From a bacterium (GTDB taxonomy: Bacteria > UBA8248): DNA of 64,000 nt. Location: NCBI GenBank assembly GCA_965213685.1, contig CBDBZY010000016.1, positions 448,001 to 512,000 of the forward strand, written 5' to 3'. The number at the start of each line of letters is the position of its first letter. Within the stretch, counting starts at the first letter, position 1. Both the position numbers and the translations under genes were made by a program. Shown here one piece after another: positions 1-64,000 of the stretch. The notes beneath the pieces are model-generated. The model did no database searches and had not been told where the DNA came from. It was given only the letters and a program-made list of their open reading frames with translations.

Positions 1-194
1 ACAAGATGTATGCATGCGTAGTAATAATAGTAATAATGCATGGTATAATCTTTTGTGACTGTGATATAAAATGGAGTCTAATATCACACATAATTATATC
101 ACATGCTACCATTTTTGCTCCCACCTTCCCTTCCTCCCTCCCTCCATCCCTCCATCCCTCCCTCCCCTCCCCTCCCCTCCCTCCTACCCTACAG

Positions 195-352
195 CCTTCT
201 TCCTTGGTGGCAGTCCAGAGCTGACCACAGACTCCCTCATCTACACCAGCAACGACAGACAACACTTACGCACTGAAGCCATGGGCACAGTCCACCTCAG
301 ACTGGCTGTACTGCTGAGAAACTTTGAGAAATTTGGAGTTGAATTCACATAA
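195..352 (+). CDS. B9D2: Terminal coding exon of B9 domain-containing protein 2 (ciliary transition zone)
   Basis: CT-rich tract and CAG acceptor at 192-194, then [52 protein letters not shown], which resembles the recalled B9D2 C-terminus (AFVGGGPQL...[21 protein letters not shown]). Confidence 0.85.
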
Positions 353-806
353 CTATGAAGTATGAAAACGTCACGTTTGATTGTGATACGTGGCACGTGG
401 GCAGTCGCGGGGAATTACCCGCGTATTACTACCGAGAGATAGGGGACTAACCCACACACTCGGTGCTAAAAATACCTCTATCTCTTGACAGTCGAACACA
501 ATAATTTTCCCCAAACCGCTGCCTGGTCCACTTTCCTGGCGTCCTGCACTGAATGCCGGTTCAATTCAGTCTGCAGCGTGTCTGCGCAGTTCCGGACGCA
601 TACGTAGTCTGGTAATTGTTGGTCATGGGTGAAAGGTCTAAGGCATATTCTACTCCACCCATAAAAGGCTATAATTTATACGCGCTGCTGCGTGCACTCA
701 GACAATGCATAACGAGTAGCATAGTGAAATATTTCCGCTTTAGCTTAAAGAAAGACCCACGAGCCCTGTGACTACTTGTGAGGAGCCACCGAGCCGCTTT
801 TGTTAG

Positions 807-995
807 GTAAGTCTTTGACAATGCATCCCAGAGAACGGTACCGGTATATAGACACTGCCATCACTCTGCATGGGTTGTGCTAGTCATGTACGTAGTATCA
901 TACTCACGGTTGGTCTTGCCCGGTACAGCGTGGCTGGCAGATGAACCGAAGTTAAGAGGTTCAAGTCTGAATTAGAGCTAAATTTGATCCTACAG
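807..995 (+). other. Probable 5'UTR intron of receptor gene 1
   Basis: AG|GTAAGT donor at 807 and TCCTACAG acceptor ending at 995, 12 nt before the ATG at 1008. Confidence 0.5.
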
Positions 996-1007
996 GGTGA
1001 TTGACAG

Positions 1008-4000
1008 ATGAAGCTGAACTCACTGCACTCTCTTCCTCTGGTGCTGCTTGCCATCTGCATCTCTGTGGCTGCATATGGAGAACCACTACTGCTGGAGTCA
1101 TATGAGCACACAGTGTATGTGGACTGTAGCAACCCCAATGCCACTGATGATGCCACTTGTGGAAGCCACACCCACCCTTGTTGTACCTTCTCCTATGCTG
1201 TGAGTGAGCGAGTGCTGAACTCCACTCAGGTGGTGGTCAGCAGTGGAAACTACTCACTGAACTGCACAATCAGCTTGTCTGGGCTTACCAATATAGCCCT
1301 GATTGGTATTGTGAATGGGTCATCCCAACCTGTGGTGACAGTGACATGTGAATCTGGGGCAGGCCTCAGCTTTGTCCACTCCAGTGGCATCACTATCCAG
1401 AATGTGCACTTCTCTGGCTGTGGGGCTCTGCAGAACAGCACGAGCCGTAACTTCAGTGACCACAGCTTCTCCTTCATGCAGTTTCCTGTGGGCATGTACT
1501 TCCTGTTCTGTCAGCGCATCAACCTGACCGGAGTGAGTGTCACCAACAGCACAGGGACAGGAATGGCTGTGTATGCTACTGGTGGACTCAACTACATCCA
1601 CAACTGCAGTTTCCTCTATAACAGACCCCCCAACAACAACTGCAGTTTCCTAGAAAATACGCCATCAAGGTTTGGTGGGGGAGGTCTTTATATCGAGTTT
1701 CCCTACTGTTCACCCACAAATCAAACGAGTTGTACCACTATCCAGGATAGTGAGTATAACTCTAATGCATCCTACAATATATCCGAATCATTGTTCAGTG
1801 GGAACGTTGCACTAGAAACAGAGGCAAGCATTCATGAAAGCCAGTACAATTTTCTGCCCCCTGACCCCCACTATCACAACACTGCAGGGCATGGTGGTGG
1901 TATAGCACTGTACCTGTGCAGGGCAAATGATATTCATATCTCAGTCACTGAATGTAAGATAGAGCGTAACAAGGCCTACTTTGGTGGTGGTATTGTAGTA
2001 AGTTTTGAAGAGTACAGTGTGAACAATAGAGTAGAAGTGTTTGGTAGTACTTTCAGTGACAACCACTGTGTATACCGCAGTGCCTTTGGTGGTTCTGGTG
2101 GAGGGATGACAGTACTCTTCAAGTTCTCCTACCAAGCAAGCCACACACACAACAGTATGTCTGCGAACCACTCCCACTTTGCAAATAACACGGCATATTT
2201 TGGAGGGGGATCTGTCATCAAAGCATCTCCCGAGATGGAACAGACTGACCCCACAAACAGTGTGTACTTCAATGAGTGTGTCTGGACTGGGAATTACGGG
2301 ACAGTGGGAGCTGCTCTGTTAGCCTCAGCCTACAACATATCTGCCAAAAGAGGTGCCCTATTGAAACCTGTTTTTGAGAGCTGCACTTTTGAGAACAATA
2401 CTGGGGACATCCCTGGCATTGTCACAGCAGATTACCTTCCAATTGCATTCAGTACTAATGTTAAGTTTCTTAACAATGGAAATAGTTCTCAGGCTTCTTC
2501 CCCCCTCACTATTGACCAAACCCGTGTAGATTTCTTAGAGAACTGCCAGGCTACCTTCCATCACAACAAGGCAGCGTATGGTGGTGCCATATCACTTCAT
2601 GGGTATGCCTTCATAATAGTACACAGAAATACTTCTCTAAACTTCTCACGCAATTATGCACAGCGAGAAGGTGGAGCAATTTACCAGGATCCTACCAATA
2701 CCGGACTCCTAACCAGTGGAAACTGTTTTGTGCAGTATATAAATAGTTCTGTACATCCCAAAGACTGGGAAACCAACTTCATATTTGATTTTAATCGAGA
2801 AAATGTTCATACCTCTAACCCCGAGTGCAATGCAATGGTACTGGGTTCATTAATTCCATGCATTTGGAATGGCTACACATACAGTCGATCTCAGAATGAG
2901 ATGGTCTTGAGCAAAGTGTTCTGCAGTGATCGCAACAACTGGACATTTCGATCAAACTCTACTAATTGTAGCTGTAGCAATCAGACACGAACCTTACCAA
3001 ACAGAATGACAAATAAATCATTGAATGTGATCCCAGGGCTTCGCAGTCCTCTCAACATAACACTGCTTGATGACTACAGCAAAAATGTGACAAAATATGC
3101 AGTCCTCAATGTGTGGCCTGCCACTAACAGTGCCATAAGCTTACCTCCAAACGCCTTGTATGTAACTGATGACTCTCTAGTAATGTATGGTGAAAGCATG
3201 CATAATGGAACATTGGATGTTGACACTCTGCCTCCTCGCCATCTCTTTGCCTCTGTTCCTGTTCATTTCCAGCAGTGCCCACCTGGCTTTGTGCAGACCA
3301 ATACTACTGATGGACACAAAACCTGTAGCTGTGAAAGAGGAGGTTTTGAAGGCAGTGTGCAGTGTGATGGCAGTGGCAATGCCAACCTAAGACGAGGCAT
3401 GTGGATAGGCAAGGTGAGAAGCTCTGATGACTACGTAGTTGGGCAGAGCCCTCACATCAGGTCTGGTGCTTACTCAAGTGTAGTCCTTCCTCAGAACAAT
3501 GTATCTGCACTAGATGACCTGTTATGTGGGCAGCTGAACCGTGAGGGAACCCTGTGTGGTCGTTGCAAAAAAGGGTACGGTTTTGCAGTTAGTACATACA
3601 TCTGCCACCATAAATGTGTTCACTGTAAAGGCAATTCTCCTAAATACGGCTGGACATATGTAGCATTCGAACTCATACTTATCACAGGGTTTTTTCTTAT
3701 TGTAATGACATTCAACATAAGCGCCACTTCTGGTGCTATGAATGCCTTTGTGTTCTTTGCTCAGGTAATGGCAGGGAGCTTCTCTATTAATGCCTCTGGT
3801 GATATTCCACTTGAGACAATCACCCATCGTTCTGACAGCTTGGTAGAAATATATGCTTCGCTCTATGGTATTTGGCGTCTAGACTTTATCTTCCCCAACC
3901 TTTGTTTGTCTCCACATCTCACAGCACAAAACGCATATCTCTTGCTCTACTTCAAAGCAATCTATCCAGTCTTTTTAATTTTGGTTTTCCTTGCTGTGGT

Positions 4001-5087
4001 GTGGCTCCATGACCACGGAGTTCAGCCGTTCTACAGCTGTGGTAAGTGGGTCAGCAGGCAGCTGCGCAGGCTACGAAAACCATGGACAGTTCAGAAAACA
4101 GTGATACATGCACTAGCAACCTTCCTTGTGCTCTCCTTCACCAAATTCACAGAACTGTCATTCTTCATCCTAGCTCCAGCACGACTTATTCACCATGATG
4201 GCTCTATAGTCACCTGGGTACCACGATACTATGGAGAGCTCAAGTATCTTAGTGCTGTTCACATCCCATACTTTCTTGTTGCCACACTTTTCCTCATACT
4301 CTTTGTAATACTTCCAACTCTACTTCTTCTCTTGCTTCCTGCTAGGACGAAGTGGGGCAAGCTGTTCTTTAACAAGGCTTTCAAAATTCTTCATATTAAT
4401 CCAGATGGACGCTTGCACATTTTCTTGCAAACCTTCCAGGGGAGTTTCAAGGACGGTTCAGGCTCAAAGGGTGAAATAAATTGCCAAATATTTGCTGGCA
4501 TTTATTTGCTACTCCGATTTGTCATCTTCATGCTTGCATCACTGCTCCCATCAAGAGACTATCTTATCTACCAACAGTTTGTATGCAGCATAGCCATATT
4601 GCTCTTTGCTATCTTCAGGCCTTACCGCGAGAACCGCTACAACATCTTAGATATCAGTGCATTCACACTCCTCGGTACAATCAACCTACTCACCATATTC
4701 AACAGCCTCCTTGTGGCAGTGGATGTGGAGTTGTCTCCTGTGCTCTTCACTGTCCAGTATGTACTTGTCTTTGTGCCACTTATCATCATGATCATCTGGT
4801 TCTCGTACACTATCATCAAACACTGTTGTGGCAAACATATCAAACTGAAGAGTTTCCAATCGACTGACACACCCTCCACAATTGATTCTGCTTTCTTAGA
4901 TTTCAGGAGAGATGCAAGTCTACGAGAAGGAGAGAGCAGACACAGGAATCGCTGCATCAGTGCCAGGAAGAAGACACTTGAGTCCTATAATGTTGTGCAT
5001 GACTCAGCTGGAGGAGAGGAAGAGTGTAATGATGAGTCATCGCCACTGATTGCTAGTGGACCAACATATGGTGCTAATCAGCACTAG
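1008..5087 (+). CDS. Receptor-like gene 1 (1359 aa): leader 1, N-module, ectodomain A, membrane domain A, tail X
   Basis: Uninterrupted ORF with a signal peptide, FxxN/GGAI motifs (FHHNKAAYGGAI, FSRNYAQREGGAI), many NxS/T sequons, Cys-rich CPPGF...NREGTLCGRC...C, ~9 hydrophobic segments and a FQGSFKDG/RPY motif. Confidence 0.9.
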   Translation: MKLNSLHSLPLVLLAICISVAAYGEPLLLESYEHTVYVDCSNPNATDDATCGSHTHPCCTFSYAVSERVLNSTQVVVSSGNYSLNCTISLSGLTNIALIGIVNGSSQPVVTVTCESGAGLSFVHSSGITIQNVHFSGCGALQNSTSRNFSDHSFSFMQFPVGMYFLFCQRINLTGVSVTNSTGTGMAVYATGGLNYIHNCSFLYNRPPNNNCSFLENTPSRFGGGGLYIEFPYCSPTNQTSCTTIQDSEYNSNASYNISESLFSGNVALETEASIHESQYNFLPPDPHYHNTAGHGGGIALYLCRANDIHISVTECKIERNKAYFGGGIVVSFEEYSVNNRVEVFGSTFSDNHCVYRSAFGGSGGGMTVLFKFSYQASHTHNSMSANHSHFANNTAYFGGGSVIKASPEMEQTDPTNSVYFNECVWTGNYGTVGAALLASAYNISAKRGALLKPVFESCTFENNTGDIPGIVTADYLPIAFSTNVKFLNNGNSSQASSPLTIDQTRVDFLENCQATFHHNKAAYGGAISLHGYAFIIVHRNTSLNFSRNYAQREGGAIYQDPTNTGLLTSGNCFVQYINSSVHPKDWETNFIFDFNRENVHTSNPECNAMVLGSLIPCIWNGYTYSRSQNEMVLSKVFCSDRNNWTFRSNSTNCSCSNQTRTLPNRMTNKSLNVIPGLRSPLNITLLDDYSKNVTKYAVLNVWPATNSAISLPPNALYVTDDSLVMYGESMHNGTLDVDTLPPRHLFASVPVHFQQCPPGFVQTNTTDGHKTCSCERGGFEGSVQCDGSGNANLRRGMWIGKVRSSDDYVVGQSPHIRSGAYSSVVLPQNNVSALDDLLCGQLNREGTLCGRCKKGYGFAVSTYICHHKCVHCKGNSPKYGWTYVAFELILITGFFLIVMTFNISATSGAMNAFVFFAQVMAGSFSINASGDIPLETITHRSDSLVEIYASLYGIWRLDFIFPNLCLSPHLTAQNAYLLLYFKAIYPVFLILVFLAVVWLHDHGVQPFYSCGKWVSRQLRRLRKPWTVQKTVIHALATFLVLSFTKFTELSFFILAPARLIHHDGSIVTWVPRYYGELKYLSAVHIPYFLVATLFLILFVILPTLLLLLLPARTKWGKLFFNKAFKILHINPDGRLHIFLQTFQGSFKDGSGSKGEINCQIFAGIYLLLRFVIFMLASLLPSRDYLIYQQFVCSIAILLFAIFRPYRENRYNILDISAFTLLGTINLLTIFNSLLVAVDVELSPVLFTVQYVLVFVPLIIMIIWFSYTIIKHCCGKHIKLKSFQSTDTPSTIDSAFLDFRRDASLREGESRHRNRCISARKKTLESYNVVHDSAGGEEECNDESSPLIASGPTYGANQH

Positions 5088-5541
5088 TACCTCAACTCTA
5101 CCTCCTGTTATTCTTGCATTGTCCTTTCTAGTATTGTTGCTTTTGTATTGTAGCATTAAGTGTATGTATTAATGTAGAATACATTCCTGTGTTTTTCCTA
5201 TGGGATATCAATGTTGTGCATAATTTACCCCCTTTGTTTAGCCTATACTGAGTGATGAGATTCTGCACTAATAGTTCACAGTTTGTTGAACTTACTGTAT
5301 GCATTACCTGCAAAATTTTGATGATACAAATACACTGCAGAAGAGCTCGAGTGTATTGTGTACATATTGCACGCAAAGTCTATATAGTAACAGCTACTCC
5401 CATATAATACAGCTATTTTGGGCTATGCTATGATAAGGAAGTGTTGTGATTGTGTAGCACATGGAAGGGAACCGTGGGCACTGCTACACAGGTACAACTC
5501 ACATAACAACGGTCTCTGAAAGGAACAGCTCTGTTACAATA

Positions 5542-5918
5542 CCGTATGGCGCTTAGGTCTTTATCTTTGCGAATTTCGCGAACCTTGGAGGCATTCGCGA
5601 AATTTTGAGACTCCGCCCACCAAAAATCCGATCTCGCAAGCATTCTGAAGCCACGCCTTTAGCTAGCGTTAAGCGAGTTGCAAGCTGCTAGATGCAAATA
5701 TCTGATGAACACGGTATTGTAATCACGCACCGTTGCTGTAACCTCGGGAGCTGGCACGTCTGACAGCTTGCACTAAAGTTAGTATGTTCCGCCCACACTA
5801 TCGTGCCTGGGCGCGTAGCATCTAGCGCCTACGAGCGTGGGTGTGCTGAGCGAAATTAAAATGTCCAAAACAGCTTTTCGCGAAATTTTAGACCCACGAA
5901 ATACAAAGCGCCATACGG
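5542..5918. mobile_element. MITE, Tc1/mariner-pogo type
   Basis: 13-bp TIR CCGTATGGCGCTT (5542-5554) / AAGCGCCATACGG (5906-5918), flanked by TA on both sides. Confidence 0.8.
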
Positions 5919-5920
5919 TA

Positions 5921-6660
5921 TACGCTTCACTCTATGGTAGACTATTTGGTGTCTAGACTTCAGCATTTGTTTGCATCCACTACTCACAGCGCAAAACGCA
6001 TATCTTTTGCTCGTTCACCAAATTCACGGAAGTTTCTTTTATCATCTTAGCTCCAACATCGCTAATTCACAATGATGGTTCTATAGTCACCTGGGTACCA
6101 TGGTATTCGCTGGCATTTATATGCTCCTCTGATTTGTCATCTTCATGCTTGCATCACTGCTCCCATCAAGAGACAATCTTATCTACCAACAGTTTGTATG
6201 CAGCGTAGCCATAATTATTTCTTTGCTATCTTCAGGCCTTACCGCGAGAAATGTTAAAACATCTTAGATATCAGTGCATTCACACTCCTCGGTACAATCA
6301 ACCTACTCACCATATTCAGCAGCCTCCTTGTGACAGTGGTGGGTGTGGAGTTATCACCCATACCTATACTCTTCACTGTCCAGTATATGTACTTGTGTTT
6401 GTGCCACTTATCATCATGATCATCTGGGTCTCGTACACTATCATCAAACACTGTCTGTCTCGATGTATGGGTTCCAATGCATCTGAGAGGTCACCACTGG
6501 TGCCCTTCCCTAAAGACACAGATGATGAGACATCTGAAGCCCCTCCGTTGTTGTCTGCTGATGAGGAATACTGACTCTTTGTGAAGCAACACTAAACCAG
6601 TCCTATGGACAGTCAACCAGCTGAACATATGGAACCAATAGCAGTGACAGTTAAGCTGTT
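5921..6660 (+). pseudogene. Internally deleted receptor pseudogene: membrane domain A joined to tail Y
   Basis: Collinear blocks match gene 1 at ~3850-3945, ~4137-4222 and ~4490-4826, with deletions and frameshifts. It continues as CLSRCMGSNASERSPLVPFPKDTDDETSEAPP, the tail of genes 3-5. Upstream ~5430-5535 matches the upstream region of genes 2-4. Confidence 0.85.
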
Positions 6661-7064
6661 ACTAGACTGTGTGTGCAATATGTGCACAATACACTCTTCT
6701 GCAGGTATATTTTTTCTGTTTTTGTTAGTGCGTATATAATTTTGCAGATAATGCGTACAGAAGTTCAACGAATCTCATCACTCAGTATAGGCTAACAAAG
6801 GGGATATATATATATCAGAGAGTCGGTAGACTCTCTATGTAGGGATGGCGCCGACACGCCCATAGTGCGTGTACATAGGAAAGCCTTCTTAACTGGCGAA
6901 CGCTCGCGTTCTAAGCCTTTCTGGGCCCCTAGCTATTCTATTCCAGTGATTCTCTACCCAACAATACCCCCCAAGTAGCTAAAATGCATCCCTTGACATA
7001 CTACCAGAAAACTCTCCGAAGGTCGTTTTGTCTTTCTTCCTATTCTTCTTCTTCTTCTTCTTAA

Positions 7065-7638
7065 GGCAGGACGACCCTAAGACATGATTTTGCCTGATTT
7101 ATGTTTTATTGTATTCTCCTAATGATGCCTGTTAGCGAAATAACGTAGTTTTGCGTGATATGTCGGTTCATAGAATTATAAAACTTACGCAATATGCATA
7201 TCGCTTATTATAGAAAAAAAATTTGCCAATAACGGCTAATGCTGCAGAGACGAAACTTCGGTGGATGATTACTAAGCATGTTGGCTATCTAAGTTTGCTT
7301 TAAAAATCCGTGCTAAATCTTTCTTTCTAGACATATAATCGTTTTCTTCGTGCTGCAGAATTTAGAAAAACGGTAGCAAATTCTGCCGTAAAGTAGCAAG
7401 CCAAGCCTCGAGCAACCCATTGCGCATAAACTAGTTCACTCCCCTTTGGCGAGCATCCACCTCTTCACCGGTTGGCGCCACACAGCGCCGCACGTCCAAC
7501 GGTAGCGGGAAATATGAATTCTTTCCCAGCGAATTTGCAACCGCGCCAAAGAATTGCTGTCGTTTTAGCGTTGGTAAATGTAGGGGGAAAGCGACGGTAG
7601 AGTAATTGACGAAGAACGCAATCATGACTCGTCCTCCC
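7065..7638. mobile_element. TTAA-target MITE (Kolobok-like GG..CC termini)
   Basis: TTAA|GGCAGGACGA ... TCGTCCTCCC|TTAA; TIR matches 9/10; TTAA at 7061-7064 and 7639-7642. Confidence 0.65.
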
Positions 7639-7727
7639 TTAAGAGATTTCTTTAGACTAACGTATCTCAAAACTGGCTGAAGTAATCACCGTAGTTCTTC
7701 AACGGATCCACTGTAATCACTACCAAG

Positions 7728-10136
7728 TTTTTTTTTTTTTTTTTTTTTACTGGAGAAAGGACAAATAACAAATGCAAGGATGAGGCGAATACCATACAGA
7801 GCAAATAAAGCCATTCAAAACAAACAAAAAAAATAAGTATACAGTATATGAAACTAAACTGTTCACGCATGACACACAAAGGTTTACAAATGGCAGGAAA
7901 GACCTGCCTCAGAAGTAACAAGGTCAATAAGAGGAACCGGCTGCCTCATCGCGTGGCCAACAGTAGAACGAGCACCTCTAATACACCGGATGGATGATCG
8001 TAGGAGGGAAAAAGAGAGAGCACATCTGATCCAGGCAATAGTGGAGCTGTAGGGCTGGTCATGTTTGGAGGAGAGCATGGAGGCAAGCCTCTTGTAACAG
8101 ACAGTGGCAACTTTTCCCAAACCTCCAGTGAGTGACAGGACGAGTGGAGTGAATGAGCTGTGCTCAATTTCACGGACCCTCTGTTCATAGGCACGTTTTT
8201 TTATGTTCTCATGCTTTCTGTAGCAAGTAGCAAGAGGTTGCCTGTTTGAGGGAGCATATGGGTTAAAAACCCTTACATCAAAGAAAGCTCTCTCATACTG
8301 GCCTCCCCAAAAGCCACTGGCAGCCACATCCAATCTGGCACCGTCCTCAGTGATGGCAGAGGAACTGGCGAAAGTTTCCCCAGTGAGTGGCTGAAGGGAA
8401 GGTTCTATTGAGACGTCATGGCAGACTTCTGACAGTAGGTTAGCAGTGAGGTCTCGGATCTCATTGTGTCTTAAGGTAGGGAAGCCACCTTTCTGACAGG
8501 AGAGGACATGCTCCAGGGAGAAGTTGACACCACAGGCACAGATTGCAGGGGTATTCAGTGGTTGCCAGCCATACCGGATGGCAATGGCATCTCTGAAAGC
8601 TCCCTTGTGGAGAGTGAATCCAAATTCTTCCAAAGGGAGGGCCGTGAGCCAGCTAGAGGCTCCTTTTTCCTGGGCAAGGTCTATTGCACGTTGTGTAGAA
8701 GTATCGACAGTAGCTCTGAGAGTTGCTGCGGTAGCCTTTGTTCTCTCACGATTTTGCTTGTGAACTTCTATCTTGGCTGTCAGTTGTGCCTCAATGCACT
8801 CAAGGGGGTATTCAGAACATTGTTGTAATATGAGGTCTTTCAGTGGTGCAGCTATCTTAGTGGATGAAAGATATTCGTGGGTCAAGAGAAGTGTGGGATT
8901 AGTAATGCCAAGGCCACCCAGTCTCACAGGCAGAGAAAATAACTCACGATCAGTGTCATTGGAAGGAGCTCTACCAGTTAGAACAGGGATGAAATGGAAT
9001 CTAATGTATTCTTCCAGGGGCTGCAGCAGCAACTCAATGTTGGGGGTAGTTCTACACAGATATGAGAATTTGTGCACATAGCCATGTGTGTAGGCTGCAA
9101 AAGCCACATGTGGCTGAACTCTGGCAACATCAACTAGTTGTGTTAGCTCTTTCTTCCACTGCTGAACTTTTTCAATGACAAAACTGTTGGTAAACTCATC
9201 TGAACCTATAGCAGACCCAAGATATGCTCTGCCATCTGAAGTGATATTAACCTGCGTATCCTGAAAAATATTTCTAGCATTTTCAAGGTGTGTGTCCTTC
9301 GTCACAAGCCAGGTTTTCTTGGCATTCCCAAAGTAACTAAAGGCAGGTCCAGCGGAAGTGAGGTTATCCCACCAAACACGTAGGGATGTCAGTGATCCTG
9401 AAGCGGCAGCATCATCTGCATACCAGACCTGCATATTACTGGATGTACTGCTCAAATACTTGATAAGTGGAATGGTTGCCAGGGCGTACATGGGCATTGC
9501 CAGAGGGTCTCCCTGGGTAGTGCCCTCCTCTGAGAGCAGGGTGTGCCCATCCACATAGAGATCAGAAGAATCACGGTAGATGTTGATGAGGATGGTCGCT
9601 AAGGCAGGACAAAGATATCTGATGTTGTGCAAGGCAGATTCACGGTTGAGGGCATTGAATGCGTTGGTTGCATCAACAAGCAGAACAGCTTCTGTTTCCT
9701 CCTGTTGAAAGAAGGCTCTCAAAGCATGAATGGCAGCTTCTGTTCCAGCTGTTTGCCCAGCACATAGCTGTAGTGGCCCTACTGCCTCTTGTAGATCTGC
9801 TCTGGTGATAAGGAGGACTGCTTTGGAAACGATTCGTCTTGCAGTCTCACAAATGCCAATTGGCCTCACCCCAGGGCACTTGTCCAATGCAATGAGACGA
9901 CAAGCAAGAAACGCAGCCAGGCCCTTCGGGTCTACAAAAGTGGAGCATATCCTTCTAGCCAGCAGGGCAAGGGAGAGACATAGGTCCTGTGAGGCAGACT
10001 TAAAGGAGGTGCAAAGCCTCCTCCAGCAATGTGCATCAATCCCAGAGGGACCGGCTGCACCTCTGGTGCGAAGGGCCGCAGAGCGAATTGCAGTAGCATC
10101 GATCTGATCAAACACTACTGGGTGAAGTAGGGGTGC
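7728..10136 (-). mobile_element. 5'-truncated non-LTR retrotransposon (CRE-clade type, RT plus restriction-like endonuclease)
   Basis: Poly(T) at 7728-7748 is the poly(A) tail. TSD ATCACTACCAAG(T) at 7716-7728 and 10137-10149. Confidence 0.9.
7884..10136 (-). CDS. Reverse transcriptase, CCHC zinc knuckle and RLE endonuclease (N-terminally truncated, otherwise open)
   Basis: Motifs GPSGIDA, KCPGVRPIGICET, QGDPL, YADD, CACG...HVLSC..GG...RHN and RLD...FDVRV. No stops over ~750 codons. Confidence 0.9.
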   Translation of the reverse strand, partial: APLLHPVVFDQIDATAIRSAALRTRGAAGPSGIDAHCWRRLCTSFKSASQDLCLSLALLARRICSTFVDPKGLAAFLACRLIALDKCPGVRPIGICETARRIVSKAVLLITRADLQEAVGPLQLCAGQTAGTEAAIHALRAFFQQEETEAVLLVDATNAFNALNRESALHNIRYLCPALATILINIYRDSSDLYVDGHTLLSEEGTTQGDPLAMPMYALATIPLIKYLSSTSSNMQVWYADDAAASGSLTSLRVWWDNLTSAGPAFSYFGNAKKTWLVTKDTHLENARNIFQDTQVNITSDGRAYLGSAIGSDEFTNSFVIEKVQQWKKELTQLVDVARVQPHVAFAAYTHGYVHKFSYLCRTTPNIELLLQPLEEYIRFHFIPVLTGRAPSNDTDRELFSLPVRLGGLGITNPTLLLTHEYLSSTKIAAPLKDLILQQCSEYPLECIEAQLTAKIEVHKQNRERTKATAATLRATVDTSTQRAIDLAQEKGASSWLTALPLEEFGFTLHKGAFRDAIAIRYGWQPLNTPAICACGVNFSLEHVLSCQKGGFPTLRHNEIRDLTANLLSEVCHDVSIEPSLQPLTGETFASSSAITEDGARLDVAASGFWGGQYERAFFDVRVFNPYAPSNRQPLATCYRKHENIKKRAYEQRVREIEHSSFTPLVLSLTGGLGKVATVCYKRLASMLSSKHDQPYSSTIAWIRCALSFSLLRSSIRCIRGARSTVGHAMRQPVPLIDLVTSEAGLSCHL

Positions 10137-10272
10137 ATCACTACCAAGTACGATCTGTGCTAATAAAACTCTTAGTACGTTCCCAAATGGGCAGAAACTA
10201 GAAGTCCCCGACAACTTCCCATATTTGGGAAACCATTTTGTAATAGTTACTGTCACGTGGCGCAAACGGTAA

Positions 10273-10832
10273 GGTAGGGGCGGGGGTTTCTGGAAGGGGT
10301 GGGGTTCCCGGACACTGCCACTGAGTTTCTCTGAACGAATAAGCTTTCGGTCACCGTTCTTGGTACAAACATAAGAGTGTTCACTTAGCTCTGGCCCAGT
10401 GCTGTCTCCCTTGACCGTCTTTCAGAGATGCACGGAGAAAATCACGGCATGGATATTATAGACTACGTAATCTACGTAGCTTTTCCGTGTTATCTCTGAA
10501 AAAACGATCGAGGGAGACGGCACTGCACCATTGCAGAAGAGCTAAGTGAACGCCCTTATCTTTGCGCGTAGTCTATAGTATCTAGGGTTGTGGACTTTCA
10601 AAAGCGAGAGTGTCCGGGAACCCCCGCTGTTTTGATTTTTGGGAAATCTAGAACAACGGCCCAACAACGCTGAGCTGAAGTTCTAGATTTGCTTCAAACT
10701 TGGACCGTAAGTAGCCCACTCATACACGAGCTTATAAATAGCAGTAGCACTACTGGCTTCAAAGTACACTTGAAATATAGGGCTTAATACGGAAGCCACT
10801 ACAAAGTTTGTCCGGGAACCCCCGCCCCTCCC
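10273..10832. mobile_element. Second TTAA-type MITE with an internal foldback
   Basis: GTAA|GGTAGGGGCGGGGGTT ... AACCCCCGCCCCTCCC|TTAA; internal inverted repeat ~10371-10440 versus ~10481-10560. Confidence 0.55.
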
Positions 10833-11194
10833 TTAAGCACGTGAGGGCGGGCCTCGCGAAGCCACGCCTATTAATTATAGGTTCGCGAGACGTAGCAAAG
10901 GCTGCTTCATATCTGATGGCGCGTTCGAGCAGCGTCTTACTTCACTATACTATTATGTAGCGGGGATGAGTTGGCCAGTTAGATACAGTGAGGTACATAT
11001 GTAGCTACTCTAGCTCAAGAATTTTTAGAGGGGCTCAGCCCCCAACTTCAGAAATGATGGTGTTCAAGCCCCTCCCTACCCGCCTTAGCAATGGCTGTTA
11101 TGACCACTGATTTGTTTGCTGGACTCTGAAAGAAGCTTCAGTGGCAAGAACAATACTTTTTAATGGTACCCTTGTGCAAAAAAAGGGATGCAAA

Positions 11195-11560
11195 CAAGTA
11201 TGAAAAACATTTTCAAAAAATGTATAGGGATGTAGAGATGGCCGTGCCAAAAACTACAGAAACTAGATGTAGGGATGGCAGTGTGGAGACAAGACATGTT
11301 ATACAAAGACTACACAACTAACCCCATCCCTACATCTTTTTTTTTTGGCTCAAAAATTGCTCTTCCCAGTAATCTTGTAGCATAACTCGCAGAATGATTT
11401 CAGATAATTATAAAAAAAGATGTAGGAATGGGGTTAGTTGTGTAGTCTTTGTATAACATGTCTTCCCTGCATACTGCCATCCCTACATCTAGTTTCTGTA
11501 GTTTTTGGCACGGCCATCCCTACATCCCTATACATTTTATGAAAATGTTTTTCACACTTG
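11195..11560. repeat. ~150-bp-arm inverted repeat (foldback)
   Basis: 11195-11346 is the near-perfect reverse complement of ~11412-11560, with repeated TGTAGGGATGG motifs. Confidence 0.85.
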
Positions 11561-11599
11561 TATATATATAATACAACATTGATATATATCCCAAAAATG

Positions 11600-11800
11600 T
11601 ATCCTAAATACAATACTAGGAAGGACAATTCAAGAATAACAGGAGGTAGAGTTGAGGTACTAGGGCTGATTAGCATCGTATGTTGGTCCACTAGCAATCA
11701 GTGGTGATGACTCATTATTACACTCTTACACACCACCAACACCAAACCAGTCCTATGGACAGTCAACCAGCTGAACATTATGGCAGTTACTATATAGACT
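11600..11800. pseudogene. Back-to-back relics of tail X (minus, ~11660-11727) and tail Y (plus, ~11728-11790)
   Basis: The first block matches gene 1 at ~5020-5125 in reverse. The second matches the TPPTPNQSYGQSTS end of genes 4 and 5. Confidence 0.75.
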
Positions 11801-12086
11801 GTGTGTGCAATATGTACATAATACACTCTTCTGTAGGTTTACCTTTATTCTAATGTATTGTATTTTGTTAGTGAATATCAAAATTTTGACCATGAATGTA
11901 TACAGTACGTTCAACAAACTGTGATATTGGTACAGAATCTCATCACTCAGTATAGGCTAATTATAAACAAAGGGGTATACACACAAGATTAATATCCCAT
12001 ATGAAAAACAGAAGAATGCATGCTAAATACAAAGCAACAATACTAGAAAGGACAATGCCAGAATAACAGGAGGCAGAGTTGATGTG

Positions 12087-15000
12087 CTAGTGCTGATTAG
12101 CACCATATGTTGGTCCACTAGCAATCAGTGGCAATTCATCGTTACATTCTTCCTCTCCTCCAGCCAAGTCTGGCACAACGTTATAGGACTCAAGTGTCTT
12201 CTTCCTGGCAATGGTGCAGCGATTCCTGTGCCTGTTCTCTCCTTCTCGTAGACTTACATCTCTCCTGAAGTCTAGGAAAGCACAATCAATTGTGGAGGAT
12301 GTGTCAGTCAATTGGAAACTCTTCAGCTTGATATGTTTGTCACAGCATGACTTGAGAGACTGTTTGTTGTTCTTGACTATTCGATATATTACATAACAGA
12401 TCATGTAGAAGAGAGGACAGAAGATGAGGATATACTGAAGTGCAAAGGCCCAACTAGAGAGTGGAATGCCTATTGCTGTGTGATACATGTTGATCATACT
12501 GAGAACATTGATCAGTGCAAGGATTCCAAGAATTGTGGCATCAACATTATTGTAAAAGTCTTTCTTGTATGGTCTGATGACAGTAAATAGGAGAATTCCA
12601 ACTGTGCACACCATCTGCTGGACAACATACTGGTGGAACCAGATGCCAGTATACATGAAAGAGGTGAATATTATTGTGCGCAGAAGGAAATAGAGCCCAG
12701 CAAAGTATCGGCAATCTCTTGTTCCATTTGTTCCATCTTTAAAGCAACCTTGGAATGTATCGAGAAACATCTGCATACGTCCACCAGCTTGGAAAAACTG
12801 CCCACAGCAGCCAAACCTTATAGTCAGACTCTCTAATAACTTTAAGGGGTAGACAAAGAGGATCAGAGGTGGGAGTAGTACGAATGTGATCATCACAAAC
12901 ATGGCCATTATGAAACATGGGATGTGCTCCTTGCCAAGGTATTCTGTGCCTCCTTGAAAATAGAGATGATTACCTGCTCTTGGTCCTGTGGAGTCCTGCA
13001 CAGTTGTAGGAGTGAGCAGGTAGGTAGAAACCACAGTGAACTTGGTATATGAAAGGACAAGAAATGTGGAAAAAGCGTCAATGGTGGATCTATTCAAGTT
13101 CCAGCGTCGTTGGAATGAGCCAAAAATACGATGCACTGGTTTACAGAGACAGAAGATTGGCTGTATGCCACGTTCATACAGTGACACTGTGCAGTAGAAT
13201 ACCAGTATCAGAAGCAGAGGATAAACAGCAAGGACATAGTGTAGAGACAACACTCCTAGGGTGTCTACATCAGGGCTGATGCAGAAAGGTGGCACAACGG
13301 AAGTGAAAAAGTTCAGATTCCAAATGTCGTATGGTACTTCATAGATCTTTTGCAGAGTAATGGCACTGCTAGTGACGTTTCTTATAGGGACAGTCTTATC
13401 TCCATCTATATCGAATGTTGTTGTTAGCAGTTGAGCAAAAAAGATGAAGCCATTTGCGCTGCCTCGAGTAACACTGATGTGGAAGAGGACAACAATGAAG
13501 AAGAATATAGTGATAGGGAGGATCTCTAACAGCAGGTAATAGACCCAGTGGTACAGGGCCTGCTTGTGAGTGCACTTCACACAGTCAAAGGTATTTGAGT
13601 TGATGGCAGGGGCATACCCTTTAAGACACTGTCCACAAAACATTCCTGTCCTGTTAACAGGATGGCAGAGCACTTGATCTAGCTCAGAACTTTTGTTGGG
13701 TAGCTTCACATACTCCTCCTCCATATGCACAGCAGTGTAGGGGCACATCCCCACAACAAGCTGGCCAGACGACTCGTCTATCCCCATCCACTGCCCTCTC
13801 CTCAGTTTCACTGAGAAATCCGCCTGATTGCACCTCACCACTCCACCATAGTTACCAGTACACACACACCGTGTGTTGTTGTGTGTGTCATTCTGAGGGG
13901 AAAATCCCGGGGGGCAGGGAAGAATTTCTACTACAATTTCAGTGTAGAGCACCCGAGGATTGATTGTTTCTATTGCTAGCAGAGCAGTTGAGTTTGGTTC
14001 TCCAGTTAGCTCAATAGTATTGTCGGAAACACAGGTATAGGCACTTGGAATCTGCGCAGTGTCTGGAGAGTGTGACCTCAACAAGAACACAGCATGAGCA
14101 GTTTGGTTTTTCATATTGTCCCCCAAAACCTCAAGAGGCATCAACTGTCTCTTCCCCAGTATGACCTCTATATGGTAGGATGAATCATTCTCTGTGTTAT
14201 TGAAGGCAGCTGGAGCGCTAGATATAGCGTCTGAACAGTTACCTCCGTCATGCTTCCATGTATCATTCCAACAAAACACATCTTTACGAGGATCTGAGAT
14301 CACTTTCGTGGACATTGGGTTATGGTATCCCCAAAGACAGGGAAGAAGAGATGTGCTATATATAGCATTCCCACCATCGCTGTACAGAGCAGTATTTCCC
14401 CTGAAGTAGAAAGTGGCTGTCCAGCTCCACGGCTGTAGTAGAGGGTCACTGTACTGGATGAAGCACATGCCAAACAGCTGCTGCATATGCTGCCCAACAA
14501 TGTAGGAGTATATGGCGCCACCATACTTGTCAGCTTTGTTGTCAATGAATATCATTTGTGTGTAGTTGTAAACACGAATGTAGGAGGAGCTATAGAGGGC
14601 AATGGCACCGCCAGTCCTGCCCTGGTTTCCAGTGAAGTTAGCGATGCAGTTATCTAAGAAATGCACACCACTGTCAACAACAGCCAAAGCCGATCTGTTA
14701 TTGTTTTCAAAATGGACACTATTATTAAAATGTAGAGGAAGTTTCTGTGTGTTAATTGTACCAACACCTATGGGCTCCCCGAGTATGGACACCACACTGG
14801 GATAGTCAGTATTCCCTATGAATATGCAGTCAGTGAAAACTGGATTTGTAATGGCGCCTGTCCAATCTACTGACCGCTCTGATAAGTCCATTGCACTACC
14901 AACTCTGCCAAGGTTGTATAGCCATGAACAGTTGTAGAACAGTAATCTGTTGGTAGCCAGGCTCCTGCTTCTCTCTCTGGCTGTGTCGAAGTATACCCCT

Positions 15001-16172
15001 CCCCCCCAGTACGCCCAGTTGTGTTGGAAAGTGCAGTTTTGAAAGAGCATGTTATTGAGGCTCATACGGGAATCGTTACTGAAATGGAACCCAAGTTTCA
15101 TTCCTCCACCACCTGTAGCTTGGCCAGTTGTTGCAGTAGCGTTGTAGAGGTATGCAGTGTTGTTATATATTATACAGGAGTCCATTGTGAATGTGCTGTT
15201 CCAACTCAGATGCTGGAACTCTACAAACACTCCTCCTCCCCACTCCGCCTCATTGTTCTCAAACACACACCTTTCCACTGCCACTGAGCTGTTCTCAACT
15301 TCACTGAAGAACACACTCAGGCCTCCTCCGTGACCGAATGTCAGGTGGTTCGTGTCCTGGGGCAGGAGGTAGATGTACTCCACTGGGTGCCACATGTGCC
15401 CACGATTGCCCCCAAACACACACTCACTGATCCTGTACTCCACTCCTGTGCTGTACTGTGGGGGGATGGAGGTGTTGCCTGCGTCACAGTCGCTAGGGAG
15501 TTGGGGGTCACAGAAGGGAAATTCGATGTATAGACCCCCTCCACTAGGAACCATTTCATTGTTGGGGGGTCTGTTATAGAGGAAACTGCAGTTGTGGATG
15601 TAGTTGAGTCCACCAGTAGCATACACGGCCATTCCTGTCCCTGTGCTGTTGGTGACACTCACTCCAGTCAGGTTGATGTGCTGACAGAACAGGAAGTACA
15701 CGCCCACAGGAAACTGCATGAAGGAGAAGCTGTGGTCACTGAAGTTACGGCTCGTGCTGTTCTGCAGAGCCCCACAGCCAGAGAAGTGCACATTCTGGAT
15801 AGTGATGCCACTGGACTGGACAAAGCTGAGGCCTGCCCCAGATTCACACGTCACTGTCACCACAGGTCGGGATAACCAATTTACAAATGGGTCAACACCA
15901 GTCAGGGCTATACTAGTTAATCCAGATAAGCTAATCATGTGGTTCAGTGAGTAGTCTCCACTACTCACCTCCACCTGAGTGGAGTTTAGCACTCGCTCAC
16001 TCACAGCATAGGAGAAGGTACGACAAGGGTGGGTGTGGCTTCCACAAGTGACATTGTCACTGGCATTGGGGTTGCTACAGTCCACATACACTGTGTGGTC
16101 ATAGTGAGCAAAGGAGAGGGCACTATGCAGCACAGCTGCCACCAGCAGCCAGAACAACCTCTCAGATGTCAT
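12087..16172 (-). CDS. Receptor-like gene 2 (~1361 aa from MTSERL): ectodomain B, membrane domain B, tail X
   Basis: Open ORF paralogous to genes 3-5, but the last ~85 aa match gene 1. The ATG at 16172 precedes the conserved signal peptide. Confidence 0.9.
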   Translation of the reverse strand: MTSERLFWLLVAAVLHSALSFAHYDHTVYVDCSNPNASDNVTCGSHTHPCRTFSYAVSERVLNSTQVEVSSGDYSLNHMISLSGLTSIALTGVDPFVNWLSRPVVTVTCESGAGLSFVQSSGITIQNVHFSGCGALQNSTSRNFSDHSFSFMQFPVGVYFLFCQHINLTGVSVTNSTGTGMAVYATGGLNYIHNCSFLYNRPPNNEMVPSGGGLYIEFPFCDPQLPSDCDAGNTSIPPQYSTGVEYRISECVFGGNRGHMWHPVEYIYLLPQDTNHLTFGHGGGLSVFFSEVENSSVAVERCVFENNEAEWGGGVFVEFQHLSWNSTFTMDSCIIYNNTAYLYNATATTGQATGGGGMKLGFHFSNDSRMSLNNMLFQNCTFQHNWAYWGGGVYFDTARERSRSLATNRLLFYNCSWLYNLGRVGSAMDLSERSVDWTGAITNPVFTDCIFIGNTDYPSVVSILGEPIGVGTINTQKLPLHFNNSVHFENNNRSALAVVDSGVHFLDNCIANFTGNQGRTGGAIALYSSSYIRVYNYTQMIFIDNKADKYGGAIYSYIVGQHMQQLFGMCFIQYSDPLLQPWSWTATFYFRGNTALYSDGGNAIYSTSLLPCLWGYHNPMSTKVISDPRKDVFCWNDTWKHDGGNCSDAISSAPAAFNNTENDSSYHIEVILGKRQLMPLEVLGDNMKNQTAHAVFLLRSHSPDTAQIPSAYTCVSDNTIELTGEPNSTALLAIETINPRVLYTEIVVEILPCPPGFSPQNDTHNNTRCVCTGNYGGVVRCNQADFSVKLRRGQWMGIDESSGQLVVGMCPYTAVHMEEEYVKLPNKSSELDQVLCHPVNRTGMFCGQCLKGYAPAINSNTFDCVKCTHKQALYHWVYYLLLEILPITIFFFIVVLFHISVTRGSANGFIFFAQLLTTTFDIDGDKTVPIRNVTSSAITLQKIYEVPYDIWNLNFFTSVVPPFCISPDVDTLGVLSLHYVLAVYPLLLILVFYCTVSLYERGIQPIFCLCKPVHRIFGSFQRRWNLNRSTIDAFSTFLVLSYTKFTVVSTYLLTPTTVQDSTGPRAGNHLYFQGGTEYLGKEHIPCFIMAMFVMITFVLLPPLILFVYPLKLLESLTIRFGCCGQFFQAGGRMQMFLDTFQGCFKDGTNGTRDCRYFAGLYFLLRTIIFTSFMYTGIWFHQYVVQQMVCTVGILLFTVIRPYKKDFYNNVDATILGILALINVLSMINMYHTAIGIPLSSWAFALQYILIFCPLFYMICYVIYRIVKNNKQSLKSCCDKHIKLKSFQLTDTSSTIDCAFLDFRRDVSLREGENRHRNRCTIARKKTLESYNVVPDLAGGEEECNDELPLIASGPTYGANQH

Positions 16173-16688
16173 CACGCTCTTTTTCAATCTAGCAGGACAA
16201 CAAGAGTAGGGCTGATATATGCAATACATTAGCCACTGTATGTGTAAAGCTATATGCACACGTATTACTGCTAATGTCACACTCTCTGAATACAGCGAAA
16301 ACAGAACTGTTCTCTTCATAGACGATTGTTGTGTGAGTTGCACCTGTGTAGCAGTGCCCATGGTTCCCTCCCACGTGCTACACAATCACAACACTTTCTT
16401 TCTCATGTGGCCCACAGCACAGCTCAAAATAGCTGTATTATTTGTATTATATGTTGCCCTGCAACTTGTATGGCAAAGGCCTTTGTTAAAGGAACAATGT
16501 CAGTTGCTGTAAATAACATAGTCCGTATGTATAATACCTAAAAGTGCATGGTTTGCTATACGTGACGTATGCTACTTTGTTCTGGGCTAATGCTCACCTG
16601 CTGTGTGTTGAAACGCTCCCTTTTCACGCTGCGTATACACACGTACTGCAGCTTGTAAACTAGCTACTCAGTCCAGTTGAGCCTTATA

Positions 16689-17434
16689 GGTATTTCCCAC
16701 AGAAAGGTGTGAAGGAATGTTAATTAGAAATTTAGTTCCGCTTAACTGCGGAAGCGGATGTGCCACGCCCCTTGGAGGGCTATCGCGAGCCTTAGTAACG
16801 TTGTGATGTTGGCCTGTGTAGCAAAAACTTTATTCGCGGTGCGAAAATGAGCGACTCTCTCCTTAGTTTGACTACAACGGTGAAAGCTTGCAAGCTCTCT
16901 ACGTTGGGGCTTAAAGAAAAACGACGATCCCTACGCTGCACACCACCGTGCCACTGACTTCGTGAATCAGTGACATGTCGATGTGGCCCAACACGCAGGG
17001 AGGCAGAGGTGAGAGTGCTTCGAGTCAGCGGTACTAGCCGTCTTCTGACAGCAAGAGTTAACTTTGAATGCTCACTACATTCATAGATACCTTACGTTCC
17101 GTAAGGTATAGTACCTATGCTACAATTCCGGAGGCTTCCGAGCCCGGCCAGTCCTACCTGCTCATTGCAGCTCCTCGACTTATCAGAGAGCAAACTCCAG
17201 CCGAACTTGTTATGGCAGCCTACAACACAGCAGTTGTTCACCATGACAGCTTAGTCGCGAAAACCCTGTGTACAGCGTTCGCCAGCGCGGCACTCGCACT
17301 TGACCCGTCCCTATCGAATCGTGTTACTAAGGCTTGGCGGTGGCCCTCCAAGGGGCGTGGCACATCCGCTTCCGCCTTTAACCGGAACTACATTTTTAAT
17401 TAACATTCCTTCACACCTTGTCGTGGGAAATACC
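16689..17434. mobile_element. Non-autonomous DNA transposon with ~115-bp TIRs at a TATA target
   Basis: GGTATTTCCCAC...CCTTAGTAAC mirrored at ~17323-17434, TATA on both sides. Empty site GCCCTATAAAATTTCAG at ~25491 and ~30786. Confidence 0.85.
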
Positions 17435-17438
17435 TATA

Positions 17439-18618
17439 GAGGCCTTGCACCGGAAGTAAATTTGGGGGTGTGTCCGTAGCAACCGTTGCTATCCGCCATC
17501 TTTGGGGGCATCTGCTGTACATCGAATAGTGCGTACGTAGAACGAACTGCCGTGCTCTCATCCGTCCTCCTATTCTGAAGGAAGATACAAAGCAAAGTTG
17601 CCCTTGCAGGACCTAAGAGAGATCGATGTAGTACTTAGTAGCGAACTTAGATGCCTGACTGGAGCTATATGATAGTAGCCGTGAGTTCATATATCTAAGC
17701 CTGGAGGCATCACTGATGTACACACCATCAACGAATAGAGAAAATTGACGTAGAGAAACTCCAAATGAGAATCTACATTGGTATGCTCGATGGTGATAGC
17801 CTCCCTGAACAGGTTCATAGCAAGTTGAAGCCGAGTTTAGCCTGCCTGAACTTGATTCACCCTTACATGTATGTGAGGATAGGGTGTAAACTCAGCTGCT
17901 GTGCTTCACTATCTAAATTCCCCCTCAGCATCACATATTAGGTGAGCATAGATATTAGAGACTGTAAGCTTACCTCCATGGCTGGCACACAGATAGCATT
18001 ATAGCAAGTAGTTTAGCATTTGACATGCACATAAATTGCACAGAGATGTGCACATCATCGTCAGCATGGGAAAGATCAGTCGAGTCTCACACTAGTTGCA
18101 CTTGTAACCATGTTGAACCATAAATTTATGACCAGATTTACTTTGGAGTGAAATGAATGATTGCACTTTCCATGATAAAATAACATCTCAGACCATAGAT
18201 ATTATACACGGAACTATAACGTATAATATCTATGCTCAGACTCACTCACTCCATGTTAACTAAACCCCTAACATCATACAGTATCCTGTACTCGCATAAC
18301 AGACGCAGGTATGGGTGTCAACATAATACATATCGAGCAAGAAGCGTTCTGAACAACTGCGAGATGACTACTCAAAACGGCATACGATAATCCTTGCTAC
18401 GGTCCTCGCCAGACGCCGCTTGAGCTATGAATCTTTAGTTTATGCTGCACGGCAGGTAGAGAGAGGAGATCAACGGTCTTGTCCCTTCCTGAACTCTTGG
18501 CGTAGCTCGAAACACAGCGTGTACTCTACAAAGTCGCCTACAAAGGAACTGCCGCTTGCCCCCAAAGATGGCGGCTTCCGGTGTATCACATGACCTCTGA
18601 CGTCTCGTGCAAGGCCTC
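17439..18618. mobile_element. Non-autonomous DNA transposon with GAG termini at a TATA target (Sola-like)
   Basis: TIR GAGGCCTTGCAC / GTGCAAGGCCTC, subterminal IR CCGCCATCTTTGGGGGCA / TGCCCCCAAAGATGGCGG, TATA on both sides. Confidence 0.8.
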
Positions 18619-18740
18619 TATAAAATTTCAGTCGTGAACTCCGAAGATTCACATGCCAATCACCCTCTCAGTACCGGCAGGACAAGTAGCTTTTGCACCA
18701 TCCTAGCCTCGTTCCCAGGCTCTTGCGTACAAGGCTAGTA

Positions 18741-18990
18741 CCACCCATGCGCAGCTATAGTGGCGGTGTCTACCGTTCTCTGCGCCACCCATGCGCAGCT
18801 AGTTGTGTGTCTACCGTTCTCAGCGCCACCCATGCGCAGTTAGTGGCGGTGTCTACCGTTCTCTGCGCCACCCATGCGCAGCTAGTGGCGGTGTCTACCG
18901 TTCTCTGCGCCACCTATGCGCAGCTAGTGGCGGTGTCTACCGTTCTCAGCGCCACCCATGCGCAGCTAGTGGCTGTCTACTGTTCTCTAG
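18741..18990. repeat. 42-bp tandem minisatellite, about 5-6 copies
   Basis: Unit GCCACCCATGCGCAGCTAGTGGCGGTGTCTACCGTTCTC(T/A)GC. Confidence 0.9.
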
Positions 18991-19342
18991 GATGTGTATT
19001 CAAAAACTTACCTAACAAAAGCGGCTGAGTGCCTCCTCGCAAGTAGTTAGTCTCGTGAGTCTCTCTTGAGCGCTGCCAGAAATACTTCACTAAGACACTC
19101 GCTGGGTGCTGCAATGGCTACATGTATAAACTGAACTTCCGCGGTGGTTTATAGCAGCGCACAAACAATTATAATTATGGCGGAAACAGTATTGTTTTCA
19201 CCACGCTGTTCATTGGCTATTGTAATGGTTCGCGTATAAACCCGCGCGTGACGGCTACACTTCCTTATCGTGTGGCTCACAGCACAGCACAATTGTGAAA
19301 TAGTAGGAAACGGAACAAACGGACCGGAATAGTGAGCACATG

Positions 19343-19770
19343 CAAAGTCAAAGTCAAAGTTCATCATTAATGCTTTCCAAGGGGTTCCAAGGGGCACAAA
19401 CACGCATACACAAAAGTACTACACAAGCAGGGTAATAAACTCAAAAAAGGAGATAAAAGTGAGCAATATCTGAAAAAATATCATTACAAATAGAATGAAG
19501 AGTGGACTCAGGTGTGGAGTGTTCAGGGATCCACAGCAGCCTGTAGTGTGCACTGATGACATGCTCTAGGAGAGGGACTTCACAGCTGTCACAGTAGGGG
19601 CAAGGCTTCTTCCCTCTTCCATGGTGCTCATTAGCCTTGTGAGGGCTTGCACACATTTGGTGTATCTGCCACCACACTCAAGGGCACTATCCCAAATCCT
19701 AGGCCACCTTGACCTCTCTGCTACGGCTGCAATCATATAGGCTTTTTCCTTGCATTTCTCAACTGACAAC
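19343..19770 (-). mobile_element. Decayed 3' fragment of a non-LTR retrotransposon
   Basis: Frameshifted WPRIWDSALECG...HHGRGKKPCPYCD...LLEHVISAH zinc-finger-like C-terminus and a (CTTTGA)n tandem tail near 19343-19360. Confidence 0.5.
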
Positions 19771-20403
19771 ATATAGCCCTAGCCCTAGCCCATCCCCTTC
19801 CCTCTCCTGCCCTCCCCTCCCCTCCCCTCCCCTCCCCTCCCCCTCTCTTGTTCTAGTTTTATTAAAAAACAGGATTACATGCATTTTTACAGCTTTACAC
19901 AAAGGGCTAAGAAACCTACCACAAATCAAGGCAGTCTCATTGATCATATATACACAAGGAACATCTCAGTACAGCTACATGTAGAAGTATCACCTCAGAA
20001 ATATAATTACACTATATCAGCTCAGTGTTAGATGTTTGAGTAGGAACAGAAGCTCGCTTGGGCTTGAGCAGCCCAAGAACTTACACTTCTCCAATAGGTG
20101 CACACCCAAGAACTAGCTAGGCTTACCGCTTTGGCTGGACACATGTGAGCCGAAAAGCTCCCAACCGCGTATGTGACACCAGATCGTACTGTTTGTACTT
20201 CCACTCCACTAGTAGCTAATGGAACCTTGAAAATGCGAGTTTACACAGCCTCGAAAAGTTATAATACTTTCGCTCACCAATAGCCTCACCATCAACCGAG
20301 CGGCTCCAGAGTTCACGAGTTCTGAGAGACTACGACGCTTCTCCTGTTCTCCAACTTTGAAGAGCGCAGCTTCTACCGTTACGGAGAAAATCCGGTCATG
20401 TCT

Positions 20404-20574
<171 letters not shown>

Positions 20575-20782
20575 ATAATAGTAATCTCTAGCACCTAAAT
20601 GGGTGTCTCCTTTGTTTAACCTATACCAAGTGATGAGATTATGTACCAATAGGTCACAGTTCATTGAACCTACTGTATGCAAAATTTCTATATTTTATGC
20701 ACTAACAAAAATATTATACTTGCAGAAGAGTGTATTGTGTACATATTGCACACACAGTCTAGTAACAGCTTAACTATCACTG

Positions 20783-23700
20783 CTATTGGTTCCATATGTT
20801 TGGCTGGTTGACTGTCCATATATAGGACTGGTTTGGTGTTGGTGGTTTTCTCTGAACCAGAGGAGACTGGTCTGAGCTCCCTCTTGTGCTGGTCTTGGTG
20901 ACACTCTGCTGTGTTGAAGAGCGTGCATAGCTCTGTGAGCTGCTCTGAGCTTCTTCACTTGAGTTGGTGCTGGTGGTGGAGTTAGTGTGCTTGGGTCGGT
21001 AGCGATTCCTCTCGCGGTCCCTCCCAAAAGCTTCCACGCCCTCCACAAAGAGTCGGTATTCCTCATCAGCAGATGACAAAGGAGGGGCTTCAGATGTCTC
21101 CTCATCTGTGTCTTTAGGAAAGGGTACCAGTGGTGACCTCTCAGATGCATTGATACCTATACATCGAGACAGACATGACCTAAAAGACAGTTTGCTGTTC
21201 TTGGCTATTCGGTATATTACATAACAGATCATGTAGAAGAGAGGACAGAAGATGAGGATATACTGAAGTGCAAAGGCCCAACTAGATAGTGGAATGCCTA
21301 TTGCTGTGTAATGGATGTTGTTCATACTGAGAACATTGATCAGTGCAAGGATTCCAAGAATTGTGGCATCAACATTATTGTAGAAGTCTTTCTTGTATGG
21401 TCTGATGACAGCAAATAGGAGAATTCCAACTGTGCACACCAACTGCTGGACAACATATTGCTGAAAATATGTGGAAGTATAGATATAGGAAGTGAATATT
21501 ACTGTGCGCAGAAGGAAATAGAGCCCGGCAAAGTATCGGCAATCTCTTGTTCCATTTGTTCCATCTTTAAAGCAACCTTGGAATGTATCGAGAAACACCT
21601 GCATACGTCCACCAGCTTGGAAAAACTGACCACAACAACCAAGCCTTCTAGTCAGACTCTCTACTAACTTCAGTGGGTAGACGAAGAGGATCAGAGGTGG
21701 GAGTAGTACGAATGTGATCATCACAAACATGGCCATTATGAAGTATGGGATGTGCTCCTTGCCAAGGTATTCTGTGCCTCCTTGAAAATAGAGATGATTA
21801 CCTGCTCTTGGTCCTGTGGAGTCCTGCACAGTTGTAGGAGTGAGCAGGTAGGTAGAAATCACAGTGAACTTGGTATATGAAAGGACAAGAAATGTGGAAA
21901 AAGCATCAATGGTGGACCTATTCAAGTTCCAGCGTCGTTGGAACGAGCCAAAAATACGATGCACTGGTTTACAGAGACAGAAGATTGGCTGTATGCCACG
22001 TTCATACAGTGACACTGTGCAGTAGAACACCAGTATCAGAAGCAGAGGATAAACAGCAAGGACATACTGTAGAGACAGCATTCCTAGGGTGTCTACATCA
22101 GGGCTGATGCAGAAAGGTGGCATAACAGAAGTGAAAAAGTTCAGATTCCAAATGTCGTATGGTACTTCATAGATCTTTTGCAGAGAATTGGCACTGCTAG
22201 TGACGTTTCTTATAGGGACAGTCTTATCTCCATCTATATCGAATGTTGTTGTTAGAAGTTGAGCAAAAAAGATGAAGCCATTTGCGCTGCCTCTAGTAAC
22301 ACTGATGTGGAAGAGGACAACAATGAAGAAGAATATAGTGATAGGGAGGATCTCTAACAGCAGGTAATAGACCCAGTGGTACAGGGCCTGCTTGTGAGTG
22401 CACTTCACACAGTCAAAGGTATTTGAGTTGATGGCAGGGGCATACCCCTTAACACACTGTCCACAAAACATTCCTGTCCTGTTAGCAGGATGGCAGAGCA
22501 CTTGATCTAGCTCAGAACTTTTGTTGGGCAGCTTCATGTACTCCTCCTCCATATGCACAGCAGTGTAGGGACACAGCCCCACAACAAGCTGGCCTGATGA
22601 CTTGTCTATCCCCATCCACTGCCCTCTCCTCAGTTTCACTGAGAAATCCGCCTGATTGCACCTTACCACTCCACCATAGTTACCAGTACACACACACTGT
22701 GTGTTGTTGTGTGTGTCATTCTGAGGGGAAAATCCCGGGGGGCAGGGAAGAATTTCTACTACAATTTCAGTGTAGAGCACTCGAGGATTGATTGTTTCTA
22801 TTGCTAGCAGAGCAGTTGAGTTTGGTTCTCCAGTTAGCTCAACAGTATTGTCTGAAACATAGGTATAGGCACTTGGAATCTGCGCAGTGTCTGGAGAGTG
22901 TGACCACAAGTTGAACACAGCATGAGCAGTTTGGTTTTTCATTCTGTCACCCAAAACCTCAACAGGCATCAACTGTCTCTTCCCCAGTATGACCTCCATG
23001 TGGTAGGATGAATCATTCCCTGTGTTACTGAAGGCAGCCGGAGCGCTGGATATATCGTCTGAACAGTTACCTCCATCATATTCCCATGCACTGCTCCAAC
23101 AAAACACTTCCTTGCTGGGGTCGGGAACATTTTTCTTGGACATTGGGGTATAGTATGCCCAAAAACAAGGTACAAGAGATGTGCTATATATTGCATTCCC
23201 ACCATCGCTGTACAGAGCAGTATTCCCCCTGAAGTAGAAAGTGGCTGTCCAGTTCCACGGCTGTAGTAGAGGGTCACTGTACTGGATGAAGCACGTGCCA
23301 AACAGTATTAACATATGCTGCCCAACAATGTAGGAGTATATGGCACCACCATACTGGCTGGCTTTGTTGTCAATGAATATCATTTGTGTGTAGTTGTAAA
23401 CACGAATGTAGGAGGAGCTATAGAGGGCAATGGCACCGCCAGTCCTGCCCTGGTTTCCAGTGAAGTTAGCGATGCAGTAATCTAAGAAATGCATACCGCT
23501 GTCAACAACAGCCAAAGCCGATCTGTTGTTGTTTTCAAAATGGACACTATTATTAAAATGTAGAGGAAGTTTCTGTGTGTTAACTGTGCCAACGCCTATG
23601 GGTTCCCCGAGTATGGGCACCACACTGGGATAGTCAGTATTCCCTATGAATATGCAGTCAGTGAAAAGGGGAATTGTGATGGCACCTGTCCAACCTAATG

Positions 23701-24997
23701 ACCACTCTGATAAATGCACAGCACTTCCTACTCTACCCAGATTATGCAGCCACAAACAATTGTGAAACAGCAATCTGTTGGTAGCCAGGCTCCTGCTTCT
23801 CTCTCTGGCTGTATTGAAATATACCCCTCCCCCCCAGTACGCCCAGTTGTGTTGGAAAGTGCAGTTTTCAAAGAGCATGCTATTGAGGCCCATACGAGAA
23901 TCATTAGTAAATTTGTATGAGAGTTTCATTCCTCCACCGCCTGTAGTTTGGCCAGTTGTTGCACTAGCGTTGTGGAGGTATGCAGTGTTGTTATAAACCC
24001 TACAAGAGTCCATTATGAACGTGTTGTTCCAACTCAACTGCTGGAACTCTACAAACACTCCTCCTCCCCACTCTGCCTCATTGTTCTCAAACATACACCT
24101 TTCCACTGCCACTGAGCTGTTCTCAACTTCACTGAAGAACACACTCAGGCCTCCTCCGTGACCGAATGTCAGGTGGTTCGTGTCCTGGGGCAGGAGGTAG
24201 ATGTACTCCACTGGGTGCCACATGTGCCCACGATTGCCCCCAAACACACACTCACTGATCCTGTACTCCACTCCTGTGCTGTACTGTGGGGGGATGGAGG
24301 TGTTGCCTGCGTCACAGTCGCTAGGGAGTTGGGGGTCACAGAAGGGAAATTCGATGTATAGACCCCCTCCACTGGGAACCATTTCATTGTTGGGGGGTCT
24401 GTTATAGAGGAAACTGCAGTTGTGGATGTAGTTGAGTCCACCAGTAGCATACACGGCCATTCCTGTCCCTGTGCTGTTGGTGACACTTACTCCAGTCAGG
24501 TTGATGTGCTGACAGAACAGGAAGTACACGCCCACAGGAAACTGCATGAAGGAGAAGCTGTGGTCACTGAAGTTACGGCTCGTGCTGTTCTGCAGAGCCC
24601 CACAGCCAGAGAAGTGTACATTCTGGATAGTGATGTCACTGGACTGGACAAAGCTGAGGCCTGCCCCAGATTCACACGTCACTGTCACCACAGGTTGGGA
24701 TAACCAATTTACAAATGGGTCACCAGTCAGGGCTATATTGGTAAATCCAGATAAGCTAATCATGTGGTTCAGTGAGTAGTCTCCACTACTCACCTCCACC
24801 TGAGTGGAGTTTAGCACTCGCTCACTCACAGCATAGGAGAAGGTACAACAAGGGTGGGTGTGGCTTCCACAAGTGGCATTGTCAGTGGCATTGGTGTTGC
24901 TACAGTCCACATACACTGTGTGGTCATAGTGAGCAAAGGAGAGGGCACTATGAAGCACAGCTGCCACCAGCAGCCAGAACAACCTCTCAGATGTCAT
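20783..24997 (-). CDS. Receptor-like gene 3 (~1404 aa): ectodomain B, membrane domain B, tail Y with a frameshifted extreme C-terminus
   Basis: Open ORF with ATG at 24997 (MTSERL). A 4-bp insertion near 20820 changes the last ~12 aa. Confidence 0.9.
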   Translation of the reverse strand: MTSERLFWLLVAAVLHSALSFAHYDHTVYVDCSNTNATDNATCGSHTHPCCTFSYAVSERVLNSTQVEVSSGDYSLNHMISLSGFTNIALTGDPFVNWLSQPVVTVTCESGAGLSFVQSSDITIQNVHFSGCGALQNSTSRNFSDHSFSFMQFPVGVYFLFCQHINLTGVSVTNSTGTGMAVYATGGLNYIHNCSFLYNRPPNNEMVPSGGGLYIEFPFCDPQLPSDCDAGNTSIPPQYSTGVEYRISECVFGGNRGHMWHPVEYIYLLPQDTNHLTFGHGGGLSVFFSEVENSSVAVERCMFENNEAEWGGGVFVEFQQLSWNNTFIMDSCRVYNNTAYLHNASATTGQTTGGGGMKLSYKFTNDSRMGLNSMLFENCTFQHNWAYWGGGVYFNTARERSRSLATNRLLFHNCLWLHNLGRVGSAVHLSEWSLGWTGAITIPLFTDCIFIGNTDYPSVVPILGEPIGVGTVNTQKLPLHFNNSVHFENNNRSALAVVDSGMHFLDYCIANFTGNQGRTGGAIALYSSSYIRVYNYTQMIFIDNKASQYGGAIYSYIVGQHMLILFGTCFIQYSDPLLQPWNWTATFYFRGNTALYSDGGNAIYSTSLVPCFWAYYTPMSKKNVPDPSKEVFCWSSAWEYDGGNCSDDISSAPAAFSNTGNDSSYHMEVILGKRQLMPVEVLGDRMKNQTAHAVFNLWSHSPDTAQIPSAYTYVSDNTVELTGEPNSTALLAIETINPRVLYTEIVVEILPCPPGFSPQNDTHNNTQCVCTGNYGGVVRCNQADFSVKLRRGQWMGIDKSSGQLVVGLCPYTAVHMEEEYMKLPNKSSELDQVLCHPANRTGMFCGQCVKGYAPAINSNTFDCVKCTHKQALYHWVYYLLLEILPITIFFFIVVLFHISVTRGSANGFIFFAQLLTTTFDIDGDKTVPIRNVTSSANSLQKIYEVPYDIWNLNFFTSVMPPFCISPDVDTLGMLSLQYVLAVYPLLLILVFYCTVSLYERGIQPIFCLCKPVHRIFGSFQRRWNLNRSTIDAFSTFLVLSYTKFTVISTYLLTPTTVQDSTGPRAGNHLYFQGGTEYLGKEHIPYFIMAMFVMITFVLLPPLILFVYPLKLVESLTRRLGCCGQFFQAGGRMQVFLDTFQGCFKDGTNGTRDCRYFAGLYFLLRTVIFTSYIYTSTYFQQYVVQQLVCTVGILLFAVIRPYKKDFYNNVDATILGILALINVLSMNNIHYTAIGIPLSSWAFALQYILIFCPLFYMICYVIYRIAKNSKLSFRSCLSRCIGINASERSPLVPFPKDTDEETSEAPPLSSADEEYRLFVEGVEAFGRDRERNRYRPKHTNSTTSTNSSEEAQSSSQSYARSSTQQSVTKTSTRGSSDQSPLVQRKPPTPNQSYIWTVNQPNIWNQ

Positions 24998-25012
24998 CAC
25001 GCTCTTCTTCAA

Positions 25013-28000
25013 TCTAGCAGGACAACAAGAGGAGGCTGATATACAATACAGTAATTAGCCACCCTATGTGTAAGGCTCCATGCACACTCTGCTAATGTCA
25101 CACTCAACACAGTAAAAACAGAACTGTTCTCTTTAGTGTTATGTGAGTTGTACCTGTGTAGCAGTGCCCATGGTTCCCTCCATGTGCTACACAATCACAA
25201 CACTTCCTTATCATGTGGCCCACAGCACAGCCCAAAACAGCTGTGATGATATGTATTACCATGCACGGATAGTTTACTATCCCATGGTATTACATGGCGT
25301 AAAGGTATTTGCTAAAGAAACAATGCCATTTTTGCTGTGAATACCATAGTCCGTATGTAAAGTGCATGGTTTGCTATACGTGACGTATGCTACTTTGTTC
25401 TGGGCTCACCTGCTGTGTGTTGAAACGCTCCCTTTTCACGTTACGTACACACGTACTGCAGCTTGTAAACTAGCTACTCAGTCCAGTTGAGCCCTATAAA
25501 ATTTCAGTCGCGAGAACAAGAAGTTATTGTACATGTCACAAGTAGAACATACAAAACATGGAGTACGCAGCGACGTTGAGTATGCATGCGATGAGAGGCT
25601 GCAACGCGTAGAGTCTACATGTACTTTGCTTACCTACCAAGTACGACTCGTTTATGCTGAGCCTCTTTCACTGTGCAAATTCTGGCCCTCTTGAAGCACT
25701 GGTATGCGTTTGCAAGTTGAATGGTGCGCCTAGAAGTAGCACACCGCCATACCATACCGCACCCTTTTGGTTGGAATTGGAATCGGAAACAAACGGAAGT
25801 GATTCCGGAATATTGAGCACAGTGCGCGCGCGATGCACGCTAGTGGCATGCGGTACTAGCTACAGTGGCAACTGCTATAAAGTACCCTTTGTTTAGCCTA
25901 CCAAGTGATGAGATTCTGCACCAATAGCTATAGGTTACAGTTCATTGAACCTACTGTATGCATTATGTGCACACTTTTTATATGCACTAACAAAAATGAT
26001 AGAAATACAATCAAACCTGCAGAAGAGTGTATTGTGTACATATTGCACACACAGTCTAGTAACAGCTTAACTATCACTGCTATTGGTTCCATATGTTCGG
26101 CTGGTTGACTGTCCATAGGACTGGTTTGGTGTTGGTGGTGTTCTCTGAACCAGAGGAGGCTGGTCTGAGCTCCCTCTTGTGCTGGTCTTGGTGACACTCT
26201 GCTGCGTTGAAGAGTGTGCATAGCTCTGTGAGCTACTCTGAGCCTCTTCACTTGAGTTGGTGCTGGTGGTGGAGTTAGTGTGCTTGGGTCGGTAGCGATT
26301 CCTCTCGCGGTCCCTCCCAAAAGCTTCCACGCCCTCCACAAAGAGTCGGTATTCCTCATCAGCAGATGACAAAGGAGGGGCTTCAGATGTCTCATCATCT
26401 GTGTCTTTAGGAAGGGGCACCAGTGGTGAGCTCTCAGACACATTGGTACCCATACATCGAGACAGACATGACCTAAAAGACTGGTCGTTGTTCTTGGCAA
26501 TTCGGTATATTACATAACAGATCATGTAGAAGAGAGGGCAGAAGATGAGGATATACTGAAGTGCAAAGGCCCAACCAGAGAGTGGAATACCTATTGATGT
26601 GTAGTGGATGTTGTACATACTGAAGACATTGATCAGTGCAAGGATTCCAAAAATCGTGGCATCAACATTATTGTAGAAGTCTTTCTTGTATGGTCTGATG
26701 ACAGCAAATAGGAGAATTCCAATTGTGCACACCAACTGCTGGACAACGTATTGCTGAAACCATGTGGAAGTATAGACATAGGAAGTGAATATTACTGTGC
26801 GCAGAAGGAAATAGAGCCCGGCAAAGTATCGGCAATCTCTTGTTCCATTTGTTCCATCTTTGAAGCAACCTTGGAATGTATCGAGAAACACCTGCATACG
26901 TCCACCAGCTTGGAAAAACTGACCACAGCAGCCAAACCTTATAGTCAGACTCTCTACTAACTTCAGTGGGTAGACGAAGAGGATCAGAGGTGGGAGCAGT
27001 ACGAATGTGATGATCACAAACATGGCCATTATGAAGTATGGGATGTGCTCCTTGCCAAGGTATTCTGTGCCTCCTTGAAAATAGAGATGATTACCTGTTC
27101 TTGGTCCTGTGGAGTCTTGGATGGTTGTAGGAGTGAGGAGGTAGATAGAAACCATGGTGAATTTGGTATACGAAAGGACAAGAAATGTGGAAAAGGCGTC
27201 AATGGTGGATCGATTCAAATTCCAGCGTCGTTGGAATGAGCCAAAAATACGATGCACTGGTTTACAGAGACAGAAGATTGGCTGTATGCCACGTTCATAC
27301 AGTGACACTGTGCAGTAGAACACCAGTATCAGAAGCAGAGGATAAACAGCAAGGACATACTGTAGAGACAGCACTCCTAGGGTGTCTACATCAGGGCTGA
27401 TGCAGAAAGGTGGCACAACAGAAGTGAAAAAGTTTAGATTCCAAATATCGTATGGTACTTCATAGATTTTCTGTAGAGTAATGGCACTGCTAGTGACATT
27501 TTTTAAAGGGACAGTCTTGTCTCCATCTATTTCAAACGTTGTTGTCAGCAGCTGAGCAAAGAAGATGAATCCATTAGCGCTGCCTCTGGTGACACTGATG
27601 TGGAAGAAGATGGCGATGAAGAAGAAAATAGTGACAGGGAGGATCTCTAACAGCAGGTAATAGACCCAGTGGTACAGGGCCTGCTTGTGAGTGCACTTCA
27701 CACAGTCAAAGGTATTTGAGTTGATTGCAGGGGCATAACCTTTTTGACACTGTCCACAAAACATGCCCTGCCTGTTGACAGGATGGCAAAAGAACTCATC
27801 CAGCTCAGTGCTTCTGTTGGGCAATTTCACATACTCTGCATTTGTCACCATGGTAGTGTAAGAACTTGTTCCAACCACAAGCTTGCCAGTTGATCTATCT
27901 ACCCCCATCCACAGCCCTCTCCTCAGTTCTGCTGTGAAGTCTTCCTGGTTACATCTTAATACTCCACCATAGTTACCAGTACACACACAGAGTGTGTTGT

Positions 28001-31000
28001 TGTGTGTGTCATTCTGAGGGGAAAATCCCGGGGGGCAGGGAAGAATTTCTACTACAATTTCAGTGTAGAGTACTCGAGGATTGATTGTTTCTATTGCTAG
28101 CAGAGCAGTTGAGTTTGGTTCTCCAGTTAGCTCAACAGTATTGTCTGAAACATAGGTATAGGCACTTGGAATCTGCGCAGTGTCTGGAGAGTGTGACCAC
28201 AAGTTGAACACAGCATGAGCAGTTTGGTTTTTCATTCTATCGCCCAAAACCTCAACAGGCATCAACTGTCTCTTCCCCAGTATGACCTCCATGTGGTAGG
28301 ATGAATCATTCCCTGTGTTACTGAAGGCAGCCGGAGCGCTGGATATATCATCTGAACAGTTACCTCCATCATATTCCCATGCGCTGCTCCAACAAAACAC
28401 ATCCCGTTGAGGGTCGGGAACTTTCTTCTTGGACATTGGGGTATAGTATCCCCAAAGACAAGGTACAAGAGATGTGCTATATATTGCATTCCCACCATCA
28501 CTGTACAGAGCAGTATTCCCCCTGAAGTAGAAAGTGGCTGTCCAGTTCCATGGCTGTAGTAGAGGGTCACTGTACTGGATGAAGCATGTGCCAAACAGCA
28601 TTAACATATGCTGCCCAACAATGTAGGAGTATATGGCGCCACCATACTGGCCAGCTATGTTGTCAATGAATATCATTTGTGTGTAGTTGTAAACACGAAT
28701 GTAGGAGGAGCTATAGAGAGCAATGGCACCACCAGTCCTGCCCTGGTTTCCAGTGAAGTTAGCAATGCAGTAATCTAAGAAATGCACACCGCTGTCAACA
28801 ACAGCCAAAGCCGATCGGTTATTGTTTTCAAAATGGACACTGTTATTAAAATGTAGAGGAAGTTTCTGTGTGTTAACTGTGCCAACGCCTATGGGCTCCC
28901 CGAGTATGGACACCACACTGGGATAGTCAGTATTCCCTATGAATATGCAGTCAGTGAAAAGGGGAACTGTGATGGCACCTGTCCAACCTAATGACCACTC
29001 TGATAAATGCACAGCACTTCCTACTCTACCCAGATTATGCAGCCACGAACAATTGTGAAACAGCAATCTGTTGGTAGCCAGGCTCCTGCTTCTCTCTCTG
29101 GCTGTATTGAAGTATACCCCTCCCCCCCAGTACGCCCAGTTGTGTTGGAAAGTGCAGTTTTGAAAGAGCATGTTATTGAGGCCCATACGAGAATCATTAG
29201 TAAATTTGTATGCGAGTTTCATTCCTCCACCGCCTGTAGTTTGGCCAGTTGTTGCAGTAGCGTTGTAGAGGTATGCAGTGTTGTTATAAACTCTACAAGA
29301 GTCCATTATGAACGTGTTGTTCCAACTCAAATGCTGGAACTCTACAAACACTCCTCCTCCCCACTCTGCCTCATTGTTTTCAAACACACACCTTTCCACT
29401 GCCACTGAGCTGTTCTCAACTTCACTGAAGAACACACTCAGGCCTCCTCCGTGACCGAATGTCAGGTGGTTGGTGTCCTGGGGCAGGAGGTAGATGTACT
29501 CCACTGGGTGCCACATGTGCCCACGATTGCCCCCAAACACACACTCACTGATCCTGTACTCCACTCCTGTGCTGTACTGTGGGGGGATGGAGGTGGTGCC
29601 TGCGTCACAGTCGCTAGGGAGTTGGGGGTCACAGAAGGGAAATTCGATGTATAGACCCCCTCCACTGGGAACCATTTCATTGTTGGGGGGTCTGTTGTAG
29701 AGGAAAGTGCAGTTGTTGATGTAGTTGAGTCCACCAGTAGCATACACGGCCATTCCTGTCCCTGTGCTGTTGGTGACACTCACTCCAGTCAGGTTGATGT
29801 GCTGACAGAACAGGAAGTACACGCCCACAGGAAACTGCATGAAGGAGAAGCTGTGGTCACTGAAGTTACGGCTCGTGCTGTTCTGCAGAGCCCCACAGCC
29901 AGAGAAGTGTACATTCTGGATAGTGATGTCACTGGACTGGACAAAGCTGAGGCCTGCCCCAGATTCACACGTCACTGTCACCACAGCTTGGGATAACCCA
30001 TTTACAAATGGGTCAACACCAGTCAGGGCTATATTGGTAAATCCAGATAAGCTAATCATGTGGTTCAGTGAGTAGTCTCCACTACTCACCTCCACCTGAG
30101 TGGAGTTTAGCACTCGCTCACTCACAGCATAGGAGAAGGTACGACAAGGGTGGGTGTGGCTTCCACAAGTGGCATTGTCACTGGCATTGGGGTTGCTACA
30201 GTCCACATATACTGTGTGCTCATAGTGAGCAAAGGAGAGGGCACTATGCAGCACAGCTGCCACCAGCAACCAGAACAACCTCTCAGATGTCATCATGCTC
30301 TTCTTTAATCTAGCAGGACAACAAGAGGAGGGCTGATATATACAATACAGTAATTAGCCACTCTATGTGTAAGGCTCCATGCACACTCTGCTAATGTCAC
30401 ACTCAACACAGTAAAAACAGAACTGTTCTCTTTAGTGTTATGTTGTACCTGTGTAGCAGTGCCCATGGTTCCCTCCATGTGCTACACAATCACAACACTT
30501 CCTTATCATGTGCCCCACAGCACAGCCCAAAACAGCTGTGATGATATGTATTACCATGCACGGATAGTTTACTATCCCATGGTATTACATGGCGTAAAGG
30601 TATTTGCTAAAGAAACAATGCCATTTTTGCTGTGAATACCATAGTCCGTATGTAAAGTGCATGGTTTGCTATACGTGATGTATGCTACTTTGTTCTGGGC
30701 TCACCTGCTGTGTGTTGAAACGCTCCCTTTTCACGTTACGTACACACGCACTGCAGCTTGTAAACTAGCTACTCAGTCCAGTTGAGCCCTATAAAATTTC
30801 AGTCGCGAGAACAAGAAGTTATTGTACATGTCACAAGTAGAACATACAAAACCAAACATGGAGTACGCAGCGACGTTGAGTATGCGATGAGAGGCTGCAA
30901 CGCGTAGAGTCTACATGTACTTTGCTTACCTACCAAGTACGACTCGTTTATGCTGAGCCTCTTTCACTGTGCAAATTCTGGCCCTCTTGAAGCACTGGTA

Positions 31001-31357
31001 TGCGTTTGCAAGTTGAATGGTGCGCCTAGAAGTAGCACACCGCCATACCGCACCCTTTTGGTTGGAATTGGAATAGGAAACAAACGGAAGTGATTCCGGA
31101 ATATTGAGCACAGTGCGCGCGCGATGCACGCTAGTGGCATGCGGTACTAGCTACAGTGGCAACTGCTATATAGTACCCTTTGTTTAGCCTACCAAGTGAT
31201 GAGATTCTGCACCAATAGCTATAGATTACAGTTCATTGAACCTATTGTATGCATTATGTGCACACTTTTTATATGCACTAACAAAAATGATAGAAATACA
31301 ATCAAACCTGCAGAGGAGTGTATTGTGTACATATTGCACACACAGTCTAGTAAGAGC
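25013..31357. repeat. Recent ~5.29-kb tandem duplication
   Basis: The intergenic spacers 25013-26066 and 30297-31357 are nearly identical by eye. Confidence 0.85.
26067..30296 (-). CDS. Receptor-like gene 4 (1409 aa): ectodomain B, membrane domain B, tail Y
   Basis: Open ORF in a ~5.29 kb tandem unit with gene 3. Confidence 0.9.
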   Translation of the reverse strand: MMTSERLFWLLVAAVLHSALSFAHYEHTVYVDCSNPNASDNATCGSHTHPCRTFSYAVSERVLNSTQVEVSSGDYSLNHMISLSGFTNIALTGVDPFVNGLSQAVVTVTCESGAGLSFVQSSDITIQNVHFSGCGALQNSTSRNFSDHSFSFMQFPVGVYFLFCQHINLTGVSVTNSTGTGMAVYATGGLNYINNCTFLYNRPPNNEMVPSGGGLYIEFPFCDPQLPSDCDAGTTSIPPQYSTGVEYRISECVFGGNRGHMWHPVEYIYLLPQDTNHLTFGHGGGLSVFFSEVENSSVAVERCVFENNEAEWGGGVFVEFQHLSWNNTFIMDSCRVYNNTAYLYNATATTGQTTGGGGMKLAYKFTNDSRMGLNNMLFQNCTFQHNWAYWGGGVYFNTARERSRSLATNRLLFHNCSWLHNLGRVGSAVHLSEWSLGWTGAITVPLFTDCIFIGNTDYPSVVSILGEPIGVGTVNTQKLPLHFNNSVHFENNNRSALAVVDSGVHFLDYCIANFTGNQGRTGGAIALYSSSYIRVYNYTQMIFIDNIAGQYGGAIYSYIVGQHMLMLFGTCFIQYSDPLLQPWNWTATFYFRGNTALYSDGGNAIYSTSLVPCLWGYYTPMSKKKVPDPQRDVFCWSSAWEYDGGNCSDDISSAPAAFSNTGNDSSYHMEVILGKRQLMPVEVLGDRMKNQTAHAVFNLWSHSPDTAQIPSAYTYVSDNTVELTGEPNSTALLAIETINPRVLYTEIVVEILPCPPGFSPQNDTHNNTLCVCTGNYGGVLRCNQEDFTAELRRGLWMGVDRSTGKLVVGTSSYTTMVTNAEYVKLPNRSTELDEFFCHPVNRQGMFCGQCQKGYAPAINSNTFDCVKCTHKQALYHWVYYLLLEILPVTIFFFIAIFFHISVTRGSANGFIFFAQLLTTTFEIDGDKTVPLKNVTSSAITLQKIYEVPYDIWNLNFFTSVVPPFCISPDVDTLGVLSLQYVLAVYPLLLILVFYCTVSLYERGIQPIFCLCKPVHRIFGSFQRRWNLNRSTIDAFSTFLVLSYTKFTMVSIYLLTPTTIQDSTGPRTGNHLYFQGGTEYLGKEHIPYFIMAMFVIITFVLLPPLILFVYPLKLVESLTIRFGCCGQFFQAGGRMQVFLDTFQGCFKDGTNGTRDCRYFAGLYFLLRTVIFTSYVYTSTWFQQYVVQQLVCTIGILLFAVIRPYKKDFYNNVDATIFGILALINVFSMYNIHYTSIGIPLSGWAFALQYILIFCPLFYMICYVIYRIAKNNDQSFRSCLSRCMGTNVSESSPLVPLPKDTDDETSEAPPLSSADEEYRLFVEGVEAFGRDRERNRYRPKHTNSTTSTNSSEEAQSSSQSYAHSSTQQSVTKTSTRGSSDQPPLVQRTPPTPNQSYGQSTSRTYGTNSSDS

Positions 31358-34300
31358 TTAACTATCACTGCTAATGGTTCCATATGTTCGGCTGGTTGAC
31401 TGTCCATAGGACTGGTTTGGTGTTGGTGGTGTTCTCTGAACCAGAGGAGGCTGGTCTGAGCTCCCTCTTGTGCTGGTCTTGGTGACACTCTGCTGTGTTG
31501 AAGAGTATGCATAGCTCTGTGAGCTACTCTGAGCTGCTTCACTTGAGTTGGTGCTGGTGGTGGAGTTAGTGTGCTTGGGTCGGTAGCGATTCCTCTCGCG
31601 GTCCCTCCCAAAAGCTTCCACGCCCTCCACAAAGAGTCGGTATTCCTCATCAGCAGATGACAAAGGAGGGGCTTCAGATGTCTCGTCATCTGTGTCTTTA
31701 GGAAGGGGCACCAGTGGTGACCTCTCAGGCACATTGGTACCCATACATCGAGACAGACATGACCTAAAAGACTGGTCGTTGTTCTTGACTATTCGGTATA
31801 TTACATAACAGATCATGTAGAAGAGAGGACAGAAGATGAGGAGATACTGAAGTGCAAAGGCCCAACTAGTGAGTGGGATATCCATTGCAGCATAAAAGAT
31901 GTTGTACATACTGAGGACATTGATCAGTGCAAGGATTCCAAGAATTGTGGCATCAACATTATTGTAGAAGTCTTTCTTGTATGGTCTGATGACAGCAAAT
32001 AGGAGAATTCCAATTGTGCACACCAACTGCTGGACAACGTACTGCTGGAACCAGATGCCAGTATAAATGAAAGAGGTGAATATTATTGTGCGCAGAAGGA
32101 AGTAGAGCCCGGCAAAGTATCGGCAATCTCTTGTTCCGTTTGTTCCATCTTTAAAGCAACCTTGGAATGTATCGAGAAACACCTGCATACGTCCACCAGC
32201 TTGGAAAAACTGACCACAACAACCGAGCCTTCTAGTCAGACTCTCTACTAACTTCAGTGGGTAGACGAAGAGGATCAGAGGTGGGAGCAGTACGAATGTG
32301 ATCATCACAAACATGGCCATTATGAAGTATGGGATGTGCTCCTTGCCAAGGTATTCTGTGCCTCCTTGATAGTAGAGATGATGACCTGTTCTTGGTCCTG
32401 TGGAGTCCTGCACAGTTGTAGGAGTGAGCAGGTAGGTAGAAACCACAGTGAACTTGGTATACGAAAGGACAAGAAATGTGGAAAAAGCATCAATGGTGGA
32501 TCTATTCAAGTTCCAGCGTCGTTGGAATGAGCCAAAAATACGATGCACTGGCTTACAGAGACAGAAGATTGGCTGTATGCCACGTTCATACAGTGACACT
32601 GTGCAGTAGAACACCAGTATCAGAAGCAGAGGATAAACAGCAAGGACATAGTGTAGAGACAGCACTCCTAGGGTGTCTACATCAGGGCTGATGCAGAAAG
32701 GTGGCACAACGGAAGTAAAAAAGTTCAGATTCCAAATGTCGTATGGTACTTCATAGATCTTTTGCAGAGTAATGGCACTGCTAGTGACGTTTCTTATAGG
32801 GACAGTCTTATCTCCATCTATATCAAATGTTGTTGTTAGAAGTTGAGCAAAAAAGATGAAGCCATTAGCGCTGCCTCGAGTAACACTGATGTGGAAGAGG
32901 ACAACAATGAAGAAGAATATAGTGATAGGGAGGATCTCTAACAGCAGGTAATAGACCCAGTGGTACAGGGCCTGCTTGTGAGTGCACTTCACACAGTCAA
33001 AGGTATTTGAGTTGATGGCAGGGGCATACCCCTTAACACACTGTCCACAAAACATGCCTTGCCTGTTGACAGGATGGCAGAGCAGTTCATCCAGCCCAGA
33101 ACTTTTGTTGGGCAGCTTCACGTACTCCTCCTCCATATGCACAGCAGTGTAGGGACACATCCCCACAACAAGCTGGTCAGACGACTCGTCTATCCCCATC
33201 CACTGCCCTCTCCTCAGTCTCACTGAGAAATCCGCCTGATTGCACCTCACCACTCCCCCATAGTTACCAGTACACACACACTGTGTGTTGTTGTGTGTGT
33301 CATTCTGAGGGGAAAATCCCGGGGGGCAGGGAAGAATTTCTACTACAATTTCAGTGTAGAGCACTCGAGGATTGATTGTTTCTATTGCTAGCAGAGCAGT
33401 TGAGTTTGGTTCTCCAGTTAGCTCAACAGTATTGTCTGAAACATAGGTATAGGCACTTGGAATCTGCGCAGTGTCTGGAGAGTGTGACCACAAGTTGAAC
33501 ACAGCATGAGCAGTTTGGTTTTTCATTCTGTCACCCAAAACCTCAACAGGCATCAACTGTCTCTTCCCCAGTATGACCTCCATGTGGTAGGATGAATCAT
33601 TCCCTGTGTTACTGAAGGCAGCCGGAGCGCTAGATATATCATCTGAACAGTTACCTCCATCATATTCCCATGCACTGTTCCAACAAAACACATCCCGTCG
33701 AGGGTCGGGAACTTTCTTCTTGGACATTGGGGTATAGTATCCCCAAAAACAAGGTACAAGAGATGTGCCATATATAGCATTCCCACCATCGCTGTACAGA
33801 GCAGTATTCCCTTTAAAGTAGAAACTGGCAGTCCAGTTCCACGGCTGTAATGTAGGGTCACTGTACTGGATGAAGCACGTGCCAAAAAAGAATAACATAT
33901 GCTGCCCAACAGCATATGAGTATATGGCACCACCATACTGGCCAGCTATGTTGTCAATGAATATCATTTGTGTGTGGTCGTAAATACGAATGTAGGAGGA
34001 GCTATAGAGGGCAATGGCACCGCCAGTCCTGCCCTGGTTTCCAGTGAAGTTAGCAATGCAGTTTTCTAAAAAATGCACACCACTGTCAACAACAGCCAAA
34101 GCTGATCTGTTATTGTTTTCAAAATGAACACTGTTATTAAAATTCAGAGGAACAGTGTGTGTGTTAACTGTGCCAACACCTATTGGTTGACCAAGAGTCG
34201 ACACCACACTGGGATAGTCATTGTTTCCTATGAATATGCAGTCAGTGAAAACTGGATTTGTAATGGCACCTGTCCAACCTACTGACCACTCTGATAAGTC

Positions 34301-35596
34301 CATTGCACTACCAACTCTGCCAAGGTTGTATAGCCATGAACAGTCATAGAACAGTAATCTGTTGGTAGCCAGGCTCCTGCTTCTCTCTCTGGCTGTGTCG
34401 AAGTATACCCCTCCCCCCCAGTATGCCCAGTTGTGTTGGAAAGTGCAGTTTTGAAAAAGCATGGTATTGAGGCTCATACGGGAATCGTTACTGAAATGGA
34501 ACCCAAGTTTCATTCCTCCACCACCTGTAGTTTGGCCAGTTGTTGCACTAGCGTTGTAGAGGTATGCAGTGTTGTTATAAACTCTACAGGAGTCCATTAT
34601 GAACATGTTGTTCCAACTGAACTGCTGGAACTCTACAAACACTCCTCCTCCCCACTCTGCCTCATTGTTCTCAAACACACACCTTTCCACTGCCACTGAG
34701 CTGTTCTCAACTTCACTGAAGAACACACTCAGGCCTCCTCCGTGACCGAATGTCAGGTGGTTCGTGTCCTGGGGCAGGAGGTAGATGTACTCCACTGGGT
34801 GCCACATGTGCCCACGATTGCCCCCAAACACACACTCACTGATCCTGTACTCCACTCCTGTGCTGTACTGTGGGGGGATGGAGGTGGTGCCTGCGTCACA
34901 GTCACTAGGGAGTTGGGGGTCGCAGAAGGGAAATTCGATGTATAGACCCCCTCCACTAGGAACAATTTCATTGTTGGGGGGTCTGTTATAGAGGAAACTG
35001 CAGTTTTGGATGTAGTTGAGTCCACCAGTAGCATACACAGCCATTCCTGTCCCTGTGCTGTTGGTGACACTCACTCCAGTCAGGTTGATGTGCTGACAGA
35101 ACAGGAAGTACACGCCCACAGGAAACTGCATGAAGGAGAAGCTGTTGTCACTGAAGTTACGGCTCGTGCTGTTCTGCAGAGCCCCACAGCCGGAGAAGTG
35201 CACATTCTGGATAGTGATGTCACTGGACTGGACAAAGCTGAGGCCTGCCCCAGATTCACATGTCACTGTTACCACAGGTTGGGATGACCCATTTACAAAT
35301 GGGTCGACACCAGTCAGGGCTATATTGGTAAGTCCAGACAAGCTGATCATGTGGTTCAGTGAGTAGTCTCCACTGCTGACCACCACCTGAGTAAAGTTCA
35401 GCACTCGCTCACTCACTGCATAAGAGAAGGTACAGCAAGGGTGGGTGTGGCTTCCACAAGTGACATCATCAGTGGCATTGGGGTTGCTACAGTCCACATA
35501 CACTGTGTGGTCATAGGCCAATGCCAGAGACAGAAGCAATGGAGTTAGAAATATTGTGGCCACCCAAAAAGTGTGCACTGTTTGTACTGCTGCCAT
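31358..35596 (-). CDS. Receptor-like gene 5 (~1412 aa): distinct leader MAAVQTVHTFW, ectodomain B, membrane domain B, tail Y
   Basis: Open ORF with ATG at 35596 and a hydrophobic leader ending SLALA-YDHTVYVDC. Confidence 0.9.
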   Translation of the reverse strand: MAAVQTVHTFWVATIFLTPLLLSLALAYDHTVYVDCSNPNATDDVTCGSHTHPCCTFSYAVSERVLNFTQVVVSSGDYSLNHMISLSGLTNIALTGVDPFVNGSSQPVVTVTCESGAGLSFVQSSDITIQNVHFSGCGALQNSTSRNFSDNSFSFMQFPVGVYFLFCQHINLTGVSVTNSTGTGMAVYATGGLNYIQNCSFLYNRPPNNEIVPSGGGLYIEFPFCDPQLPSDCDAGTTSIPPQYSTGVEYRISECVFGGNRGHMWHPVEYIYLLPQDTNHLTFGHGGGLSVFFSEVENSSVAVERCVFENNEAEWGGGVFVEFQQFSWNNMFIMDSCRVYNNTAYLYNASATTGQTTGGGGMKLGFHFSNDSRMSLNTMLFQNCTFQHNWAYWGGGVYFDTARERSRSLATNRLLFYDCSWLYNLGRVGSAMDLSEWSVGWTGAITNPVFTDCIFIGNNDYPSVVSTLGQPIGVGTVNTHTVPLNFNNSVHFENNNRSALAVVDSGVHFLENCIANFTGNQGRTGGAIALYSSSYIRIYDHTQMIFIDNIAGQYGGAIYSYAVGQHMLFFFGTCFIQYSDPTLQPWNWTASFYFKGNTALYSDGGNAIYGTSLVPCFWGYYTPMSKKKVPDPRRDVFCWNSAWEYDGGNCSDDISSAPAAFSNTGNDSSYHMEVILGKRQLMPVEVLGDRMKNQTAHAVFNLWSHSPDTAQIPSAYTYVSDNTVELTGEPNSTALLAIETINPRVLYTEIVVEILPCPPGFSPQNDTHNNTQCVCTGNYGGVVRCNQADFSVRLRRGQWMGIDESSDQLVVGMCPYTAVHMEEEYVKLPNKSSGLDELLCHPVNRQGMFCGQCVKGYAPAINSNTFDCVKCTHKQALYHWVYYLLLEILPITIFFFIVVLFHISVTRGSANGFIFFAQLLTTTFDIDGDKTVPIRNVTSSAITLQKIYEVPYDIWNLNFFTSVVPPFCISPDVDTLGVLSLHYVLAVYPLLLILVFYCTVSLYERGIQPIFCLCKPVHRIFGSFQRRWNLNRSTIDAFSTFLVLSYTKFTVVSTYLLTPTTVQDSTGPRTGHHLYYQGGTEYLGKEHIPYFIMAMFVMITFVLLPPLILFVYPLKLVESLTRRLGCCGQFFQAGGRMQVFLDTFQGCFKDGTNGTRDCRYFAGLYFLLRTIIFTSFIYTGIWFQQYVVQQLVCTIGILLFAVIRPYKKDFYNNVDATILGILALINVLSMYNIFYAAMDIPLTSWAFALQYLLIFCPLFYMICYVIYRIVKNNDQSFRSCLSRCMGTNVPERSPLVPLPKDTDDETSEAPPLSSADEEYRLFVEGVEAFGRDRERNRYRPKHTNSTTSTNSSEAAQSSSQSYAYSSTQQSVTKTSTRGSSDQPPLVQRTPPTPNQSYGQSTSRTYGTISSDS

Positions 35597-35639
35597 CAAG
35601 CGCTTCCTGCAGTAGCAAACAAGAGATGATATCTTCACG

Positions 35640-36900
35640 CAACACCCTACTGGCCATACAAACTACAAGTACATGTACATTGTGTCCTGTGAGTAGCGCA
35701 TGCATCCTGTGAGTACGGCGGCGGCATAGACTTAATACCTCAGTAGGCTCCTGGTTGTAGATACTTTGACACGCACTAACTCAACTGACAGCAACGCAGC
35801 GGTCTCTCGGTGACAGAGCAGACAGGAATGGGCTTGTAGGTCCGTGCGGTGCCGTATTTCAGTAGAGTGTAGCCGGCTGCTTGCGCTGTACTAGACTCTA
35901 CTCGTTTATCATGAACTGAAAGTAGCCTATCACCTACCGTCTGACTCCCGGAAAGAGCAGGGGAGATGTAGCTAGCTACACTGCCGGTGCCAGCTGCTCG
36001 CCCACGCGCCCACCACAAGACACACCGCTATAGCGCGCTATGTACACAGGATACGTCATACACAGTTTTACACTGTGTAGATCTAGCTAACGTACGCGGA
36101 AAATTTTGGCGCCCCAAACATAAACAGAAACTAGTTCCGCGAAGAGTACCGTGCTGCGGGTGTTGTTTCGGTTTCATTTTACGACACGAAGCTCAGGCAA
36201 GGCTGTAGGTGCCTGCCCGTGTAATACCCAGGCCGTACCTGGATACTAGAGCCTGGACAATGGTTACGTGCCTCTAATATTCATGGCCAAGACTAGCTCC
36301 AGTTTACACAGTAAAAGGTCACTTCGTAATACGTCATGAGGCAGGCAGGTAGTATAGTAGTGTTACTTCCGGACGTCACGGTAAGTCCCCCTGCACCGGT
36401 CGAAAGGGTAAAGTTCACTACTAGAACTCTGGATGTATAAACCACATCAGCACTTGAAGAGGGCCAGAGTTTGCACGGCGAAGGAACGCGAACGAGTCGA
36501 GATTGCGTGTTGTACCAATTCAAGGTAAATGTTTAGCAACTTGGAAGTCCGCAGCTTAGCATCTCTGTGTATATAGTCACAGTGTAGTTTGTACGTGCAG
36601 ATATTTTATTCATGACATGCACAATAACCGCTTCCTCTCACGACTGAAACTCAGGACCTTGCCGGACTTAGTGAATAATTTTCAGGCTGCGTTCAGTGCA
36701 GTGTACGTGTGTCGGTGTCTGCACGTGACGTGGAAAAGAACCATTTCTACGCACGACAGGTGAGCTCAACTGAGACATTCATCACACAGAGCAAAGCACG
36801 CACCTTCAGGTACATGTGGTCCACAGTGTTGAGTGCGCATTCAGCTATGGCAACAATACTACTATAGCTCAATACATACATACAGTACCAAGTGTATTGA
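35640..36900. promoter_or_regulatory. Putative divergent promoter region between head-to-head genes 5 and 6
   Basis: CpG-rich ~1.3 kb interval between opposing start codons, with GGAAGT/CTTCCG and ACGTCA motifs. Confidence 0.4.
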
Positions 36901-36950
36901 GTGTCAGCTCTTCTCTCGTTTGTTATCCTGCTAGGTTAAGGAGCAGGGCC

Positions 36951-39900
36951 ATGACGTCTGAGAGGTTGTTCTGGCTCTTGTTGGCGATTATGCTGCATAG
37001 TGCCCTCTCCTTTGCTCACTATGAACACACAGTGTATGTGGACTATAGCAATCCCAATGCCACTGATGATGCCACTTGTGGAAGCCACACCCACCCTTGT
37101 TGTACCTTCTCCTATGCTGTGAGTGAGCGAGTGCTGAACTCCACTCAGGTGGTGGTCAGCAGTGGAAACTACTTACTGAACCACACGATCAGCTTGTCTG
37201 GACTTACCAATATAGCCCTGACTGGTGTCGACCCATTTGTAAATGGGTCATCCCAACCTGTGGTGATAGTGACCTGTGAATCAGGGGCAGGCCTCAGCTT
37301 TGTCCACTCCAGTGACATCACTATCCAGAATGTGCACTTCTCTGGCTGTGGGGCTCTGCAGAACAGCACGAGCCGTAACTTCAGCGACCACAGCTTCTCC
37401 TTCATGCAGTTTCCTGTGGGCGTGTACTTCCTGTTCTGTCAGCACATCAACCTGACTGGAGTGAGTGTCACCAACAGCACAGGGACAGGAATGGCCGTGT
37501 ATGCTACTGGTGGACTCAACTACATCCACAACTGCAGTTTCCTCTATAACAGACCCCCCAACAATGAAATGGTTCCTAGTGGAGGGGGTCTATACATCGA
37601 ATTTCCCTTCTGCGACCCCCAACTCCTTAGTGACTGTGACGCAGGCAACACCTCCATCCCCCCACAGTACAGCACAGGAGTGGAGTACAGGATCAGTGAG
37701 TGTGTGTTTGGGGGCAATCGTGGGCACATGTGGCACCCAGTGGAGTACATCTACCTCCTGCCCCAGGACACGAACCACCTGACATTCGGTCACGGAGGAG
37801 GCCTGAGTGTGTTCTTCAGTGAAGTTGAGAACAGCTCAGTGGCAGTGGAAAGGTGTGTGTTTGAGAACAATGAGGCAGAGTGGGGAGGAGGAGTGTTTGT
37901 GGATTTTCAGGAGCTGAGCAGAAGCAACCATTTCTCAATATCTTCCTCAGTCATCCGAAACAACACCTCTTTCTTCAAGAAGGAGAGCTATTCCACGCAG
38001 ACCACAGGAGGTGGTGGTATGAGATTGGAGTACATGTTCACCGATGACTCAGAAATGGAGAACAACAGTATAGTGGTCGATAGCTGCCTGTTCCAACACA
38101 ACAGAGCATACTGGGGAGGCGGGGTGTCCTTCAGCACTGCCCGTGAGAGAAGGCACAGCACGGCCTCAAACTCCCTCACATTTTGTAACTGTACTTGGGA
38201 CTCAAACTATGGGAGGACTGGCAGTGCCATTGACCTCTCCATTTGGAACAAGGCGTCAGAAGGAGCCACCGTGACTCCTGTATTCAGCGACTGTGCCTTC
38301 GTCAACAATAACGACAACAATACTAATTATAGTAACGTTATTGGTGACATCATTGGAGTGGGTACTTTGTATACAAGTTGCGTGTCAATCATATTCGAGC
38401 ACTCTGTTGTTTTCGAGGACAACAACTCCTCCGCTCTGGCATCTGTTGATGCTTCGCTCGATTTCATGGACCACTGTGATGCAATTTTCTACAGGAACAG
38501 TGGCAGAAGTGGTGGTGCCATATCTCTATTTGGGTCGGCCTATATCAAAGTGCACAACTACACGAACATGCAGTTTATTAACAACTCTGCATCACAGTAT
38601 GGAGGGGCCATCCACTGCTACGCCATTGATCAACACACACTTGCCATGTTTGGCAATTGCTTCATCCAGTATCAAGATATCCTCACTGAGCCATGGAACT
38701 GGACAGCTAGGTTCTTCTTCAAAGGAAACACGGCCACCTACAACGGAGGAAGGAACTCAATCTCGGCCGTGTCTCTGTACCCCTGTCTCTGGGACTACTA
38801 TAGCATGCAGCCTTCAACGCAAGTCCCCAGTCCATCCCAGCAGCTGTTCTGCTGGAATGAGAACTGGGTGTACGACGAAGGCTCCTGCGAGGACGAGATA
38901 TCCAGTGCACCAGCTGCTTTCAACACCTCAAAGAACGGCTCGAGACACATGGAGCTCATTCTGGGGAGGCCCCAGGCAATGCCAGTGGAGGTTCTTGACG
39001 ATAAGGGAGTCAATGTGAGTGAGCGTGTCGTATACACTGCACGCTCCCTGACCCCTGACCTTGCCCAAGTGCCTAATAACTCATTCTACATATCTGATAG
39101 TGCTTTGAATTTGGTGGGGATTCCCAACAGCACAGCTGCTATTCAGCTCGAGACTCTTGGCCCCCGGGTGCTGACCTGGGAGCTAGACGTCACTGTCCTC
39201 CCCTGTCCCCCAGGGTTTGCCCCCCAGACTTCTGAAAATTCCTCCCTGGCCAAGTGTGTGTGTGATGAGAGTTATGGAGGGAGAGTGAAGTGTAACGAGG
39301 CTTCCTTTACTGCCAAGTTGCAACGAGGGCATTGGATGGGAGTGGACTCTAGTTTGGAAGGGGATCTCTCTAAGCAGCTTCTGGTTGGTATGAGTCCTTA
39401 CACAGCTAGTGCTATGGACTCACAGTATGTTGAGCTGCCAAACAAGACGGCGGATCTCGACGGACAGTTGTGTGAGCCAGTGGGGAGGGAGGGGATTATG
39501 TGTGGTCGCTGTCGCCAAGGTTACGGTCTGGCTGTGAACACTAAACAAATCCAGTGTGTGCGATGCTCGGACAGCCAAGCCCACTACATGTGGGTCTTTT
39601 ACATCCTCTCCCAATTACTGCCCATCACAATAATGTTCCTGATATTTGTCCTACTTCACGTCAGCACCACCACTGGCCCTGCCAATGCCTTCATTTTATT
39701 TGCACAGCTCTTGACAACCACTTTCAGCATTGAAGGAGACGAAACAGTCCACATAGACAGCGTCACCTCACACTACGATGCGCTGCAAAAAGCCTACACC
39801 ATTCCCTACGATATCTGGAACCTCAATTTCTTCTTCTTCCCGCCCACCTGCCTCAGCCCCCACCTCAGCACTCAAGCATTCTTATCGCTAGACTTCCTCG

Positions 39901-41270
39901 TGGCGGCCTATCCTCTCATTCTCATTGCCCTCTTCTATGGTGTGGTCTCTCTCTATGATCGAGGTATCCAACCTGTTTACTGCCTGTGTCGTCCCCTGCA
40001 TAACCTGTTTGCCCGGTTTCAACACCAGTGGAACCTCCAACACTCAACCATTGACGCCTTTGCGACATTTCTTGTTCTCTCCTACAATAAGTTCACCGTG
40101 ACCTCTGTGTACCTCCTGACCTCTGACCCCTTGGTGGACAGCTTGGACAAAACAGTGACCAATGTGTTGTACCTTGATGGCAATGTCCATTTCCTTAGCA
40201 ACGAACACCTTCCCTACTTCTTCCTAGCTCTCTGCATTCTTCTGACCATAGTGACACTGCCTCCTCTCCTCCTCCTCGTCTACCCACTCAGACTGATTCA
40301 GAGGTTGTCAAACTGGTTTGGCTGCAAGAAAACCTGTTGTAAGATCAACACTGGCGGCCGAATGCAGATGTTCCTCGACACATTCCAAGGCTGCTTCAAG
40401 GACGGCACCAATGGGACAAGAGACTACAGATACTTTGCTGGTGTCTACTTCATCCTTCGCATCCTCTTCTTCACACTCTATGCCTACACAGGTATGTGGA
40501 TACGGCAGTACTTCATACAGCAGCTGTTCTGCACAGTGGCTGTGCTTCTCTTCGCAGTGTTCAGACCTTACAAAAAGGACTTCTACAATAACCTCGATGC
40601 GACCATATTTGGTGTGTTAGCCCTCATTAACGCTGTGAGTATGTACAACATATACTTCACATCGCTGGATCAGCCTGCGTCCAAATGGGCTTTTGCCATA
40701 CAATATATCCTGATATTCTGTCCTCTGGTGTACATGGTGGTATATGTCATGTGGGCAGTGATCAAGAACAATCGGCAGAAGCTGAAGAAATTTTTCCGTT
40801 TTGGATCCGTTGATGAGAATACTACGCTTCTCTCTAGTCACCATGACGACGGCAGTTTGGATGCTGAGTTTCTGGCATTTGCAGCTGTTATGGATGATCA
40901 GTCACACCAGGTTATTCACATCACACCACCAAGGGGGCGTAACACAGGGAGAAATTCTGGTCCCCAGGGGGCCGGCTTGGATCTGTCCACTAGCCCAACT
41001 TCGTCTCGTGGCACTTCTGGTGTCATTCGTATCCATGACTACAGCTACGAGAGGAATGAGGGAGGGAGGAGGTCAGAGGGCGAGCACAGGACTGACCACC
41101 TCACAGAGGGAGAGGGACAGGGCAGTGGAAGGGAAGAAGAGAGGGGAGAGAGAGGTGGGACGGAGGGCAGAGGAGGGAGGGGGGACAGTGAGGTCGGTCC
41201 ATCAAGAGATGGCCACCATCAACACAGGGACAGGCAGGACATAGATGAAGACCACATCCATGACAACTAA
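36951..41270 (+). CDS. Receptor-like gene 6 (~1439 aa): B-type first ~315 aa, ectodomain C, membrane domain C, tail Z
   Basis: Open ORF with ATG at 36951. Near-identical to genes 2-5 up to AEWGGGVFV (~37900), then divergent. Confidence 0.9.
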   Translation: MTSERLFWLLLAIMLHSALSFAHYEHTVYVDYSNPNATDDATCGSHTHPCCTFSYAVSERVLNSTQVVVSSGNYLLNHTISLSGLTNIALTGVDPFVNGSSQPVVIVTCESGAGLSFVHSSDITIQNVHFSGCGALQNSTSRNFSDHSFSFMQFPVGVYFLFCQHINLTGVSVTNSTGTGMAVYATGGLNYIHNCSFLYNRPPNNEMVPSGGGLYIEFPFCDPQLLSDCDAGNTSIPPQYSTGVEYRISECVFGGNRGHMWHPVEYIYLLPQDTNHLTFGHGGGLSVFFSEVENSSVAVERCVFENNEAEWGGGVFVDFQELSRSNHFSISSSVIRNNTSFFKKESYSTQTTGGGGMRLEYMFTDDSEMENNSIVVDSCLFQHNRAYWGGGVSFSTARERRHSTASNSLTFCNCTWDSNYGRTGSAIDLSIWNKASEGATVTPVFSDCAFVNNNDNNTNYSNVIGDIIGVGTLYTSCVSIIFEHSVVFEDNNSSALASVDASLDFMDHCDAIFYRNSGRSGGAISLFGSAYIKVHNYTNMQFINNSASQYGGAIHCYAIDQHTLAMFGNCFIQYQDILTEPWNWTARFFFKGNTATYNGGRNSISAVSLYPCLWDYYSMQPSTQVPSPSQQLFCWNENWVYDEGSCEDEISSAPAAFNTSKNGSRHMELILGRPQAMPVEVLDDKGVNVSERVVYTARSLTPDLAQVPNNSFYISDSALNLVGIPNSTAAIQLETLGPRVLTWELDVTVLPCPPGFAPQTSENSSLAKCVCDESYGGRVKCNEASFTAKLQRGHWMGVDSSLEGDLSKQLLVGMSPYTASAMDSQYVELPNKTADLDGQLCEPVGREGIMCGRCRQGYGLAVNTKQIQCVRCSDSQAHYMWVFYILSQLLPITIMFLIFVLLHVSTTTGPANAFILFAQLLTTTFSIEGDETVHIDSVTSHYDALQKAYTIPYDIWNLNFFFFPPTCLSPHLSTQAFLSLDFLVAAYPLILIALFYGVVSLYDRGIQPVYCLCRPLHNLFARFQHQWNLQHSTIDAFATFLVLSYNKFTVTSVYLLTSDPLVDSLDKTVTNVLYLDGNVHFLSNEHLPYFFLALCILLTIVTLPPLLLLVYPLRLIQRLSNWFGCKKTCCKINTGGRMQMFLDTFQGCFKDGTNGTRDYRYFAGVYFILRILFFTLYAYTGMWIRQYFIQQLFCTVAVLLFAVFRPYKKDFYNNLDATIFGVLALINAVSMYNIYFTSLDQPASKWAFAIQYILIFCPLVYMVVYVMWAVIKNNRQKLKKFFRFGSVDENTTLLSSHHDDGSLDAEFLAFAAVMDDQSHQVIHITPPRGRNTGRNSGPQGAGLDLSTSPTSSRGTSGVIRIHDYSYERNEGGRRSEGEHRTDHLTEGEGQGSGREEERGERGGTEGRGGRGDSEVGPSRDGHHQHRDRQDIDEDHIHDN

Positions 41271-41429
41271 CAAGCTACTACATCTAGCATGATAGCATGG
41301 AATGACTCCACTACTGCAGAGTACTACTCTGTACCACATGTATAGTGCTCTATTTGAAGGTATTTTCATTTTACTTTATGTATACAGTGGTATTGTAGCT
41401 ATGGCCAATGTATATACTGTGTGTGAATT

Positions 41430-41645
41430 TATATGGCAGTACAAAGTGAAAATTCAGTGATAATTAATATAGTAGTGATGAGCATGCACAGTATGGTAGT
41501 GGGTGTGGTCACAGTATGGCAGTGGGTGTGGTCACATATTCTCCTGATGATGGTGTTCTGCAGTTTGACAATTAACGTTCTTGGCTTGCAGTAGGAGGGG
41601 TAGGTCCAATGGTGTGACTGCTGCAGACAATGCATCCTAGGGAGG
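41430..41645 (-). pseudogene. Degenerate copy of the CLYBL last exon and 3'UTR
   Basis: Aligns with 48750-48917. The reverse strand reads ..DLPLLLQAKNV..VKLQ with frameshifts and retains the CTAG acceptor. Confidence 0.7.
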
Positions 41646-41937
41646 GGAAGTGAGGGGAGGTGCTTAGAGAGGGTACATACTATTCCCAGTACATGGCAAC
41701 CAGATTTGTAGCCCAGGGAGCCATTAAGATGAAAGTTTAAGCTTATGAAATGTGAGCAGCTAACAGTTGTGCACGGCTTACATCATAGTTATAGTCGCTG
41801 ATGCTGCAAGGTATATATACCGCTAATGTGCAGTCCGTGCAGTGCGGGGGAACAACCGCGTAAGGTCGGCTAACATTACGGGAAATTTATGCACGTTGTG
41901 GGCACGAGTAGCGGCCGCTGATGCTGCACGGTATATA

Positions 41938-43013
41938 GAGTAAGTTATCGATGATCGGACGCCATCTATTTTCGGACGCATTTGCGAAGTCTGTGTGTAA
42001 TTAAAGTAGTTAATTTTTGCGACAAAATGTAGTCCTGAGTCACAAACCTTTGTAGAAAAAAAATCGTTTTTATCAAAGCTTCAAGGCCTGAATTATGTGG
42101 CGATAAATGACCGTCCGAAAGTAATGCATTAGCAGACAAAAGTATCATTCTTCGGACGCCTCTTCCAAAAACTACGTAATGTAGGGGATTCTATCGAAAG
42201 TATGCTTCATACATAATGTTATCCTTTGGCTATCCAGCGAACTATAGTTTGGCTACTTTCGTCTTCATTGCTTCCCACGTCATCGCTGTAAACATGTCAA
42301 AGTCACGTAATCAATATTCGGACACAAAAAATGGATTTTGCCTTATTCCGCCTGAGACACGTAAGTAATTCTGATTCCAAAATTTTTACACATGCTGCTG
42401 GTGCTTTTACAAGAAAACTACACCACTATTTTTTGCTTTTGCAAGATTTGAAGTTTTTAGGTAATTAAATACTAAATTATTTTTTAAAAGACCAAAAATC
42501 AAAATCAGGTATAATCAAAAAAGGTGGTGTAGGTATTCTGTACACGACCAGTAGCACCTGAAGAAAGTATTGAAAGCAGACGTTCTCGCTTGCCTTAGGT
42601 GCAAGAGAGCAAAAACCGTTCATCGTGTCCGAACATTGATTAGGTGACTTTGGTATGTTTGACGGGGATGGCGTGTGAAGCACTTAAGATGAAAATGAAC
42701 AAACTATAGTTCGCTGGATAGCCAAAGGATAACACTGTGTATGAATCATACTTTCGATAGAATCCCCTGAATTATGTAGTTTTTGGAAGAGTCGTCCGAA
42801 GAATGATACTTTTGTCCGTTAATGCATTACTTTCAGACTGTCATTTATCGCCACATAATTCAGGCCTTGAGGCTCTGATAAAGGCGAATTTTTTTCTACA
42901 AAGGTTTGTGACTCAGGACTACATTTTGTCGCAAAAAGTAACTAGTTTAGTAACACACAGACTTCGCAAATGCGTCCGAAAATAGATGGCGTCCGATCAT
43001 CGGTAACTTACTC
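41938..43013. mobile_element. Non-autonomous DNA transposon with ~315-bp TIRs, GAG termini and a TATA target (Sola-like)
   Basis: 41938-~42252 mirrors ~42700-43013; TATA|GAGTAAG...CTTACTC|TATA. It sits in the second copy of a ~120-bp tandem repeat whose first copy (~41797-41915) is empty. Confidence 0.85.
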
Positions 43014-43951
43014 TATACCGCTAATGTGCAATCCGTGCACTACCGGGGAACGGCGTAAGGTCGGCTTATATTACGGGAAATTAATTCACGTTGTGGGCGC
43101 GGGTAGCGGATATATTACGCGCAGTGCTTTCACTTACGGCTTCCTGGAAGGCTCGTCGGCTACCCTTGCTAGCCACACTATTAGCTCTGCCTGGAGTGTG
43201 GAGCAGCTCTGCTCCATGATGTCTCTGAACTTTCACGAAAAAACCCCATAAAAAACAAGCCAGAGGTGTTATACTGCTTCCGCCCGTGGAACGCATCAGT
43301 TATATAAGATAGATATAAGTTCTGTCCAGGTTTACATCCAGGTTTACATCATAGTTTACGCTATCTATAGGGATCTGACTATCACAACCATTCCGGAAAC
43401 GTTTATTGTCCCAGCGTAAACGCGGTGAGACACACAGTCTGATACGGTACTGAAATTTGGACCAGCGCTTCCTCGAAAGAGCACAATGTGTTGAGATTGC
43501 GTGCTAGCTGTACCAATCCCAGGTAAGTGGCGCGTTGTAGTTTCAACGTCGCTGCGTATATATATAAGCTTACCACACGCTCAGTTTTGTATGATTGTGC
43601 AGATACATTGGTGACGGACTGAAATTTTATAGGTCTCAACTGGACTTGGTGAGTAGCTAGTTTACAAGGTGCAGTGCGTGCGTTCGTGTCTGCACGCTGC
43701 GTGATACTTCTTCACACTGCAGGTGAGTTCAGTTCAGGTATAAGTAGCACTGTTTGTGTATATCCATTGCCTGTATTTGGTCGCCCTTTGTATGTGCTTC
43801 TATTGTCTATTTGTACGCAAGCAGGTATAAGTAGCACACACCACGCAGAGCAAAGCATGTAATAGGGACCACTTTATATGGCGACATTAACAAATTGTTG
43901 GTGCATTGTGTGTCAGCGTTTCTCTTGTTTGTTATTCTGCTAGACAAAGCC

Positions 43952-46900
43952 ATGGCATCTGAGAGGTTGTTCTGGCTGCTGGTGGCAGCTGTGCTGCATA
44001 GTGCCCTCTCCTTTGCTCACTATGACCACACAGTGTATGTGGACTGTAGCAACACCAATGCCACTGACAATGCCACTTGTGGAAGCCACACCCACCCTTG
44101 TCGTACCTTCTCCTATGCTGTGAGTGAGCGAGTGCTGAACTCCACTCAGGTGGTGGTCAGCAGTGGAGACTACTCACTGAACCACACAATCAGCTTGTCT
44201 GGACTTACCAATATAGCCCTGACTGGTGTTGACCCATTTGTAAATGGGTCATCCCAAGCTGTGGTGACAGTGACATGTGAATCTGGGGCAGGCCTCAGCT
44301 TTGTCCAGTCCAGTGGCATCACTATCCAGAATGTGCACTTCTGTGGCTGTGGGGCTCTGCAGAATAGCACGAGCCGTAACTTCAGTGACCACAGCTTCTC
44401 CTTCATGCAGTTTCCTGTGGGCGTGTACTTCCTGTTCTGTCAGCACATCAACCTGACTGGAGTGAGTGTCACCAACAGCACAGGGACAGGAATGGCTGTG
44501 TATGCTACTGGTGGACTCAACTACATCCACAACTGCACTTTCCTAGAAAATAAGCCATCAAGGTTTGGTGGGGGAGGTCTCTATGTCGAGTTTCCCTACT
44601 GTTCACCCACAAATCAAACGGGTTGTACCACTATCCAGGATAATGAATATAACTCTAATGCATCCTACACTATATCCGAATCATTGTTCAGTGGGAACGT
44701 TGCACTAGAACCAGAGGCAAGCATTCATGAAAGCCAGTACAATTTTCTGCCCCTTGACCCCCACTATCACAACACTGCAGGGCATGGTGGTGGTATAGCA
44801 CTGTACCTGTGCAGGGCAAATGACATCGTTATATCACTCACTGAGTGTAAGATAGAGCATAACAAGGCCTACTTTGGTGGCGGTATTGTAGTAAGTTTTG
44901 AGGAGTACAGTGTAGATACTAGAGTGAATATAGTCAGCAGCACTATCAGTGACAACCACTGTGTATACCGCAGTGCCTTTGGTGGCTCTGGTGGAGGAAT
45001 GATGGTACTTTTCAAGTTCTCCTACCAAGCAAGCCACACACACAACAGTATGTCTGTGAGCCACTCTCACTTTACCAAAAACACAGCATATTTTGGAGGG
45101 GGATCTGTCGTCAAAGCATCTCCCGAGATGGAACAGACTGACCCGACAAACAGTGTGTACTTCAATGAGTGTGTCTGGAGTGGGAATTATGGGACAGTGG
45201 GAGCTGCTCTGTTAGCCTCAGCCTACAACATATCTGCCAAAAGAGGTGCCCTATTGAAACCTGTTTTTGAGAGCTGCACTTTTGAGAACAATACTGGGGA
45301 CATCCCTGGCATTGTTACAGCAGATTATCTTCCAATTGCATTCAGTACTAATGTTAAGTTTTTTCATAATGGAAACAGTTCTCAGGCTTCTTCCCCCCTC
45401 ACTATTGACCAAACCAGTGTAGATTTCTTAGAGAACTGCCAGGCTACCTTCCATCACAACAAGGCAGCGTATGGCGGTGCCATATCACTTCATGGACATG
45501 CCTTCATGACAGTGCATAGAAATACTTCTCTGACCTTCTCACACAACTACGCACAGCGAGCAGGTGGAGCAATTTACCAGAATCCTACCAGCACTGGACT
45601 CCTGAGTAATGGACACTGTTTCGTGCAGTATATGGATGGTTCTGTACATCCCAAAGACTGGGAAACCAACTTTGTATTTGATTTTAATCGAGAAAATGTT
45701 CATACTTCTGACCCTGAGTGCAATGCAATGGTACTGGGCTCACTGATTCCATGCATTTGGAATGGCTACACATACAGTCGATCTCAGAATGAGACGGTCT
45801 TGAGCAAAGTGTTCTGCAAGGATCGCAACAACTGGACTTTTCGGTCAAACTCTACCAATTGTGGCTGTAGCAATCAGACACGAACCTTACCTAACAGGAT
45901 CATGGCAAATATTTCATTGAATGTAATTCCTGGACTTCGCAGTCCTCTCAACATAACACTGCTCGATGACTACAGCAAAAATGTGACAAAATATGCAGTA
46001 CTGAATGTGTGGCCTGCCACTAACAGTTCCATAAGCTTACCTCCAAACTCCTTTTATATAACCGATAATTCTCTAGTAATGTATGGTGAAAGCATGAATA
46101 ATGGAACATTGGATGTTGACACTCTGCCTCCTCGCCATCTCTTTGCCTCTGTTCCTGTTCATTTCCAGCAGTGCCCACCTGGCTTTGTGCAGACCAATAA
46201 GGATGGACACAGACCGACCTACTCCAGTGTAGACCTCTCCCAGAATGTGCGCGAGCTGGCCAAGTGTGTGTGTGATGAGAGTTATGGAGGGAGGGTGAAG
46301 TGTAGTGAGGCTGCCTTTACTGCCAAGTTGCAACGAGGGCTCTGGATGGGAGTGGACCCTAGTTTGGGAGGGGATCTCTCTAAGCAGCTTCTGGTTTGTA
46401 TAAGTCCTTACACAGCTAGTGCTATGGACTCACAGTATGTTGAGCTGCCAAACAATACGGCGGATCTCGACAAGCTGCTATGTCAGCCAGTAGGGAGGGA
46501 GGGGATTATGTGTGGTCGCTGTCGCCAAGGTTATGGTCTGGCTGTGAACACTAAACAAATCCAGTGTGTGCGATGCTCGGACAACCAAGCTTACTACATG
46601 TGGGTCTTTTATATCCTCTCCCAATTACTGCCCATCACAATAATGTTCCTGATATTCGTCCTACTTAATGTCAGCACCACCACTGGCCCAGCTAATGCCT
46701 TCATTTTATTTGCACAGCTCTTGACAACAGCATTAGACATTGAAGGTGATGGAACAGTCCACGTGGACAGCATCACCTCACACTACGATGCGCTGGAACA
46801 AGCCTACATCATTCCCTATGATATCTGGAACCTCAACTTCTTCTTCTTCCCACCCACCTGCCTCAGCCCCTACCTCAGCACTCAAGCATTCTTATCGCTA

Positions 46901-48271
46901 GACTTCCTCGTGGCAGCCTATCCTCTCATTCTCATTTTCCTCTTCTATGGTGTGGTCTCTCTCTATAATCGAGGTATCCAGCCAGTCTACTGCCTGTGTC
47001 GTCCCGTGCATAACCTGTTTGCCCGGTTTCAACACAAGTGGAACCTCCAACACTCAACCATTGACGCCTTTGCGACGTTTCTTGTTCTTTCATACAACAA
47101 ATTCACGGCGACCTCTGTGTACCTCCTGACCCCTGAGCCCTTGGTGGACAGCTCTGGCAATGGGGTGACCAATGTATTGTATCTTGATGGCAATGTCCAT
47201 TTCCTTAGCAATGAACACCTTCCCTACTTCTTCCTAGCTCTGTGCATTCTGCTGACCATAGTGATACTGCCTCCTCTCCTCCTCCTCGTCTATCCACTCA
47301 GACTGATTCAGAGGTTGTCAAACTGGTTTGGTTGCAGAAGAGCTTGTTGTCAGATCAACACTGGCGGCCGAATGCAGATGTTCCTCGACACATTCCAAGG
47401 CTGCTTCAAGGATGGCACCAATGGGACAAGAGACTACAGATACTTTGCTGGTGTCTACTTCATCCTCCGAATCCTCTTCTTCACACTCTATGCCTACTCA
47501 AATACTTGGATACAACAGTTTTTTGTACAGCAGCTGCTCTGCACGGCGGCTGTGCTCCTCTTCGCAGTTTTCAGACCATACAAAAAGGACTTCTATAATA
47601 ACCTCGATGCGACCATATTTGGTGTGTTGGCCCTCATTAATGCTGTGAGTATGTACAATATATGCTTCACCTCACTAGATCAGCCGTTGTCCAAGTGGGC
47701 ATTTGCCATGCAATACATTTTGATATTCCTTCCTCTGATGTACATGGTGGCCTATGTCATGCGGGCTGTGGTGAGGAATAACAAGCAGAAGCTGAAGAAG
47801 TGTTTTAAAAAGGTTTTCCGTTTCAGTTCTACTGATGAAAACACTCCTATCCTCACTAATCAGCGTGATGAAGGAACTTTGGATGCTGAATTTCTGGCAT
47901 TTGCAGCTGCTATAGACGATCAGTCTCACCAGGTTATCTGTGTCACACCACCAAGGGGGCACAACACGGGGAGAAATTCTGGTCCCCAGGGGGCTGGTTT
48001 GGATGTGTCTACTAGCACAACTTCATCTCATGGCACTACTAGTAGTACTGATCTCTATTGTGAGAGAGGTGAGGGAGGAAGGAGACCAGAGAGTGAGCAC
48101 AAGACAGACAACCTCAGGGAGGGAGAAGAGCAGAGCATTGGAAGAGGAGGGGACAGCGGAAAGAGAGGAGGGAATAGGGGTCATGAGGCGCGGAAGGATG
48201 GTGAGCTCTCTCCATCAGGAAGTGGCCATAATCAAAACAAAGATGGCAAAAGCACTGATGAAGATCCATGA
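43952..48271 (+). CDS. Receptor-like gene 7 (~1439 aa): MASERL leader, ectodomain A, membrane domain C, tail Z variant
   Basis: Open ORF. The ectodomain matches gene 1 up to CPPGFVQTN; from LAKCVCDESY onward it matches gene 6. Confidence 0.9.
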   Translation: MASERLFWLLVAAVLHSALSFAHYDHTVYVDCSNTNATDNATCGSHTHPCRTFSYAVSERVLNSTQVVVSSGDYSLNHTISLSGLTNIALTGVDPFVNGSSQAVVTVTCESGAGLSFVQSSGITIQNVHFCGCGALQNSTSRNFSDHSFSFMQFPVGVYFLFCQHINLTGVSVTNSTGTGMAVYATGGLNYIHNCTFLENKPSRFGGGGLYVEFPYCSPTNQTGCTTIQDNEYNSNASYTISESLFSGNVALEPEASIHESQYNFLPLDPHYHNTAGHGGGIALYLCRANDIVISLTECKIEHNKAYFGGGIVVSFEEYSVDTRVNIVSSTISDNHCVYRSAFGGSGGGMMVLFKFSYQASHTHNSMSVSHSHFTKNTAYFGGGSVVKASPEMEQTDPTNSVYFNECVWSGNYGTVGAALLASAYNISAKRGALLKPVFESCTFENNTGDIPGIVTADYLPIAFSTNVKFFHNGNSSQASSPLTIDQTSVDFLENCQATFHHNKAAYGGAISLHGHAFMTVHRNTSLTFSHNYAQRAGGAIYQNPTSTGLLSNGHCFVQYMDGSVHPKDWETNFVFDFNRENVHTSDPECNAMVLGSLIPCIWNGYTYSRSQNETVLSKVFCKDRNNWTFRSNSTNCGCSNQTRTLPNRIMANISLNVIPGLRSPLNITLLDDYSKNVTKYAVLNVWPATNSSISLPPNSFYITDNSLVMYGESMNNGTLDVDTLPPRHLFASVPVHFQQCPPGFVQTNKDGHRPTYSSVDLSQNVRELAKCVCDESYGGRVKCSEAAFTAKLQRGLWMGVDPSLGGDLSKQLLVCISPYTASAMDSQYVELPNNTADLDKLLCQPVGREGIMCGRCRQGYGLAVNTKQIQCVRCSDNQAYYMWVFYILSQLLPITIMFLIFVLLNVSTTTGPANAFILFAQLLTTALDIEGDGTVHVDSITSHYDALEQAYIIPYDIWNLNFFFFPPTCLSPYLSTQAFLSLDFLVAAYPLILIFLFYGVVSLYNRGIQPVYCLCRPVHNLFARFQHKWNLQHSTIDAFATFLVLSYNKFTATSVYLLTPEPLVDSSGNGVTNVLYLDGNVHFLSNEHLPYFFLALCILLTIVILPPLLLLVYPLRLIQRLSNWFGCRRACCQINTGGRMQMFLDTFQGCFKDGTNGTRDYRYFAGVYFILRILFFTLYAYSNTWIQQFFVQQLLCTAAVLLFAVFRPYKKDFYNNLDATIFGVLALINAVSMYNICFTSLDQPLSKWAFAMQYILIFLPLMYMVAYVMRAVVRNNKQKLKKCFKKVFRFSSTDENTPILTNQRDEGTLDAEFLAFAAAIDDQSHQVICVTPPRGHNTGRNSGPQGAGLDVSTSTTSSHGTTSSTDLYCERGEGGRRPESEHKTDNLREGEEQSIGRGGDSGKRGGNRGHEARKDGELSPSGSGHNQNKDGKSTDEDP

Positions 48272-48817
48272 CCATTGAAAAATTACCACATCTAGGATAA
48301 TGAACGCTGTAGAGCACTGCTGCATATCACTGTATGCCACATGCACAATCATAGTCTCGGGTCCCAGCGTCCCGCGTATATAAATTACGTCTGGTTTACA
48401 TTGAAACTTTTTGTGTACTGCGCTCAAGTACTGTTGATCTAACGCACATTGTTAATTAAATTTCGTGTACCCTGGTGTATAGTTTGGGGGTATCGCATGC
48501 GCGCTGGGCGCAGTTTACAGGTCTAAACGATCTCTAAGCAGCCTCGCAAGCCATCCCCCGCGAAAATTACGACTAACTTGCGAGGTAGTCTCGCGTAGCC
48601 AGACTACTTGCGAGGCTGCTCTGCAGGTCACCTAGGCTACCCGCAGTACGCGCATCATTCCGGCAAGTCATTAGGGATCCTTAGCGTAGCCTTTATGCGT
48701 AGAGTATGCGCAGATTCCAGACAGTAACAGGCCACGTGAGGAGATATAATTATGGCAGTACAAACTTAAAACCAGTGATTAGTGATGGACACACAGAAAA
48801 CATGGCAGGGGGTGTGG

Positions 48818-52392
<3,575 letters not shown>

Positions 52393-52600
52393 AATTGGTT
52401 GCAACTAGGCTTGGTGCGCATCAACTAGAACAGAGCTTGCGCCCACTGCGCGTGCGCAGAAACCCACCCTCCCACACCACACTTCGTACTTTTCCCGAAA
52501 AGAACACGCCCTCCAAGCTCGTATTCCATATTTGCAGATTTCCACGATCGGCAGGAAACCCACTGTCACGGTCACGATACACCCAGCCAACCGTGCAGGG
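52393..52600. promoter_or_regulatory. Probable bidirectional promoter for CLYBL and CYRI
   Basis: Short CpG-rich interval with TGCGCGTGCGCA (NRF1-like). A plus-strand donor GTGAGT at 52699 suggests a non-coding first exon of CYRI. Confidence 0.5.
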
Positions 52601-52966
52601 AAGGCGGAGAAACCGGCAGACGAGGGGGCAAGAGAGCGGTCGGGGCAGCCAGCGAGCCAAAGAGTGGTACATGTTGCTCGCTCTGACAAGTTTAAAAAGT
52701 GAGTGTTGTGTAGTCTCCCAAATTTGGACTGCTGGCTTGAGAGCTAGAAAGGCTACGTGTGTTGTGCGTCGTCTAGGAACGTGTGGAAGGGTTCATTGGA
52801 TTAGCAAGCGCGTGGGGTGTGCGAGTGTGTCTTGTGTCTCGCTGCGAGCCTTGGCCAGTGGAAGCGCGTTGTAGTGGCATGTGGCGGGGTGTGTCGCTGC
52901 ACAAGGCTTCTGTATATACCGTAGTACTAGGTTTTGAGGGCAGGAGGAGGTAGGGAGGTTGGGAAA

Positions 52967-53003
<37 letters not shown>

Positions 53004-53413
53004 AGAGAGGGAGAGAGAGAGGGAGAGAGAGTGTTGAAGACGGGGTAAGAAAACAAGAATGCTCTCCATGTGTATTCACAAAAGAAAAAAATCTAACCAT
53101 TCTGACGTTACTGCATACTTAGAATAATACATTTTTAGTTACATGTTGTTCAGGATGTACATTTTCATGTAGCGTTGTTGTCTACTTAGCATGTTGTTTA
53201 TTCCCATGTTGTTTATGTACATGTTGTTAACATGCATGTTGTTCATGTAATCTACCCTTGTAGCTGTTGTTGTTCAGTTACATGTTTTAGTAGCTGTTAC
53301 ATTCTCTGCTGTTCTTGTGTGCATTTCACATTATTTTTTGCATTTAATTACCTCGTTGCCATGACAAAGGCTGACTATTCTGACCAATTATGTGGGAGAT
53401 GATAGTCCTGCCT

Positions 53414-53485
<72 letters not shown>

Positions 53486-53965
53486 AAGGTGGGAGTGTGG
53501 CAGGTAAACAGGTTTAGACAGGTTTGGTCAGGTGAGGTAGGACTCTAAGGGGTGTTGTGTGGTTGCTAAGCCAACATTCATGTGTACCATCCATTTGGGG
53601 CAGGACGGGAGAGAGGGAGGGAGGGAAAGGGTGGGAAGAGAGGGAGAGAGAGGGAGGTAGTGTGCTAGGTTGAACAAGGGGAATTGGAGGGACGGGGAGA
53701 TTTGTGCCATCAAGAAAGTGCTCAGCTTATTAAGGGTTGTCCTTGCTAGGTTGTGCGTTCACCTAATGCACTAGCAACAGTGCTGTTGCTCTGGGCAACC
53801 ACCATACTGACATCAGCAGCCCTGTGTCAGTAGGGTGAGTGTGGAGTGCAGAGCCATCCTGGGATGGGCCCAGTGCTATGTCTCCTGTGCAAGGCCTCTG
53901 CCTTGCAAAACCTGTTCCTGTAACCCGTTCTGTTGTTATCTTTATGTCAAATGCTACTAGGCCCT

Positions 53966-54019
<54 letters not shown>

Positions 54020-54080
54020 TGTCAAGCAGATGTGACGGGAAGATTGGGGGAAGGTAGGATGAGAGAGATGGGGGGGGGGG

Positions 54081-54134
<54 letters not shown>

Positions 54135-55249
54135 CGTACATACATTTGTACATGTACAGAGCACAAGCATGTTGCCATGGGAATGGCAGCAGATGGTCAC
54201 TTCACACCCAACTATGCACACACAAGCCCCCGGAATGTTTACCCAAGCTCTGCTAGGCCCTGGACTCTCTCCTAAGTAACCATCTTCTTCCCCCGTGGTG
54301 TGTGTGCAGGGGCTGCTAAAACCTTTCCTTTCATGCTTGTCAGCTTTGCTTTGTGGCTGTCATGGGTACTTAGAATAACAGAGCTGACTCAGCTGTTAAC
54401 TCAGGTGATGTGTTAAGGAGACAGACTGATGGACAGACAGACAACGGACAGATTGATGGAGAGATAGACGTGCCGGCATGCAGGCAGACAGACAGGCAGA
54501 CAGGTAGGCAGACAGACAGACAGACAGACAGACAAGCAGGCAGACAAACAGATGTACAGGCAAACAGACAGACATACCATACTCCATCCAATGCTCACCA
54601 TCCTTGGCCAGCAGCTGTTTCTTGTTACCATAGCAACATCCTCCAACAGCCCCTAACCTCAAACAGTCAGCTCATCAAGATAATCACATTACTCTCCTGT
54701 GAGGGCAACAATGCCTCCAGTTGCCGGGGCTCCCTTACAAGGCCGACTGTGGTTATTTAAATGCTGTTCGGAGGAAGATTTGCTGTCTCTTTGGCCAGAA
54801 TTGATCATTGGGTGTCGCCTTAGTGCCAGCTCGGCCATTGTGTGAGCGGTGTCAGCAGGTTTCAGCACTTTCGGGGAGAGATGGAGGAGGAGGGATGGAG
54901 GAGGAGAGATGGAGGAGGAGGGGAGTAGCCTGAGGGTATGTGTGTGAGGGATGGGAGGGTACGCTGCGTTTCTGTGGTACCATGTGATGGTCATGTGATA
55001 GTCTTGTGATGTATGTATGTGGTGGTACTAGCTGTACATCTGTTTTTATTGTTGAGTGAAAAGTAAGTTACGTTCTGTTCAACTGTTATTCCTCTTCCTT
55101 CCTTCCCCCCTCTCCTCCCTCCCTCCCTCCCTCCCTCCTTCACTCCCTCCCTCCTCCCCCCTGTCTCTCTCTCCCCCTGTCTCTCTCTCCTCCTGTCCCT
55201 CTCTCCCTCCTCCCCCTTCCCCCCTTCTCTCTCCCCTGCACAGGTCACG

Positions 55250-60355
<5,106 letters not shown>

Positions 60356-60999
60356 ACCTAGTTGCCCCTAGCTACCGGTCCTGAACATACATCCACACAT
60401 ATACACGCACTCTACACATGGCCTCACACATACTGAATGACTGTGCTAGTGCATTAATTAGAAATATAGTCTTTGTATGGTGCATTGGGTGCTGTACTGT
60501 CTGTCGTTTCTTAATGTACATGTATAGTATTATACAGTCCGAGTTTCATGGGGGGACCCTGGGATTTTCCCCCCAGTTGAAGTTTCCCAACACCAGCCAT
60601 GGCCCCATGCCATGTAATTATATTAATGAGACAGGGGGAGGGAGAGGGAGGGAGAGAGGGAGGAAGGGAGGGAAGGATGGATGGATGGAGAGAGAGAGTA
60701 TCATGATGTACTGTAAAGCTGGCTCCTCCCAGATGTCTGGGGGCGTGGTCAATAGTAGTGTCATTAGGGCAATCCATTATATGTGCGTGTGAGCTAGTGC
60801 ATGCTGCAACAGGCGGAGGTGAAAGAAGTAGATGATGTTTCAACTACATGATAGGGAACTGTGAAAAACTGGCAGCTCCAGGATTGAAACAGGAGTTCTC
60901 TCACTTAAGCTGCCTGTGCTCTATATACCAGCTGCATGAGCTATGGCCACTGGGCGACAGCCAGTTCTCAATATCACTCTGTATGTATTATTGTTATTA

Positions 61000-61515
61000 G
61001 GAAAACTGGTGTCTGCTACAGATACGGAGCAGGTGTGGCCTTACATGTAGGTTCACAAAAACAGAGCATTCGTGCCTAGTAGATTTAAATATAACACCCT
61101 GCATTTCTTGCCTTCCATATGCACGTGAGCCTGAGGCCCGCCCCCTAGGCTGGCTAGCCTTATTAATATGTGCTTCCCTTATCCTGCCGCTAATAAGTAC
61201 CAAGCTTTGGCTTGGTCTCCAAAGCAGACACAGGAATTCGAACTCTACCCTCAGGCCTCCCCCTTGGCAGAGTGGTTATGCGTTCCGTCTGGTAAACGGA
61301 TGAGCGTGGGTTCGAATCCCGCGGTGGGAGCCGGTTTTTTCCGGCGAGGAAAACTGGTGTCTGCTACGGATACGGAGCCGGAGTGGCCTTAGGTTCACAA
61401 AAACAGAGCATTCATGCCTAGTAGATTTAAATATAACACCCTGCATTTCTTGCCTTCCATATGCACGTGAGCCTGAGGCCCGCCCCGGCCCCCTAGGCTG
61501 GCTAGCCTTATTAAA
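61000..61515 (+). mobile_element. tRNA(Thr-GGT)-like SINE head (~61258-61329) with a ~165-bp body, plus a headless direct copy of the body at 61000-61167
   Basis: TCCGT-CTGGTAA-ACGGA arm, GGTTCGAATCC B box, and a direct repeat 61000-61167 versus 61348-61515. Confidence 0.65.
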
Positions 61516-61898
61516 TATATGCTAATAGTACTATTTTGACATATGCTAGCCATAAGATTTGTTGCTAAAAACAACTTTGTTGCCAAACACTTTGGTCACC
61601 TTTCTGCAACCCTCATCAGTGGCAGAGGCCGTGTACTGCACTTCCATGTAAAATCATAGTTCTGTATTAGTATAATCATTGCAATATGGGAACAATATTG
61701 TGTTGCTTGTTAGTATTTCGAACAGAAGTCCTTAGCCCGCTACTGCGCATGCGCAAATAGGGGACCGTGTACGCGCGCCGCGCTGTTAGTGACCACGTGG
61801 AGAATGTTTTTTCGCCACGCGGGAAGGCCCAGGATCGTGAGAAGTCCGGGGCAGCCGCACACCTCCTTCGCCTTCTCTCTCCCTCTGATCCTTCAACG

Positions 61899-63039
<1,141 letters not shown>

Positions 63040-64000
63040 GTGGGTGAGGGAGGGGGAGGGGAGGGGGAGGGAGAGGAGGGGGAGGGAGGGAGGGTGAGGG
63101 AGAGAGAGCTCACTTGATGTCTGAGGACGCTGGAGAGCAGGAAGCTGATTAAGAGTGTGCGATCAGTGCAGGCTGCAAGGAGGAGGGTGGGTGAGGGAGG
63201 GAAGGAGGGGGAAGGAGAGAGGGAGGGGGAGGGGGAGGGGTAGGGGGGAGGGAGGATGAGGGAGAGAGAGCTCACTCAATGTCTGAGAATGCTGGAGAGT
63301 CAGAAGCTGATTAAGAGCGTGCAATTTATGCAGGCAGCAAGGAGGAGGGTGGGTGAGGGAGGGGAGGGGAAGGGGAGGGGGAGGGAGAGAGAGTTCACCT
63401 GATGTCTGAGGACGCTGGAGAGCAGGAAGCTGATTAAGTGTGTGCAATTTGTGCAGGCAGCAAGGAGGAGGGTGGGTGAGGGAGGGGGAGGGGAGGGGGA
63501 GGGAGAGGAGGGGGAGGGAGGGAGGGAGGGTGAGGGAGGGAGAGAGAGCTCACTTGATGTCTGAAGACACTGGAGAGTCAGAAGCTGATTAAGAGTGTGC
63601 GATCAGCGCAGGCTGCAAGGAGGAGGGCAAGTGAGGGAGGGGGAGGGGGAGGGAGGGAGGGGGGAGTGGGGGAGGGGGGAAGGGGAGGGAAGGAGGGAGA
63701 GGGAGGGGGGAGGGGGAGGAGTAAGGGGGAGGGAGGGAAGGGGAAGGAGAGAGGGAGGGGGAGGGGGAGGGGTAGGGAGGAGGGAGGGTGAGGGAGAGAG
63801 AGCTCACTCAATGTCTGAGAACGCTGGAGAGTCAGAAGCTGATTAAGAGTGTGCAATTTGTGCAGGCAGCAAGGAGGAGGGTGGGTGAGGGAGGGGGGGG
63901 GGGGGGGGGAGGATGAGCTCACCCGATGTCTGAGAACACTGGAGAGTAGGAAGCTGATTAAGAGTGTTTGATTGGTGCAGGCAGCTAGGAGGAGGGTGGG
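63040..64000 (+). repeat. Six tandem decayed copies of the 3' ~82 bp of POLR3F exon 3 plus donor, separated by G/A-rich spacers
   Basis: GAGCTCAC..ATGTCTGAG...AAGCTGATTAAGAGTGTG...GGAGGAGGGTGGG starting near 63106, 63268, 63391, 63546, 63800 and 63915. Confidence 0.9.

What the first reader, a model, noticed from the sequence alone, without database searches (positions are those of the whole stretch)
4800..12360. Reciprocal cytoplasmic-tail swap explained by an inversion between convergent genes (shufflon-like geometry)
Seen: all four body/tail combinations exist and switch at one Cys codon. G1 AAACAC-TGT-TGTGGC (A+X, 4824); pseudogene AAACAC-TGT-CTGTCT (A+Y, 6452); G2 AAGTCA-TGC-TGTGAC (B+X, ~12346); G3-5 AGGTCA-TGT-CTGTCT (B+Y). 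The two reciprocal products face each other. The X-3'flank/Y-3'flank spacer after G1 (~5088-5395) recurs in the opposite orientation between them. Inference: flipping ~6453-12346 in an ancestral A-X><Y-B pair, using only 2-3 bp of microhomology, swapped the tails in frame in both genes. No recombinase is encoded in the window, so this may be a single old event.
Basis: partly seen in the sequence, partly recalled or inferred. Interest (0 to 1): 0.85.

Follow-up and report, generated by a model that had tools for sequence, protein, structure and literature searches.

The report
Old inversion swapped two receptor tails
In a cluster of large membrane-protein genes, probably from a sponge, a small ancient flip of DNA between two genes that face each other most likely exchanged their tail ends, leaving one working hybrid gene and one dead one; it is a tidy example of a known way of making hybrid genes, not a working genetic switch.

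Summary
Four body/tail combinations exist and all switch at one Cys codon: 4824 (G1), 6452 (pseudogene), 12345-12347 (G2) and the three B-Y genes. The spacer after G1 recurs reverse-complemented between the two hybrids.

The window is eukaryote-like DNA, probably sponge, inside a mixed 'prokaryote' assembly. In 81 relatives from other assemblies, X-type tails sit only on A-type bodies and Y-type tails on B-type bodies. None has B-X or A-Y. G2 (B-X) and the pseudogene (A-Y) are therefore derived. They are adjacent and convergent, with Y, flipped spacer and flipped X between them.

Best reading (0.62): one old inversion of a module of about 1 kb (tail, spacer, tail), with 3 nt of exact microhomology. 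It was not clean. The flipped spacer is present twice, a 200-nt piece of Y is missing, and a 4.8-kb block of transposable elements came later.

Nothing supports an active shufflon. No recombinase was found, there are no repeat sites at the ends, the copies have diverged by about 8%, and one product is decayed. The same cluster holds at least two other illegitimate in-frame junctions.

The parts
1008..5087 (+). G1: intact gene of 1359 aa with an A-type body and an X tail. This is the parental combination.
   Evidence: ORF. Chlam_PMP repeat in Pfam. Contigs of runs X2 and X7 bridge the A|X codon.
4824..5087 (+). X tail of G1. The junction Cys codon TGT is at 4824-4826.
   Evidence: 92.0% identical to the X tail of G2, with dN/dS 0.30.
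5088..5398 (+). Spacer S1. It consists of the X 3' flank (about 5088-5225) followed by the reverse complement of the Y 3' flank (about 5226-5398), and ends at about the position of the Y stop codon.
   Evidence: 5230-5395 matches the + strand just before the stops of G3, G4 and G5.
5401..5535 (+). Copy of a repeated element that also lies just upstream of G2, G3 and G4.
   Evidence: 82-86% identical to 16444-16300, 25253-25117 and 30548-30442. It has 5-19 copies elsewhere in the assembly.
5538..5923 (.). Small element with 16-nt perfect terminal inverted repeats (5539-5554 and 5906-5921). It cuts off the pseudogene at its 5' side.
   Evidence: pair I24; 1-4 outside copies.
5919..6451 (+). Pseudogene, A-body remnants. 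They correspond to G1 3850-3947, 4133-4223 and 4489-4823. They lie in three reading frames with stop codons.
   Evidence: (93.4% to G1).
6452..6654 (+). Pseudogene Y tail. The junction codon TGT is at 6452-6454. The first 135 nt of Y are followed directly by the last 68 nt or so, so about 200 nt are missing. The A-to-Y junction is in frame.
6655..6803 (+). Flipped spacer, copy 1, first half (the Y-flank part).
   Evidence: pairs I8, I9, I14.
6804..11561 (.). Later block of repeats inserted in a (TA)n stretch of the spacer. It includes an 845-aa reverse-transcriptase-like ORF (7884-10421, - strand) and an element of about 750 bp with a palindrome (10834-11589).
   Evidence: outside copies on contigs C18, C64, C41 and C56, some 95-98% identical. 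RVT_1 at E 3.5e-5, below Pfam's cut-off; pair I2.
11562..11659 (+). Flipped spacer, copy 1, second half (the X-flank part). It resumes after the repeat block.
11660..11738 (-). Xf: a loose copy of the last 78 nt of the X tail, with its stop codon, on the - strand.
   Evidence: 91.5% identical to G1 and 85.7% to G2.
11739..11783 (+). Loose copy of the last 45-55 nt of the Y tail. It starts the second copy of the duplicated unit.
   Evidence: 92-94% identical to G3-5 and to the pseudogene.
11783..12086 (-). Flipped spacer, copy 2 (S3). It is whole and contiguous with the X tail of G2.
   Evidence: pairs I4-I7, I10. Contigs of runs X2, X5 and X7 cover it.
12087..12347 (-). X tail of G2. The junction codon TGC is at 12345-12347.
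   Evidence: X2 record 8 and X7 record 23 bridge the junction with 0 differences.
12087..16361 (-). G2: intact hybrid gene with a B-type body and an X tail. The start shared with its paralogues is probably the ATG at 16172.
   Evidence: 78-100% nt identity to G3-5 in 150-nt windows over the whole body.
20783..35596 (-). G3 (20783-24997), G4 (26067-30296) and G5 (31358-35596): B-type body with Y tail, the parental combination. Each keeps only about 175 nt of the spacer's Y-flank part.

Best explanation
The locus once held two convergent paralogues, A-X> <Y-B. Their stop codons were about 310 bp apart and they shared one spacer.

A single old rearrangement turned over the module of about 1 kb made of X tail, spacer and Y tail. 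Its end points lay in the same Cys codon of both genes. That codon sits about 8 residues after the last membrane helix, at the edge of a mostly disordered tail. The only exact sequence identity at the break is TGT; with two 1-nt gaps, about 8 nt match.

Because the genes face each other, the flip put Y in frame behind body A and X in frame behind body B. This gave the hybrids now seen as the pseudogene (A-Y) and G2 (B-X). G2 kept an open frame under purifying selection. The A-Y gene decayed.

Two details suggest low-fidelity repair or serial template switching during replication rather than two clean breaks. About 470 bp of the flipped module (Y end, spacer, X end) is doubled, and 200 nt of Y is missing. 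Transposable elements were inserted later.

Shown: the four combinations, the shared codon, the orientation and extent of every copy, the state in relatives, and the selection on G2's tail. Inferred: that one event made both hybrids, the type of repair, and that the tail is cytoplasmic. The last point rests on the lysine/arginine-rich stretch after the last helix.
For: 1. Junctions and homology blocks.

2. Polarity. Among 81 relatives from other assemblies, X-type tail hits occur in 2, both with A-type bodies. Y-type hits occur in 18: 17 with B-best bodies and 1 a B/C tie. 0 of 81 show B-X or A-Y (the tails are printed).

3. Geometry. The pseudogene and G2 form the only convergent gene boundary in the cluster. 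Once the repeat block is removed, what lies between body A and body B is Y, flipped spacer and flipped X, and nothing else. X is followed by the spacer in one orientation in all 3 X copies. Y is followed by it in the other orientation in all 5 Y copies.

4. No colinear homology exists on either side that could carry gene conversion or a homologous crossover. In the 150-nt windows before the junction, A and B are 46-58% identical; X and Y are 31-38% identical.

5. Timing is coherent. Identities are: X of G1 versus G2, 92.0%; A of the pseudogene versus G1, 93.4%; Y of the pseudogene versus G3-5, 91-92%; B of G2 versus G3-5, 89-92%. Synonymous divergence (dS) is 0.23 for X, 0.12-0.20 for B and 0.16-0.20 for Y.

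6. G2's X tail is under constraint, with dN/dS 0.30.

7. The junction lies at model residue about 460, just after helix 424-452, where model confidence falls from above 90 to about 55.

8. The G1 and G2 junctions are bridged by contigs from two different studies (X2 and X7).
Against: - The uninverted pair is not seen anywhere. G1's spacer stops at about the Y stop codon, and no orthologous locus was obtained.
- A clean inversion predicts one flipped spacer. There are two, plus a 200-nt gap in Y, so extra steps are needed.
- The loose X fragment is nearer to G1 (91.5%) than to G2 (85.7%). The spacer copies are roughly equidistant at 76-86%. The order of events therefore cannot be read from divergence.
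- The same cluster made other illegitimate in-frame junctions without any inversion: G7 at 46211-46255 and G1 at 1602-1673. One-sided copy-and-paste events do happen here.
- The pseudogene's own junction is not among the contig pieces listed.
- Two breaks hitting the same codon is unlikely a priori, and has to be explained by survival of the working product.
Confidence: 0.62

Rival explanations
1. Two separate one-sided events made the hybrids. In one, a stretch holding X and the spacer was copied from a G1-like gene into the end of a B-Y gene. In the other, Y and the spacer were copied into the end of an A-X gene. Each happened by template switching during repair, and each happened to use the same domain boundary.
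For: One-sided illegitimate in-frame junctions exist in the cluster. G7 is G1-like, then has 45 nt of filler, then is G6-like. G1 has a B-type 5' part joined out of register, with a 12-codon repeat. The 5' 450-750 nt are 89-100% identical in all 7 genes on both strands, so sequence does move between oppositely oriented copies. The doubled module shows that more than one step took place.
Against: It needs two independent hits in the same codon. They would have to fall in neighbouring genes that face each other, with each pasted stretch running through the whole spacer into the other tail. That outcome is what a flip gives for free. The four divergences are alike.
Confidence: 0.2
2. A homologous crossover between inverted paralogues, the classical way that repeats in opposite orientation invert what lies between them. 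The two genes were alike around the junction at the time.
For: A crossover between aligned homologous positions explains without further assumptions why both junctions are in register, with no base lost or gained.
Against: A and B share only 46-58% of bases in the windows before the junction. X and Y share 31-38%. The hybrids are only about 8% from their parents. Relatives in other assemblies already have distinct A-X and B-Y types, so the two genes were unlike long before the event.
Confidence: 0.07
3. A working invertible switch (shufflon-like) that still flips the tail module in cells or between individuals.
For: The geometry is right. Alternative 3' ends lie on a segment between two fixed gene bodies, and both products are in frame.
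Against: No recombinase or transposase family was found in the 20 ORFs scanned: the 4 and the 16. No inverted repeat lies at 6452 and 12347 beyond 3 nt among the 25 longest of 84 pairs. One product is a pseudogene with stops, frameshifts and deletions. A 4.8-kb repeat block sits inside the segment. The copies are about 8% diverged.
Confidence: 0.03
4. An assembly artefact: paralogous reads joined wrongly in a repeated gene family.
For: The family is repetitive and the assembly is a mixed bin. The pseudogene junction is not among the listed contig pieces.
Against: The G1 and G2 junctions, the boundary between spacer S1 and the next element, and spacer S3 are each covered by error-free contigs from runs of at least two studies (X2, X5, X7). 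The pseudogene differs by 7-9% from every possible source copy, so it is not a mix of them.
Confidence: 0.03

Closest known systems
Invertible segments that swap protein C-termini: the R64 shufflon (Rci recombinase, PilV) and the phage Mu G segment (Gin, tail-fibre genes). Recalled from general knowledge, not from a call.
   Same: Alternative 3' coding ends lie in opposite orientation on one segment. Turning the segment puts a different end in frame behind a fixed 5' part.
   Different: Those systems have a dedicated recombinase, defined repeat sites at the ends, one fixed 5' part, and both orientations present in a population. Here two fixed bodies face each other and exchange tails reciprocally. 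There is no recombinase and no sites, the copies have diverged, and one product is dead.
Fusion genes made by inversions with both breaks inside genes, for example EML4-ALK from inv(2) in tumours (recalled).
   Same: One inversion gives two reciprocal hybrid genes. Little or no homology is needed at the breaks.
   Different: Those breaks lie in introns and splicing restores the frame. They are somatic, and the partner genes are unrelated. Here the genes have no introns, the breaks are in the same codon of two paralogues, and the event is germ-line and old.
Inversions by crossover between inverted paralogous repeats, for example the factor VIII intron-22 inversions and IDS/IDSP1 (recalled).
   Same: Paralogues in opposite orientation, an inverted interval and hybrid copies.
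   Different: Those need long, nearly identical repeats across the breakpoint. Here identity at the breakpoint is 3 nt.
Complex rearrangements by serial template switching with microhomology, such as MMBIR/FoSTeS and duplication-inverted-triplication structures (recalled).
   Same: Short-range inverted and duplicated pieces, a small deletion, and junctions with 0-3 nt of identity, all within about 1 kb.
   Different: A single origin for all junctions cannot be shown. The usual human examples span kilobases to megabases and are not in-frame swaps between paralogues.
Chlamydial polymorphic membrane proteins (Pmp autotransporters), as a comparison for the gene family.
   Same: Pfam finds Chlam_PMP repeats in 3 of 3 family members scanned and a right-handed beta-helix in 1 of 3.
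   Different: No autotransporter barrel is present. The C-terminal 500 aa fold as a bundle of membrane helices (pLDDT 84.8) with no clear solved counterpart. The nearest Atlas clusters are 100% eukaryotic, with Porifera as the only phylum on record.

Membership tests
Shufflon / site-specific invertible DNA switch | A recombinase gene (Rci, Hin, Gin or Cin type, or another) beside the segment | tested here: not met
   Pfam was run on 4 ORFs and on 16 further ORFs of at least 150 aa. No recombinase or transposase family was found. The only enzyme-like hit inside the segment is a weak RVT_1 match in a retroelement. ORFs under 150 aa and the rest of the genome were not scanned for this.
Shufflon / site-specific invertible DNA switch | Specific inverted repeat sites at both ends of the segment | tested here: not met
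   none of the 25 longest of 84 inverted pairs has arms at 6452 and 12347. Exact identity there is TGT/ACA only.
Shufflon / site-specific invertible DNA switch | Both orientations present in one population | tested here: inconclusive
   laid contigs only, which drop rare variants. Only 15 of 380 joints were shown, and none lies at the junctions.
Inversion by homologous crossover between inverted repeats | Long, highly identical inverted repeats spanning the breakpoints | tested here: not met
   G1 versus G2-5 is 46-58% identical in the windows before the junction, and X versus Y is 31-38%. One search gives no blastn hit between A and B near the junction.
Microhomology-mediated rearrangement (end joining or template switching) that makes hybrid genes | Junctions with 0 to a few nt of identity and no long homology | tested here: met
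   TGT is shared at both junctions; the junction between the two copies of the doubled unit (about 11730-11738) has at most 2 nt shared or added.
Microhomology-mediated rearrangement (end joining or template switching) that makes hybrid genes | Extra small duplications or deletions next to the breakpoints | tested here: met
   A unit of about 470 bp is present twice (6587-6803 plus 11562-11738, and 11730-12165). About 200 nt of Y is missing at 6586/6587.
Chlamydial Pmp autotransporters | GGA(I/L/V) and FxxN repeats in a beta-helix | tested here: met
   Chlam_PMP with E 1.9e-10 to 1.2e-5 in 3 of 3 proteins; Beta_helix with E 6.5e-10 in G2.
Chlamydial Pmp autotransporters | C-terminal autotransporter beta-barrel | tested here: not met
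   No such Pfam hit. The last 545 aa are predicted as helices, and hydropathy gives 5-7 membrane segments.

The most novel reading that the evidence does not exclude
The tail swap is one visible product of a cluster-wide habit. In this (probable) sponge receptor family, whole modules are exchanged in frame at domain boundaries by microhomology-guided template switching. The modules are the 5' block, the beta-helix, the membrane domain and the tail. The tail-spacer-tail cassette between convergent genes may flip more than once. That would be a germ-line, or even somatic, way of diversifying surface receptors in an early-branching animal.
Probability: 0.08. Interest if true: 0.75.

Novelty: new member of a known kind. 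Interest (0 to 1): 0.36.

Why it matters
It is an unusually legible natural example of how one small inversion between genes that face each other can trade protein modules in both directions without breaking the reading frame, in genes with no introns to absorb the breaks.

It also shows that this large, uncharacterised family evolves as a mosaic. The family, probably from sponges, has a beta-helix ectodomain and a multi-pass membrane domain of no recognised fold. That matters for anyone building trees of these genes or calling orthologues among them.

Tried and rejected
Search for the uninverted or orthologous locus. All five attempts were blank:
- Genome contigs with the last 261 aa of G1;
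- Metagenome contigs with an alignment of 9 A-type proteins;
- 41 genomes of the bacterium's family;
- exact junction strings in metagenome contigs and genome contigs.

The tool that would fetch the contigs of the relatives was closed.

A search with the X tail alone found only G1.

Expression: no RNA holder was listed.

Habitat: several runs labelled 'sponge metagenome' or 'coral reef metagenome' held shares of 0.05-0.16, but I did not lay them, so they are not used as evidence.

Reads:
- Only contigs were available.
- The pseudogene junction at 6452 is not among the 32 pieces listed.
- None of the 15 joints shown (of 380) lies at a junction or changes strand.

Fold of the membrane domain: Foldseek against the PDB gave a best E of 0.14. 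VIA-align wide gave a best Z of 7.6 against designed helical proteins, which is within noise for helical bundles.

Literature: three searches were seen as listings only. None named this family or a reciprocal in-frame swap by inversion between paralogues. No paper was read.

Earlier notes of this scan: nothing.

Readings considered and dropped:
- Gene conversion of the tail. There is no colinear homology on either side, because the 3' flanks of X and Y are reverse complements of each other.
- The pseudogene's Y piece as an alternative exon of G1. There is no GT or AG consensus at 4824 or 6452 in the sequence.
- A hybrid retrocopy made by reverse-transcriptase template switching. There is no poly(A) at the end of the copied stretch, and this would not explain the mirror-image product next door.

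A search for the origin of the G7 filler failed because my script picked non-contiguous columns.

Full report
WHAT THE WINDOW IS

The window lies on contig C16 (526,799 bp) of an assembly of 7.97 Mb that is filed as a prokaryote. The assembly is mixed. Most contigs have 61-69% G+C, but 4.90 Mb sits in contigs under 56% G+C, C16 among them.

The window holds seven uninterrupted ORFs of 1359-1439 aa under the standard code:
- G1, 1008-5087, + strand
- G2, 12087-16361, - strand
- G3, 20783-24997, - strand
- G4, 26067-30296, - strand
- G5, 31358-35596, - strand
- G6, 36951-41270, + strand
- G7, 43952-48271, + strand

Downstream there are exon-like pieces of CYRIA/CYRIB, the RNA polymerase III subunit Rpc34 and an HpcH-type lyase. 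The nearest clusters in the ESM Atlas are 100% eukaryotic, with Porifera as the only phylum on record. I therefore read the window as host DNA, probably sponge, binned with a bacterium.

The proteins have four parts: a signal peptide, a beta-helix with Chlam_PMP repeats, a Cys-rich CPPGF stretch, and a C-terminal domain of about 500 aa made of membrane helices. The membrane domain models well (pLDDT 84.8, pTM 0.81) but matches no solved fold clearly. In the 8-Mb assembly, close copies of the family occur only in this window; five distant matches (26-33% identity) lie on C64.

THE OBSERVATION

The blastn blocks change partner within 6 nt of one Cys codon:
- Body A of G1 (4489-4826) continues in the pseudogene (6104-6454).
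- Tail X plus the spacer of G1 (4824-5394) matches the reverse complement of 12347-11783 in G2.
- Tail Y of the pseudogene (from 6452) matches G3-5 from 21175, 26468 and 31759.
- Body B of G2 (from 12342) matches G3-5 from 21169, 26462 and 31753.

All X, Y and spacer copies in the assembly lie in this window.

The pseudogene is truly dead. Its A part runs in three frames with stop codons and two internal gaps. Its last stretch...VLVFVPLIIMIIWVSYTIIKH-C-LSRCMGSN...ADEEY*, crosses the junction in one frame.

WHICH COMBINATIONS ARE OLD

I took 81 relatives from other assemblies and typed each in two ways. The body type was set by blastp bits to the last 380 aa of the bodies of G1, G4 and G6. The tail type was set by hits to the X, Y and Z tails in the last 200 aa.
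- X-type tails were found in 2 proteins, both with A-type bodies.
- Y-type tails were found in 18: 17 with B-best bodies and 1 a tie between B and C.
- The Z type was found in 1, with a C-type body.
- 60 gave no tail hit.
- None of the 81 shows B-X or A-Y.

Of the 16 relatives with B-body scores above 450 bits, 14 carry a Y-type tail.

So A-X (G1) and B-Y (G3-5) are the parental types. G2 and the pseudogene are the recombinants. By eye, all tail types share an acidic-x-x-(F/Y)-x-x-F ... R-x-R-E-x-R-Y motif, so X and Y are old, diverged versions of one tail.

ANATOMY BETWEEN THE TWO HYBRIDS

Positions 6804 to about 11561 are repeats with copies on other low-G+C contigs, some 95-98% identical. 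They sit in a (TA)n run of the spacer, and the spacer resumes on the far side.

With that block removed, the + strand reads as follows:
1. Body A.
2. The Cys codon.
3. The first 135 nt of Y.
4. A gap where about 200 nt of Y are missing.
5. The Y end (about 68 nt).
6. The flipped spacer.
7. The flipped last 78 nt of X.
8. Then again: the Y end (about 50 nt), the flipped spacer, and flipped X, this time whole.
9. The Cys codon.
10. Flipped body B.

So what lies between A and B is the X-spacer-Y module turned over, with about 470 bp of it doubled in tandem.

After G1 the same spacer stands the other way round and runs to about the place of the Y stop codon. There it abuts a repeated element that also lies upstream of G2-4.

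The spacer is a composite. Its first 140 nt or so are the 3' flank of X. Its last 175 nt or so are the reverse complement of the 3' flank of Y. G3, G4 and G5 keep only the 175-nt part. That composite is itself a trace of an X gene and a Y gene that once ended tail to tail.

WHY AN INVERSION

The pseudogene and G2 form the only convergent gene boundary in the cluster. They are the two reciprocal recombinants, they switch at the same codon, and the DNA between them is the parental module reversed. One flip explains all of this.

Gene conversion or a homologous crossover would need colinear homology, and there is none:
- A and B share 46-58% of bases just before the junction.
- X and Y share 31-38%.
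- The flanks of X and Y are reverse complements of each other.

Exact identity at the break is TGT. Allowing two 1-nt gaps, CA(C)TGT(C)TGT matches.

The four divergences that a single event predicts to be pairwise equal are indeed alike:
- A of the pseudogene versus G1, 93.4%, and X of G2 versus G1, 92.0%.
- Y of the pseudogene versus G3-5, 91-92%, and B of G2 versus G3-5, 89-92%.

Synonymous divergence (dS) is 0.12-0.23 throughout. G2's transplanted tail has dN/dS 0.30 against G1's, so it has been kept in use.

The junction falls about 8 residues after the last long helix, where model confidence drops. A hybrid is likely to be tolerated there. That helps explain why this event survived, although two breaks in the same codon are unlikely beforehand.

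WHAT DOES NOT FIT A CLEAN FLIP

- There are two flipped spacers and a 200-nt gap in Y.
- The gap ends within about 8 nt of where the second Y-end copy begins, in a CA-rich run. I cannot explain this by chance alone. It suggests repeated re-priming at one spot.
- The loose X fragment is nearer to G1 than to G2, at 91.5% versus 85.7% over 129 nt.
- The six copies of the Y flank are roughly equidistant at 76-86%, apart from the G3-5 group. The order of steps cannot be read from divergence.

A series of short template switches in one faulty replication or repair event would give the flip, the doubling and the gap together. Alternatively, a flip could have been followed by a tandem duplication and a deletion. 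I cannot tell these apart.

CONTEXT: THE CLUSTER IS A MOSAIC

- In aligned codons 100-250, all seven genes are 89-100% identical at the DNA level, on both strands.
- G1 and G7 are 85-100% identical from about codon 300 to 850, and then about 50%.
- G6 and G7 are 80-98% identical from about codon 850 to 1350, falling to 62-81% over the tail.
- G2 and G6 are 90-99% identical up to about codon 400, and then about 57%.

Two of these boundaries are illegitimate and in frame:
- In G7 the G1-like part ends, 45 nt with no counterpart follow (46211-46255), and then the G6-like part begins.
- In G1 the shared 5' block is joined out of register, so that NCSFL... occurs twice, 12 codons apart (1602-1673).

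One-sided copy-and-paste events therefore occur here. This keeps the rival of two separate events alive at about 0.2.

NOT A SWITCH

- None of the 20 ORFs scanned by Pfam is a recombinase or transposase.
- No inverted repeat marks the ends.
- One product is decayed.
- A 4.8-kb repeat block lies inside the segment.

SUPPORT FOR THE ASSEMBLY

Error-free contigs from public runs bridge the following:
- the G1 junction (X2 record 1, 4672-5071; X7 record 17, 4300-5071, with 2 differences);
- the G2 junction (X2 record 8, 12103-12414; X7 record 23, 12103-12410);
- the boundary between spacer S1 and the next element (X2 record 2; X5 record 10).

X2 may be the source sample. X5 and X7 come from other studies.

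WHAT IS KNOWN

These comparisons are recalled, not tested against papers. Inversions with both breaks in genes give reciprocal fusions in tumours. Crossovers between inverted repeats give hybrid copies in several human disease loci. Shufflons and phage invertible segments swap protein ends by design.

The present case works like the first group: breakage or switching with microhomology. It shares only its geometry with the last. Three literature searches (listings only) turned up neither this gene family nor a like case. That is weak evidence of absence.

VERDICT

The historical inversion is the best-supported reading (0.62), but it is not proven for want of the ancestral state. Active switching is very unlikely. 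This is a new, unusually clear member of a known kind of event, of moderate interest.

Noticed in passing
whole assembly G000; window = C16:448001-512000: The 'prokaryote' genome is a mixed bin. 4.90 of 7.97 Mb lies in contigs under 56% G+C, against 61-69% for the rest. The window's contig carries animal-type genes and retroelements, although the record's quality figures read 94% complete and 3.7% contaminated.
   Followed up: partly
window 46211-46255 (G7): G7 is a hybrid. It is G1-like for about 750 aa, then has 45 nt (15 codons, RPTYSSVDLSQNVRE) with no counterpart in G1 or G6, and is then G6-like to the end, all in frame.
   Followed up: partly
window 1602-1673 (G1): The 5' block shared by all seven genes is joined to G1's own beta-helix out of register, so the motif NCSFL... 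appears twice, 12 codons apart.
   Followed up: partly
aligned codons 100-250 of G1-G7 (for example window about 1150-1600 in G1): About 450 nt are 89-100% identical in all seven genes on both strands, while the rest of the bodies are 36-60% identical between types. This looks like homogenisation by gene conversion.
   Followed up: no
window 12090-13724 (- strand), G2 residues 880-1424: The multi-helix membrane domain models with high confidence (pLDDT 84.8, pTM 0.81). It finds no clear solved counterpart: the best Foldseek E is 0.14 and the best VIA Z is 7.6, against designed helical proteins.
   Followed up: partly
window 6586/6587 and 11730-11745: The 200-nt gap in the pseudogene's Y tail ends within about 8 nt of the point where the second, loose Y-end copy begins. 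Both lie in the CA-rich run ACACCACCAACACC. Unexplained; it may mark a favoured re-priming or breakage spot.
   Followed up: no
window 6804-11561: Nested repeats: an element with 20 or more copies (6810-7728); a retroelement with an 845-aa reverse-transcriptase-like ORF (7884-10421, - strand), with copies on C18 that are 95.8% and 98.2% identical; and an element of about 750 bp with 20 or more copies and a 150-nt palindrome (10834-11589).
   Followed up: partly
window 24998-26066 and 30297-31357: The G4 and G5 units are a recent tandem duplication. Their intergenic DNA is 97% identical over about 1070 bp.
   Followed up: no
window 4824-5394 versus 11783-12347: G1's X tail plus spacer and G2's now form an inverted repeat of about 570 bp, 91-95% complementary in blocks of 105-212 nt and 6.4-7.1 kb apart. 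This could support homologous inversion of the interval today. Such an inversion would not change either tail.
   Followed up: no
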